DNA from: Schmidtea polychroa | Lineage: Eukaryota | DNA: 64,000 bases | Direction of reading: 5' to 3' | Assembly: GCA_044892525.1 (NCBI GenBank) | Contig: CM097885.1 | Coordinates: 57,970,001 to 58,034,000, forward strand | Shown: positions 1 through 64,000 of the stretch, in pieces | Numbering within the stretch: position 1 is the first letter of the stretch | Layout of the letters: every line of letters begins with the position of its first letter | Made by a program: the position numbers and the translations under genes | The notes under the pieces: generated by a model | Database searches by the model: none | What the model was told of the DNA's origin: nothing | Seen by the model: only the letters and a program-made list of their open reading frames with translations

Positions 1-2625
1 TATAGAAACGTCATTGATAAACAAAATTTACACTGATGAAGAAAGAATAAATAAAGCACTAGTGGCGATGGCAGGTGACAATAATAAAGATATTGAAGGA
101 ATGATCAGGGAATACGGCGGAATTTTTATGGCATCGAAATTCGATCTGGGATTTACAAACTTAGTTCGACATGAGATGCGGATAACAATGTGGCCCAATA
201 ATGCAACATCCTCGACGTCAACCAATGCACATGGAGAAAAGGATTGAAGAACTGATAAAAGAGTTAATGAAAGCAAATGTTATTCGATGTTGCAAGAGTC
301 CTTGGAATGCCCCGTTAGTTATAGTAGGGAAGAAAGATGGATCTATCAGGATGTGTGTAGATTATCGTGGATTAAATTCCATAACAGAAAAAGAGTCATT
401 TCCTATGCCTAACACCAAATTCTTACTAGACTGTCTCGCGAATGCAAAAGTATTTTCGTCAATCGATTTAGGTCAGGCGTATTATCAAGTGGAGTTGACT
501 CCAGAAATTCAAGAAATGACTGCATTCAGTACAAGAGAAGGACAATTTTGCTTCAATAGACTACCGTTTGGCTTAGCAACAGCTCCTGCGACATTCCAGA
601 GACTGATGCACACAGTGCTAGAAGGAATGCTATTCAAGGGAGTAGTAGTTTATCTAGATGATATCTTGGTATATGGTAAAAGTCAAAAAGACCACGATGA
701 GCTATTAAGGGAAATATTCAGAAGAATTAAATTGGCAGGACTGAAGATAAATCCAGAAAGCAGAAGTACCAAAATGTTCAAAACAATTGAGATCGTTTCT
801 CGGATTAACGAACTACTATAGAAGATTCATCAAAGACTATGCCAAAATCGCCGAACCATTATACGCTGCAACATCTGGATGCGATAAAGATATAAATTGG
901 ACTAAAGAATGCAATGAGAGCTTCCAAACTCTGAAGAGACGGTTGTGCGAAGCACCTATCCTTGATTTTCCAAGAGAAGATAGGACTTTTATCTTAGACA
1001 CAGACGCTAGTTTCGGAGCCATTGGTGCAGTTTTGAGTCAAATTACAGAAGATGGAGAAGAATCTGTCATAGTTTATGGCTCGAGACACATGTCATCACA
1101 TGAAAAGGGATACTGTGTAACCAGGAAAGAACTGCTCGCCGTACATGAATACGTCATGCATTTTAGAGAATATCTGTACGGAAAAAAATTCATAATTCGC
1201 ACCGACCACAAGGCATTGGTTTTCATGAACACTACAAAAACGCCAATCAGTCCGCAATTCCAAACATAATTAGCTAACCTGTCGGAATATGATTTTGAAC
1301 TAAAATATCGGAAAGGCGAAGAACACTCAAATGCCGATGGACTATCAAGATTAAAAAGTATGGTTTGCAGCCAGTGTCAAACAAGACATGAAGAAGCTAA
1401 GGAAGGAAAATCAAAGATTAGATATATATTTACTATCCAAAGAACAGAAGCTATGGAAAAAGTATGGGAACAACAACAAAAGGACATTCGGTTTCGAGAG
1501 CTGCGAGAGATATTGGAAAATGGATGTACACGGGAGAAAAAGAATTGTTTTCCTTTTAACGTAAAAAATACACAAATTGATGGAGGATTAATAACAGTAG
1601 AAAAGAACAAAAATATCTTAATGTTAGTCCCAGAAACATTTGCAGGCCTGTTAACAACAACGCTACATGAAGAACTATGTCACATTGGAGTTAAGAAATT
1701 ATTTCATTATATGGAAAAGATATTTTATTGGCCGAAAATGCAAGAAACAATCCAACTCTGTTTACAATGTTGCGAGATCTGCGCTAAGAGAAAGATCGAT
1801 CAGACAAGAACCAAAGAAACATTTATTCCTAGATATAGCTCTGAATTCCTAGAGCAGATTGTTATAGATGTGGCTTACATGGAAATAAACGCCAAAAAAA
1901 ATATATGGTAGTAATGGTGGACCGTTTTAGCAAACTGATTTCTTTAACTGCAATCACAAAGCAAGACGAACGGACCATTTTCAAAACAATACTTAATAGT
2001 TGGATCTATCGATTTGGAAAACCGAAGAGTATTTTAACAGATAGAGGCCGAAATTTCGAAGGGAATTTTCTAAGACAGAAGCTACAGAAACTTGGAATCA
2101 AACAGGAATTCAGCTCACCTTATCAGCACCAATCAAATGGTTTAGCCGAAAGAGCCATACGAACGATAAGAGATCTTATTACAGCAACATTGGCAGGCGG
2201 ATGTGAAGAGAGAAACTGGCACGAACTTCTACCCAGAATAGAGTTCACTATAAATAGCAGTCGACAAAGTGCTACAGGGTTATCACCATTTGAGATAATT
2301 TATGGACGGAGTGTTAACCTACACTCTAACCTGAAACAAGCCGAGATATCAAGAAGCGAAAGAATCGAAGACGCGAGATTTAACTTGAGTAAAGCCGCAG
2401 ACACTATGAGAGCTATGGATAAGACAAAGAGGGGCACTCGTGTTTTCGAGGTGGGGAGGAGGTACTCGCACGTAAAGAGCCGCAGAACAGGCACAAGGAT
2501 GGTATGCAATACGATGGCCCATATAAAATCGCCAGATTTCTATCACCTCATCGAGTCGAACTACATTCACAAGAAGGAACGAAAGAAAGAAGAATCGAGT
2601 GGCTGAAGAAGTGGAAAAAGTCTTA
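1..2625 (+). mobile_element. Ty3/Gypsy pol pseudogene (RT, RNase H, integrase) with frameshifts and an internal deletion
   Basis: ORFs 201-821 (SPWNAPLV, DLGQAYYQV, PFGL, YLDDIL), 787-1269 (LDTDAS, RKELLAV, RTDHKAL), 1360-1911 (HEELCH..CEIC) and 1905-2606 (DRGRNF, SNGLAER). The post-YLDD FLGH segment is missing near 760-790. Confidence 0.95.
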
Positions 2626-2934
2626 AGAAGTAGAGAGTTAGATATCTTGTTGTTTTAATAATTAGGAATTTGCGGTTTTTGTGAATTAATTAAAACTTGT
2701 TATTTATAAATTCTTTGATTAAATATATATTGTTAGTTTCAAGATTTTTGCTGCAAATTTAAAGATGGATCTAAAGTTGGATTTAACTAGAATAATATTG
2801 TTATATAAAATATTTATTTCTTTGAAATTTTTTAAATAAGTTTCAATATTCAATAAATCTAAACCCAAATTTTCGGCACTGCTTTTACTTAATGTCAATC
2901 AATCAATTTTAGATTACTTTTAACGACCTTTATT

Positions 2935-3125
2935 ACCCGGCTTCTATATTATTTTAAGATGATCAACAGTATTGAAAGATCTTTCATCCTTGATATTCCC
3001 TCATACAACTGTTCATGTGAAAAGCACTCGACTGTCAAATCCAAGCATGTGACTTTCAGCGAAAATAAAAGTTTAAAGTTTAAAATAGCATAATTGACCT
3101 AGAAATTGAAACAAGAATGCCATAT
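2935..3125 (-). mobile_element. Helitron PIF1-like helicase C-terminal remnant
   Basis: Minus-strand translation SLKVTCLDLTVECFSHEQLYEGISR resembles the PIF1/Helitron motif SL..xGLDL...FSHGQLYVAxSR. It is followed by gaagccgggt, reminiscent of Helitron 3' ends. Confidence 0.65.
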
Positions 3126-3130
3126 GCAAA

Positions 3131-4274
3131 TGTCACGTTGGGTGACCCGTCAAAAGAGCCTCTGATATAAAGGCCCTTGGCAAAAGGCCACCCACCAATA
3201 GAACCGCGTAAACACTGAGTAAAAAAAACGCACGGTTTCCGAAAGTTTCACACCCCATCAACAACTATACACTTATCCCCACTCGCTCTGGAAAACCATA
3301 AATTCTTTTTTACACCGCACCGTCACATATTCTCTTCCTGATCGTCTGATACACCCACTCTTGCTAACGCATTCCGTGAATTCTTCACTGACAAGATTAA
3401 TCGAATTCGTGCCAAATTTATTATTCCGGCCTCTCCTGGTCCATATGAAATTCAAACTACTCTCCCACCAAAATCAATCCATGGTACTATATGCATGTGT
3501 AATAACAAACGTATAGAACATATTTGAAACAGTCTGTTTGGTTTCTATTTGCAAGACAGTTCTCTCTTTGACTCCTCATGTTCTTATTCAGTCAAATAAA
3601 TCAAACCCAACACAGAATAATTTTATTCAATCTTTATCACTATTTGCACCTTTCTCTCCAGATAATTTTCCACTCGATAAGGGGCAATTACCTTTTCTTG
3701 TACGAGTCTTACCTTGTTTGAATTACTATATTTCTCCTTTAGATTACTGATCGCCGGATTTCTGCTTCTCTTCTTTCTTTTTCTCTCCGACCAAATGGCG
3801 GCTTGCTCATTTCTGAGCGTTCTTTTTATACTATTTCTGAGATGCTAATTTTCTAGAAAATTGTGCTTAATTATTTCCCCGGGAATCTTAAATCAATATT
3901 AGAGGGTTTTTTATTATTTTAATTTGTTTTCCCTTGATTAGGGCTCAAAACATTCCCTGTTTTTATCTTTTTGCTCGGGTCTCACTGCGCATCGGGTTTC
4001 CCATTGGCTCGGGCTTTCCATTACCGATTAATTAATTTTAATTAATTTGTTTTTTCGCATTAACTTTCCATGTGAACGCCTTATTAAATTTTCATTATAA
4101 TTTCTGAACTCGTCTGTCAATTTGGCGCTTAACCAAACCCGATGCAAACCTGTTCAATATTGATTTGTGATTTTTAGTAAATTTTAATTAATTTTGCACT
4201 TTTATTGATTTTAACCATATTTGTTAGCTTTCCTTTTATATATAATTTTTTTGGTTTTTGCGCGAACCCCAACA
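3131..4274 (-). mobile_element. LTR-like sequence (family copy B)
   Basis: On minus it starts TGTTGGGGTTC and ends GTGACA. It has AATGG(G)AAACCCGAGC repeats, a TATA (GTATAAAAAG) and a YY1-like GCCGCCATTT. Homologous blocks lie at 39.3-40.6 kb and 42.0-42.7 kb. No TSD found. Confidence 0.55.
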
Positions 4275-4717
4275 AGTTCAAATCGTTTGTAGCCAGAGAT
4301 TGGTAGGCATTCTTTTGGCATTTATCAGTTGAATCTTAAAAACTCACGGATGACATCGTTTTGAAGTCAACATACATACAATATCGTTCTTTTCTACGTA
4401 CTTTTGTCAGAGGCTCTTTTTTTGGGGTGCCGTCACGTCGTTACTGCTTACCATTTAAGAGTAGTTTCTGTGACTTTTCTGTTTTATAGAATATCTTAAT
4501 TCATTTTCATTTATAATTATTTTATTTATTATTCTTATTATAATTAAAAAATATTAAATTAAAACTTTGTCTTTTATTTCACAGTTGACCTTTTTTCTCT
4601 CAAGCTTCCCCGACGTAGTGACTTCTTAATTCTCAAACAATTATTCAAAATTGAAATCATTTTTCACCAAATTCTATTGATCATATTTTAATAATTTATC
4701 AATTTATCAATTTTCAG

Positions 4718-7700
4718 AATATTCCTTCTATTTCATTGAGTCCAATTGAGCAGGACGATTTGCGCGAGGATTCCATTAATAATTACTCAGCTAAGTCAGC
4801 CTCATCGCAGAATAAATTTACATATTCTCTTGATGAAAGAAAGAAACTGTAAGATTTTATCTGCTGAATTATTCGTTTTATTAATTATGGTTGTGGAATT
4901 CATGTTTATTGAAAGCGAATTTTAAAAAATCATAGTAAAAAATAGTAAAAAATATTATTAATCTGTCATATTTATAAAATCGATTGATTTATAGCGGGTT
5001 AATTTTCCTACGTTGTATTTCATTTAATATTATTATAGACAGTATTCATCACATATGATTTATTCAAAGACATGTGTGAGGTTGGAGTAACTGCTGTTCG
5101 TGCAATTTTTGGTACGTTGAGAGATAGTTCCTCTGGTGTCACAGCTCATAAATGTTGTTGAAGACTCACTTATGAGAATATAATGATCAACAACAATTTT
5201 CTCTCAATAGAATTTGATATGTTCTTTTTGATTTTGAACTCATCTGTGACTTGAATAACGAATCAATAGCTTCTTGTTGCATTTCGTCGACCATGTCAGA
5301 ATTTTTAATAACGGCTTTCCTCTAATTTAAAGTTTGATCTGCATAGCAAATAGGAAATTCTACCAAAATTCTCCTAATGAATTATTTAGAATTCAACATA
5401 TCGGATCGATAAAAAAATAAACTTTGACAAGAATTAAATTCCCGATGACTCGTAAATTTTTGATTTGTTAAACTCTCAGCAGCATCGGTCGATCTGCGCG
5501 ACGTTTCCTGAATATTTTCCTTATTTTTACCATTTTTCGTTACAAGCCAAGAACTTTGACCTCGTTTAAAAAATAATTTATTTTCGTTTTGATGTTGGAA
5601 TATTGATCAGATTATTTCTCCAATCCGAATCATTTCCATGGATTGATAGTTAAGTTTTCCAATTGCATCTGACTTAGGATTATAATCCAGATAGGAATGG
5701 ATTTGAGTGTTCATTTTAAATTTAACTTCAAAATAAATAAACTCTGAACGAATACAAAAATGTATTTATTTCCAAAACAGAATACAAAGCAAGTTTCTAA
5801 TTCGAAAGTAATAAAACACTTTATAGACACATGGGTTAATCGATTCAGTTAGAAGCTTCTTTTAACACAAAATACACCTGTTTGCACGAAATAAAAGAAT
5901 AAAAGAAAGTAGAATACAGGTTGGTGTGTACACCAATTATAGATGACTCACCATTTGTGATGAAATGGATTTAATTTTTTTATTTTAGCCATTTTAGAAA
6001 TGACTTTCAAGTAAGATTTTTAATTTTAAGTAAATTTTAAGGCTTGAATTTTTTGATTATGGTAATTTTTTTTTACCAATTCTATCAAATATTATTTTTT
6101 TTAGATTAAGTTATCCGCCATGTTTTTTTAATAAATTTTAAACAATGAAGTTTTATAATGCTTTTATTCATGCAACATTTCTACATATCTAGAGTTTATT
6201 TGCATATTTTATTATATTTTGTGTTTGTGTTAAATTAATTTTTTCCACTTTCTCACGTTCTATAGTATATGCTTTTATTTCATTTAACATTAAAATTCAT
6301 GTAAGTCGGTAATAATATTGGAGTAATGATATTTTTTAATATTATAGATCCTTTTATTCCATGCAAATGTAGAAAACTCACACACAACACATAACATAAA
6401 TACTGGGAGTACCTGAAAGTAATCAATTTTTTATCTAACAACTTTTTAAACATTTATTTTATTAGAAGAAACACATTAATTAATTATGTAATTTCCATCA
6501 TTATTTATAATAATTGTACTAATTGGTCTAATTGTTCACAATAAAGGTCTTTTTTGTAAGTCTGACCAGGCTGCATGAGATCTGAATTAATTATGTCAAC
6601 ACAATCACTCTAAACGCATAAAACCTTCTTTGGGTGTAGTCCAGCTTTAGGTGTCGGAATCTGCGTTTGTCTGGGAGAAAGCCACTGTTTTTTTCGTTAA
6701 ATAATTGAATAGAGAATCCCTTTTCATCACCAGTAACCATGTTATGGACAAACCTATTTTTCTGTCTCGTTAACAAAGCATTAGGAATCGTTTAATACTG
6801 GGCTTCGTTGTTTTCGGAAAGATTGTGAAAATAACCATTATGAGTTGAGCTTATACGACAATTCATGTATGCTTCGACGTGGATCAAACTCAACTAATGA
6901 TGTAAGCGAGTCCTCATCCAGTTTTAATCGCATTCAGGAACGTTAGATATTAAAAGATCAAAATCACCAAATGCCAACTTTTTAAACCAATGTTAGGATT
7001 GTTGACCTTCAATACATCATCAGTTCCATTCATATCTTGTCAAAAAACTAAATTTCAATGTCTTAAATGAATTTCGTCAGCTTCCATGTCAGGCCCAACG
7101 ATCCAGATTATCACAATTTATAGTTTTAAATTATAGATTTGAGAATAATTCTATTCTTTCCAGTGCTTCTTTATTTATTTTAAATAAATGTTTAAATTGT
7201 TAAATAATGACTGGTTAAGTATATTTCAAAATTATAATTCATAAAATTATAGCATGTACATTACATGTAATTAAAAAGTAAACTTAGTATTAACTTCTGG
7301 GTTTGAACCTTCCCGGGTAAAGAATTTTTGAAATAAGAATAAATCAACAGAAAATAAATATTGATTATTTTTGGAAAAAAATTTTGTAAAATAAAAATTT
7401 CTGCTCGTAAGAGTTACATAATCAAGAAAATATTCGTTTTGGTATTCCGTAAATTCAGATTTTATGATTTTTTAAATATTTATAGATTTTCTTTCTCTAA
7501 AACCTTTGGATCAAAAATTTTCAGAAAATGGCTTTGATTTTGAATCGATTTATTTTGATTTGTTGTCGTGAAAAATTAAATTTTACCATTTATATTGACT
7601 AAAATTGAAACTATTTGATATATTAGTGTGCCAGATTCAATCAGTTCAAATGCCGTTCAACCTGAAGAGTCTCATCAAACATCGTCTATCTCAACTTCAA

Positions 7701-10700
7701 CTGATGATTCAAAACATGTGAGTGTTATTGGAATCGCATTGATATGCTTTCACAGTTTACTTTGCATATGAATTTTTAATCGAATTTTATTAATAATAAT
7801 TATAGTTGTGATATAATTAAATATTTGAATATTTAATAACTAATACAGTGGTGGCCAACCCAAATCAATCGAAGGGCCAAATTTTCGGAAAAATACTATC
7901 ACGGCCACAATGAATTCATTTAAATAAATATAACTCGTTTTTACGATTCAAGTAAACTTAGAATCAATTTTTTAAATTAAAAACATGCTTAATTCGAATA
8001 TGAATTCTAAAAAAGACAATTATTGATTTGATGTTTAAAATTGTGTTCGGGCCACATCAAAACGCTTCGTGGGCCACCGGTTGGCCATGGCTGAACTAAT
8101 AATTACCGTTCTTTTAATAGTAGATTTTGATTAGGGCTTTTTTAAAACGCTAAAGCTAAAGTTGTAATTGGCGGCTTCACTAAAAATAGTAATGCTGTTA
8201 TTAAACAGCAGCAAAAGAAATTGATTGCAAAAGCGTAAGAAATCTTTTGAAATACATTATCACCTCAGGAATTAGTTGTGAAGAAACTGTATAAGATGCT
8301 AAGCTTGTACTGTGCTTAAAGAGCAAATAATAATTAGAAAATTTAGCAAAATTATATGAAAGTCAGGAATGTTCACAACAATCTTTTTCATAAATATTCT
8401 TTGACGCTGTTCCAAGGAAAATTTATTCAGTTTTTTTGAAACGAAAGTTTAAATCATAGACGTCCAATTCAGAATGTAGTTGGTCAAGGGGTAAAGTACC
8501 ATAATATGGACAGGAAAAAACTTTGAAACAGAAATATTATTGCCAAATCAATTGTGGCAAAAAAAACTAGGGAAATAACTTAAGTTACAATAATGAGAAT
8601 ACTTCAGCATTTCCTAATAGAAGATTTAATAATAGAAGTATAGTGAGAAGATTTGCAATGAAAATGAAATATTTCGACCATTATTTTCAATGAAATATCA
8701 CACAAGGAAATTATACAACAGTTGTTGTAGATTACCTGAACCAAAAGAAGAAATGTTATCACATGCTCAATGCTACAACCGTTGTGAAAGTAATCATTTA
8801 CGTTTTGAATGCGTAATATGTAGAAAAGATGACACATTTATAGAAACTGTGATTTACTGACAGATTGAACCAAATTAATAATAGATCAATTATGTGTATT
8901 CGTGATGAAAATATTGATGCATGTCGTCAAGAATTATGATATGCAACAGAAAAACGAGAGAAACCCTTTTGCTCACAATTCGTCAATGGGGTTTAGCCAA
9001 TAAATAGAAATTATGTGACTTATCAAGCAAGTTATGGGATTCAGAAGCTGTTACAACAGTTATGAGTAAAAATTATTGTCAAAAAATTAGAAAACCAGTT
9101 TTATTTTCATCAATAGGCCTTGGACAGAAATTTCTACGAATTATACAGTATTTAGTACTAAATAAAGTCAGTTCTGTTTTAATCATATTCCTTTTGGTTT
9201 GGCTCATGAAGATGATTATTGGGCAACTAGTAAGGAATTATTAGTATTATATAGTTGTCATGTATTTCAAACAATATTTATATGGGAAAATATTCACTGC
9301 AAGAACAGATTACGAGGCCTTGATTTTCATGAATACAGCAATGAAACCAATAAGTCCTCAATTTCACACTTGGATGGCAAATCTGTCAAAATATACTTTT
9401 GACTTCAAATACAGAAAAGACAGTGAGCATAATAATCCAGGTGGGCTATCAAGAATTGGTAAATCTTTATGCTCAAAGTGTCAAACAAAATATGATGATG
9501 CTAAAAGCTCTAAATCACGAATTAAATATAAAAAATTATATGACAAATACCTCAAGCTGAAATCTTTTGGAAAAAATTAAGTTCAGACATGAAAGTGATT
9601 CTATTTTCAAATTAGTGAAAAATCTGATGAAAGGTGATATTCAAAATTTTTCAAATAATTATGCATATAAATGCAGAAAATTTAAAGATAATCGACGAAT
9701 TTCTAGTATTAGAACAAGAAAATAATATCTTAGTATTAATTTCACCAGACTTTGTTGAAGACCTTGATCACAATTCATAAAGATTTATTTCATTTTGGAT
9801 CTAAGATCGTTAATTTTGACCATCTAGGATTAATACTATAAAAGAATGCTTGAATAAATGGTTCTTTGTGCGAAAACAAAGATAAGTTCAAGCAAAACTA
9901 AGGAATTAATGATTCCGAGACAAGGTAAAAATTTTCTTGAACAAGTTGTTATAGATATTGCTTACATAGATAAAACATGGAAATGTTGCTAAATTATCGA
10001 AAAAAAGAAGATGATGCAGAAACTTACATTAGTAAGATTGAGAAAGGTGTTCAGAAAATCTTGAAGCACAAGCTAATAATGTCAAATTTGACAACGTTCT
10101 TCTTAAAACATTGTCTTGATAATGAAGAAAAAAACGTGAAATAAAAAAAATTTGAGATTACTGAAGATTTACTGTAAGTAAAATTATCGAAAGAAGATTT
10201 AAGAAATGATGGAGAGCCAGTACAAAAAGGTCCAATGGCAAATAAATATATTAAAAGAATTTTACAGAAAATGGATGAAGATAAATCCAAGATACAACAA
10301 GTTTCAGCCGTTGGAAATACCTCATACGCGTCAATTGTGAAAAACGGTCGATACAATAATAATGAGAAAAGAAATAATTATGGAAATCAGTGAAATCAAA
10401 GTGATAACAAAAATGAATATTCAAAATTACAAAGAAATCAATTCCAAGAAGGACGAGAATATTCTATGTTCGTGTTGTGGTAAAGCAGGTCATTTAAGTT
10501 TTCAGTGTTTTCAAAAACAGAATCAGTACGAAATGAGATTGCAAAGAACTTCGAATCAAAACCATGGGAATTTCAATCGATACATTAGACATTCTAATCA
10601 AGAAAATGATCTAAACAATGGAGAAAACGTAGCTGCAGTATATGATGACGAACCGAACGACTATGATGGACAATCAGAAATATCGTGAAATGCTAAAGCT

Positions 10701-13700
10701 CTAAACAGAAGGGATATGTTAGGAGTGATAAATCACATGTAAGCAATGATAATTTTTTGAGGACCCTAAATGCTGAATGTAATGATTGTTTGGTTGATCG
10801 TTTGTTTGATAATCTAAATGCTGATTTTTTCCCCAATCAAAAATTTGATTCTGATTTTTATTTAATTAATAATTGTAATACTGAACAAAATGTGAATGAC
10901 TGTATATTTGTGAGTGATTGTGATAAAAATGATTGTTTTTTAAATATGTCTAATAAAAAATTAAAATTACCGAGTGTTAATGTTATTAAAGATATATATG
11001 ATATAGGATATTGTAATGTAGATGTTAGACCATTTAATAATGTTAAATTATATAATGTGACTTATAATTCATTATTTGACACAGGAGCAAAAATAAATGT
11101 TTTATCTCAATCGATTGCTGAAAAATTGAATTTAAAATTTTTTAATGAAGGAAATAGAAAGATATCATGCGCAAACCGCAGTATGTTAGGGATTTTAGGG
11201 AAAGTTTCTCTAAGTTTAGAGTTTAACAATAAAGAAATAACTGGAGAATTTTTTGTTGCTAAGGAAATATACCCAGAAGTAATTGTAGGAATAGATATAT
11301 TGAATTCTTTAAATATTAAGTTAGTTGAATTTTGTAATGAAAATGTCCTCAGTTTGCAAGTAAAATTTGCTAATAATTTAAAAGTAAATAATAAAAATAA
11401 ATTTATGAATGAAATATTGAAAATAGAAAAATGCAATCCGATATATGAAATAGTTGTTGAATTCTCAGGTATTTTTATGTATAATAAATGGGATATAGGC
11501 AAAACAGATATTTTAAAGCACAGAATAGAAACTAATTGCAACCCAATACCACTTAAGCCGCGGCGACAACCAATGCATTATGAAGAAAAGCTAGAAAATA
11601 AAAAGCTAGAAATTGTTAAAATAAAATTATAGAGAAATGCGAATCACCTTGGAATTCACCAATAGTATGTGTGCCAGAAAAGGGAACTTCTGAAATTCGG
11701 ATGTGTTTGGATTTTAGGATTTTAAATTAAAATACAGTTAGACCAGTTTTTCCAATTCCCAATGTTGATGAAATGCTTGATTCTTTGTATGGGGCCAAAT
11801 ATTTTTCGTCGATCGACTTAGGAAATGCCTATTATCAAGTTGAATTGGATAAAGAGAGTAAATTGAAAACAGCATTTTCTACAAGACAGGGTCAATTTTG
11901 TTTTAATAGGATGCCTTTTGGAATAGCTGCCGTACCATCAACGTTTCAAAATCTTATGACATTAATAATTGGAGATATGATGTGGAATGAAGCATTAGTC
12001 TATTTAGATGACATATTAATCTTTTCGAAAACTATTGAAGAACAAAAAGAAAGAATAAATAAACTTTTCCTTAGAATTAGGAAATCAGGACTAAAAATTA
12101 ACCCTGAGAAATGCAAGTTCTTAGTATCTGAATTAAAGTTTCTTGGACATATAATTAATGAAAAAGGTATCAAAACAGATAATTCTAAGATTGAAACAAT
12201 TCAAAATGTAAAGCAGCCTAATTGTGTGAAACATCTTAGGAGTTTTTTAGGATTGTGTAATTACTATAGAAAATTAATCAAAACTACTCAAAAATAGCTA
12301 GGCCATTGGAATCTTTGATTGGAAGTAAAAACAAAAGTATTATTTTGACATCACAATGTGAAAAAGCTTTTGACGAGTTAAAACATAGTTTGATCAGTGC
12401 ACCATTACTATGCCATCCGGATTTTAATAAAACGTTCATTTTAGATACCGATGCTAGTTTTGATTGTATTGGCGCTGTTTTATTGCAAAGAGATGACAAT
12501 AATGAAGAAAAGATAATCGTATATGGGTCAAAAAGTATGAATAAACATGAAATTGGGTACTGTATAACAAGGAAGGAATTATTATCTGTTTACACAGCAT
12601 TTTAAACATTATCTCTACGGGAAAAAAAAATTTTTAAGAACTGATCATAAGGCAATCACATTTATGTTAACTACTAAAAAACCAATTACCGCTCAGTTTC
12701 AAAATTGGATAAATTTTTTAAGTAGTTTGGACTTGAAATTAGAATATCGCAAAGGTGAGAAACACAATAATGCCGACGCACTATCACGACTGAATATAGG
12801 AAATTGCACACAATGTCAGATGAATCATATTGATTCTAAAGCAGAAAAAATTAAAACTAAAATTTTAGCAATGTCAATAGAGGATCATACATTTAAATGG
12901 CAAAATAATTCTGAAGAAATAATGAAAATAAAAGAAAATATCCAGAACGGCAAAACTGAAGATTATTATGTGGAGAATGGAATTATTATGACTTATAATA
13001 ATAAAATATATATTCCTTCATATATGAAGAATGGTTTTATTCTAGAAATCCATAAAGAATTGTGTCATGCAGGAATCAACAAAACTACAAATTACATGAA
13101 GAATTATTACAATTTCCAAGAAATGGATAAAAGTATCAAGAGAATTATCACAACTTGTGAAATTTGCCAGAAACGTAAAACATTCACTGGGAAAAAAGAA
13201 GTTATTGAAAAATTAATTACGCATGAACCATTTGAAAAAATATATATTGATTTTGTGGCCCCTTTAAAATGACACTATCTGGCAAAAGATATGTGATAGC
13301 TATAATAGATCATTTTAGTAAATATATAGTATTAAAAGCTGTAAGAACACCAGAAGAAAAGACATTAATTGATAATGTGAAAAGTTCGTGGATATTGAAG
13401 TTTGGACCGCCAAAGGAAATTCATGTTGATAAAGGAAAATGTTTCGAATCCCAAGTTTTTAAAAATATGGCAGTAAAGTATCACTTGAAAATAGTTTATT
13501 CAAGCCCATATCATCATCAATCTAATGGACAAATTGAAAGACAATTTAGAACGCTAAGAGACTGGATTTCATGCTGTCTGGAAGAGAAACAATTTAAGAC
13601 ATGGGAAGAAGCATTGCCTCATATAGAATTTGCAATGAATTCAACAATGCAGTCAAGTATAAAAGTTAGTCCTGTTGAAATAATATATGGAAGGAAATTT

Positions 13701-15846
13701 TGCAAAGAGCGTTTTACTAATGGTCCAGAAATTGATACTAAAGAATCAAAGAAGCATGAAATAGCATTGATTATAATTATTGAACCGTATAATTATAATC
13801 AAGAAAATCGAATACATAGATCTTTCAGAGTTGGTGAATTGGTACAAGGAAGATATCAGAAACAAGCAAGATAACAGGTATTGCGGACCTTTTGAAATAA
13901 TTGGAAAATATAATAAAAATAGTTATTTATTAAGGAATGCTGATAATAAATGTATTACTATAAATGTGGAATGGCTAAATCCATTTAAAACGAGGGGGGT
14001 GTGATGTAATTATAATGGGATATTAGATTTCCCTAACCTTTACCCTATATTATCTAATGCCTGAATGTGTGATTTATTATTTTTGATTGTCTGGGTCCTC
14101 AAATTATGTCATTGATTATTATTTCCCAAAAAGCTATTGCTGATTGTGTTGGTGTCGATACACCGAGTACTATAAATAGTACCACAATTTCTTAAATAAA
14201 ATTTTTGGAATTTATCAATTATTCTTATTCTTTACAACTATAATAACAATGATAATAAAATTTACTAAATTAATATAAGCTTCGTGTATCAATTTAAAAA
14301 GAATTGTTGAGAATTTAAAGTTTCATTTGCCCCCCCCCCATTATTAACCTATTGTGCTTTTTTGGCATCACATTGCATCGGTTCGTTATTGACAAGCTTC
14401 TTCTTGTTTGTATAAACAAATCGTGCCTGGAAGTGTTTCTGCATCTACATAAACCTCAGTCGAGCTGTAACAAACAATTGATGTGTTCTAATGAAATTGT
14501 GTGCTTCATCTTAGTAAAAAAATATAATTCATGTTATTAAGGATTAATTTGATATCAGAAAAATATTAAGTCCATATTTTATGTTAAAAATTGAAGTCGT
14601 AAAGACAAAATGAAAATACAATTTCTTTGTGCTATTTGCGCCAGTGATGTCTAAACTCTAAATTGTAATTCTTTTTTCATTTTTGATCAGTTTTTTAGCT
14701 TTATAGTTTTTTTTTGAATGATTTCATAATGCTCTCAAACTTGTTCTGATCCATTAGAAATATTTTGTCACGTTTCAATTTATTGAACTAGTGTTTAAGA
14801 GTAGCTTTTTGATGAACTTGAATCATCATAGATAAAATTAATTTCAAAATGAATTTCTTTTCTTTCTTTTTCAAGCCAGAAATTCGAAAAATAATGCTAT
14901 TTTTTACTTTCCAATTAGAATTTAGTAATAACGCAATTATAGCAGAAACAAGTATTAATATACTTAAATAAAAACAATATAGAATAACCTTCATGCATTA
15001 TAATTGAAATATTTTTCATGTTAGTTTTGCCTTTTATATTAGACTCCCTGTGTATTAGGAGTACCATATCTAAGGTTTATCTTAATTGACAACTTTCTCA
15101 ATTAAATGTTATCTCTCAGATTATAATAAAGATTAATGTATTGTATAGCAGTGCTTATTCCGTTTCGTGTCACCACTTGAAAATATCATTGTTTTACAGT
15201 TACTGACTGTTTTCATTCCATAACGTAATACATAATTGCATTTCTTTTATTATTTTTTTATTTTATTATTTCACTATTTACTATTTGCAGTTGATTTCTA
15301 TTTTAGCAGCTTTTGCACATAGGTATCCATTAATATTTATTTTGACATTTTAGTGACTATTATTTCCTGCAATAAATTTTTTCAAATTAAATCACCTAAA
15401 TAAAATAGTTTTAATTTAATTTCATCTCATTTCATTGTTTTCTAGTGTGGTCGTGGCTTAATATATTGAAATATATTTATTTGTTTTAGCATACGTCTAC
15501 TTCTCAGATGTATTTCCATTGGTTTCCTGGTTTCATTCATTCGATATCGAAAATGCCAAATTCTGAATTGAAAATTCAAAACAACATGCAGTTGGCTGGA
15601 GTAGACACAAAAGTGGATTGTTCTCTGCTAAACTATCAGCAGCCTTTGCCATTACCGTACTATTCTCCATTTATGCGAGACGAGGATGCTGCTGATTTGG
15701 CCGCTATTGAAAGAGTTAATCGCAAAATATCACAGTGCAATTTAAAATTACCGAAAAAGGACAAAGTCACTCTAATTGATAGTTCTGTTCGAGAAATTCA
15801 ACCAATTTGGACAAAGCTGGACGACAGTGATGAAGTAAAATTTTAA
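4718..15846 (+). CDS. Unidentified spliced host gene A, predicted exons 4718-4848, 7627-7717 and 15490-15846 (5' part not resolved)
   Basis: Each exon is open and bounded by AG and GTAAG/GTGAGT, with compatible phases (2 then 0). The last exon contains ORF 15508-15846 and its stop. Confidence 0.5.
5190..5321 (-). pseudogene. Dynein light chain (LC8/DYNLL-type) pseudogene fragment
   Basis: After an AG acceptor it reads RKAVIKNSDMVDEMQQEAIDS (cf. LC8 RKAVIKNADMSEEMQQDAV), then frameshifts to VIQVTDEFKIKKNISNSIERK. The C-terminal half is missing. Confidence 0.75.
6403..7087 (-). mobile_element. Mariner transposase remnant
   Basis: Pieces MEADEIHLRH, WFKKLAFGDFDL, LVEFDPRRSIHELS, NMVTGDEKG and PTPKAGLHPKKVL. 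A TA-flanked TIR-like end lies at 6401-6430. Confidence 0.85.
7846..8093. mobile_element. hAT MITE, 248 bp
   Basis: TIR CAGTGGTGGCCAACC / GGTTGGCCATGGCTG and an exact 8-bp TSD AACTAATA. A near-identical copy is at 51146-51392. Confidence 0.95.
9030..9990 (+). mobile_element. Internally deleted Ty3/Gypsy pol fragment related to the 1-2625 element
   Basis: LFSSIGLGQ and FCFNHIPFGLA join directly to the RNase H end (SKELL, YLYGKIFTARTDYEAL, GLSR..CSKCQ). An integrase start (EQVVIDIAY) follows. Confidence 0.85.
10000..13999 (+). mobile_element. Ty3/Gypsy element: gag (CCHC knuckle), protease, RT, RNase H and integrase, frameshifted; no 5' LTR seen
   Basis: CSCCGKAGHLSFQC knuckle, LFDTGA protease, YLDDIL, LDTDAS, HKELCH..CEIC, VDKGKCF and SNGQIER. 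A PPT AAAACGAGGGGGG lies at about 13987-13999. Confidence 0.95.
14000..14248 (+). repeat. 3' LTR of the 10-14 kb Gypsy element (right end approximate)
   Basis: Begins TGTGATG immediately after the PPT, contains TATAAATA (~14171) and AATAAA (~14195), and has candidate ACA ends at 14236 and 14248. Confidence 0.7.
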
Positions 15847-16099
15847 TTTAATCTTTATTTTATTTGAAATAATGATAATCTTGATGGACTCCAATATTTT
15901 CATTCTTTGATAAAGCTGACTGCCATTGTTATACATATCCATAACGCTTCATACCACTAAATCTTTCAAATACTATGAAGCATTGGACTTTTGGATGAAA
16001 TTAAATAACAAAAAAAAGTGCCTGACTTGAAACTGATAAGTTCGGTTATGTTGCTAGCATCTACCAACTGCAAGTGTCAAATGATAGCAACTTTTAAAA

Positions 16100-18550
16100 T
16101 TAGAACTGTAAAATATACTAATCCCCATTTAGGGATTACGTAACTGATGGGTTAAAGTATGTGGCAAGTGGCAATCCTACTTTATAAGAACGTTGCTATT
16201 CCTCTCTGTTGAGTTGAATCGAATACATATCATTTATGTAAGTGTAACCAAACACGATTAAAATCTCAATATGTAAGTATAATATACATTCAAGCGTACC
16301 TATTTGATATTGAGTCGGATTCTACAAATTGGCATAAAATATTTAATGATAAATTACGCACATTTATATAGATGCAGCTTATGAGAATCCAGTTAATAAT
16401 ATTCATTGTCGATTCATACCATTTTACATGTATAAAATGATGAAGAATGTATAACAGTATTACAGATAATGGATAGTTATTGTAAATTTTGTTGTAAATT
16501 GTTTAATGATAACAAAATTCAATTGTGCATCGACATCTGAATGACCATGAAAATTCGAAAATTAAGTTCTTAATAATGTGGACGAAATTGAACATCAGAC
16601 TCAAATGTAAGAAAACAGTAGATGCAGAGCATCAACGTCTAATAAGTGCACAAACCAAACATTTGCAAGCTATTCTGAAAAGATTGGTTGCGATAATTCA
16701 CCTTTTGGTGGAACAATATTTAGCATTTGGGGTAATTCTGATGTAGTATGCAAGATGAATAATGGAAACTTTTTAAAACTCTTAGAATTGTTATCAAAAT
16801 TTGATTTTACAATGAAGAAGCATTGAAAGAACAAGAAAATTTGTTTACGCTATTTAAGTAAAAACAATCCGAAATGAATTAATAAATGTTATTGCAACAA
16901 ATGTTCAGAATAACATAATAACAGACTTAAAAAAGATTAAATATTATTCAATCAAAGTGGATTGTGAACAAGACGTTAGTAAGATAAAAAAATAACAATT
17001 GTAGTGCGTTTCGTTCATATCGAAGAATTGTAAAGTTAAAATTCGAGAACATTTTTTTGCATTCATAGTTTTAACTGAAACAACAGGAGAACCCCTTACA
17101 AACAAAATTTTAGAAGTATTACAGTTATACGGAATTCCTTTGGAAAACATGAGCGGATAAGGATATGACAATGGATCTAAAATAAGAGGCCAAAATATAG
17201 GAGTTCAAAGAAGAATTTTGAATTTAAATCATCTTTTTGTTAAAATTAGTAGTTTGTGAAGCCGCAAAATCATCAAAAGATGTTATATCATTCTTTGGGA
17301 TATTGCAATCAATTCCTAATCTTTTCAGTGATTCCACTCGTCGTTGGGCCATTTGAAAAATAACTTAAGGTATAATTCAACCTCTAAACCCTTGTATACA
17401 TCTCATTGGGAAGGTCGAATTGACGAGCTAAGACCATTCACATATTCTTTAAGCGAAATTTTTGATTCTCTTTTTGGAAATAAGTGAAAATGCAGCTTTT
17501 GAAGCTGAATTTAGACACGAAGCAGAATCTCTAGCAAAACAGATTAACAGTTTCAATTTTGTCTGTGTATTAGTAATTTGGCACAATATTTTAAATACAA
17601 TAAATATAAAGTACATTCGATTTTGGCAAAGAAAAAAATGTATTTTCAAGAGATATGACCAGATGCAGGTTTTGAAGAATTAATTGAGAAAGCGGAACTT
17701 ATCGCAGAAAGTTAAATATTGAGACCATGAAAAGTTAGACGACGGTTTGATAATTGAATCTCATGATGAGATAATTGCGGATAACAAAGCCAAATTTATA
17801 GCTGAATGTTTTTTTTACAGTTTGGATATCATAATTAATTCTCTTGAAAGAAAGTGGCATTCAATTAAGCGATCACATTAATACATTCAAACGTTTTTGC
17901 GATATTGCTAAAGCAACAAAATTGAAAAGAATCAAATTATTTTCTCATTGCCAAAATTTATGTAATATTCTTAAAATAACTTAGGAGAACCGAGCGGATA
18001 TATAGATGGGCTTGAGGTGTACAATGAAATATTAGTTTTCACTGAAGTAATTCCAAATAATGTATCTTCACCTCAACAAACTCTAGAATTTATTTTTGAA
18101 TGATAATATAACGCCAAATTTAGTCGTATCATTAAGAATACTATTAACAATACCAGCACCCGTATCTAGTGGTGAAAGGAGTTTCTCCAAGCTAAGAATA
18201 ATCAAAAATTGTTTGAGAAATTCAATTTCTCGAATGCGATTAGCAGAATTTACTAAAATTTCTTTTGAAAGCCAAATTGCGAAATATTTAGATTATACAA
18301 ACTTATTGTTGAACTTTGCTTCTAGGAAAGCAAAATGTTTAGTAATTTGTTATACCTTATTGGAATAAAAATATAAAAATACAACTTATTTTTTAAAACT
18401 TTTTAATAAGTCTGTTCAAAACTGGTCTAATTTGACTGGTAAATCTAAGTCTAAATCCTAAATCAAATAGCATGATAGAAAAGTGGAAATACTGCTGGGC
18501 GCCTAAATCTATACTTGTCTGGAGCGCAAAATAACCTCGACCCTGCCCTG
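16100..18550 (+). mobile_element. Degenerate hAT transposon (ZMYM1-like transposase)
   Basis: NGNFLKLLELLSKFD, GYDNGSKIRG and PAPVSSGERSFSKLRIIKNCLRNS. Right end is TIR-like (..CCCTGCCCTG); left end not found. Confidence 0.85.
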
Positions 18551-18839
18551 TATTCTGTGGTTGAATATTTTAGACTCACTAATTTGGAAATTGTTTATGT
18601 GAACTTTTGTATTTGATTACCTTTTGATGAAATTTTTGATTTTTATTTTATTAGAGATTTCAACTTGCTAAACGTAAACAGTTTCGTCCTTATGAAAATA
18701 AAGAATATTATGAAATTTTAAACTCAACTTATTAATTTAGAGACTTGAAATGATTTTTAAAATTAATTATTTCGCTCAGTTATTTCAGGTCATATGTTAT
18801 TTTTTTAGTCCATTTTGAACAGTTAATTTCTCAAAGAGA

Positions 18840-19735
18840 CCCTAGTGATGATTGTATAGTTGAGTCAGAGTATAAGCTAAGATCATTGATAATGGATAAA
18901 ATTTATCAGGGGTGAATATTATTATTGGAATAGATTTGATTCTAAAACTTGGCAAAATTAGTGCAACCAGAACAGGAATCGTATTCAATAATACACAAAG
19001 GGGCCACATAGTAGCCCATGGAGTAGAGGCTGTATGTACGAATCGGAATGTTGTTGTTGAAGATCCGGAATTTTGTGCTTCATTCGAGGGATGTAAATGG
19101 AAGGGTGAGCAGCCAGTTTTGAAAAGATGGATTGAAAATTATGGAATTAAAAAAAGAGAAACGAGACAAGTTTGAAAATTTTGAAGAGTAACAAAGATTG
19201 GTTGCAAAAATCCAGGGGTTACGAGAGTGATATCATTCCTTTAATGTTTTTGAACAGGAAAACAAGGGTTAAGTCAAATCGGTCCTCGGCTTCCTAGAGC
19301 TAAATGAATATATTCACTGGAAACACATAGTCTCCCGTGAGAGCTTACGAAGATGAGACAGATGGGTGAGAATTTGATTTTATTAGACCTGAACAAAGCT
19401 TATCTACAATTGCACGTAGATGAATCACTGGAAATTTCAAAATGTTAGGTTTAATAATATTAATTACAATTGAATGCGTTTAGGATTTGATCTAAGTAGT
19501 GCACCAGAAATCATTTCAGCAATTTTGAGAAAAGTGTTAGAAATGGATGAATCAATCAAAAAGGCGTGCGACCATTATATTGATGATATCGGGGTATATG
19601 CATCATCAATAAATGTTGAACGGGTTGTGAAACATTTGCGAAGTTTTATATTAGAAACAAAATCTCAGGAAACAAATTGCGGTGCAAGGGTGACCGGACG
19701 ATTCGATGCAAAGAAACCGGACAATTCGGTGTAAA
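18840..19735 (+). mobile_element. Degenerate Ty3/Gypsy protease-RT fragment of a second lineage
   Basis: IIIGIDLILKLG, LDLNKAYLQLHVD and RLGFDLSSAPEII...HYIDDI. Confidence 0.75.
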
Positions 19736-19739
19736 AATC

Positions 19740-22700
19740 TTTAACTCACCTTTCTAAATCGCATGTAGTCTATTTGTTGCATGGTCTATCTTTATAAAAT
19801 TTGGAGAGACTCGGTCAGCTGTTACTGAATATTATTACTTTATCACTAAATATATTATTTTATTTAACGATCAAGCTGATAAACTTTCTTTTCTACGAAA
19901 TCAACACCAACGATGAACAAATTGCACATGGCTTAGAGTGACATGCAGTTATGTGAAAAGAATTTGTACATGATGACGGTGGAAAGACCCTACGTGTAAT
20001 GAAGCGTTATCCTTTGTTCAATTTTTTTTTCAAGTTATTTAAAGTCGGCAAATCGTACTTGGAACTCATTCTTCAAGTTGGAAATATTGATGCAGTACGT
20101 TTCTGTGTTGATTTCAGCTGGAAATTCAGTGTGTCTTGCAAGGACTTCAAGGTGGGAAAGTGTGCAAAATTAATTTCTTTTAGCTGCCTTTCAAAAACCT
20201 GTAATTTCATCTCAAAGGTACGAATGGAGTCATAAAGCTCTGTTACCAATTTATTGCGTCCTTGCATTTTTAGTATTCAGAAAATTTAAATATCCGGTAA
20301 TATCCACCATGAAAGCAAGATCTTGAATCCATTTATCATCTTTAAGCTCATGCATTTGTCTTCCAGTGCCATGAATATTTGTGTTAGTCGGCGCAGTTCA
20401 TAAAATCGCTTCAGTACAACTTCCCGACTTAACCAGCGAACATCATTGTGATATGACAACCCAGCAGTTATATAGGTTTCCTCCAAAAAGCAGTTGAATT
20501 GCCTGTAGTTTAGGCCTCGCGTTCTAATTTAATTCACTGCCTTTATAACAACACCCATGACGTGATTCATTTTTTAATAATTTGCTGCACAATACTTATC
20601 TGTGTATAATGCAATATAAATTATAAAATTTCTGATTTGGATTCACAGATAACAGTTTTTCCTTTAGTTTTGTTGCTACTCCAGCTTTTCTACCAACCAT
20701 TTATGGTGCTCCATCTGTGGTCAAACTCACAAGTTGTGCCCAATCAACATCTAATTTATCAAGTGCCACTATCAAGCTTTAAAAGATATCATTGACTATT
20801 GTTGTTCCTTTCATTGGTATCAATTCTACAAACTCTTCTGTTAAATATATATTTTTATCCACACCACATATAAAAGCTCTTACATCAGTTATGTCGGTAC
20901 TTTCATCAATTGCAACTGAAAATGCAGTAAAGCACCGAACTTTCTCCTTGAGTTACCAATTAATATTCTCTGACATTTGATTAATTCTTTCTGCAACTGT
21001 ATTTCTTGATAACCTTATGTTCGCAAAAGCTGGACTTTTTTTCCGGGCAAATATCTTCTTTCTTTATGAAGTCCCCTTCTGAAAAGGGCTCGATGACACA
21101 GCTATTTCATGTGCAGTCCTGTAACTTGCCTTAACTGCAGCATCACTGAGTTCATTAACCCTCTTAAATACTGACTTCTGCTTATCCAATGACTGTTCTA
21201 ATTGTTTAACTTTATCTTTACGTAACTTACCTCTGTATTTATTGAACTTCGAAGCCTGGTTCGTTTCATAATGTCTTGGAACATTATAATCTTTGGCAAC
21301 AGCAACATGTTTGTTACAAATTAAACATCAATCATGTCAACCGGAAAGTACGATTATCTCCAGTTTTTCTGCATCACCCGATACTCTTCATTAACTTTTC
21401 TTTGGTTTAAAAATATGGTTATAAGTTCAGAAAATAGACACAATATAAGTAAAAATACACAAGAAACACAAATCTAACAAATGTTAATTCGAAAAGTTAA
21501 AGCTCTTAAATGCCAAAAACTATCATAAATGACTAATATTTACCATTAGACCAGAACAACTAAATTAGACAAGTACGACAACTTTGCTGATGCCAGACTA
21601 TCAGATATGTATACCATGGCCCCCACATCCTAAAGTGGACCCCCAGGCCAGGATTTTCGGCGGGCCCCCAAACTATATACCGCTTGATGCTCTACAGGAA
21701 TTAGGATAAAATAGGGCGGATTAAATGATGGCAAGAAAGTAACATTAAAAATTTATTAAAAATAAACTACAGTTTTTAGCTTTACATTTATAAAAACATA
21801 GACTATGGTAAAAACTTACAATAATATCAAAAATTATCTCAAAGTAGATTATATTTTCTAGTTTTTGTCAATGCAAATTTTTCAATGACATCATTAAAAT
21901 CAACTTTCTTTGCAAAATCATTTTCGATACTTAAAATTGCTAGATGATTGAGTCGATCTTGACTAGTTGTGCTTCTTTACCATGTTTTTAATGAATTTGC
22001 CAGCCTGCTGAATGATCTTTCAGCTGAAGAAACCGACCAAAACAGTTTAATGGCGAGGCAGATATTAGCAAATATACCTTGCAGTTTTTTGGCATAAATT
22101 GCATTCAGAAGTTTAATTGGACTTCTTTCAGTTCAGAAAACTGTTTTGTGAATACTTTTAAGGTGAAGGATTTCGTGCAGTAAGTCTTCTGACAGATCTG
22201 TCTTTTATGTTTTTACAAGCTTTTATGCTTTTGCGGTAAGTTGTGTCACTTCATCATATTTTCCAATCAATTCTAAAATTCCTAAGAAATTCCAATTATG
22301 AACATCACCAATATGAGTGTTATCTCACTGTAAAGCTAAACCTCTTGATGATAAAAATAATGTTACATCTACAATCCGTTTCAGAAGTGCTTTTCAATAA
22401 GTTGTCTCGCATTGAATTTGCCGTTGTAAATCTTTATCTATTCCATATCCTTTTAATGTCTGCAATAAGAATTTCCATGATAAATAATGTGGAGCACTAT
22501 TTTCGTGAGGAGGCAAAATATCATACAACTTTTTCCAAGGTTTATTTCTAGGCAAAAATCCTTCTTGGGCTAAACTGCTTAAGTTTTTGCTAATTTGGTC
22601 ACAAAAAATACGACATGGTAGACAGAAGAGAGCTTCTTTTGATGCACTCTATGTTAACCAATCTCGTGGAAAATGTTCTCTTGTTCTTTTATCTTTCGTT

Positions 22701-24172
22701 TTCATATAGAGTAAAGAATGTTGAAATTCCCTACCATTAAGATCTCTTGGGAATACTTTATAAATCTTTTGAAATTCTCGAAAGCTGATAGTTTGTACTA
22801 TCTCTTGTCGCAGGTTATGCGAGATTACTAGGGGCCAAGTTCTAGGGTCATCATGTTTTACTTCAGAGTTATTAATACAGTCTCTGTTTATAAATTAAAT
22901 TAGATATACGCGTTTAATTTATTTTAATTTTTGATAAAAAAATATTTTGATTTGTTTAAGAAAAAAAACTTTTTTCTTACATCATAATCGATGCGCAGTC
23001 ATACAGTTTGTTCTCGAATAAAAAAGAATCTAGAAAATCTTCAGCCTCTTCAAGTCAATTTTACCAACTTAATAAACAAAAAGAAGCTGCTTTATATTTC
23101 TAGTTTTCAACCATAGTTGGTACTTGGTCATTGCAATTGCCTAAAAAATACACAATTTTCACAATAGTAGCTAATCAAAATTATCAACCAACCAGCAGGG
23201 CAGTCACTGCAAGAATGAAGATTTTTGCTTAGAAGTTAGCCTTTTTATACGGCGTGTTTTCGGCGAAATAAAATAGGACGGTATAATTTTCTTTGTCAGC
23301 AAGCAATAATAAAGCATCGTCCGAAAAGTGGTCAAATTATAAAAACAAACAAACATTAAAAATCACTAGCTGGTAGCATTGGAATAGGCTTCTCTATAAA
23401 TAAAAAAAAACATGTTTGTACAAATAAAAGAGAAGTATAACTTCTTTACCTGCATCATCATGTTGATGCATGTTCTGACGAAGTTCAAAGACACCTCCAG
23501 CCAGGAACTCGCTTGCTGTCGCATGCAGCGTTTTTAATTGCATTTGCAAATTTGAGCTTTAAATCAAAATACGATTGAATTTTTTTTTAAATGTATCAAT
23601 ACAGACAAAAGTTTTCCATCGCCAATACGGCATATAATAATGTTCGAATGGAGATAAATCACCAACGCGATGATGAGAGGATTAGAGGAATAATATAATA
23701 TGCCTATAGCAAAATGCAGTAATTAATTTTAGTTGATATGTACAAAACAAAAGTCAATATTTAATAAGTTTGTCATTAAGCTAACCGGCTTGCCACGGCA
23801 GGCCCCATTAATCCCGGGCCCTAGGGCTAGAGCCTTGTCAGCCTCCCCATGTGGTGGCCATGATGTATACTAAGGTCCGTTCGCGCGACTAATGTTTTGT
23901 CGGCAGTCTTGCATGATCATTTGTCATTGGTCATGCAAAACATTACGTATGGATGGCAAATTTGACACTTTGCATGAACTAATGCGGTTAGTCAAACTTT
24001 AAAGTATAGATTGGCTGGAGCATTGTATACAAGAAAGGCTACAGACAAAGCATTACGTGTTGGTGGGCATTTTCCGAGGCTTCATTCGTTGATATTTTTA
24101 TTATTATAATTATATTGACATGATTTGAAGTGTTTTTACAAGTGGCTGCGGGTCGCATGTTTGACACCCCTG
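19740..24172 (-). mobile_element. hAT transposon (GTF2IRD2/SPIN-like), 3'-truncated and interrupted by another hAT
   Basis: YHNDVRWLSREVVLKRFYELR and LQ/MQGRNKLVTELY..FPTL. 5' TIR CAGGGGTGTCAAACATGCG ends at 24172 on plus. Confidence 0.85.
21615..23862 (-). mobile_element. Nested hAT transposon (ZMYM1-like), 2248 bp
   Basis: TIRs CATGGCCCCCACAT / CATGGCCACCACAT, an exact TSD ATGTATAC (21607-21614 and 23863-23870), and a C-terminal SVSSAERSFS motif. Confidence 0.93.
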
Positions 24173-24507
24173 GCATAAAGTCTTAATTGACATTCTCCGA
24201 TTTCAAACAAATAAGTTAAAAACGTTTGCAAAATTAAAAAACTTAGATTCTTAAAATAAAATAAGTAAAAACTGTTCATATGAAACAGATGAGTTATCTA
24301 ATCAAAGTAGCGATTAATAGCAAACAATTTTTCAGACTTTGGGGGCTCTTTTATACGCCTGAGCCTTTTTGTGTTGCACAATCTGTACGGGGAATTGCTA
24401 CGTTACTGTTCATAATCAATTTGTTAAATAGTTCTAATATTTCCTCTTTATATAGTAATAGTAAATATTTATAATGGTATAATCTCGGTAATAGATAATT
24501 TCTTTAG

Positions 24508-25955
24508 ATCAAAGAAGACACAAAATTTGGTTCTTGTGACATTCATTTAAAGTCGAATATTTCTATACATGAATCTCATTCCGCTTTGGAGCTCTCTGTG
24601 GTTAATCTCAATCGCCAAAGACCTCTGAAACGCCAGTTGATTAGAGGATTTTCAGCGGAAGAAGCACACCTATTTACAGTTGATAAAGATAACAGTTCAA
24701 TGGATTGTGATACAGATCAAAAACTATCTATTATTCAAGAAGTAATTTTTTACATTTTTTTAAATAAGGTTACAGTGAAAATTGTATTTCAGTTTTTTCT
24801 TTAAATTGAATTCTACATATATTTCGATTGAAATTATATCTTCATTCTAAAGAATTTTAAAATTGAAGTAGATTCAAATTTAAATAAAAGGACAGGTAAA
24901 GTTGAATAAATTTCAAATTACATTTTATTAATTTTAATTATTTTGCTTAATTGCAGTGCTTTTTTTCTGGAAAAAAAGGTGTCGGAACGTATCTGTACTA
25001 TCCTTTATATGCAAAAAAATGGCGCTGAAAATAACTAACAAATAAAATAATTATGCAGGAAATGTAAAAATGTAAAGAAAAATGAAATCGTAAAGTTGTT
25101 TATAGCAAATTCCATAATTTTTTCCAATTTTCGTCAGACAAATCATCTTGACTCCTTTCCTTGCTCTTAGTGTCTACAGCAGAATGTCTTCCCCCGAAGT
25201 AACCATAAATCAACATACTTCGAAGGATTTGATTGTAATTGACTATTTGAAATGTCAGAAATAGAAATATGACAAAAAACCAAAACATGTGTCAATTTTT
25301 TAAAATCATTCGCGAAAAAAGGTGCCGGAACGCCTTTCCGGAGCGTTCCGTCAGAAAAAGAGCACTGCTTAATTGTAAAATCTTTTTCACAAATCTTTTC
25401 ATTTTTTTTGCTTTTTAAAGTATTTTTTTATCTTTTATCAGTTTTATTAATAAAATAAATATATTTTTTTTGTTAATTAATAACATTTTTTAAAAAAAAT
25501 AAAAATCCAATTGCTTCAATTAAATGAGTCATGGAATTGTTTCCAGTTGATTTTCTAAGATTTTATGATATTTTATAAAATTTTATAACATTATAATTTT
25601 GCTTTTTCGGCTTATAAATTGGTTTTGCTTGAGTTGAAACTTCAAATGCCTTTTAATTTATCATAAAAATATGAAAATATCATTGTTCTCATGTGTGCAT
25701 TTTTTATTATATGGCGTGCGTGTTGTGTGAATAGGCAATATTTGTAGTTGTTAACTAGTCTTATATTTTACCCCCCCCCCCTCTTTTAATATCCTATATT
25801 ATTCACATTTTTTTATCATAATGATTTTTCTAATTTATCCTGTATGTTTTTACTATAGAATTAATATACTTATTCATTGTATCATTCGATCTTTTTCGCT
25901 TATATCAGATTTGGTAGGTCCAGATATGAATGGCTTTTATTATTTTCATAAATAA
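24508..25955 (+). CDS. Unidentified spliced gene B, 3' exons predicted at 24508-24741, 24853-24895 and 25909-25955
   Basis: Open, AG/GT-bounded, phase-compatible exons (0-0, 0-1, 1-stop) that include ORF 24586-24804. Upstream exons not resolved. Confidence 0.4.
24954..25367. mobile_element. hAT MITE, 414 bp
   Basis: TIR CAGTGCTTTTTTTCTG / CAGAAAAAGAGCACTG and an exact TSD CTTAATTG. Confidence 0.93.
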
Positions 25956-26859
25956 TATATTGGGTGATCTAAATTGAATAAAATCATAAAACTCAGTCTA
26001 TGGGACATTAAAAAAACATTCATTTCACGCGCTAAAATTCGCATTCTCTTGCTTGGGTTTTCCATCATTTTCTTCTGTCATTGTTAAATAAATTCTGGTG
26101 TGTGGAAGCAATTAGAACGTCTGCCGTATTTTCCCTACAATCCAAGTGTCTTACTATTCATTGAAGCTCTTCATTTCACTTCTTATTGCTTTTACAGTTT
26201 TTAAAGACCATTGAGTAGCTGTCATAATTGTGGAATTTTGATCCCCGTCAAGATTCATTATGCTGCAGGTTACTCTTGTATAATTTTCGGATGGCTTTCA
26301 CTTGTCTATTTCAATTAATTTTGCTCTAACTAGTTACCAGAGCAATTAATTGTAAAAATTACATCAATGAAATTTGCTTTGAATCGTTTAATGTGTTCGT
26401 TTTTTACATTCATCGGCCCAAAAATCCTTTTCATTATATCTTCAGCTAAATTCAACATATCTCTTGATCGAGTATAATTTCAATCCCTTAAACATTTTAT
26501 ATTTGTCATTAAATTGGGATTTAAATCATCCTCAAAACGTTTTGATATATTTTTCAATAATTTGGAACTGTATTAGTCTCTGTTAGTTTTTATTTCATCA
26601 AATTAATAGCTAACTCAGAGGAAACTGATGTGAAATCTTCCTGACTTAGGGCAGTTATTGTTAATTTTATTGATTTAAGTGCTTAGCTAAAATCGTTTTA
26701 TATCGTATTTTATAATTCGGTAGAATTTAACTCGCAAAGAGCACCCGAGGCATAAAATTTGAAATGTCTAATGTATTTGGTTTTCAAAATCTCCGCAATT
26801 GAAGTGAAAATTTGTTTTTGAAATGCCTTAATTTTTTAAAAACTTTGAAGTAAAGGAAC

Positions 26860-27200
26860 CGGAGTTGACAAATATCGGAACGAATCTCGGTTCCGTATTA
26901 AATCCGAATTAACTGTAATCTGTAATTGTCATGGATGAAACCACAATTTATTTCGGCTTGAATTCTCAAACGACTATATATCGCAAATGGCCCAATTCAG
27001 TGGCAATACCATCAACAGGATATGAAAGTTTCAAAGTGACTTTTATTCTTGAAATGAGATTAAACGGTGAAAGCGTTGCTCATATGATAGTAAATAAGGA
27101 TAATAAACGGATTGGAGAGATTGGTTTTATATAATTAATTGGATAAAACCCTGAGCAAACCTATCGGTATTGAAAAGAAATATTGATATGGCACTTATGT
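26860..27200 (+). mobile_element. pogo-type DDE transposase remnant
   Basis: MDETTIYF...TTI.RK..SVAIPSTGYE...VTFIL resembles the pogo NMDETP...TTGxEK.RxTV region. Confidence 0.65.
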
Positions 27201-27510
27201 TTTTATTTTATTAACTGAATAAATATATATTAAATTGTTTTGATTAGTTTAATTTTTACCACCGTAATATTTTTATGGTTAAATATGAAAATATCCGTAA
27301 TAAAAGCCTGGAACCTTATTCATTGAAAAAAACTCAGGAAAGGATAAATATAAACATGGATTTTTGTGTTCATAAAATTTTGTGGTTTAGTTTCTTTTTC
27401 TGTTTAATTTCAGTCAAAGTTTTAGAAATTTTTTAAAAGATTTTTGAAAAACATTTGTTAAAGTTATAAAATGATAGTATAAAATGATGATTTCTTGGTA
27501 GTGGCATTTA

Positions 27511-27706
27511 TTATTTAAAACAATAAAATGATAATTTAAGCCTTTAGCTGCAAATAATGTATTTAATGAAAAAAATTTCGACTATAAGATAGTCCCTGTC
27601 AATCGATTGTCAGGAGATTGACAAGGACTATCTTATAGTCGAAAATTTTTTCATTAAATACATTTGCAGCAAAAGGCTTAAATTATCATTTTATTGTTTT
27701 ATATAA
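27511..27706. repeat. Near-perfect ~92-bp inverted repeat with an 11-nt loop (foldback/MITE-like hairpin)
   Basis: The arm at 27511-27604 is the reverse complement of 27616-27706 with a few substitutions and one 3-nt indel. Confidence 0.9.
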
Positions 27707-28854
27707 AATTATAATTATTATAATTTTTTTTAATTATTAGATTGTTTTTCCTATTACAAATTACAATTTAAAAAACCACTATTAATATTTCAAAACATGA
27801 TATTTTGGTACAGCCTTTATCAAGTGTGTATCAAATTAATTTTCAAAGCAAAAAAAAACATGATGAAAACAGTTTGAAAAAGTATATTCTAAAATTAATT
27901 AATAAATTGATAGGTTCTATTAAAATCAGTTTAATTATTAAAATAAGAAAAATCGGTAGAATTTATTAGGAAGGAAGTTTCTACTTCACAGTATAGGCAT
28001 TTCTAACTTATAAATCTTTGTATAGAAACAGGACCGATTTATGTACATGTTTCTCCAGAAACGTGATAAAATCAGGCTTGCTCAATTAAATGAAAAGTAA
28101 ATCGCCTGAAAACTCTTGATATTTATTAGCAGGGCCGTTTCCAGGTTCTGGAAAATAGAGAGATTGTCCTGTGTACGGAGACGCATCAAAAGCATACGGG
28201 CGCTAAAGTGATTCCATAATTTTGGTAAAACTCGCTCGCGAAATAGTTGTAAATGCTTAAATTGGATATATAAACACCTACGTGTGAGTGTTTCTACTAT
28301 TTCGTCGTGATTTCAACTTATTCAATAGGTGACGCAAGTTTATCTTGGATTCGCTATCGTTTGACGTTGGTTTGTATATAAGACACTACCACACTAAAGA
28401 TAAAATCCTAAGAGACAACGAAGACCAGCGCTTTAACTACTAAAAATAAACCTAGTACAACTAATAGAACGTCAAGCATGACGTATTTATTCTTTTGGTG
28501 TGTTATGGTTGTCACAAAATTTAACCTCTATCTTGGGTGCATAACGACCTTCCTAAGGCTCTTGTCATTAGACATTAATCATTGCCCTTGTCTGTGATAT
28601 AGTCTATTGTAATTTAGTCCTCTATGTTTTCATTTTTACTTAAACTGGTTAATTATGCATCGCAACTGTGTGCGTGTGGATCATTGATTTTATTTGCCTA
28701 TTGGGGTGCGCATACAGATGTTTTGAAGTTTGCCTCAATTTTTGGAATTTAGAATTGGAGATTTTGTTATGGAAGTTTTTTTGGAATTTTTTTGAGTTAT
28801 GATTTAGTTTTTGTTTAAAAAAGTTCAGTTTTTTTAATTTTCAATGGTTTCAAA

Positions 28855-29126
28855 GAAAGAAATTATGGCAGAAAGAGGATACAGTTTGGGAACCACTGCC
28901 GAATGAGAAATTGTTCGAGATATTAAAGAAAAGCTTTTGTATATCGCTCTTGATTTTGAATGCGAACTTTCAGATTGACAAACTATGACTATTGGAAATG
29001 AAAGATTCCGTTGTCCTGAATCAATGTTTCAACTATCTTTCTTTGGAGTGGAAACTGTTTGTATTCATGAGACGACCTATAACAGCATAATGAACTGCGA
29101 TTTGAATATTCAAAATGATTTATATA
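28855..29126 (+). pseudogene. Actin pseudogene fragment with stops and an internal deletion
   Basis: [29 protein letters not shown][deletion][27 protein letters not shown]...[21 protein letters not shown]. Confidence 0.93.
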
Positions 29127-29665
29127 TGATGACAATGAGGAATCAACATAATCAATTCTCATTAACTTTGGCTTTTCTTAAAACTCGAGTAAATATAATA
29201 TCACAGGCGCCTATTTTTTAAGTTGAAAAGGCAGAGTGAAAAACAAACTATTTATTCAAGTTAGATCTTGCACTGATCTGATCAGTGTAAATTTGAAATT
29301 TTCAAAAATTATTTTGCAATTGTTTATTTATATATCATTTATTTTACATTTTTTATATATTTTTATTTTTAGCAGATGGATTCGAGTTAATATTGTGCAA
29401 TATTTTTATTTTACGCGATCTCATGAAAATTACACTATTTGTTATGTATTTTTACGATAAATGATTTATTACTATTATTTTTTCAAGAAATAAATTTTAA
29501 TTGGATTTCCATTAATTAAATTTATTTATTATTGTTAGTTATTTTTTTCATAAAAAGAAACAGAAGGCAATCACAAATTTTAATTTGTTTTGTGCATTTT
29601 TAATTATGTTTTCGAGAGAAAATTTTAATTCAATTCAATGGTCTTTTTGTTATCATATTTTTAAA

Positions 29666-30178
29666 TTAATGATCTTTCTGGTATGGGTATATTCTAAAAT
29701 TTTACCTTCGATACTAAGCGTGACTTCGAGTATTGAGATCGAATGATCTCCACTACTTACTAGTGATTGCCAATAAGGCTTTATCTTCGTCATATTTGAC
29801 CAAACCATTTATTAACTGAAGCAGGAATTTTGAACATATACATTGGTCTGATGTAACGAGAAAGTTTTGCAATTGAATTCCGCATCAAAAGCTAGTTTAA
29901 CTATACTTTACACAAATTTCTTACAGTTATTTGATTAATTATTTGTTCTAACCAGGTTTACATTATCCATAAAACGGCTGTATCCAGTAAACATGAATGT
30001 GAACAAGACAGGCTTAGGAAGATTCTTTCAAAGCTTTTTTTATCAAAAAACTTACATCCGCATTCAGTTCGCATTGAACCATAACCTTTAACATAGGATG
30101 TATTTCGCTTTCACCGCCAGATATTTTGCTGTATGTCCCTAGTAAGTGTGTGTGCATTCGCCAGGCAGTACACATATT
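29666..30178 (-). CDS. Unidentified gene C, 3' part with micro-introns (exons 30178-30056, 30024-29953, 29891-29817, 29784-29761, 29723-29706, 29677-29666)
   Basis: A chain of phase-0 GT-AG introns of 31, 61, 32, 37 and 28 nt keeps one open frame: NMCTAWRMHTHLLGTY..ELNAD/NLPKPVLFTFMFTGYSRFMDNVNL/LLMRNS..PAS/IKPYWQSL/SRLVSK/KDH*. Upstream exons (to ~30800) look damaged. Confidence 0.45.
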
Positions 30179-30867
30179 CTGATAAATTATAAGCAAAATG
30201 TTAAGTTAAATTTATGTTTATGCGTTGTCTTCTTTTTCAGCTTGATCACTTGCATTTTGTATATTGGATTTCAATTTCTAAAATATAAAATATTTTGCAT
30301 TTATGTGATGTTATTTGTGCGAGTCTCGCAATTTGCGAATTTTCTCATCAAGCCAAATTGCAAGAATATTATAGTGGTAAATGAAAACCAAATATGAGTG
30401 TATATTTCCAGGTTCATCTTGCTATTCTTTGTAAAAGTGTACAAATTTTCAGATCATCTATCAGAAAGGATATGGAAAATATCTGCCTTTGTTAATAAAT
30501 AATGAAATAGCATTATAACTATGGTATAAAGATTGCGGGATATAAATATAAAAATTTTATATCATCCAGCGATGATTTTGCATTTAAGGAAACTGTAAAG
30601 GTCTTAAAAACAATTAAATTTGCAAGGGCAGCAGTATGCTGAACATATTCTGGTTAAGGGATTTTAAAATTTTTATATGATGAACTTGAGTCCCAAAATG
30701 TATTTTTGTCAAATCATCTACTTCATGAGATTCAAATGGTTTACCTAGCCAAATATTTACAGAATCCCAATTTAAAACTCTCCTTCAATAATGAGATGTC
30801 AATGTCAGAAAAAGATTATTTATTTAACAGATTTAATTTTGCGACTGTTTGAAACAAAAACGAACGA

Positions 30868-31173
30868 TGTTACTGCTGGGGTAGTGCTTGATTGACCTTA
30901 ACTCATTTACGCACCTGTCTAGGAGATGAGTGTCCATTCATTTACGCTAAGTGTGCTTACGTCAATCCGGAGCAAGACCCCGCACAACTTGTACTCCAAC
31001 ATAGCACCTGTGAATTGCTCCACGTTGGAAATGTGCTATGCCGGCGAGACACCAGTAAGCAGGTGAGCCCCTACCTTAGGACTACTCCTTACTGAGGCCT
31101 CGACTTCCTTTTTCTGACTGCCGATGGAAGGGTTTACGTCTGATCACTCCACCATTTCCTTCCCTACCTGACA
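30868..31173 (+). repeat. GC-rich TG...CA bounded LTR-like block (D)
   Basis: Starts TGTTAC and ends CCCTACCTGACA. Shares GACTRCCGATRGAAGG with the 3' part of block C (42633). Confidence 0.35.
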
Positions 31174-31441
31174 CCGAGTTATATACAGATTGTCTAATGC
31201 TTTTCGAACTAAAGTTTGCGCTTGGGTTGTAGAAACTACTCTGAACCTTTATAATGGCTAATCAAACAAAAACTAACAATAAGAAATGACGAAAATTTCT
31301 TTATTCTACTATCATAGTACGCTATACAGTTAAAACTACAGGACTAATATAAATCAAGGGAAGACGGTTTACGAGAACATATAAGTCAGAATCGTTCAAT
31401 TTACTAAACATGATCGATGTAGTTGCATTGGATTGAGATCT

Positions 31442-32191
31442 TTACTTTTCCCATTCTGCGTCGGCTAACAGCTCCTCCAGCTCGAAGAATTCGGAGGCAT
31501 TCTCCTCCCAAGTTACACCAGCGGCGGAGATGATTCGCCCTGGGATCCCTACGGTTAAATCGATCGTTACAGGGGGATCGTTCGAAGTACTGGAGAGCTC
31601 GGCAGATAGTCCACTTTGTTTGGCGATTGCTCGTTCACGCTGACGCTTTTTACGCTCAGCTCTGGACAACTGTCGACGCTTGGGTTTTGGAACAATCAGG
31701 GTGTTTGATAGTACGACAGAGGAAGACGCGGTCGATGATAACCCTTTCTGGGCTCCAATGGGAGACACTATGGTTGACCTGGGAGAGAGATCGGCTTCCA
31801 CGCATTCCCGGCAGGGCTTCTTAGCCGAAGATGACGAATTGGAAGGAAGTTCATGATGGACGGGGAAAAGGTCGTCCGCTCCATTGATAGGTATACTCAC
31901 TATCTTTCTAGTGGCTGCCGCTTGTACGTAGACCTTGTGTAGAGCCTCGGACTGCTCTTTGATAAGACTGCGTTGGGCCCTACTCTCGCTTATTAAGGCG
32001 TCGCGACAGTGCTCGCTTCGGTACAATTTCTTTTGTACCTCCTTCATTTGTACTGGGCTGAACCATGTACCTTCCAGATGGTCGATCGCTTTCTCGTATC
32101 GACCGATCTGGGCTTGCAAATCCCTGATTATAGAATTCTTATCTGAGCATGAGAAGCAGGGTTTGAGAGACGACTTCGAGCTTGGTAACAT
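31442..32191 (-). CDS. Orphan coiled-coil/basic protein X1 (TWFSP family), ~249 aa
   Basis: Intact GC-rich ORF with ATG at 32191, 9 nt after the acceptor of a predicted 32-nt intron (32232-32201). AATAAA at 31305-31300. Homologous to ORF 42851-43321. Confidence 0.75.
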   Translation of the reverse strand: MLPSSKSSLKPCFSCSDKNSIIRDLQAQIGRYEKAIDHLEGTWFSPVQMKEVQKKLYRSEHCRDALISESRAQRSLIKEQSEALHKVYVQAAATRKIVSIPINGADDLFPVHHELPSNSSSSAKKPCRECVEADLSPRSTIVSPIGAQKGLSSTASSSVVLSNTLIVPKPKRRQLSRAERKKRQRERAIAKQSGLSAELSSTSNDPPVTIDLTVGIPGRIISAAGVTWEENASEFFELEELLADAEWEK

Positions 32192-33565
32192 TCTCAATGG
32201 CTATAATGAAAGAAACAATAAGGATAAAATACAAGATTCGCTATGTCTATTAAACCAGCCTAGTGGCCTAATCATCTATGAATTTTCCTACAAGCTATAC
32301 ATTAATTTTGATGTGGTCCTAATATATTAAGAGGAAGGGATTTATGCTAATGGGTGAAGAAAATCTCTGAGTTATTATTATTAAATTCGAATGTCATCTA
32401 CCGGTCGAGTTGTAAGCCGTGACCCCCTTTCCCTTGGTGTAATGGAGAAACAACAAAAACAAATTCGTAATTAATTAGATGCGGGGATGACCAACCTCCT
32501 TGTACACAAAATGGACAACGAAATTGAGCCGATAACTAATAATTCCTTCAAATAATATCTTTGGAAATAGACCAAACGCAGAAAACAAAATTTTATTGTT
32601 AACGCCTTCCGATTTCCCCCTTAACCAACGCATTATTCCCCCAGGACATAACTCAGAATTCCCACCTCAGCAAGCGGATGCGCAGGCAAAATTAATCTCC
32701 ACTCAATAGCTGCTGGGTCCCCGTTTAATACCAAATTGTTTGGAATATGCACCAATCACCTGGCCGTTATCTATTATTAATGTTCGGAATTATCATTCTG
32801 CAAGTTAAAATTTTAATCTACGATGAAATTAATTGTATGTCGGGAAACACCTGTAATAAGATTAATCTCATGAAAAATAGTTCGTCATGCCAGATAATGG
32901 AAGCATGAGACAGGCGGCCTGCTATCTATCCGAGCCAGCCTTGTTGTCTGTGCGTGTTTTAATTTCGGTTCTCAATACTTGTAGCTGACTGGGAAAATAC
33001 TGCATGTCGCATATGTGAGTAAGTACTAATGTGTTAGTGCGTGTGATTTATCTCGTATGTTTGCTCATTATCGGAATTATCGTTCGCAGATGATCGCAAT
33101 ACACCACTGGGTCGAATCAATTCGTGGAATCAATATGTCATCTAGGTTGCTCTCTCATCAAACGCTAATGTTGGATTTGTTCCCCGCGATGTGCAGTTAA
33201 TTGTGTTTTCTACTTGGATAACTTTATTTCGTGGACATTTCCTTCGACTTATTCGAAAAATCTGCAATTTGACAAGGTCAATCGGAGGTGTCCTTTACTG
33301 AAGGGAGTTTATCCTACTGTGAGTGTAATTTTCAGAACACTTCGAAATAATTTGGTTAAAAATAAAACAGTTTCGTAATACATTTTCTTATTAAAAAATT
33401 GTGTTCAATAAATTTCATCTATACTTCTCATGTGATTGTATAGCGTCGGCGAATGGTTTAGTACTCAGTTTCTACAGGTCAGACGGAAATTGACGTGCAT
33501 TTCAACAGAAAAGGGTTTGGTACTCAGAAGATGGAATGTCGATTGGTACACTTAGGCAATTCAGA

Positions 33566-33838
33566 CTAATCACGGATATTAGGTAAAGAATTCAAGATGT
33601 AACAGCTAAGGATGATGAGTTTCGAAAAATAAACGTTTGTAGCCACCTCAGTCATTGTTTTTAAGATCGTTCTCATTGTCAAATCCGAATGGTACTCTAT
33701 GTTATTGTCAGCTAATTCTTGCAACATTTTAATTCCCTCAGCGACGGACCCGTGAGGAAGCCCCCACTTTCCGGCCCACGTCAGCTGCGTGATTGAAGAA
33801 GCCTGTACCCACCGGCTGAGCTCCCGAAGGCTCCTCAC
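33566..33838 (-). CDS. GC-rich orphan ORF fragment, no clear ATG
   Basis: GC-rich codon-like stretch (YHGVRSLRELSRWVQA..LQELADNN) on the same strand as X1, about 1.4 kb upstream of it. Confidence 0.3.
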   Translation of the reverse strand: MRSLRELSRWVQASSITQLTWAGKWGLPHGSVAEGIKMLQELADNNIEYHSDLTMRTILKTMTEVATNVYFSKLIILSCYILNSLPNIRD

Positions 33839-35842
33839 ACCATGGTACAGGTCTCCTCAACTCCACGTTACTCGATCATAATTTTCATATAAATTCCATA
33901 AAAATCGAAATTATCATGCATAGTATCTATCATAAAAGGCTTTAAATTTCATTACTGAAAATTCTTGATTATTAAAATATGAGACCAAATGGAGAGAACA
34001 TTAAAATTTTATTAAAATTGTGATAATAAACATTATTACTATTAACTTCCATGAGAAACATTTATTCAAATTCATAATAAGAATACATCCTTACTTTATT
34101 CTATATCGATCTGTGATCTCGAAAGGCTGAGTCAAAAAAAAAATTCGGTTATTGTACTGAGTTGAAAATCCAATTGTCCCTGATAGTCGTTTATATTGTA
34201 CGTCAGTGATCGTCTGTAATGGTTGAGTGTTGATCTGTAATGGTGTTTGTTAAACAGTCAGTTTTTAAAATTATGAGCTTACATGTAATGGTGTTTGTTA
34301 AACAGTAACTATATTGAATTTGCCGTTTGCTTATATAGGAATTTTTTGTTTATGCGGACCAATCAAAATTGAGTACCGCTTTAACTTTTAAATTAATTTG
34401 TTTTTCTTATTTCTTTGGTTGTTTTTCCTTATTTTTCTTTATTTTAATATATTTTTTATTTGTTTCTTAAATTCCTCATTATTTGTTGCATTTTTCGTCA
34501 TTTTATTCCTTATCTTATTACCTTATTTTAATTTTTTTATTTTTTGTTTTAATCTTAATATTTTACGTTATTGTTTCTTTTGTCTCTTGATTTATTTATT
34601 TTAGCAATTTGTGGTCTTATTTTATTTGTTCGCGTCTTATCTGTCCTAAATTTGACGATCAAGCTTTCGACTCAGCCCAACATTACTAATTCTGAATCCA
34701 AACCTGAAATTGATGAAGAACCTTTCACCAACACCTCATTATCAACCAAATTAGAAGATAAAATAAGTCAAAAATTGTCTGAAATACAATCGAAGAATTG
34801 ATACAAAGGTATTCCAACTATATGAATCAAGTGATAAATTATCATCAAATTTATCAAAAATAGTTTGAAACAATAAAACCTACATCCACTTGTTTAAAAA
34901 AGAGGATTACGAATATAATTTGTTTTCTGAAGATACTCTTTGAAATACGATTCGTGAAAATAATATAATACGTTCTCATATATCTTGTAAATAAATTTTA
35001 AAAAATATTTTTTTATTCCATATTTTAAACAGTTATTAACTTTCAAACACTTCCTGGGAATTCAAACACCATAGCCCTAATCACATCACCTATAATGACA
35101 TTGAAGTGATAAATAATCTCAAAAACAAGTCCTCTATTAGATGTGGCATCGCATATTACAATATACTTTTTTTCATTTATTAACAAATTATTTTAAAAAA
35201 AAAACTTTTTCTATTTTATTAACTCTTCTGGCCAATTAAACAATCTAATCAAATAATATTTAAATAAAATCTTTAATAATTTTCTATTTGATCAACTATT
35301 TTCAAGTTCTCTTAATCGTAACATTCAATATTTAATATTCTACAATTATAGAAAAAAATTTTTAATGGTAGACATTGAAATTGTTTTCAACTTTGTATAA
35401 TAATATCAGTTTTATATATTTGGATAATTTTCTTTTAATTATCAAAATGCACATTTATGTATTTCTTAGGTATCCATTTTATCAAACTTTGACAAGAACA
35501 ACAGAAAATATCATAAATGTAAAATGAAATTTTTTTGCAAACTATAAAAATTTTTCCAAAATATATGAACAAGATCTGAAGTAATTAAATTTCTTAATTA
35601 AAAACTTTAAATAATAAATAAAATTGATTTTTTAAAATAATTTTTAACTCGAATATAATCTAAATTTAAAAAAATATTACTAAGAAAAACTAAACTAAGA
35701 AAACAATAAATTAAAAAATAATAAGTATTGTTTGTATAAACTGTTATTGATTTCGATAAAAAATTTAAATTATATTATATAATAATTTGAAGAAACCAAA
35801 GATTTTTTCCAAACATTTTATTGACATTCAATTAATTGAAAT

Positions 35843-36316
35843 TTATTCCAATTTGCTTTGTTGATCAAAGTCTGTGACGAGAGTTGGGACGTCATCGTCT
35901 TCATCGTCAATGTCTTCAACAGTATTTTCGTTTTCCATAGTTTGTGCAATCTTTTTGAAAAGATCTCCCTTAAGTGGGCCAAGTTGTTGCCAAACCTTTG
36001 GAAGAACTTCGGTCAATTGTTTAATTTCGGATTTTCCAGTAACTGAAAGTGTGTTGCATGGGAGTGAAACATTGACTTTTGGATTAACGAAATTAATAAC
36101 AGTTCCGTCATCTTTGAACATGTTTACTTCTTCAACTGGAACGGGGCTCATTTGCAATGATTTGAAGGTTGCCTCTAATTTCTTATCATCAGCAGCAGAA
36201 CTCTTAACAATGACCTTCTTCTTTCGTCTCATTGTACCTTTACCTCCAGTTCTAACATTTTCTGACAACTTACTAAGTTTATCTAATTTTTCAGTGTTAA
36301 GTTTGAAACCGTCCAT
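35843..36316 (-). CDS. BTF3: Nascent polypeptide-associated complex beta subunit / transcription factor BTF3
   Basis: VRTGGKGTMRRKKKV, DDKKL, EEVNMFKDDGTVINFVNPKV and an acidic DDDVPTLVTDFD tail match the NAC-beta pattern. Full length, 157 aa. Confidence 0.96.
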   Translation of the reverse strand: MDGFKLNTEKLDKLSKLSENVRTGGKGTMRRKKKVIVKSSAADDKKLEATFKSLQMSPVPVEEVNMFKDDGTVINFVNPKVNVSLPCNTLSVTGKSEIKQLTEVLPKVWQQLGPLKGDLFKKIAQTMENENTVEDIDDEDDDVPTLVTDFDQQSKLE

Positions 36317-37329
36317 AGCGAGATTCTAAAAAACTTTATTTAAACAAATTAATTTTTGTTTATCGATTTTTAAAATTAATATCAAAATTTTTTTTCGTGG
36401 TCCTTATTTATAAATTTTAAATATTTAATCGATTTTCTAAATTTTAAGATTTTATTATCATTAAATTAATTATGATTTTTCCTATTTTTTATATTGAAAT
36501 TTTTTATGAATTTTTATTCGAAATTAATAATAGGGTATTATTTTTTAAATTTTATTATGATAAATAATATTAATTCAAAATACGGTATGAGTGTATAAAA
36601 TAGTTTTTAAATAAATAATGTTTTAAAATCGTATTCTAAATCAAAAACGGGTTGTTAAAATTTTTAAAAATAAACAATTAAAGATCTATTTAATAAAATA
36701 AAGTAAACATTGATTTTTTTATCATGTTATCACAACAATAATAAAGTAAATAACGTCAATTACCGATAATAAATAATATATAAATAATATATACTATTGA
36801 GTTTAAAACAAATTTCAGTAGAATTATCATTATTGTTCACTCATTATATTTGTTACATGAGACCCAAAAATTTAAAATCTTATTTCTACAAAACAATTTG
36901 TACTACTCAATTTAATCACTGTTTAAAATATATTAAAAGAAACATTAATTGCAAAACCTTCGTTCAAATCCATTTTACAGATATTTTTTTTAATTTATAA
37001 CTTTGTCGAATTCATTTATTCTGCTAAATTTGTACACATGTTGGGTTTTATGATAATAAAAAGTCGACCGTTGGTAACTCTTACTCCACGTGTCACAAAA
37101 TCGATAAACACAAACTCCCAGCGTATATTTTTTTATAACAAATTTACAACTCTCAATAAATGATACCAATTTTTAATTAACATCAATTTCGTTTACACTG
37201 CCTGATCTAGCTTCACTTCGGAAAGTCTCTACCCTGTGCGATTTAAAATAAGTTTCACCTTTCCATTTTCTATTCCACTCTTTGATCTGAATTCCTTTGA
37301 TGTTCTCGTTCGTCCTAACCCTTTAGTTC

Positions 37330-37790
37330 CTTTTGCAATTCCTTTTGTGAAGAGTTTGTCGAATTATCCACAGATCACCGTTTTGACAATAATGAAGAAT
37401 TTTTTCTTATCAATAACCAACTCGAAAATAGATTTAAAAGAATGAAAGAAGTGACACAATTATTTTCCTGTATCTATTCAAATAACTTAATGCTAATGAA
37501 GAAATGTGATATCATAAATTTTGCGGAAGCCTTTGAGAGAAAATATAGTGATGACATCAGAAAATTTTCTGCTTTAAATGGTTATCAAAAAGCCAATGAA
37601 CTTTTATTGATATATTTGTTGTAGCATGTCACATGTGATAACAACATTGTTATTGTTTCTCACGCTACCAGTTACTGTTGCATCAGCTGAACGATCTTAT
37701 TCAAAACTGAAAATAATAAAAAAATATTTGATTAATACCATTTAGTAAAGACCTTTTAAGCGATCTTGCAATACTTTCTACTTAGCAAAA
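37330..37790 (+). mobile_element. hAT transposase C-terminal remnant
   Basis: LLFLTLPVTVASAERSYSKLKIIKKYL dimerisation motif. Confidence 0.75.
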
Positions 37791-38279
37791 GTAGCTGGAA
37801 AATGGAAATGAAAATATCATTACCGATTTTGCCAATATGAAATCAAGGTTTGTTAAGTTTTAGTTTCATTTTTGTTATTTTTTATTTTAATTGTTATTGT
37901 AATATGATATATAAAATGAATATTTAATATGGGGAACTTTTTTTGAAAATAAAAAATATCTTTTGGACGAAAAGTATTTTTTTGCTTGGGATCCAAAATT
38001 TGAAGTTCCACCACTGCCACGACTCCTTTCAATCTGAATTTATTCACAATTTAATTTTTCAATTACCATTTCTTTCAAATCTTTTTGCCAAAACAATCTT
38101 GATTTTTCGACTCATAATTGCATTTTAATTATTGTTTTGATTGCTTCATATAATCTCTATTATAGCTCTTTAATTAGTCTGCACCATATTCTTATAAATC
38201 TGTGTTATTAAAATTGTGTTGGAATGATTTAAAATTAATGTAGAGATAAAATAAAAACTAATCAAGTATTTAAAAAAAT

Positions 38280-38903
38280 ATTTGTTAATACATGGAGAAG
38301 CAAATTCTTTAAATGATGTTGATGTTTCAGCCCATGTGAAATGAAGAAACCATAAAAAATTGTTTCTAAAAGGCTGCGATTATTCCAGGTCTTCACGGAT
38401 CTTATACTGAAGAAAACTTGTCATCAGATTCCGTTCTTGAGACACACTAGAATGAGCTTGACCAAATAATGGTTGAAGAGGATATGATTCAAACAGAAGA
38501 AGTCATTGATGATGATGAAATAGATGTTATAGATGTTATTGATGTTGTACTTGGTGCTGAAGATGGTCAGGTCAATGACAGTTACAACATAAGTCCAAGC
38601 AATTTATTCCATGCAATTGAAATCGTCATCAAAGCATGTTCTTCTTTAAACAGCTCTACTCAAAAAATAACCAATGATACCGTAAAAAATTTAAAAGAGG
38701 TCAAAGATGATTTACAGAAATTCATTCTAAAGAAAACTATTAAAAACTTTATATGATTTTTTTAATAAATAATTGTCTTTTTCTTAATAATTTCATCATT
38801 GATCTGACTATCATATAGATTTTAAATTCCTTCATTATCCGAATTAATTCACAATCCGAAAGAAAATCGATTTCTAATTTTGCGGATTAATGAGGGTTGA
38901 CTG
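38280..38903 (+). mobile_element. Tigger/pogo 3' remnant
   Basis: Acidic C-terminal ORF ending KKTIKNFI. TIR CGGATTAATGAGGGTTGACTG is followed by TA. Confidence 0.7.
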
Positions 38904-39334
38904 TATTTCTAAATCGGTTACCCGCACTGGCAGTTATTTGATTGAGGTTTAATTAGAAAATTAACGCCAAATATTTTCGCTTTTAGATTAATTATTACAG
39001 TTTTCGGAAGCGCGGTTTGGAAGATGATTGAATTATTTGGATCATTAATTAATACTCAAATCCTGAGGTTTAATCAATAATTAGTTCATCTACCAAATAT
39101 TATAAAAGTAGAAGCAATAAAAAACCGGAGGGAGACAAATATCAAGATGCAAGAATATTAAAGAGAAACTGTAGAGACGCCAGTGAAATTATAGAAGCCT
39201 GAGGCTAGAAGTCACTGTTTTGCCCAATGCATCAACCGTTCGAAATGACATCTGAGAAGTTTACTCTTGGTAAACTTTCTCAATTTATTTACGAATATGG
39301 ATAGTAATTGATTTTGTGATTTCTTATATGAACT

Positions 39335-40620
39335 TGTTGAGGTCTGTAAATTAAAATTAAAAATTTAAATAAAATTTAGGATAATAATTCAAATGGAAAG
39401 TAAGCGAGGAAAAAAGGCAAATAAAAGCGGGATCGTGCACAGAATCAATAGTAAAGGAAAGTGTGACGGAAACAGTAATAGAAAATGCAAAAAGCAATTA
39501 CGAAAGGCGAGAATCCGGAAATCCGAGAAAAATCAATAAATGGAAAAATCATCGAAATCGAATGGGAAAAACGGGACAGGTATAGATTAGCTAATGGTCA
39601 ACAAGATGATGGTTAGGGATTTATCAGAAAAGGGTTAGGAAGGGTCGAAAAATATTCAAACGTATGAAAACAGAAAACGTTAATTAATTAATTAATTGGC
39701 TAATGGAAAACCCGAGCTAATGGGAAACCCGAGCCAATGGAGAACCCGAGAGATAAAGGAAACCCGAGCTGGGTAAACAAGAAGAAAGGCAAACAAAAGG
39801 AAGATTTGGGCCCATTAGCTTGACACAATGATTAATGGGAAAAGAGTAAGGAGAAGATAGCGCGCGTAGGAAGACCGGTAGGGCCATTAATTATCTGGAT
39901 TCGTTGGACCATTATGGGTGACAGCCGAAGCAAACACGTAGGAGAAAATGTCAAACGAAAGATTGGCTCGGCAATAACCATTTGTCATCCTGATTTCGAG
40001 GAGTATATAAGCAAAGGGAAAATCAGAGAAAATCGGCATTCTGCCTCAGCTAGGGTTCGAAGAATTAGACTGTAGGAAAAGTTGGTAGACGAATTAGGAA
40101 AGTAGGGAAAAGAAGAAAAAGAATTAAGATTACGGAAAGGGGAAAAGGAATCAAACCAAACAGAAACCGAGGAAAACGTGAATCGAGAGAATCTAAAGGA
40201 CTAAAAGGTGAATATTATTTGTTTGCAAAGCATCAACGCCGAGCGGAGAATCGTATAAAACTTTGATTGGTAATTGTAGCGTGATAATAAATTGTGAACC
40301 TGTTGTTTCAATATACGTTGGGTCGTTCATTGTTTTGATTTAAAGAACACTAGGAGTCAGAGAGAACCGACTTGAAATAATCCAAAACCCAACAAACTTT
40401 ACTATCTGTAGTTTTTTATGATATTTAATCAAAGGAACGTGAGGATTCATGGAACCGAATCCTACCGGAACATTTATTATTAAAACACAATAGTGTTTTT
40501 CTGGGAGGAGGTATGGGCAAAATGAAGCGAGCAAACGAAAAAATGAATACGAATATAATAATTTTAAATCGATTGGGGAACATAGACCAACTAACTAATT
40601 AATTAATTGATAAGAATAAT
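39335..40620 (+). mobile_element. LTR-like sequence (family copy A; right end approximate)
   Basis: Starts TGTTGAGGTC, has four AATGG/AAACCCGAG units after AATTAATTAA and a TATA GTATATAAG. AGAACACTAGGAGTCAGAGAGAAC matches copy B. Confidence 0.55.
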
Positions 40621-40899
40621 TCAATTAAATAAAAAACAAAATTTCAGAGCTTGACAGGTATCATGGAAGCCTATCAAGTTTAGTTCTAGATATAACTAAA
40701 TGTATTGGTCCATGTTTTCCTTGACTTGTGTCATAATAGTATTTAGCACAGAATAATTTTTTAAAAATTTACTTTTAGTACTAAACCTCAAAAATATTGT
40801 AAGCGGATTTAGCCCAAATGTCCTAGTCCAAGAAGTGCTTACCAACAAGACTAGGTAAAAATGACTGAATGTCACTGGCTTGAGAGCACCTGGTATATC

Positions 40900-41320
40900 C
40901 CAAAGCAGATAAAGGCATAAAATCTAAAGCTGGAGGATCAGCAAAGGAAAATAGAAAATTGGGAGGTCAATCTATATCTACTCCAGTTGGCAAATAGAAA
41001 ACTTACCGAACAACTAAATAAACAATCCTTTGAAGAGTACTTGGACAATTCGATGCATAAGGTTGAAGGACAATATACCAGTTACACCATTCGTACTGAA
41101 TGCAAGGATATTCTTCTTGGCTTGGACATTGATAAATTATCTCTAGAAGAGCATCACATTGAAGTCCTCAGTGTTCATGAACACTCCTAACGCGTGGATT
41201 AGATTCTAGAGAAGCAGCCAAAGTATTTATAAGCATATGTGCAACTAATCTAAATTGTAGGGTTACAACAGTTAATAAACGACTTTGGAACCGAGTTTGT
41301 GCACTCAAACAAAATATTCT
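40900..41320 (+). mobile_element. Highly decayed retroelement integrase remnant
   Basis: EAAKVFIS and NDFGTEFV resemble the integrase core DNGxEF region. Confidence 0.4.
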
Positions 41321-41980
41321 AATCTTTTAGTTTTATGATGATAGTATTTAATCAGATTTAATCAGATGTTATACACTAATATTTAAATAAAACTAGAACC
41401 TTTTAAGTGCATTAATCATGTATGTTTTGACCAATAACTGTGAATAGAGACATAATAGAAAAGAGTGACTGTGTAGGATATAAAAGGGAATCACCCTAGT
41501 TATGATCAGTTAGTGTCTTTTACCAATACATTGGACACAGATACCTTTAAAACTTTGCAGGATCCAGAGGTTCTCATCGTTATTTCGAACTTCTGCAAGG
41601 CCATACACAACTAACATTACTTGTGATGGGTGTGTTTAGTTGCATCGTATTTTGAATTGACTATAACTACGAAATGAATTCTCATCCGTAACCAAAGAGG
41701 CAGAAGTAAGTTAACGGATATATTTGGAGGACTGGGCAGCAGGAAATCCTAAATATAAAATACCTTGATGTATGAAGACCAGGAGGTATATACTAAGTAC
41801 TTCCAACAGTAATTAAAAAGCAGACTTATAGTATTACGCAACCCTAACAATAATCGGAAGAAATTACTCTCGCTCTCTCAAGACTGATGGCTCACATTGA
41901 TTAATTTGTTTTCATGGGTGGTTATATGATAGAGCCGAAAGCGTAAACTTAGTTATTAAGCAACTGAACAGTTAAAATAC

Positions 41981-42705
41981 TGTTAGGGTTCAACAAGAGA
42001 GGTACAAATTGAGGTGAAAAATCAATAAAAACACCAAATTCACAATAATAATTTAAAGTACAAAAATATTAATTGAAAATTAAAAAAGTTTAAAATGAAT
42101 ATTTTTCGGGGAAAACTGATATGGGCGGATGCCAAACAATGAGACGAGTACAAATATGCTAAAATAAAGTTAATAGGAGGTCCCTAGAATGAAATAATTA
42201 CAAAAAACTAAAATTAATTAAAAATTAATTATCTAACAGAAAACCCGAGCTAATGGGAAACCCAATCTAATGGAGAACCCGATAAGATAAAGCCCGGAAA
42301 AAAAGGATACAAAGCAATTTGATTAAGGGATAATAAAATTACGAGATGGGTATAAAAGCCACCGGAAAGTAAACAGAATTGCCAGTAGGTTGAAGAAAGA
42401 AAAGAGATTGTTTAGTGAAAGGAAGCAAAGGAGAGTTTAACTTTGTGATAACTGGTGGGTTACTGGTGGTTGAATGATTGAGTGCTGTTACCAGCGTAAC
42501 CCAAAATACAACATTGTTTTTCCGCTTGGTACCCGTTGAGTGATCAACGTTGGTACTGTACCAAGGGTTGAGTACTCGCAAAAAGTGAGCGCATCAAAGC
42601 ACTATAGTTGTCGAGTACTCCGTGGGTTCACGGACTACCGATAGAAGGTGTGTGTCCGATTTCTCAGGTCCCTTTATCAAAATTGTTTTCCCAACCTTAT
42701 GCACA
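41981..42705 (+). mobile_element. LTR-like sequence (family copy C)
   Basis: Starts TGTTAGGGTTC, carries the same AAACCCGAGCTAATGGGAAACCC repeats and a TATA GTATAAAAG. Candidate end GCACA at 42705. Confidence 0.55.
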
Positions 42706-42850
42706 AACTCTCATTTCCCAGGCAATCATAAACTGTACTAGTCATTATTTTATCACTACAAAACGTGCAGTATTTTAACAAGGAACATATTATTTGAAGA
42801 CTACCACAATACATAAAAATACTACAAAACACCTAAAACCGAATATAAGT

Positions 42851-43357
42851 TCAAACAGGCTTATTGGTAGGACTGGCCAATTCCGTCGCAGCTGCTAGTG
42901 ACGAATTTGCTTGTCGCTCGTATTCGGCCAGTCTAGCTTTCTTCAATTTTTCCCGAATATTTCGGCCTAACCGCTTTCTTTTGGGTTTCTCTTTCGCGGC
43001 CGGGGGGTATATTGCTGCTAGTTCCACGGTCAACGGCCGGATTTGGCTTATGGCGGCTCCGTGAACTACTTGTTCATTGCGTTCGGTTTTTAACGCGCGG
43101 AGCTGGAGTTTCAGTGCCCGGATCTCCATCTGATCCTGCGCAGCTTGAGTCTGCAGTTGAAGGACCTGCGCCACCTTCTTTTTCATATCCTCGGGACTAA
43201 ACCAGGTGCTTTCTAGTTCCCGGCACCGTCCCTTGAGCTTGTCTACTCGTATGCGGAGCTCCTCGGACTGTTTTTGAGCTTCTGCCCTATCTCTTCGCAG
43301 ATTTTCCAATAGTTTGAACACTAGATAAATTCAACGATTATATTCTTGCAGCATACT
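42851..43357 (-). CDS. Orphan coiled-coil/basic protein X2 (TWFSP family), 156 aa
   Basis: Intact GC-rich ORF whose start codon would be formed as A|TG across a predicted 36-nt GTATGC...TAG intron (43356-43321). Aligns without gaps to X1. Confidence 0.75.
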
Positions 43358-43530
43358 ATTCATTCAATTATAAAATAAAATCAATATTATAAATAAACAT
43401 AGTTTCGGATGTTAAGCACGCAATACACAAGATGATTTATTAAAAGGACTGAAATAATTATCACTAAAATCAAAGTTTAATAAAGTCACAACTGAATGAT
43501 AATTTGCAAAAACAAAATTTTGACGATGAG

Positions 43531-43896
43531 TCAGTTCAGTCGCTTGCGAGGCCTTCCCCTCTTCCGCGGGGTTGCCTCGGCCTCTTCTAGGTCCTCCACG
43601 GTTTTTCCCTCTTTTTCTGCTTGGATTTGTAGCTCGATCTTCTTGAGTCGCATCTGAGCTGCTTCTACCTCGATGGCCGCTCGGTCGCGGGCCTCTTGCA
43701 AAAAATCGTTTGTGGGCTCTGTTTTTACCCACGCCGGAGCGTCCGGCTCCGGCCCACTCCTGATTACTGGGCCAAAGTTGTCGAGGTCCAAACCCCGATT
43801 CCAATCATGGATACGGTGCCATATGTACCGTGTACGGAGTCTGGTAAGCATCTGTCGGTCGGCTTCTTCGTGGCTATCGCTGTCAGAGTAGGACAT
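43531..43896 (-). CDS. Small AT-hook protein, 121 aa
   Basis: C-terminal TPRKRGRPRKR AT-hook after a coiled-coil-like stretch. ATG lies 2 nt after the acceptor of a predicted 42-nt intron (43940-43899). AATAAA at 43441-43436. Confidence 0.75.
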   Translation of the reverse strand: MSYSDSDSHEEADRQMLTRLRTRYIWHRIHDWNRGLDLDNFGPVIRSGPEPDAPAWVKTEPTNDFLQEARDRAAIEVEAAQMRLKKIELQIQAEKEGKTVEDLEEAEATPRKRGRPRKRLN

Positions 43897-44658
43897 TTCT
43901 ACAAAATAATAATCAAGCCCCTCTATGCTGATTGAGATACGACGTCAACCACAAGATTTTGTTGACCCTTTTTCCCTTTTAAAAAAATATTTTATTTTAA
44001 GACTAACATCTATAAGCTTAGGAGCAGTGGAATAAGATTTCCTACTTTATCAAAACAAACACAAAAAAAAATTTCGTCAAAATTCGTTTGTTTAAATCAA
44101 TCATTTCCATTCAAAATTTTGTTTACCACTGAGTGGTAATTTTAATTACTATTTATAAATTTTAATTTATATGTTAATAAAATGTGAATTTTTTTTTGGT
44201 CGTCATTTTTAGGCCACTAAATTCGGGCACGCTGGGGCGACAGGTACTAGCAACGAACTAAGCTCTTCGTCTGCTTACCTTTCCTTCGGTTGTGCTCGTT
44301 ATGAGTGGTTTGCTCTACATGCAAGTAATTTATTTGATTTTTTTTTACTTCCTTATTTTTTAGGCGATAACATTAGGAACCTCGATCGAGTAAGGGGAAT
44401 ATATTAGCTTGGAGTAGTCTTCCCATAGTTCTTCCCAGGGAATGACATTTCATGCCCAATATTTGATTTGGACCCGCAATTTGTCCCTCGCAGAAAATTG
44501 GAAATTTTTCGGGAATATTTGTATTCTGTATGTAGGTAAATCTCTGCGAATTATGGCTTATTTATTCAACTGCATGGTTCGCCGGAGTCATCCTCACCAT
44601 CTCCTGGAAACTCTTGATTGTCATAGCCCCGTCTTGAATTTTTCCTTAAGGTTTCTCT

Positions 44659-44680
44659 GGGGGGGGGTGTTGCTAAATAT
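44659..44680 (+). promoter_or_regulatory. Polypurine tract (G9) followed by TGTTGC, a probable 3' LTR start at 44668
   Basis: Same G-run+TG geometry as the unambiguous PPT/LTR junction at 13999/14000. Confidence 0.55.
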
Positions 44681-44809
44681 AGATTTTCAGTTAGGAACGT
44701 TTTTATTGGGCAAAAGAATTGACTCCAAATCTAGATATGGGGAAAAAATCAATAATTGATTTTTTGCTTTCCTAGTAAGTAATACTAATTATGATCATAA
44801 CCGTAAAAA

Positions 44810-44985
44810 TGGTGATAACGAGGATAACAAATGATCGTAGTGGTAATAATAATAATAGTAATAGTCATAATAACAATAATGATAATAATAATAATGAGAA
44901 CAATAAGGATAGCAATAAGAACAATAATAGCAATAATAATAGTAATAATGATAATGGCAACAATAATAATAATAGTGATAATATA
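44810..44985 (+). repeat. Degenerate (AAT)n microsatellite
   Basis: Runs of aat/aac/gat triplets. Confidence 0.9.
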
Positions 44986-45229
44986 ACTTTATATTTTACC
45001 ATTCGTATTTTGGCTTTCACAATTTAGGGATTCATATTTTATGAGTTCGAAGGTTACATTTTGCACTTTACAGGTTTTCGTCTACGATTTTCAATTTTTT
45101 TATCTTACAGTTTATAAATTCATACTTTAGAAGTTCTCATCATACACTTTATAATTTATAAATTGTTTATTTAACATTTTACCATTTTATATTTTTTACT
45201 TCCTAATTTTCTATTTTCAGATTTATAGT

Positions 45230-45640
45230 TTCATGGTCTACCATTTAGAAATTTGGATTCTTGATTTATGATTATATGGTTTAAATTTTTTGTTCAATAT
45301 TTTACGACGTTATGTTTTCGACTTAATGGTTATGATTTATACAATTATAGTCTACTATTTAGAAATTTAGATTTTTACTTTATGATTATATAGTTTTTGC
45401 TGACAATTTATATTCAACATTTTTCGATCTTACATTTCAGACTTCATCGTTATGATTTGCCCTTTTATGATCTACAGTTTAGATTTTTGATCCATAGTTG
45501 TATAGTTTATAACTTATAATACTATATTCGGTATTTTAGACTTTATGATTATACTTTACACTTTTAAAGTCTACAATTTAGAAATTTAGGTTTTTAATTT
45601 ATAGTTGGTAGTTTTATATTCAGTAATTTACGGTTTTAGG
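45230..45640 (+). repeat. Degenerate ~110-115 bp tandem repeat
   Basis: TCTACnATTTAGAAATTT(A/G)G recurs at about 45237, 45352, (45470) and 45570. Confidence 0.6.
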
Positions 45641-46009
45641 TCTATAATTTATCAATATAATTATCTCCAAGCTATTATAGTTATTTATAAAAGTTATAAT
45701 CAATTATTTATACCTTTAGGAATATGTTACAGTGAGAATTTAGATTCGGGATTCTTTTAAATTTATAACTTTTTCCTTTACGTTGGATTCATTAAGTCGG
45801 TGATTTATTCACAGGTCTATCCAAATTTAAGCTCTACTTAGACATAGGCCGAAGAATTTTACCATTTCTATTATTCCAATTACCATGGGCTCCTATTACC
45901 AAACCTAATTCGGCATATGTCCAAGTGTACCAAAATATTATTATTGATCAACCAACTACATTAATGTGCTTGCAGAATTGTGTAAGTTTAGGTATGAGCT
46001 CTACTCAAT

Positions 46010-46402
46010 TTAGGACCTTAGTGTGGAGTCGTTGTTTATGATTTTGAATGTGGATTTTTCATGTGTATTAAACGAAAGTCGGGAAGAATATTGCTTCCAT
46101 GGCCCCACTGTGACCACTTCTACAAACCTTAGTGTTGTGTGCTGAGTCAACCATTTACGGTTGACCTTGAATAAATACAAAGAGTCAGGCGGAGGGTTTC
46201 CTCGACCTAACTCCATGGCAGGACCATGAAGTAGTTCGACCTCCGGCTGACCCGAACAAAAAGAAATCATATAATAAATATCACTATAATAATGATAATG
46301 CGTGTCTGCATGTCCTGTTAATAACGATTTTAATAAATTGGATGCAGGACTGAACAACGACGCAGGAATACCAGTACGCCGTTGATCACTCATACATCGC
46401 AA
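46010..46402 (-). CDS. Orphan ORF, partly GC-rich, possibly spliced
   Basis: 130-codon open frame with coding-like segments either side of an AT-rich, intron-like stretch. Same strand as X2 and the AT-hook ORF. Confidence 0.35.
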   Translation of the reverse strand: MRCMSDQRRTGIPASLFSPASNLLKSLLTGHADTHYHYYSDIYYMISFCSGQPEVELLHGPAMELGRGNPPPDSLYLFKVNRKWLTQHTTLRFVEVVTVGPWKQYSSRLSFNTHEKSTFKIINNDSTLRS

Positions 46403-47703
46403 AAATTTTTAAGCAAAAATAAATTTAAAATACCATCTATATAATTAAACAATTAATATACAAATAAAGATCAATGCTTACTATCGATTTTGGAAATTTC
46501 GTCACAAAAATTTGGCATAAAAAGTGATTGATTGTGACTGAAACGTGTCAGTATATATACCTATTTAGTACACGTGTATGTATTGATGCATTAAAACAAA
46601 CTCGAATTCTTTTTATTCCAGAATTTTCTATTTTACGATTTTGCTATTTTTAATGGCAATTTTTGTGCCATAATTTTTGTTTTTATTTTTATATTTTTAT
46701 TTTTTAATTATTTTTCATTAATTTTACGTCCATGATGGATTTGGAACGGTTCCAGAACATTCTATTTTACTTTTAATTTAATTCTTATTTTAACTGATGT
46801 TTTTATGAATTCTTTTTGAGATTTTTTTTTTTTTTTTTTTTTTTTTATTTTTAATACTAATTTATTGATTTTCCTTAACTTTTGTTGTTCTAGATAACTT
46901 TTGTGATGGTCATCGCCATTTTTATAGAATGTTCTGGGTTTTTCTGGAATGTTTTACTGTTTTTATCGTCTTTTAAGTTATTCGAGTCTGTTTTTTGTAA
47001 CTCTGTGTTTATTTGGTTATTTTTGAGTTAGATTTTTGCATCACTTCTTGCTTTTGTATAATTTTGTTTAATTTCTTTGTTTATGTTTTTGTTGCTTTCT
47101 CCTTTAGTTAATATTGTTTATTTGATGTAATTTTAATATTTAGCTAAACGTCTTGCTTTTGCATGTTGTGTACCTGCACCTTTCAGTCACAATTCAAGTT
47201 TGGGTCTAGAAGTCAGTTCTAGCCCAACATAACTAATCTTTTCGAATCCAGCATACCAAAAATGGACATCTCCCGTTGAACAATTAACCCCTGCACAAGG
47301 TTCAATTTCGAATTGAAAAGTGTGCAGAGCAAAAAAGTGGTTTAAAGTGTGATTATTTCATTAAAGAGTGTAATCGAAAAAGTGTAATTGTTATAATCTT
47401 GAATAAATATTATTGTGTTGGATTGTTCAATTTGATTAGCAAAAGGACACCAAGGAGTCAGATAGTGACACTGACTTGTACAAAATACCCAACAATACAA
47501 AAATGAAGGACACAATGACAGCCAGTCAACCAAATGTAAATATAAATAACTAAAATAAAATGTAAACCTTATGTAGGAGTTATGAAATCCGTTTAAATTG
47601 GTACATTATTTCGATTGCTTTCTCTGTAACTCATTATTCTACACTGTGATAGATATTTTAGATGAATATTCAAGAAATAAATTTCGTTAAAAATGTTTGT
47701 TAA

Positions 47704-47786
47704 CCCTTTAATGGACAATGACGTGTATACACGTCATACTACTTCGTTCTGGGAACAGCTACTAAAAAAGTGCGTCCGCGGAAGGA
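47704..47786. mobile_element. 83-bp piggyBac-like mini element
   Basis: Flanked by TTAA on both sides, starts CCCTTT, and contains the perfect palindrome ATGACGTGTATACACGTCAT. Confidence 0.55.
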
Positions 47787-48028
47787 TTAAATTCTGTGAT
47801 ATTTAATAATAAAGGTTAAAATAGATATTTTAATTATAAATTTATAATTATGACATAATACGAATAAGTTGCATAAGCAAAATAATTTGATAACTTGTAA
47901 TTGGTAGTAAATTTATTTAAACTTTATAATAATTGCAATCAAAAAATTTATTTAACATTTGTTTAACACAAGAGATTTTCTACAATTTATTTACAAATAT
48001 TAAAAGATTTAAAAAAAATATTTTCACA

Positions 48029-51000
48029 ATGAACTTTTCTTTATTATTCAAATTAGCAAAAATCTCTCGATCATTTTCGACATGTCAAACAGTAAGTAAT
48101 TTATAATTTTGTTTTTGAATGATAATTTTTTAGTTAAATGCAAAAGTTGCAGTTTTAGGAGCAAGTGGTGGAATTGGGCAGCCAATGTCATTACTTCTCA
48201 AAAAGTCATCAGCAGTTGATAGATTAGCTTTGTATGACGTGGCACATGTTAAGGGTGTTGCTGCAGATTTAAGTCACATTGAAACTCCTGCTGTAGTTAC
48301 TGGATATCTGGGTCCAGGAGAATTGCTTGAATGTTTGAAAAATTCTGATGTTGTAGTTATACCAGCAGGAGTTCCTAGAAAACCTGGAATGACACGAGAT
48401 GATTTATTTAATACGAATGCATCAATTGTTGCGGATCTTGTACATGGGTGTGCTCAAGCATGTCCAAAAGCCATGATCTGTATTATCACAAATCCAGTTA
48501 ATAGTACAGTTCCAATTGCTGCGGAAATTTTAAAGAAAGCAGGTTGTTATGACGCTAAAAGGCTTTTTGGGGTAACAACTTTGGATATTGTTAGGTCAAA
48601 TACGTTTATCGCCGAAGCAAAGGTATTTTAAATCATATTTTTATTAAAATTTTTGAAAACAATTATTCTAAAATTAACCAATTTTGTTTATTAGTTTGAA
48701 GCTTGATAATGAATTTTATAAAATTGACCTTTGAAAATATTTATTTAATATTTTGCAGTCTAATGTCTACTTTGTATTATAGAGTTTTAAAGTGTCAAGT
48801 TTAAATAAAATAATTTAACTTTATTCTAAATTTTTAATATTACGACAAATATTTTGTATTATCTCAACGATAAATTGGCTAGATAATATTAATAATCACA
48901 CTTTTAATCGTGGTTGACTTGGGGATCCTTAACATTTGGGAACTTGCATTTATCTAACATAAGTGAAAGTGCAGTGCATTAAATTGCTTTATACTAATGT
49001 TATGTGTATGTATAGTAGTCCCAAAGTTCATTTATAATATATGATGTAATAATTTGTTATTTATAGCTTTTATATCATATAAATCTTGTGGATATTTCGT
49101 TTAATATATTATTCGATTCCTTTAAAAATAAATTAATCAATAATCTGGATTGACCAATGATTGCAGAAAATATTTAGAATGAAATCGCTGATTTTATTGG
49201 ACATTAGTAATAATTATGTCATATAATTCATTTCATAGTAATGGCTTTAGTTTTATTGATTATGAGCAAAGAGTGAATATATTTTGTTATTTTTACAACT
49301 TACAAGTATTTGAGGATTCTTAAATAGGATATTTTCAAACTTTTATCATTTGAAAGAATTTGACAAAAATAACCTATCTAAAGTAAGACTAATAAACAGT
49401 TGAAAAGATAAAGTGATATTCAATGCTTTTCTAATTGCAGACAATTTTTAGCTTTTTGGATATTGTCGGTAATGTATAAGAAATTCGGACCCAATAATTT
49501 TGACCAGGCTCCAGAATCTAACCACTTCGTCATCAGGTCTCATCAAATATCTTAATTTTTGTACCACTTATATCATCCACATTTCATGATACTATTAGAG
49601 TTTGTAAAGGCATTAAATGGCGATAAGTAATTAAATAGAATCTAATGGGTTTTGGGTTTTGGATTATCTTTATTGCCCGGCTTCACACGGGAAATTTGAA
49701 AATCCCACGGTTGACACATCAGCCAGAACGACCTTACACCATGGTAGGAACTTTATTCTGATAGGTCAATGAATAATTGGATTTATCTTTTTAAATGTAT
49801 AGATATTAGAAAAAATGTCTTTAGTTTGAGGATTTGTCATCAAAGATACGTTCTATCTGTCGCGGTTTGGACTGTGCGAACAAGAAAGGTGACAAACACA
49901 TCCACCTACCCACAAACAAGGGTTTTTTTAGTTTAGAAGTCATATTTAGAGTTTTTTAGTTTAGATAAATTAATAAAACTTCTTTTATGGTTATTGTTAC
50001 GGTAATTAGTAAATGTCTATATAAATATTATTATTTGATGGGATAAAGTTTGTACAAATAATAAAATGGAATTTATTTAAATTATTAATCTAGGTAAAGT
50101 GTGGTTATTCTGCAAATTATTGTCTATGGTTTTTTGCTAATTGTAAATGTATTACATTTAAACTACATTTTGAACTAATCACATTGAGATCATTTTTCAA
50201 TAATATCACGCAATTCGGTCACATTTAGATTTATATTTTTGAGTTAAGAATAAATATATAGTGATAATCCGTGTATGATTCAGTATTTATCGAATAAATT
50301 GACATTTGTAATTTATTTTTTGGAAAGAAATTGAGAGCATAGGCGTCCGAATGGGGCCGGGGCAAGTGGGGGCAATCCCCACCCGAATTTCTCAAACCAT
50401 TCTATTTTTCGATTAATTTAAACACATTTTAATAGATGTGCTCAAACAATGTTGGAAAAACCCAAGACAAAAAAAATTAATAAAAAATTTAATTTAAAGA
50501 GGCTTCGTGTTTTTTTAATGTTATTAATTATATCTGGAAATCAATAATTTTAAATCATCTTCTTTGTATAAAAACTTTCAATATTAACTGACGTTCTGGT
50601 TTTAAAAAGTGTTATTTATTTTGTAAATTAATGAAAAAAAAGTCCTATTTTGTATAATGCCCCAATTATTTATTATACACGTGTATTTTATTTCAACTCT
50701 CTTCCTCCTAGAAAAATTGTCTACGTGGTAAAAAATGTTTTTGCCCCCCTTGGAAAAATTCCTGCAGACGCCCATGATAGAGAGCACTTGTTTTCCGTGA
50801 GTGCACCATCGATATATACACACATTCCATATAACTAAATATTATTGTTCCATAAATTCGAAAGCTATATACGAATAAAATTTCATTCTAAATCTTTTCA
50901 GCACTTTCTGCTCAATATAGATTGTTGGTTAAATTATTTGTAAATCACCTAGAACCAGAATTTGAATAATATATTAAACAATTTATTCATATATCAGCCA

Positions 51001-54000
51001 ATGCATTTTATGTTTTGACAAATGTGATTTAAGATACTTCATTTAAAAATCTGTGATTTTCATTGAATTTTAAATAGTGCATTTCGCAATATCTGTACCG
51101 TTTTAAATTGAGAGTTGTTTTCCAAAAAAAAACATTTATCTATAACAGTAATGGCCAACCCAAATCAATCGAAGGGCAAAATTTTCGGAAAAATACTATC
51201 ACGGGCCACAATAAATTCATATAAATAAATATAACTCGTTTTTACGATTCAAGTAAACTTAGAATCAATTTTTTAAATTAAACATGCTTAATTCGAATAT
51301 GAATTCTAAAAAAGACAATTATTGATTTGATGTTTAAAATTGTGTCCGGGCCACATCAAAACGCTTCGCGGGCCACCGGTTGGCCATGGCTGATCTATAT
51401 ATTACTATTTTAAAATTTTTGTGCTTTACGGTAATTTAAAGGTAATTGACTTTTATAAATAATTGAAATAGAAATGTGATTTGATTTAATAAGATTTTAA
51501 ACCTACACTTTAATTAATCAATTGTTGGTGAATAACGGCCTACGCAAATTTTGTGCTCATCATTTGTTTGTCCCGATATCGATATTTTAATAAAAGAATA
51601 ATTACCATAATGACCATCGGTTCCATATGACGGATATATCCATCATCAACTCTAGTGAATGTTAAACAAAATATTATTAAGTAATATTAGAATAAATACG
51701 CGTATTACGGATTAGATAGAGCATAGGTGTCCAAAGCGTCGACCACAGTTTAATTTCGCTGTTTAGGGTTTAACCCGGTTTTAGACTAGTAAATATCGGG
51801 ACCAGGGCCGGCCTTAGGCACAGGCAGTTGCCTATGGCGCCTTAATCTGGGGGTGCCATTTTAACAAAAAAAATTTGTTTCGTGTTTTTCATTTTTTTAA
51901 CCTTTTTTTCAATGTAAGCTGTTGCATTTTCATTAATTTCGAATTAAAAACTATTGCTTATAACTTATAATATTTCTAACAGGCCACTTTTACCTCAACC
52001 AAGATTTTAGATTAACTTTTCATCTTTCTAATAGATAAAATGATTATCATTCAGGACATAAAAATATTCTCATAATAAGTTATATCGACTAAATTTTTAA
52101 AATGTTTCAAATTTAATTACCGTATAAGTCGAGTAAATTTTAAGAGGTTTTTAAGTTCTAAATTGGAAACCCGCGTGTAAGTCGAAGTAAGAAAAATAAA
52201 AATATGGTTTAATGATTTCATTAAAAATTAATTTTTACGTTTTTTGACCCGCGTAGAAGTCGAAGTGGCTATTTTCACTTGAAAATTTGACGTACGGGTA
52301 ATTATGATTTATATTGATGACTTGTACGCGTTTTTATTAAAATGATTTTGCAACAAAATGCAGACAGTATTGAAATGTCATCAGTTGAAAAAACAAAACA
52401 GAAGGTATTGAAATAAGTTAATTATCCTTTAAAATCTATAGTACTTTTAAATTTCAAACAGTTTTCTTAGTCATATTTAATTGCTAAATATTAAAAAATA
52501 ATGTCAAGCCCTATGAAAGGCCAAAAGTTATCAGGTGCTCAATCTCATTAGAAGAAACAACAAACAGAACTTAGTATGAAAAACAAACATGGTGGCTTTC
52601 CAGGTATTTAGAGAAAACCAAAACTACTCCAGCTGTTAATGTTATTGTTCAATCTGGCTAGACATCAACTAGCAATTCAGAAACCGCAATGCTCAATGTT
52701 AATAGTGAAGATGTTGCTCAAAATGAAACGGAAGTAGGCTTTAATGTCACGGAAGATGAACTAATAAGTCCATCTGCCCTTAATTCCGATTTTATATTCT
52801 GCTCGACAGGCGAAATATTTCTCTATTATTCTTGATTGCACTCCCGATCAGAGTCATAAAAAGCAGATGTCTATCACAATACGCTTTGTAGATATTAATG
52901 AATATGTTTCTATACGCGAGCATTTCATCGGTTTTATTGTAGTAGAAGATTCACCATGCCTTTCTGTAAGATTTGCAAAAATTAAATTTTTTGGCAATTA
53001 AAGTGTTTTACGATTTCCCAACTAATTTATATTAACAATTGCTGACTGTACTTATTTAAAAAATTATAATAATAAATAACTTAGTTGGGGTATAACATGG
53101 GTAATGATGTTCTTGGCCCCTATGCGCTAGTTCATCATTCAATTGTAACGTGTCAGGCTTGAGGTAGTATGGGGGTCAGTCTGGTCAGATGACACCAAGA
53201 TGTATGCTTTGCCTATGGCGCCATTTTGGCTAGGACCGGCCCTGTTCAGGTTCTTGCAGTTGATATACGTATACAAGTGTCTTGATTTAACTAAATACAC
53301 CAATCCCTCGCTTAACGAAATTTCGATTTACGTTCAATTTTTTGGGAACGAATTAATTTATATAAATATTTATATAGAGTGCGGCGTTCCTTTTTTACAT
53401 ATAAGATTTACATCGATTACGATGAGACCGTCTAGCAGCTCACTACATACTGCCTTTTTCACTTTCAAATTCACTTGAAAAGGGCAGTGCCGAAAATTCG
53501 TGAGTATCAAAAAATATCGATATATTACTGATTTATGGTCTTCAAGCTCTGTTTTTAATAAATTCAATGGAAAAAATAATCAGTGGTGAAATTGGAAAAA
53601 AAATTTCTTATTATATATATGTATATATATCGGTAATAGGATTGATAAATGATATTTCAGCTATTGGACGTGACAAAAATGTCAGTCCCTGTTATTGGTG
53701 GACATTCTGGAGTCACTATAATTCCGGTAATATCTCAAGCTATTCCTTCTGTTTCTTTCCCTGAGGTATTATGTCTAAAGACTTGAGATTTAATTTGTTG
53801 TTGTCGTTTTTTTTTACCTAGAGTGATATCAGCAAGTTAACAATAAGAATTCAAAATGCCGGAACTGAAGTTGTTGAAGCTAAAGCTGGGGCTGTTAGAT
53901 TACATTTTTCTCTTCGATTTCCAAATTTGATTTTCTTTATAGGGTTCAGCTACTTTGAGCATGGCCTACGCTGGGGTTCGATTCGTCAAGAGGCTCCTGG

Positions 54001-54291
54001 CAGCGATGAAAGGAAATAAAAACATCATTGAATGCGCATATGTAGAATCAAATATCACTGAAGCTAAGTTCTTTGCCAATCCATTATTGCTTGGGGTAAT
54101 ATTATTATTTTCTCTTTCTTTTCCATTCTTTTCCTTATCAACTCTCATTTCAGCCGAGCGGCGTGGAGAAAAATCTTGGGTTACCCGATTTGACAGCGTT
54201 TGAAAAGGAACTGATCAAGAAAGCTATGCCCGAGTTACTAGCCAATATCAAGAACGGAATCGAATTTGCAAATAGTTATAAACCAAAATAA
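48029..54291 (+). CDS. MDH2: Mitochondrial malate dehydrogenase; exons 48029-48091, 48134-48622, 53661-53765, 53822-53893, 53943-54095, 54154-54291 (339 aa)
   Basis: Transit-peptide-like N-terminus, [47 protein letters not shown] and [22 protein letters not shown]. All introns are GT-AG, phase 0. Confidence 0.97.
50338..50776. mobile_element. hAT MITE in MDH2 intron 2
   Basis: TIR CATAGGCGTC / GACGCCCATG and TSD ATTGAGAG/ATAGAGAG (7/8). Confidence 0.8.
51146..51392. mobile_element. hAT MITE, second copy of 7846-8093
   Basis: Near-identical sequence; TSD ATCTATAA/ATCTATAT (7/8). Confidence 0.93.
51803..53244 (+). mobile_element. Non-autonomous hAT derivative in MDH2 intron 2
   Basis: TIR CAGGGCCGGCCTTAG / CTAGGACCGGCCCTG with degenerate ZMYM-like coding scraps. 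Its right end is repeated inverted at 59843-60730. Confidence 0.75.
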
Positions 54292-54439
54292 ACCGACTGA
54301 TATGATATTATTATTATTTGTTTAGTGATTTTATCAGTAAATTTTTGTAACATATAAAAGTTTTTGTTCTTTCTTCGTTATTAATAATCAATATTTTATG
54401 TATGATAAATTGTGAAAAAAATGATTAATTTTAACCAAT

Positions 54440-55480
54440 AAGGATGATGCTTGAAGTGATTATCTTTTCAGATTCAGCCAGTGCCTTATTTAAAATGTCG
54501 TCTATACTATGCTTACTCTTTCGCCGAAGCCTAATCCTAAGTATATATATATTATCTTTGTCTATTATTGGTATTTTTTCGTCATAAATTGATAGTGGTA
54601 TATCACAATGATTTTTTATGGATTTGGAAGTAACCACATTTGCTAGGTCGAAATTTTCATTCGGTCTTATTAGTTACCTTAATTATATGTTCTAATATCA
54701 ATCTTAACGTCTCTTGACTCAGATATTAGAACAATGTCATCAGCATACGCCAATATGCTGACATTGTATTGTTTATATTTTAGTGGAAATTTATGTCCCT
54801 AAGAATAAAGTCAATTGCTAGGCAAAATAGTGTCATGGACATTGGGCATCCCTGCTTAACACCGTTATAAATTTCTATTTCATTTGTAAGTTGCCCTTCA
54901 CAATCGTAATATGTTTTGCATTCGTTGAATAGGTCCTTAAACATATTAAGCGTATTATTATTAATGCCTAGTTCTATTAGTGTTTGCCATATAAGTTGAT
55001 GTGGTACACTTCCAAATGCATCAGCGAGGTCTAACGAGACTATGTTAATGTCACCATTAGTGCGAATTGCTCTTTCTTTAATAAGTGTGAATACTTTATT
55101 ATACTCAGAACACCCATCTGGTATACCTATAGCCTTTTGGTTTATACTAATGAGGCCCTCTATTCTTACCCATTCTAAGAAACGTATGTTAATTATAGCT
55201 GAAAAAATCGTATATGCGGTGTAAAGTATTGCGAGGGGATGCCAGGATGAAACCTCAAAACTGTCCAGTGCTATGAATGCTATATAGGAGCAATTCTATT
55301 AAGCACTGGGAAACGGCGGTGATTAAGCAATCAGTGTTGATAGACATCTTACAATTTTTCAGAAAAAGAAGCTTCTTAAGTTGATGATATTTAAACAAAT
55401 TAAAAGATGAGGAACTTATCGATGTTTTATTTAAATTAATAAATTTAAAAATATATCCTTTTAACACCGGGACTTCTGGA
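54440..55480 (-). mobile_element. R2/NeSL-type non-LTR retrotransposon RT fragment
   Basis: GIPDGCSEY, SLDLADAFGSVPH, GVKQGCPMSMTLF, ILAYADDIV and FRPSKC. Confidence 0.9.
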
Positions 55481-55839
55481 GATGTAATTTAACTTTGATT
55501 ATGTATTTATATACATATATTTACACAGTTAGGATGTAGTAATTAAGTTACAACATATTGATCTTAAATTTAAGAATAATAAGGTTGAGAATAGTACAAT
55601 TATCATGTAATTAAGGTTTATAAGTAGATAACTAGGGAGTATAAATAAATTAGAAGTTTTGGTTACGCATACATATATACTGATATTATAAGGTTAAATT
55701 GGTATTATTATTTGAATATAAGTTAGGGGATCGATAAACAGCTCGAGTATAATTATAATAGTCGTAGAATTCAAATAGATATGAGAGATGCATTGAGTAC
55801 ATAGTATACATATATATAAAAAGATATATAAAAAGATAT

Positions 55840-56125
55840 AATCTTATCCTTTGTAGAGTGTTGTTGGTAGATCCTATAGCTGCTATTTATGGCAGAAGTA
55901 CTATTAAATGGTAGCCAGACTTCTAATCTCAGGATTGGATAGGCCAATGATCCTAAGTATTGGGTCATTCTTTTTATCCCATGAGCCGAGAGTACCGACA
56001 ACGAGGGCATATATTGTTGAAGGGAATTTATGTAAGTGTCCAATTTCATCAGCGAGTTCTTTATATTTCGCATAGTTATTGGTTCTCGCTGTTTTATAGT
56101 TTTCTATTGAGTCATCACATTACAA
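55840..56125 (-). mobile_element. Restriction-like endonuclease C-terminus of an R2/NeSL-type element, followed by probable 3' UTR
   Basis: YKTARTNNYAKYKELADEIG..ALVVGTLGSWDKKNDPILRIIGL, then a frameshift to SAINSSYRIYQQH. Confidence 0.75.
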
Positions 56126-56199
56126 CAGGTTGTGTTAGAATTCAAATGGACCCAATGTTACAAAGCGTGTCTATTGTAGTGTGGCAAATTTAATACTCG

Positions 56200-58455
56200 T
56201 TTTTTGCTATTACACAATTCTTATTACAGTAATAATATTACTAATTAATAACAACTTCATTTTCAATCGGTAAGTTTTAACATTATTTTAATTTCAAACT
56301 TAAATTAATTTCTAAATGAATTTAGGATTAAATATGGATCAGTGGTTGAAAGCTGGTACAATAAACGTACACTAGAAAGTCAAGTCACATCAAAAACACA
56401 AGTACAAATACAAAACACAGAAAATGCGCCGTCTTCAGTTCTGCAGATAGCTAAAAAGAGGAAATACTGCGATGATTATATGAAATATGGATTTTCATAT
56501 ACAAGAGGTGACGACAGCCCTAAATCCAAATGTGTAGTATGTGGTGAAGTGCTATCAAATGGCAGTATGAAACCCTCCTTGCTTTTACGTCATCTCCAAA
56601 CAAAATATGCCAATTATAAAAACAAGGAATATGATTTTTTTAAACGCTTAGCATCTCAAAATTTGAAGATGTCAGATTTGACATCGTACATCCTGCCAGC
56701 TAATAAAAATAACGAAAATGCGACTGAAGTTAGTTACCGCATTAGTTACCGTATTGCTACGTGTGGTAAAAATCATACAATTGCAGAGAATCTAATTCAA
56801 CCATGCATAGAAGACTGTTCGGTGTATGCTTGGAGAAGAACATGTGCAAAAAATAAAAAATATTCCTCTTTCAAACAATACAATATCTCGAAGAATTTTG
56901 GATATGTCTGATAATGTTGAGGCAACAGTGAAATAGTAAGGTTTTCGCTATACAAGTTGATGAAAGCACGGATGTTGCTAATTTTGCTATTTTGCTTGTT
57001 ATTGCGAGGTATTTAAAAGACAATGAAGCCGAAGAAAACCTTTTACTTTGTCATGCTCTGTCAGAACACACAACAGGTGAGGATATTTTCAAAGCTATCG
57101 ATTAGTATTTCCAAAAAAGGCGTAAATTGGTCTAATTGCTGCGGGCTCTGTACCGATGGTGGCAAGTCTATGTCAGGTATTTATTCCGGTCTGCGCGGTC
57201 GACTCTAGAAGATAGCTGCCAAAATAAGTTGGAGGCACTGTTGCATCCACAGGCAAAGTTTGGCATCTAAGCATTTTCCAGTGCAATTGAAGCTTGTTCT
57301 TGACGAAGCTACGAAAGTGGTTAATTTTATAAAGTCAAGTTCAACCAACTCGAGATTTTTTAAAGCATTTTGTGAAAATTTTGATAGTGTTCATTCTACT
57401 TTGCTATATCATACAGAAGTAAGGTGGCTATCTCGAGGCAAGGTCCTTACCCGATTGTTCGAGCTTAGACATGAAGTACAGGCTTTCTTCGAAGAACATC
57501 CTTTTCAACTTGCTTCCAAGTTTCACGACTGTAATTGGCTTCAGACGCTTGCTTATTTATCAGACATTTTCCTTCGTACAAACAATCTAAATTTTATTTA
57601 CTTACAGATAGATCTAAATTTAGCACTTCAAAATAACTCCATATCGATATTCAATGTCTCGGATGAAATTGAATCAATGATTAAAAAAATTAATTTTTGG
57701 AGAACATGTATTGAAAACGGTCAACCGGAGGTATTTGAAACTTTGCACGATTTCCTATCAAAGAATAAACTTTGCCTCTCCAGAGAATTGAGAAACAACC
57801 TATTTGAACACTTAAAAGAGCTAAAATCAAATTTCGAGAAGTATTTTCATAAACCTGATGTAGGAAACAATTGGATTTCAAATCCTTTCAATGACGAATA
57901 CTTTCGAATAGCTAAATTATCAATCACTGAAAAAAATAACTTAATTGAACTTTCAAATGACTCTACTTTGAAAGTCGAATTTAAAGGAAAATGTCTTATT
58001 AAATTTTGGTCACATATCAGCACCGAATATGAATTGCTTTCAACCAAAGCGCTGAACGTTTTGTTACCATTTACAGGTACAGTACAGCTCCAGATTTAAG
58101 ATTATACCTTGCATCAATCGAACCTGACATCACAAGACTATGCATCTCAAAGCAAGCTCAAGGATCTCACTAAATGTAATAAGTTAAGTTAAAAGTAATG
58201 AAAAATTTTAATGTAAAAAATATAATAGTTTATATTCATGTCGTTTTTTATTAAAATATATGTAACTATAATAAATGTTTTACTTTTCATCAATACACAT
58301 TCTGAGCATACTCCTTGACACATTATTGCTATTTATTTAGTGTTAACAAATGCGCGAGTATTAATATTTTAATTTTTTTTCTAATATAAGGGGTACAATT
58401 TAGGATAATGAACTTCCAAGGGGTACTCAAACCAAAATAAGGTTGAGAAGCGCTG
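56200..58455 (+). mobile_element. hAT (Buster/ZBED8/SCAND3-like) transposon, frameshifted
   Basis: KYGF..KCVVCGEVLSNGSMKPSLLLRHL, CTDGGKSM and YHTEVRWLSRGKVLTRLFELR. Right TIR AGGTTGAGAAGCGCTG. Confidence 0.93.
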
Positions 58456-59842
58456 ATGTAGTATTATTTCACTGAGAAAACCAGGACAAATAAAGAAAAC
58501 ATAATTGATAATGAGGATGAATACCAAAGGCTGGTAGACATTCAAAACTTCTATTAGGCAAGATAATCATGGGATACGGTATTATCGACAAGTTGAGAGG
58601 ACAGACGTTAGATTTGCATAACATTATGGGAGTTCGGGAAATGTAGGAAGACGGATTCATGTGTTCATACGTAAAGAATGTTGCGCCACACAAGATCAAT
58701 TTATCGAATATGGTATATCAAGTGATCAAACTCCACAAGAGATGGAATCAGAATAGATAATTAGATAACATTCTCAGACAACCAGAATCTTTCTCAACAA
58801 AACATATGGCTATGATTGTCAAAATTATTTACGGAATTGTCGAAAAACGCTGGGAAGAAATAGCCAAGTGGGATTCTAACACACTGAGAGAGGAAGCCAA
58901 ACAAAAGCAAGTGGCACAAGAAATAGGCACGTATATGTCAAAGGATTTAGAAGAAACAAATGAGCCGAATTATATTCAAACACCTGCCACACAATTGTTA
59001 TTAAAATTTAATTGATACGGCACTCAAAGGACGTTCGAAGATGAACTCAGGAACAGCGAAGAAAACGAGGAGAATCAAATCAACAAAAAAGAAAGTGACG
59101 AAGGAAGTGACAGCGGAAACAAACCCAAGATGAATTAGGACCAGAGCCTAACATTCAATTAGAAGAAGAGACCCATTTCATTCTCGACAAGGAGAGAACA
59201 AGAATCACCGAAAAAGATATATGTCGTCACTTCGAGAGACAAATTGACGATGGTGATATATTCAATCTAGCAGACAAGCAGGTATTTCAGCGAACGATAA
59301 TGATGATAAGAGACTGCAAAATAGAAATAGTTCTCTGTGATAAAAGCAATGACAACATTACCTTAACGGTCCCGGGAGATGTGTTTGATGACATGGTAGA
59401 TGTATAGACACATTTGTCCTAACAAGTGATTATAGGACTGCGCCGAATAAATTTAAGGTAAATATTTATAGCGAGAAAGGCCAATGCAAGCCGACAAGTT
59501 TCACTGACATCTATTAATCCCACAACCCCACTAATTCAATTCAAACAATTAATAATCTGCAAATTTATTGTATTGATCCCGCAACCCAACCAATTCAGTT
59601 CAATCCAACTAGTCTCTCCGACAATTAACAATAGGTTCTTTTTTGATTCTTTTGAACTCTTTTTAGTTATTTTTCTATTAGTATGTATTTTTATAATTAG
59701 TATGTAAATCATAAATCAATAAATTTAAAAAATAAATGGGGAAAATCATTATTATCTTGGCATTAATGATAAGTTAATTAGAATTAATGTTTGCAGTGAT
59801 ATTTACAATGTTAGAATTTACAACACATGGCATATCTACAAT

Positions 59843-60730
59843 CATGGCCGTCCCTAGCCACAAAGGTGGCTTAAGCAAAGCATACATTTTGGCATTCTCT
59901 GACCAGACTGACCCCCATACTACCTCAAGCCTGACACGTTACAATTGAATGATGAACTACCATATAGGGCCCAGAACATTACCCATGTTATACCCCAACT
60001 GAGTTATTTATTATTATAATTGTTTTAACCCTTTACCGGTAGACCCAAGGATACTCGTCAAGCCGAAACCGGATGATAACCGGTTGACCCGAGTATACTC
60101 GGCTAAACGTAAATACGTCGTTCTAGGTCATTTAGAAACATCAAACCATAATAACAATGCACTCTACTTCAACTCTAGCCCTGCTGAGGGCAAGAATGTA
60201 TGGCAGGTCTAAAAAAAATAAAAAATTATACAAAAAACATTTCCATTGAAATCTCAGAAAACGTTTCAAACCTCAGCGTAGCTGTATTACCCCATCGCTA
60301 TAGGCTAAATCACAACAACAATTTTTATGCTGTTCTAGTGTGTCAGATAAATAAAATTGAAGACATTACAAAAAAATTCTTACAAAAGGTTGGAGCAAAA
60401 TACACAAAAACTTGCAAAACAATTGTTCATCTTATTCAGTACCTTGTTATCCACTACTCATTACTTTACAACAATACTAAAAATTGCTTTATTTGTTATT
60501 AATTAGTTAACTGTTATTCGTTATTAGTTGTTCGTTATTGTTGATAAAGATGTTTGAAAAATAATTAAAAGATTAATTTTTTTATAGTCGCAAATAAAGT
60601 CGCCAATTAAGGGTCGATTTCAGAAAAAGAAGTTGACGGTAAAGGGGTTAATAAGTACAGTCAGCACTTGTTAATATAAATTTGCTGGGAAATCGTAAAA
60701 CACTTGTATTACCGAAAAATTTCAATTACC
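59843..60730 (-). mobile_element. Partial inverted copy of the 51803-53244 hAT derivative, interrupted by a piggyBac MITE
   Basis: Reverse-complement match to ~52970-53244 on both sides of the MITE. Confidence 0.85.
60029..60647. mobile_element. piggyBac-type MITE, ~619 bp
   Basis: TTAA|CCCTTTACCG ... CGGTAAAGGGG|TTAA. The homologous empty site lies at ~53050. Confidence 0.88.
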
Positions 60731-60899
60731 GAGAAAAGCTAATTTTATTACAATTTTTTTATGAAATGTTTCATCTATTCGAGTCTCTTGAACAGCAGTC
60801 GAGGAAATAGGGTAAATTACCCCAAACGAGTAACAATGAAGCTATGAGGGGATAATAAAGAAATTTTTCAAATTCACCAGGAATTCAAGATCGTAAAAG

Positions 60900-61440
60900 A
60901 TTTTTACCAAATATTTAGTCGACATTTTTGAGTATATAAATGCGTTGAACAAAGAATTGTAAGGAAAAATATAAATGTCATTTCAGCGAGAGAAAAGATG
61001 TCAGCATTTGAGTAAAAGCTTCTGTAATAAGCTTCTTTTTCAAGTTAGCTTTGTTTTTGGAAGATTGTGAAAACATTATTTTTCATGACATTAAGGATAG
61101 AGTTACCGGGTATATAAACAGACTCAGAAGACGGTTCTCTCATTACTTTCCATATTTACACCTGTATGTTGTCAGTTGGATTGTTGATCCTTTCAAGTGT
61201 GAAGTATTTAACATACCAGAATAGCTAGCCTAACGGCTTGGTAGAAGGACTTCTTGAGCTCCGATGTAATTATGAAGCTCGCATACAATTCGGGAACAAA
61301 ATGGATCTGTCGTTCTTTGGGATGTCAGAATCTGCAAAAGGTTTTAAAATTGCGCAGATGAGGCCATAAAAAGATGCTGTTATTAAAACGAACAGAAATC
61401 ATCATGTCAAAAAGTCTTATTTTGAAGTCATTTTAGCAAA
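60900..61440 (+). mobile_element. Decayed hAT transposase C-terminal remnant
   Basis: NVISAREKMSAF..KL, VDPF, EGLLELRCN..ARIQF and FW pattern typical of GTF2IRD2/ZBED8-like C-termini. Confidence 0.55.
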
Positions 61441-61660
61441 AGCGAAACAACATCATTTGAATTAAGTTAATATTTACAGTTTTTATTTACTGACAGATAG
61501 ATAGTTTTTATAAAAATTCCAATTAATTCAATGAATAATAACTAATATACCTAGGTAATTTTGGCTTTCAGAATGTTGAGGTAATAGCGACCTACACAAA
61601 AATATTTCGGGGTAATGCCTAAAAGCTTTCCCCGACCGCTACCTAGAAGTATGTTATTAC

Positions 61661-62714
61661 TAGGGGCCTGCCGAAGTGACTTTTTTGCCGAAGTCCGAAG
61701 TTCAAATTTTTAAATTACTATTTGGCCGAAGCCGAAGTCGAATCAAATGTCTGGTGCGCGAAAATAATTTAGGGACCTGTACCTACTGCAATGACCTACG
61801 GCGATACCAAGAAAGGAATCAACGCTAACCAAAATTATAACTAAATTATAGCTATCCAAAGCAGATGTGGCTGATGAAGATGATGTGGAAGGTGTTGGGC
61901 CTGCTGGCACTTCATCACGCGAGTTGTCCGTCGACGTTACAGCATTCATTGCATCCAGAAGCCATTGTTTTGCAGTGGCAGCAGTTTCCGCGTTAAAGAG
62001 ACGAAGCTTGTACACTGGATCCAAAGCAGTAGATAACACGCACAACTTATTATTTTTAACGTTAGCATACCTGCGGCTGAGATCCGCAAGCATTTCAGCA
62101 CGCATTGTTTGAATGCAGAGGTCGTCACCCTCCTTTGCTGGTCTCTTCAAAACTGCCTGAAGTACACGCACACTTGGAATAATCATTCCGCTTGTTGCAG
62201 GTGACAAACTAGCATTCCGCGTTTCCTCTTCAAATGGACGCAATGTCGACACGACCCTTTCAATTAAGTTCCACTGATTGTTTGTCAGATTGGTGACTTC
62301 GTTGTCTTGGATGTAGAGAGCTATTGCTTTTCTCTGTTCGATCAAACGTATAGTCGGAGATTAACGTATAAGGCTGCTATAGTGTAGAGAATAGAGATGC
62401 ATGAACATGAACGGCTATTGTGTACACAGCGACACAGCCACGGCTAGGCTAGACTTGTCAGTGTTCGTATGACATAGCCGTAGAAAGGAAAATCGACAGT
62501 AAAGAAAAATGAACAACAACAACTAAGATTTTATTTACTTTCATTGTTTGCGTGTCGCCATTAATTTTAATTTAAATAATCACGGAACAATAATAATTTA
62601 TTATCGCTCAAGCAAAATTTCAATATTTGGATCGTACAGGGTCTATTGCCGAAGTCCGAAGTGTTTGAACTTTGGTCCGAATCGAAGTTCAAATCAAAGT
62701 TCGGCAGGCCACTA
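61661..62714 (-). mobile_element. Young, internally deleted hAT (ZBED1/ZBED4-like), 1054 bp
   Basis: TIR TAGGGGCCTGCCGAA / TAGTGGCCTGCCGAA, exact TSD GTTATTAC, subterminal GCCGAAG repeats, and open ORF 61743-62345 (QWNLIERVVSTLRPFEE, STALDP.YK). Confidence 0.95.
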
Positions 62715-64000
62715 GTTATTACATTAAAAATACGTTCCTTCCTTTAACACTTGCAAAATTGCTTTTAATATTTCAGTAACCGAATATTTGAGCCACGTCT
62801 CCTCAACAGATAGGAGCTAAGAGCTTTATTAATTTAAAGAAAAAGCAGAATTTCAGATTTTTGTTTTTACGTATGGGATATAGGACCCCTCATTTCCCGC
62901 AATTTTCAAATCCCTGGATAAAATTTTTTTATATTCCCGAGATACCGGAATTTTTTTATGAACACAAATTTTAATTCCATTTATATTAAACTGCACTTTT
63001 TTAAATTTTGTATACTAAACTGTATATTTTAATTCTGACTTTACACAGAATCCGTGTAACAATAATGAAATTACGAGTATGTAAGTAATGAAGGGAATCC
63101 TCCCTAATTGTATAGAAAATAGTCTATATATTGTAGCATTATACAAACAGTACACTGAATGGGGCCAATAAATAAATTCTGTTTCGAATAGAGAAAAAAC
63201 AAAAAGTAGCATTAATTAATTTATCTTCAACCGTAGGTAGACCAAAGCTTGTCCACTATTTGCAAAGGGCTACAAATACTATTTTCTAACCAATATTCAC
63301 TTTCTATTTCCTAACAATATAATTTGACAAACTTGTTTCATTGTAACACTCCATCACATAATAATCACATAATTTCTATATAAATTATTTATTGATAAAA
63401 GTAATTACCAGAGACCCAGGGCGATATTTTGTTATTTCATTGGTTCAGACTATTAATTAAGTCGGGTTAGATTAAAAATTTTAATGACCCGTTAGGTCTA
63501 TGGTAATTACTGTAGCAAGGAATTTCTTCTCTCAGTGATATAACGATATGTACATAATAAGTGTAACGGAAGGCTATAGTGACTATATTTTATAAAATAT
63601 CCAAATCACAAGAATTCATATCCACTTGGCCCCATAAAAGGTGCATATTAAGGTTCCATACTGCATTAAAGATGTCCAAAATTATATCTAAAATTGACAT
63701 CCGTAACACTTAGGTTACTCTTGACAACATCATAAATCTGTTGAAAAGATTTATGTCGAATATTATATTGTGTAATCAACAATTAATCGACCATGTACAT
63801 TAGTATATCTTTTCAAAATATTATGATAAAAATTACTTCTAGGAATTTAGATAATATTGATGTATACGTGTCCTTTTAATTACATAAAACAATATTTGCA
63901 TTACAAATTAATAGTCACTTAATATTGAATTAAGACTTGATTTACTAACCTTTTAAAAACAAGACAAAATAATTCCAGTTATATTTTATTGAAATTAATC

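Follow-up and report, generated by a model that had tools for sequence, protein, structure and literature searches.

We found that both TWFSP open reading frames (ORFs) in the window, the whole stretch of 64,000 nucleotides of Schmidtea polychroa DNA that was analysed, are transposable element (TE) genes inside solo LTRs of Burro-type gypsy elements and not host genes (Table 1). The reading that we favour, tentatively and at somewhat less than an even chance, is that TWFSP is an accessory gene borne on the LTRs of these giant elements, likely made from a short spliced LTR transcript, with a product that is most likely a Rev/CERV-like regulator of element RNA. As far as its sequence goes, each LTR looks like a small gene, with a candidate TATA/initiator, donor, covarying intron RNA, acceptor and ORF, to which subtype Ia adds a poly(A) signal.

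Table 1. Positions in the window of the two solo LTRs and of their observed and predicted features
Feature	Coordinates	Strand	Details
Solo LTR A, 3809 bp, subtype Ia	30874..34682	-	TG..CA ends
Predicted promoter, LTR A	34313..34363	-	ATTGG (reverse CCAAT) 34359-34363; TATA 34331-34337; initiator-like TCA ~34313-34320
Predicted first intron, LTR A, 48 nt	34235..34282	-	GTAAG..TACAG; 3' end is a tandem copy of the exon 1 end
Predicted second intron, LTR A	32201..34094	-	Donor 34094; acceptor ends 32201
Conserved structured RNA element in predicted second intron, LTR A	33735..33870	-	Covariation; candidate RRE-like or packaging signal
TWFSP gene, subtype Ia, 249 aa	31442..32191	-	Open frame, family alignment, predicted model
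Predicted poly(A) signal AATAAA, LTR A	31300..31305	-	139 nt past TWFSP stop
Solo LTR B, 4777 bp, subtype II	42453..47229	-	TG..CA ends
Predicted promoter and leader exon, LTR B	46482..46560	-	TATA 46551-46560; initiator TCAGT ~46537-46541; leader ends with A at 46482 before GTAAG
Conserved RNA hairpin cluster in predicted intron, LTR B	46080..46395	-	16 copies
Second LTR gene, subtype II only, 121 aa	43531..43896	-	Own acceptor (AG ends 43899) and AATAAA (43436-43441)
TWFSP exon, subtype II, 155 codons after first TG	42851..43320	-	AG/TG acceptor 38 codons before the T of TWFSP

The TWFSP genes lie in solo LTRs of Burro-type elements

Both LTRs are flanked by perfect 4-bp target duplications, which read on the plus strand TTAC for LTR A (30870-30873 and 34683-34686) and TAAC for LTR B (42449-42452 and 47230-47233). 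Along its full length, LTR A shares 97.9% identity with each LTR of a 29.6-kb element (G000:C3:115.10-115.13 Mb), LTR B shares 99.2% with each LTR of a 35-kb element (G000:C3:110.81-110.85 Mb), and where the window aligns to full elements the match is confined to the LTR, with no internal region adjoining. The six full elements span 29.6-35.1 kb, with LTRs of 3.8-4.8 kb that are 99.7-100% identical within each pair, and the TWFSP ORF is present in both LTRs in sense to gag-pol, an orientation on which we rejected TWFSP as an antisense ORF. TWFSP matches in the same genome mostly form same-strand pairs, spaced ~30 kb apart in type II and 26 kb in type I, and 1058 PBS-like sites were counted. 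The element polyprotein of 4791 aa carries zf-CCHC, MATH, Monjiviricetes_fusion (E 3e-69), PR, RT, RNase H, integrase and ankyrin, in this order, and accessory ORFs include RING, BIR-RING and TRAF. The cargo of the type II element comprises MATH/TRAF, RING, BIR and ankyrin, all present, and that of the type Ia element RING, MATH and ankyrin, with no BIR match in the 8 of its ORF pieces that were scanned. By length, LTR size, polyprotein order and cargo the elements are Burro-type, the comparison being with the published description and not with reference sequences.

The original prediction had described two intact orphan paralogs in GC-rich islands, set apart from the broken TE ORFs around them. 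Its descriptive part was accurate: both frames (31442-32191 and 42851-43321, minus strand) are open, their GC contents of 50.7% and 51.2% exceed the 31.6% of the whole window, the gypsy-type ORFs found elsewhere in it are broken up, the identities given for the ungapped 56-residue block from TWFSP are exact, with M8 and K9 in addition, and KPKRxxLxRxxRxK is found in both proteins. The two proteins match each other weakly, above chance (BLASTP E 3e-4; a Smith-Waterman score reached by 2 of 2000 shuffles), and their homology is secured by a 32-member family alignment. The islands are not duplicated loci; they are parts of two solo LTRs from two related element families, and the supposed orphan paralogs are themselves TE genes with thousands of copies in Burro-type LTRs. 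A further correction concerns 42851-43321, which falls short of a complete ORF: what reads as a 'GTG' start is the G of an acceptor-like AG followed by TG, and the predicted exon starts at 43320.

Copy number and selection in the TWFSP family

The expectation of further copies in the source genome was borne out, with 3386 occurrences of the TWFSP motif against 1 in the control, divided among three subtypes (Ia, Ib and II) whose order follows the RT region. RT identity is 96% between Ia and Ib and 82% between I and II, and TWFSP identity is 29-35% and 19-22%, respectively. The median dN/dS was 0.106 in Ia, 0.088 in Ib and 0.099 in II, with no pair at or above 1 among 228, 3 and 18 usable pairs, values that describe intact copies only and non-independent pairs, of which 196/435, 7/10 and 26/45 were saturated. 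At ~0.1 between subfamilies, and not near 1, these ratios support the purifying selection that had been proposed, as a property of the replicating lineages and not demonstrably of the two window insertions. That the window copies are intact is due mainly to their youth: they differ from their nearest family copies by 0 to 2 non-synonymous changes, and in an unselected sample no more than 12 of 30 copies were intact. Within subtype Ia, pN/pS was 0.10-0.18 in conserved blocks versus 0.46-0.48 in linkers, with 0.12 in the acidic tail. The basic helix of the family is conserved as well (pN/pS 0.17-0.21), and no region exceeded 0.64, so that no positive selection was seen at the level measured.

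Predicted expression cassettes of the two LTRs

The promoter motifs of LTR A are conserved, as judged by eye, across 14 aligned type I LTRs, and GTAA(G/A) occupies the first-intron donor column in 14/14 of them, preceded at position -1 by T in the window copy and by G in the others. A donor-like GTAAG/GTAAA stands at the second intron in the 11 aligned Ia LTRs, and most of the Ia copies listed have a pyrimidine-rich stretch and AG ahead of the ATG. AATAAA lies 110-143 nt past the stop in 26 of 30 intact Ia copies; a conserved poly(A) signal was found in none of 5 Ib copies and is missing after the TWFSP stop of the type II copy in the window. We discarded an AATAAA near LTR position 590 as poly(A) site, which was initially present in 4/4 LTRs and was lost in a wider alignment.

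The type II promoter motif of LTR B occurs 1104 times in the genome and 0 times in the control. At 27 of the 28 loci in which a donor was found (30 examined), or 20 of 21 distinct sequences, the leader ends in A, the one remaining copy ending in G. The subtype II TWFSP exon has no ATG of its own at its start, and AG/TG occurs at the exact acceptor place in 17/20 loci picked as type II candidates. Joining the final A of the leader to this acceptor would create an AUG, against which it counts that subtype Ia, with no need of such a start, commonly shares the leader-final A (8/11 by eye). We rejected as the real start an ATG further upstream, within the type II leader; the window copy has it in frame, but its frame is not kept (phase 1 without a stop in 8/21 distinct leaders). 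A strong donor at 44279 was dropped as splice partner, being present in only 2/8 LTRs.

The original prediction missed the second conserved ORF of LTR B, whose product has two helices followed by a C-terminal PRKRGRPRK that we take to be AT-hook-like, with no Pfam match to this motif. Its median dN/dS is 0.133 (11 copies), and it is absent from type I elements (4/4). We rejected it as exon 1 of the type II protein, given its own stop and AATAAA (10/11) and no strong phase-1 donor by eye. Across the elements, a YAG stands at most 11 nt from the first ATG in 10 of 15 accessory ORFs, versus 31-32% of control ATGs. The LTR anatomy suggests how ~ten ORFs could be expressed from an element of 30-35 kb, with one leader and many acceptors.

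In four contig sets compared with 30800-44450, a stretch that ends short of the LTR B leader, no predicted splice was found among the 15 joints listed of 89. For two contigs of a diverged relative the match ends at 43322 and 43329, right at the type II acceptor, and we set these contigs aside as splicing evidence, their unmatched parts of 484 and 795 nt being too long for the predicted leader.

Covarying RNA structures in the predicted introns

In LTR A, the conserved RNA element comprises 50 pairs, of which 97.8% of cells are paired across 13 Ia copies compared with 37-46% in slid controls; 11 pairs have changes on both sides, 0 of 500 shuffles scored as high on covariation, and the folding z is -2.75. 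For the LTR B hairpins, 97.6% of the cells of 19 chosen pairs are paired, with 7 pairs changed on both sides (0/500 shuffles), and the first hairpin has a z of -5.3 on the element strand versus -0.7 on the other. The covarying stems are G-U-rich and sit inside a predicted intron in both LTR types, and Rfam gave no match within 30800-47300.

The TWFSP protein is a predicted helical hairpin with a basic helix

The Ia protein consists of a CxxC, a helix (13-40), the TWFSP turn, a second helix (46-98), a variable linker, a basic helix (168-198) and a conserved acidic-hydrophobic tail, whose motif is L-D/E-E-L-L in Ia and I-D-E-M-L/I in Ib and which is lacking in type II. AlphaFold models the monomer as a helical hairpin (pTM 0.36; 0.33 for the second ORF), in agreement with the coiled-coil and basic build first described. 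Most members from this genome have 10-12 K+R in 20 residues, helical in the model, and relatives from other genomes have up to 12 Arg in 20 residues. The basic patch, the one pointer to its location, would place the protein in the nucleus. In a simple pattern scan for the class 1-3 consensus, the type I tail showed no conserved match to a canonical nuclear export signal; the sole shared matches fall in the type II coiled coil, where heptads yield them by default.

The statement that the protein belongs to no named family still holds. Pfam returned weak coiled-coil matches only, and a word-indexed search of 5.8 billion proteins, at near lengths only, gave no match for any of three queries (Ia protein, family alignment, second ORF). 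A full HMMER scan found 16 relatives, with no functional name among the 10 looked up, and one of these public relatives scores on Pfam REV (PF00424) with E 0.0013 and 19.1 bits against a cut-off of 22; REV was not among the 25 listed of 33 Pfam families for the 32 own members, and this single match below the cut-off may be compositional. ESM Atlas gave nothing at 0.9 or above, Foldseek against PDB and viral models had 0 matches at E 0.001, and VIA-align retrieved generic helical hairpins only (ESCRT-III/PspA/HR1, Z up to 10.6), with scores in the range that the tool gives any helical hairpin; beyond such a hairpin, neither a family nor a fold was matched. In public gene models, the TWFSP domain is fused to at least 12 unrelated host families, one protein each, in clusters that are single-member in 9/9 looked up, and such chimeras fit gene predictors having absorbed an LTR exon, which would explain how it came to be glued to unrelated host genes.

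Possible roles of the TWFSP protein

In the Rev/CERV-like reading, transcription would start 370-690 nt into the LTR and end within it, and a short leader would be spliced to one of many acceptors, one ORF behind each, spread over LTR and internal region. The earliest mRNA would be the fully spliced one for TWFSP, and its protein would oligomerise through the helical hairpin, enter the nucleus and bind RNA by the K/R helix. The target would be the structured intron element, retained only in unspliced or partly spliced RNA, and the 30-kb gag-env-pol RNA would thereby escape splicing and reach the cytoplasm, and any solo LTR retaining the cassette could provide the protein in trans. Among the observations that speak against this role, the RNA stems follow closely on the main donor, the usual place of packaging signals in retroviruses, and need not be a response element, and the strongly conserved acidic tail of type I looks more like an activation motif.

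The tail leads to the main rival, in which TWFSP is a transactivator of the element's own promoter (Tat/Tas/Tax-like), a possible though doubtful role, with a dimerising hairpin, a basic helix for DNA or nascent RNA and an acidic tail for coactivators, the AT-hook-like partner binding DNA in subtype II. In Ia the acidic-hydrophobic tail is as conserved as the core, type II, without the tail, is alone in having the second ORF, and TWFSP would be the first gene behind the promoter. Yet type II keeps the core and basic helix without any tail, no DNA-binding fold was found, and TAR sits at the 5' end of its RNA, unlike the structured element here, which is several hundred nt past the predicted start.

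A host-directed factor, acting in anti-silencing or in manipulation of chromatin, the piRNA pathway or cell survival like other cargo (BIR-RING, TRAF/MATH, ankyrin), seems quite unlikely. TWFSP diverges far faster than RT between Ia and Ib, as conflict predicts, Burro is described as a piRNA target (PMC8532177), and protection of stem cells has been reported for its BIR-RING cargo (as cited in PMC13465017), while the proteins show neither the positive selection looked for above nor likeness to a host protein. We consider improbable a structural or packaging helper, nucleocapsid-like or particle-associated, with the intron stems as packaging signal for the TWFSP protein or Gag: particles are plausible with an encoded fusion glycoprotein, the stems would be lost from every spliced RNA, as befits a packaging signal, and the hairpin resembles the generic ones named above, but Gag already has CCHC knuckles and the fold scores are typical for any helical hairpin. 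Next to no weight is left for an orphan family of host genes whose two diverged paralogs selection has preserved, for which the intact homologous frames and the domain's fusion to host genes in models of other genomes would speak, refuted as it is at both window loci by their place in solo LTRs with target duplications among thousands of copies, and by fusions scattered over unrelated families in single-member clusters.

Returning to the Rev/CERV-like regulator, the LTR anatomy points to a factor and an RNA element that could control export of the unspliced genome. We regard as rather unlikely the stronger proposal that a complete Rev/RRE-like switch sits inside the LTR, made up of promoter, spliced leader, structured response element, poly(A) site and a regulator gene whose start codon is splice-made in one lineage, and that thousands of solo LTRs are dispersed trans-acting regulator genes for the ~thousand elements bearing an internal region. 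If true, solo LTRs would not be dead scars and would act on elements including the family reported to support planarian stem cells.

Comparison with known systems

Planarians harbour giant gypsy-like LTR retrotransposons named Burro/GYPSM1 (Jurka 2007; Grohme et al. 2018; via PMC6431247), and the elements here share with the Burro description in PMC6431247 a size of 30-35 kb, multi-kb LTRs, gag knuckles, MATH, env between gag and pol, PR-RT-RH-IN and ankyrin, together with the accessory RING, BIR-RING and TRAF ORFs; unlike what we observe, that description names no LTR ORF, splicing cassette or LTR RNA structure. Outside the figure of PMC6431247, Grohme 2018, Lee 2026 and the Repbase entry, which may annotate these LTR ORFs, no publication describing an ORF within the LTRs of Burro was among those listed by a full-text literature search. 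A contribution of Burro1 to regeneration in planarians has been reported (as cited in PMC13465017), and a small regulator gene with a unique predicted splice junction would therefore be a practical knock-down handle.

HTLV Rex, MMTV Rem and HERV-K Rec are Rev-type systems with shared features. TWFSP resembles HIV Rev/RRE, as described in PMC10309623, in being a small protein from a predicted spliced RNA, with a predicted basic helix, a putative helical oligomerisation module and a structured RNA in a predicted intron. Unlike in Rev, no canonical export signal was found by the pattern scan, there is no homology beyond Arg-richness, and unlike in Rev/RRE, gene and RNA element both lie inside the LTR. 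In Cer1, a gypsy element of C. elegans, export of the unspliced genomic RNA requires CERV, a novel nuclear protein that is made from a spliced mRNA, as TWFSP is predicted to be, and that is predicted to multimerise (PMC10309623). By its description there, CERV is large, with three domains including a G-protein-like domain and a Cys loop, whereas TWFSP is a predicted helical hairpin with a basic helix in 150-250 aa.

TWFSP can also be set beside accessory ORFs that lie in or overlap an LTR. A start codon made by splicing may have a counterpart in Drosophila gypsy env, which our literature search did not confirm. MMTV sag, HIV nef and foamy virus bel/bet are such accessory ORFs, hence present twice per provirus; they belong to U3, ahead of the start site, and are expressed from the 3' LTR. 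For TWFSP, the conserved promoter motifs stand 2-3 kb upstream of the ORF, which speaks against U3 and would put the gene in R or U5, so that a solo LTR would be a whole transcription unit. Solo LTRs are commonly treated as non-coding leftovers; those described here carry, behind a predicted promoter of their own, one or two protein genes under strong purifying selection, so they may still make protein.

TWFSP genes reside in the LTRs of Burro-type elements

We found that TWFSP is a conserved, unclassified accessory gene of the LTRs of Burro-type elements, the giant gypsy-type retrotransposons of planarians, and not the host orphan family of the original prediction, since both ORFs sit in solo LTRs of such elements, which exist in many copies. 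The two frames are indeed open, and realignment reproduced the gapless 56-residue block with the identities listed for it. Taken alone, the two window proteins match each other weakly (E 3e-4, with the Smith-Waterman score reached in 2 of 2000 shuffles), and the frame of the short protein (subtype II) has no ATG at its start, opening at AG then TG.

When searching the source genome, we obtained 150 of 150 scored matches for each protein, drawn from 5871 and 6153 candidates; among the scored matches, those of the short protein are mostly same-strand pairs ~30 kb apart, and many of those of the long protein (subtype Ia) are paired ~26 kb apart. Furthermore, a genome-wide count gave 3386 occurrences of the TWFSP codon pattern versus one for the reversed control. 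Six match pairs were retrieved in place, and each is an element of 29.6-35.1 kb with LTRs 99.7-100% identical, in which both LTRs carry the TWFSP ORF, sense to the polyprotein. All six share the PBS-like 18-mer TGGGGGCTCAGCCGGGAT (1058 genome copies), which we take to resemble the 3' end of tRNA-Pro. Directly ahead of the 3' LTR these elements lack a polypurine tract, in place of which stands a conserved GGG(C/T)CCC(C/G)GAGTG-like stretch. The internal regions hold a 4791-aa frame with gag knuckles, MATH, fusion glycoprotein, PR-RT-RH-IN and ankyrin repeats, and further ORFs with RING, BIR-RING and TRAF, the same layout as the Burro architecture in planarians (PMC6431247), which makes a planarian the probable host.

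LTR A and LTR B stand in the window as LTRs only, within perfect target duplications, and both are therefore solo LTRs. Their neighbourhood holds host genes between which they lie, a BTF3/NAC gene and one which, from its translation, is malate dehydrogenase-like. The AAAACCCGAGCTAATGGG-like repeats are another abundant family, and LTR B is inserted within them or next to them. Elsewhere in the genome, an LTR series and a promoter series at regular spacing are tandem elements with common LTRs.

Features of the window and of source-genome (G000) loci; window coordinates unless a contig or locus is named
Feature	Position	Strand	Remarks
Long TWFSP ORF	31442-32191	-	in LTR A
Short TWFSP ORF	42851-43321	-	in LTR B
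LTR A	30874-34682	-	TG..CA ends, perfect 4-bp target duplication
LTR B	42453-47229	-	TG..CA ends, perfect 4-bp target duplication
Second conserved LTR gene, subtype II	43531-43896	-	121 aa; dN/dS 0.133
BTF3/NAC gene	35843-36316	-	intronless; Pfam E 1e-15
Poly(A)-like tail	35803		closes one contig of run X6, near BTF3/NAC gene
Tandem copy of exon 1 end	34236-34331		closes predicted 48-nt first intron, Ia and Ib
GGGAGCTCAGCCGG, similar to TGGGGGCTCAGCCGGGAT	~33811-33824		in loop of LTR A RNA stem
Strongest LTR A folding window	~30973-31112		LTR positions ~3571-3710, near 3' end; z -5.4 (rough shuffle)
PBS-like TGGGGGCTCAGCCGGGAT	e.g. L031 (fetched element locus):8459-8476		7-8 nt past 5' LTR; six G000 elements
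Palindrome, MITE-like	27511-27706		near-perfect, 195 bp, 96% arms
AAAACCCGAGCTAATGGG-like short repeats	39000-40400, 41900-42450, 3990-4060		contig depth very high
Gypsy-type pol ORFs, fragmented, and hAT-like transposase pieces	201-2606, 9260-13874, 56480-58099, 61743-62186		
Three LTRs	G000:C4:44132870, 44162669, 44192468		spaced 29.8 kb
Four promoter copies	G000:C1:39428588-39475985		spaced 15.8 kb

Selection and relatives of the TWFSP family

Among the copies examined, 45 are intact by a length rule, as are 12 of 30 in an unselected sample (the first 30 pattern matches). They fall into three subtypes, Ia (~249 aa), Ib (~254 aa) and II (143-158 aa). In a tree of 32 own sequences, without near-duplicates and truncated copies, and 13 of the 16 public proteins, Ia forms a single clade (100/99), Ib does not come out as a clade, and type II joins one public protein. 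Upon comparing subfamilies, we observed median dN/dS values of 0.106 in Ia (228 of 435 pairs usable), 0.088 in Ib (3/10) and 0.099 in II (18/45), the unused pairs being mostly saturated at synonymous sites, and no usable pair reached 1. The linkers escape the constraint, which sits in the hairpin, in the basic helix and, for Ia, in the tail. Selection, which had been read from intact frames, is thus borne out between subfamilies, with medians of ~0.1; the window copies differ by 0-2 non-synonymous changes from their closest relatives and are therefore intact through youth.

When 1.84 billion proteins were scanned with a profile, 16 relatives were returned, and the family is thus present in other genomes. 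Most are long models with the TWFSP domain attached to unrelated host families (at least 12 among P0004-P0018), probably mis-predicted chimeric genes that absorbed an LTR exon from LTRs in introns. The AlphaFold model, of low global confidence, has a helix at 13-40, the TWFSP turn, a helix at 46-98 and a separate basic helix, and fold searches with it found nothing beyond generic helical hairpins.

Predicted promoter, splice and poly(A) signals

Reading an alignment of 14 type I LTRs by eye, we observe four signals in succession ~315-400 nt into the LTR, namely ATTGG and TATA boxes, an initiator-like TCA and then a donor, with a second donor near 590 in Ia. Type II LTRs carry TATA, TCAGT and a donor at ~670-750, and their promoter motif occurs 1104 times in the genome. 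The type I ORF starts 0-11 nt after an acceptor-like AG in most copies, and the acceptor-then-ATG layout is found in 10 of 15 accessory ORFs versus ~31% of control ATGs. In type II, the exon starts at AG/TG exactly 38 codons ahead of TWFSP at 17 of 20 candidate loci, and the final leader base is A in 20 of 21 distinct leaders versus 36% A in the leader body, so the predicted splicing would create an AUG; the final A is, however, also frequent in Ia leaders (8/11), which weakens this argument. Past the stop, 26 of 30 Ia copies carry AATAAA at a distance of 110-143 nt and none of five Ib copies does, and 6 of 10 type II copies have AATAAA or ATTAAA at 31-63 nt, the window copy having neither. 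Additionally, the second type II gene ends in an invariant AT-hook-like PRKRGRPRK; the four type I elements lack it, and no homolog of its protein was found.

RNA structure within the predicted intron

Stems with compensatory changes are kept inside the predicted intron in both LTR types. In Ia such changes affect 11 of 50 pairs, and in type II 7 of the 19 pairs chosen; in each, covariation is higher than in any of the 500 shuffles or any slid control. Such counts may be inflated by the relatedness of the copies. Many invariant G-U pairs and the strand bias of the fold (z -5.3 on the element strand versus -0.7 on the other) point to an RNA structure of the element strand, and the Rfam search gave no match. 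Within the strongest LTR A folding window lies the sole block, of 39 nt at 90%, that LTR A has in common with type Ib LTRs.

Possible function and comparison with known elements

The element would splice one leader onto many acceptors, yet would have to export a 30-kb unspliced RNA, and by analogy we tentatively suggest that TWFSP acts in this export like Rev, the HIV RNA exporter, or CERV of the gypsy element Cer1. The expected gene position, the basic helix, the hairpin, likely an oligomerising module, and the structured intron element, which would be lost from TWFSP's own mRNA, match such a role; counting against it, neither a canonical export signal nor real Rev homology was found in the TWFSP proteins, and the intron stems may be a packaging signal. 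A transactivator, which the acidic tail would fit, seems unlikely, and a host-directed factor, in keeping with the fast divergence of TWFSP relative to RT, is quite improbable.

The element type itself is already known. The Burro account (PMC6431247) does not mention any gene that lies within the LTR past its promoter, nor do the accessible portions of PMC8532177, PMC11410931, PMC13465017, PMC5408684 and PMC10309623, and Grohme 2018, Jurka 2007 and Lee 2026 could already show the ORFs. With the TWFSP gene, a detailed, testable expression design is predicted for Burro-type LTRs, and for the Rev/CERV-like role the comparison is with Cer1, in which, according to PMC10309623, CERV is made from a spliced mRNA and meets the need for export of unspliced RNA.

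What the first reader, a model, noticed from the sequence alone, without database searches (positions are those of the whole stretch)
41981..44700. Candidate antisense, intron-bearing accessory-gene cassette in an LTR retroelement
Seen on plus: LTR-like block C (41981-42705), then two minus-strand genes (X2 and the AT-hook ORF), then a G9 PPT with TG start at 44668. Each of the three orphan ORFs has a GT-AG intron of 32-42 nt at its 5' end, and two have a downstream AATAAA. Established: antisense ORFs occur in plant Tat/Retand Gypsy elements, HTLV-1 HBZ is a spliced antisense basic/coiled-coil protein, and AT-hook motifs were reported in giant planarian Burro Gypsy elements. Inference: antisense orientation would let spliceosomal introns survive reverse transcription, giving an element its own small spliced genes for chromatin-binding proteins. 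No gag-pol is linked here, and block C does not match the sequence after the PPT, so element boundaries are unproven.
Basis: partly seen in the sequence, partly recalled or inferred. Interest (0 to 1): 0.78.

Follow-up and report, generated by a model that had tools for sequence, protein, structure and literature searches.

The report
Spliced genes inside giant retrotransposon LTRs
The two small genes lie inside the 4.8-kb terminal repeat of a known giant planarian retrotransposon, on the element's own strand and under protein-level selection, and they are likely spliced from a short leader near the repeat's promoter, with splicing predicted to create the start codon of one of them, so each repeat would be a small self-contained gene unit.

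Summary
Window 42453-47229 is a solo LTR (target duplication TAAC) of a ~35-kb Burro/GYPSM1-type Gypsy element, nested in an unrelated 733-bp solo LTR (block C). Both ORFs lie inside the LTR on the same strand as gag-pol, so they are sense; the G9 tract is no PPT. They are real genes: median dN/dS 0.24 and 0.23 across divergent copies. The 36-nt micro-intron is possible in only 4 of 44 homologues, whereas the acceptor YAG|TG is kept in 44 of 44. A conserved TATA box and splice donor sit ~0.7 kb from the LTR start, and the leader exon ends in A in 22 of 23 sampled copies. Splicing would therefore build the ORF-B AUG (A|UG) across a ~3.2-kb intron wholly inside the LTR. The third ORF (31442-32191) sits likewise in another Burro-type family's LTR. 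Splicing is predicted, not shown in RNA; protein function is inferred. This scan noted Burro, and other ORF-bearing LTRs, on other DNA; no listed note describes this LTR gene unit. Verdict: new variant of a known kind.

The parts
42453..47229 (-). Solo LTR (4777 bp, TG...CA) of a Burro-1/GYPSM1-type giant Gypsy element
   Evidence: 99%+ identical to both ends of ~35-kb elements; ends and 4-bp target duplication TAAC at 42449-42452 and 47230-47233
46552..46559 (-). Conserved TATA box of the LTR, followed by an initiator-like motif; predicted start site about 46530-46540
   Evidence: aligned across Burro-1 and family D copies; 1194 genome matches to the variant 18-mer, 0 for the reversed control. 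Function inferred
46482..46540 (-). Predicted short leader exon, ending in A at 46482
   Evidence: last exon base A in 22 of 23 sampled copies that have the donor
46477..46481 (-). Conserved 5' splice donor GTAAG
   Evidence: GTRAG 67-79 nt after the TATA in 23 of 26 promoters versus 42 of 572 control windows; similarity between subfamilies drops just behind it
43899..46481 (-). Predicted 2583-nt intron to the ORF-A acceptor
   Evidence: YAG + 1-3 nt + ATG in 29 of 30 ORF-A copies recognised; not shown in RNA
43321..46481 (-). Predicted 3161-nt intron to the ORF-B acceptor; the junction would form the AUG (A|UG)
   Evidence: YAG|TG in 44 of 44 ORF-B homologues; not shown in RNA
43531..43896 (-). 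ORF-A, 121 aa: helix with IHDW motif, coiled coil, C-terminal AT-hook-like motif (43543-43566)
   Evidence: median dN/dS 0.24 in 29 family D comparisons; GRP core in 23 of 30 copies; Pfam AT_hook in 5 of 11 members at best E 0.0075; model
43436..43441 (-). AATAAA between ORF-A and ORF-B
   Evidence: present in 5 of 29 spacers, all five of the window's subgroup, none of 24 family D spacers
42851..43320 (-).
   Evidence: median dN/dS 0.23 in 29 family D comparisons; model pLDDT 79; family alignment
44659..44667 (+). G9 tract inside the predicted intron; not a polypurine tract of this element
   Evidence: inside the LTR, on the antisense strand, absent from one young subfamily
41981..42452 (+). 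Block C, left part of an unrelated 733-bp solo LTR interrupted by the Burro LTR
   Evidence: continues at 47234-47494; target duplication ATAC at both outer ends
47234..47494 (+). Block C, right part
   Evidence: ends ...CAACA followed by ATAC
30874..34682 (-). Solo LTR (3809 bp) of a second Burro-type family, with CCAAT/TATA near 34331-34365 and donor at 34282
   Evidence: paired copies ~25.7 kb apart; flanks a same-strand fusion-protein/PR/RT/IN polyprotein; target duplication; promoter alignment
31442..32191 (-). Third orphan ORF (X1, 249 aa), distant homologue of ORF-B with its own ATG 9 nt behind an acceptor at 32201
   Evidence: median dN/dS 0.18 in 21 comparisons, 0.08-0.15 in the 7 most divergent; shared TWFSP motif

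Best explanation
The stretch is a solo LTR of the giant planarian Gypsy element Burro-1 whose two selected sense-strand genes are likely expressed by splicing from one short leader exon behind the LTR's TATA box, a splice predicted to create the ORF-B start codon. Shown: LTR identity and ends, sense orientation, purifying selection, conserved TATA, donor and acceptors. Inferred: transcription starts ~0.7 kb into the LTR; the ~55-nt leader splices to ORF-A, to ORF-B (exon-end A + TG gives AUG) and probably also to the internal accessory ORFs, most of which begin 0-3 nt behind a YAG; most families then end the RNA at an AATAAA ~300 nt before the LTR end, which would make R up to ~3.8 kb long. 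The introns would survive retrotransposition because the primer-binding site lies just behind the LTR: RNAs ending in the LTR stop short of it, and splices from the leader to internal acceptors cut it out, so mainly unspliced RNA is copied. Most likely role (inferred from anatomy only): nuclear regulators of the element's own expression, ORF-A binding AT-rich DNA through its AT-hook, ORF-B acting as a coiled-coil oligomer with a basic nucleic-acid-binding helix.
For: Paired 99%+ copies 30 kb apart and target duplications. Gag knuckles, MATH, fusion glycoprotein, PR, RT, RNase H, IN, ankyrin, BIR/RING on the ORFs' strand. dN/dS medians 0.24, 0.23, 0.18, with shifted-frame controls mostly near or above 1. 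YAG|TG in 44 of 44 ORF-B homologues; 11 of 44 have no Met before the conserved TWF motif and so need an upstream start. Donor in 23 of 26 promoters against 42 of 572 control windows; exon ends in A in 22 of 23 while the two bases before it vary. In the X1 family, whose ORF has its own ATG, the donor exon ends in G in 5 of 7 copies. No copy with a changed sequence before either acceptor or behind the donor against 138 exact unspliced copies. Precedent for a splice-made AUG in Drosophila gypsy env.
Against: No spliced RNA was seen, so start site, junctions and 3' end are all predictions. 33 of 44 ORF-B homologues have a Met before the TWF motif and could do without the split AUG. One sampled copy has G instead of A at the donor without a matching change at its acceptor (L130/L159); 3 of 26 promoters lack the donor. 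An ATG inside the leader is in frame and open in the window family but only in 8 of 23 sampled copies, so in some copies it would be an out-of-frame upstream AUG. The window family has no AATAAA behind ORF-B (5 of 37 copies lack it) and has six AATAAA inside the predicted introns and one between the ORFs, so its 3' end is uncertain. Copies are related, so the counts are not independent. No sequence or fold match supports a function.
Confidence: 0.75

Rival explanations
1. The ORFs are sense LTR genes but the acceptors are used without that donor: ORF-B starts at the GUG that the unspliced acceptor spells, or at a downstream Met, by leaky scanning or from unrecognised local promoters.
For: The acceptor's last G plus TG reads GTG in frame in all 44 copies; 33 of 44 have a Met before the TWF motif.
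Against: It does not explain the pyrimidine tract and YAG before both ORFs, the donor, or its invariant last-exon A; the leader would be over 2.5 kb with many AUGs.
Confidence: 0.1
2. The acceptors receive the host spliced leader by trans-splicing, resolving the element's tandem ORFs like a flatworm operon.
For: Trans-splicing exists in Schmidtea and flatworm operons have spacers under 300 nt, with acceptors often shared between cis- and trans-splicing (PMC12582326, passages); tandem ORFs each behind a YAG.
Against: A conserved cis donor exists in both LTR families. A leader ending in AUG (recalled for flatworms, not checked here) would be out of frame with ORF-B and would give GUG, not AUG, at the junction.
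Confidence: 0.07
3. Each ORF is a small gene with its own 32-42-nt intron.
For: In the window a 36-nt GT..AG intron joins an upstream ATG in frame to ORF-B; GT stands 42 nt before the ORF-A acceptor in 10 of 29 copies.
Against: The in-frame micro-intron is possible in only 4 of 44 ORF-B homologues and absent in an 81%-identical one; the X1 GT is missing in 4 of 9 aligned copies.
Confidence: 0.06
4. Antisense, intron-bearing cassette between an LTR (block C) and a PPT.
For: Only the plus-strand look of block C and of G9-TG.
Against: ORFs share the strand of gag-pol; block C is a separate interrupted LTR; G9 is inside the LTR and dispensable.
Confidence: 0.01

Closest known systems
[quoted passage not shown] 2018; as described in PMC6431247, section read)
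   Same: Over 30 kb with ~25 kb internal region; one huge polyprotein with CCHC knuckles, MATH, fusion glycoprotein between gag and PR, RT, RNase H, IN, ankyrin; BIR and RING accessory ORFs.
   Different: The section read names no ORF, intron, promoter or donor inside the LTR. Its figure, Grohme 2018 and the Repbase entry could not be seen and may draw these ORFs. No direct alignment to the published sequence was made.
Drosophila gypsy/springer errantivirus env, start codon formed by splicing (PMC2585583 and bioRxiv 2023.08.03.551782, passages)
   Same: Gypsy element; a subgenomic splice builds the AUG from two exons.
   Different: There the split is AU|G, the donor is outside the LTR near gag and the target is env in the internal region. 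Here the predicted split is A|UG and promoter, donor, intron, acceptor and ORF are all in the LTR.
LTR-overlapping retroviral genes: MMTV sag, lentiviral nef, foamy-virus tas/bel (recalled)
   Same: Sense-strand accessory gene in or reaching into the LTR, expressed from spliced RNA.
   Different: Those lie in U3, upstream of the promoter, and are read from the 3' LTR. These lie downstream of the predicted promoter (R or U5), so a solo LTR holds the whole unit.
Rev/Rex/Rec-type regulators and HTLV-1 HBZ (recalled)
   Same: Small spliced product with a basic helix and coiled coil, in an element that must keep some RNA unspliced.
   Different: No sequence or fold match found; HBZ is antisense and has basic region before zipper, ORF-B is sense with the reverse order; no response element or export activity tested.
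Antisense extra ORFs of plant Tat/Retand elements
   Same: Extra ORFs in large Gypsy elements.
   Different: Those are antisense and in the internal 3' region; these are sense and in the LTR.

Membership tests
Burro/GYPSM1 giant Gypsy elements | Total length above 30 kb with LTRs, internal region about 25 kb | tested here: met
   LTR copies 30.2 kb apart plus 4.8-kb LTR
Burro/GYPSM1 giant Gypsy elements | Single giant ORF: Gag knuckles, MATH, env-like fusion protein before PR-RT-RNase H-IN, ankyrin | tested here: met
   one open frame across a whole 10-kb stretch and on into both neighbours; Pfam hits in that order
Burro/GYPSM1 giant Gypsy elements | BIR, RING and further accessory ORFs | tested here: met
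   BIR+RING, TRAF+MATH, RING ORFs
Burro/GYPSM1 giant Gypsy elements | High nucleotide identity to the published Burro-1/GYPSM1 sequence (which numbered family it is) | not testable with these tools
   reference sequence not held; 'Burro-1' rests on architecture and abundance
LTR retrotransposon (Gypsy order) | Direct terminal repeats TG...CA with target duplication | tested here: met
   4-bp duplications at two full elements and at the window copy; also X1 family
LTR retrotransposon (Gypsy order) | tRNA primer-binding site behind the 5' LTR | tested here: inconclusive
   conserved TGG-starting site about 7-8 nt behind the LTR in three families; likeness to a tRNA-Pro site is recalled, not matched to a tRNA here
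LTR retrotransposon (Gypsy order) | Polypurine tract before the 3' LTR | tested here: not met
   three families have a conserved non-purine motif there instead; left unexplained
Antisense accessory cassette (Tat/Retand, HBZ type) | ORF on the strand opposite to gag-pol | tested here: not met
   same strand in three families
AT-hook proteins | R-G-R-P core with basic flanks | tested here: met
   motif in 23 of 30 copies; Pfam AT_hook in 5 of 11 members, best E 0.0075, window protein itself not hit
AT-hook proteins | Binding to AT-rich minor groove | not testable with these tools
   needs a binding assay
Rev/Rex-like export regulators | Sequence or fold similarity to a known member | tested here: not met
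   no Pfam, PDB sequence or Foldseek match
Rev/Rex-like export regulators | Binds an RNA response element and exports unspliced RNA | not testable with these tools
   only a basic helix is seen

The most novel reading that the evidence does not exclude
Burro LTRs are autonomous spliced operons: promoter, split-AUG leader, multi-kilobase intron, two regulator genes and poly(A) signal all lie in an R region of almost 4 kb, and ORF-B is a Rev/Rex-like switch, the first in a Gypsy element, that lets the element move from spliced accessory mRNAs to unspliced genomic RNA; over a thousand LTR copies, solo ones included, could supply these regulators in trans.
Probability: 0.2. Interest if true: 0.88.

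Novelty: new variant of a known kind. Interest (0 to 1): 0.62.

Why it matters
LTRs are treated as non-coding control regions and solo LTRs as dead remnants. Here LTRs of several giant planarian families carry protein genes under selection, with a predicted promoter, intron and splice-made start codon inside the repeat, so a solo LTR could still express them. The same leader would also explain how Burro reads its many accessory ORFs, which the review read here leaves open, and why sense-strand introns survive reverse transcription. Exact junctions are predicted, so existing planarian long-read or PIWI-knockdown RNA data can test it directly.

Tried and rejected
RNA: no RNA holder listed for the stretch. 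This is no evidence either way. Word-based protein searches found nothing for ORF-A or ORF-B. Pfam gave no family for the three ORFs at E 0.01; PDB sequence searches gave only weak coiled-coil hits; Foldseek gave 0 matches for the ORF-B model; the ORF-A model (pLDDT 66) was not searched; the Atlas could not read the protein. A strong-looking donor at 44278, 380 nt before the ORF-A acceptor, was considered; family D copies have no donor at a fixed place there. A coding role for the leader exon was rejected: its ATG is open and in phase in 8 of 23 copies. An A-B fusion splice was considered by eye only and not supported. Junction-type searches found no spliced DNA copies. Literature: Grohme 2018 was not held; searches for Burro + AT-hook and for a splice-created start codon in LTR retrotransposons by that wording returned 0 papers; GYPSM1 returned 1.

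Full report
What is there. A search of the window's own genome (781 Mb; organism not named, planarian by inference from the elements) with 42750-44100 returned 40 scored matches of 1257 candidates, all 99-100% identical and mostly in pairs about 30 kb apart. Similarity to these copies starts sharply at 42453 and ends at 47229. Two full elements carry 4-bp target duplications and the window copy is flanked by TAAC on both sides. So 42453-47229 is a 4777-bp solo LTR. An exact 24-mer at the ORF-B acceptor occurs 138 times; by my count of the first 100 places listed, 94 are in pairs or a triple 17-31 kb apart and 6 are single. LTR pairs of three elements are 99.98-100% identical over the 3.7-4.3 kb compared, so the family is young. 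Block C is another element: 41981-42452 continues at 47234-47494, giving a 733-bp solo LTR with its own duplication ATAC.

Which element, which strand. Between paired LTRs lies one very long frame plus accessory ORFs, all on the strand of ORF-A and ORF-B. Pfam finds CCHC knuckles, MATH, a Monjiviricetes-type fusion glycoprotein, protease, RT, RNase H, integrase and ankyrin, and in separate ORFs RING, TRAF+MATH and BIR+RING. This matches the description of Burro-1/GYPSM1 in PMC6431247 (section 7 read whole, figure not seen). A primer-binding-like site follows the LTR end on that strand. The ORFs are therefore sense and sit in the 3' third of the LTR. The G9 is on the antisense strand inside the LTR and is absent in 4 of 4 loci of a young subfamily. 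The third orphan ORF (X1) lies the same way in a 3.8-kb solo LTR at 30874-34682 of a second giant family with the same polyprotein type. A third group ('family D') has both ORF-A and ORF-B homologues at about 40% protein identity and the same layout.

The ORFs are genes. Pairwise Nei-Gojobori comparisons of natural copies with one reference copy gave median dN/dS 0.24 (ORF-A, 29 comparisons; outliers 0.98 in a near-identical copy and 0.82 in a badly aligned one), 0.23 (ORF-B, 29) and 0.18 (X1, 21; 0.08-0.15 for the 7 most divergent); the same alignments read in shifted frames were mostly near or above 1. These values come from family D and the X1 family, since window-type copies are too alike; comparisons share a reference and are not independent. 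ORF-B and X1 share a TWF(S/P)P hinge and a basic tail (BLASTP E 2e-4). A profile search of 1.84 billion representatives returned 19 hits at E 0.001 or better; one is a family D protein, and most others I read carry the hinge motif and an arginine-rich tail inside unnamed, apparently fused gene models (10 of 19 looked up, none names an organism). AlphaFold models are long helices: ORF-B pLDDT 79, ORF-A 66, both pTM 0.31. ORF-A ends in an AT-hook-like motif kept in 23 of 30 copies and has a KxEP motif that I recall as a SUMO site type.

The introns are not the short ones. In 44 of 44 ORF-B homologues (hits under 45% identity dropped, one duplicate locus dropped) the exon starts YAG|TG, but an in-frame ATG-GT micro-intron of 25-60 nt is possible in only 4. 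In 11 of 44 there is no Met before the hinge motif, so these need a start from upstream; 33 have one. ORF-A has YAG + 1-3 nt + ATG in 29 of 30 recognised copies, with GT 42 nt upstream in 10 of 29. The X1 GT is missing in 4 of 9 aligned copies while its acceptor is kept in all 9.

The missing donor is near the LTR start. Window-type and family D LTRs share a TATA box at 46559-46552, an initiator-like motif, and then a donor, behind which subfamilies diverge. A variant promoter 18-mer matches 1194 places (0 for the reversed control). In the first 30 loci (26 distinct promoters) 23 have GTRAG 67-79 nt behind the TATA, against 42 of 572 control windows, and the exon's last base is A in 22 of the 23 while the bases before it vary. 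That donors usually end in G is recalled, not measured here. Exon-end A plus the invariant TG gives AUG for ORF-B. Of 20 of those loci followed downstream, 14 showed an ORF-B homologue aligned from its start (13 distinct copies), all with the acceptor. One copy has G at the donor without a matching acceptor change, which counts against strict coupling. The X1 family offers a contrast: CCAAT and TATA boxes ~0.35 kb into the LTR, then a donor whose exon ends in G in 5 of 7 copies (T in the window, repeat unit missing in one), and an ORF with its own ATG. A splice-made AUG has precedent in Drosophila gypsy env (PMC2585583 and bioRxiv 2023.08.03.551782, passages).

How it likely works. Inferred: transcription starts about 0.7 kb into the LTR; the leader splices over 2.6 or 3.2 kb to ORF-A or ORF-B. 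AATAAA stands about 300 nt before the LTR end in most copies (32 of 37 with a located end have one behind ORF-B; the window has none there but has one between the ORFs, as do 5 of 29 spacers). The genes would thus lie in a very long R, or in U5. Most internal accessory ORFs also have an early Met 0-3 nt behind a YAG (Burro-1: RING, TRAF, BIR, coiled-coil and 269-aa ORFs, not the 341-aa ORF; background 11-13% of ATGs; up to three Mets were inspected per ORF), so one leader may serve the whole element, as in complex retroviruses. Because the donor lies upstream of the primer-binding site, RNAs that end in the LTR never reach it and splices to internal acceptors remove it; this would keep spliced RNAs out of replication without any antisense arrangement. 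In line with that, no DNA copy had a changed sequence before either acceptor or behind the donor (exact-match patterns, window family only). RNAs spliced to ORF-A/B that read through the poly(A) site would keep the primer site, a gap in this argument. Function is inferred from anatomy alone: nuclear regulators of the element's own expression; a Rev/Rex-like role for ORF-B is the bold reading (about 0.2).

Comparison and novelty. The element is known; BURRO1 is expressed in gut and rises on smedwi-2 knockdown (PMC8532177, passages). I found no text on LTR-internal genes, promoter or splice sites of Burro in the library (as listings; PMC11410931 and PMC12582326 as passages), but Grohme 2018, its supplements, the Repbase entry and the review's figure were not seen and may show the ORFs. 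Earlier notes of this scan mention Burro and BEL/Pao LTRs that carry host-gene pieces on other DNA, none this unit (unchecked notes). Verdict: observation partly confirmed, antisense model refuted, replaced by a sense, LTR-internal spliced gene unit; new variant of a known kind; interest 0.62, held down by the lack of RNA proof and of any functional match.

Noticed in passing
L032:360-400 (minus), L121:3330-3362, L079:7540-7577: Three Burro-type families have no purine tract before the 3' LTR; instead a conserved short hairpin and a C-rich motif that looks like an imperfect reverse complement of the primer-binding site. How the plus strand is primed is unexplained.
   Followed up: partly
L032, L079, L120, L121 spacers between accessory ORFs: TGTAAATA occurs 6, 5, 5 and 3 times on the sense strand, shortly behind accessory-ORF stops, and 0 times in three 10-kb polyprotein stretches. 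It resembles a Pumilio element or a forkhead site (recalled); spacer composition was not controlled.
   Followed up: partly
window 44340-45894: The middle of the predicted intron is swapped for unrelated sequence in a young subfamily (L073, L076) while promoter, donor and ORFs are kept, as expected of intron sequence; both versions hold AAT-rich simple repeats and ~115-bp degenerate repeats.
   Followed up: partly
window 34236-34331: The X1-family leader exon with its donor is a tandem 48-nt duplication; copies differ in which unit keeps the GT.
   Followed up: partly
window 48134-48631 (+): Lactate/malate dehydrogenase N-terminal domain (Pfam E 2.7e-47), about 640 bp beyond block C and pointing away from the Burro LTR promoter; host gene or retrocopy not determined.
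   Followed up: no
window 186-2606 and 10697-13874 (+), 54783-55295 (-): Two broken Gypsy-type pol regions (several frames) and a further RT fragment; not linked to the finding.
   Followed up: no
window 39670-40395 and 3970-4115: Further relatives of the block C LTR family, sharing a 17-bp repeat; boundaries not worked out.
   Followed up: no
window 27511-27706; 52979-53244 with 59843-60727; 7837-8106 with 51137-51405: A near-perfect ~195-bp palindrome, a pair of long inverted repeats 6.6-7.6 kb apart enclosing unmatched ORFs at 56309-58099, and a ~270-bp dispersed repeat; probably DNA transposons.
   Followed up: no
P0002-P0019: Unnamed database gene models fuse the ORF-B-like domain to unrelated host domains (furin-like protease, transporter, phosphatase, hAT transposase by eye): probably gene-prediction chimeras with intronic LTRs, but real read-through splicing is not excluded.
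   Followed up: no
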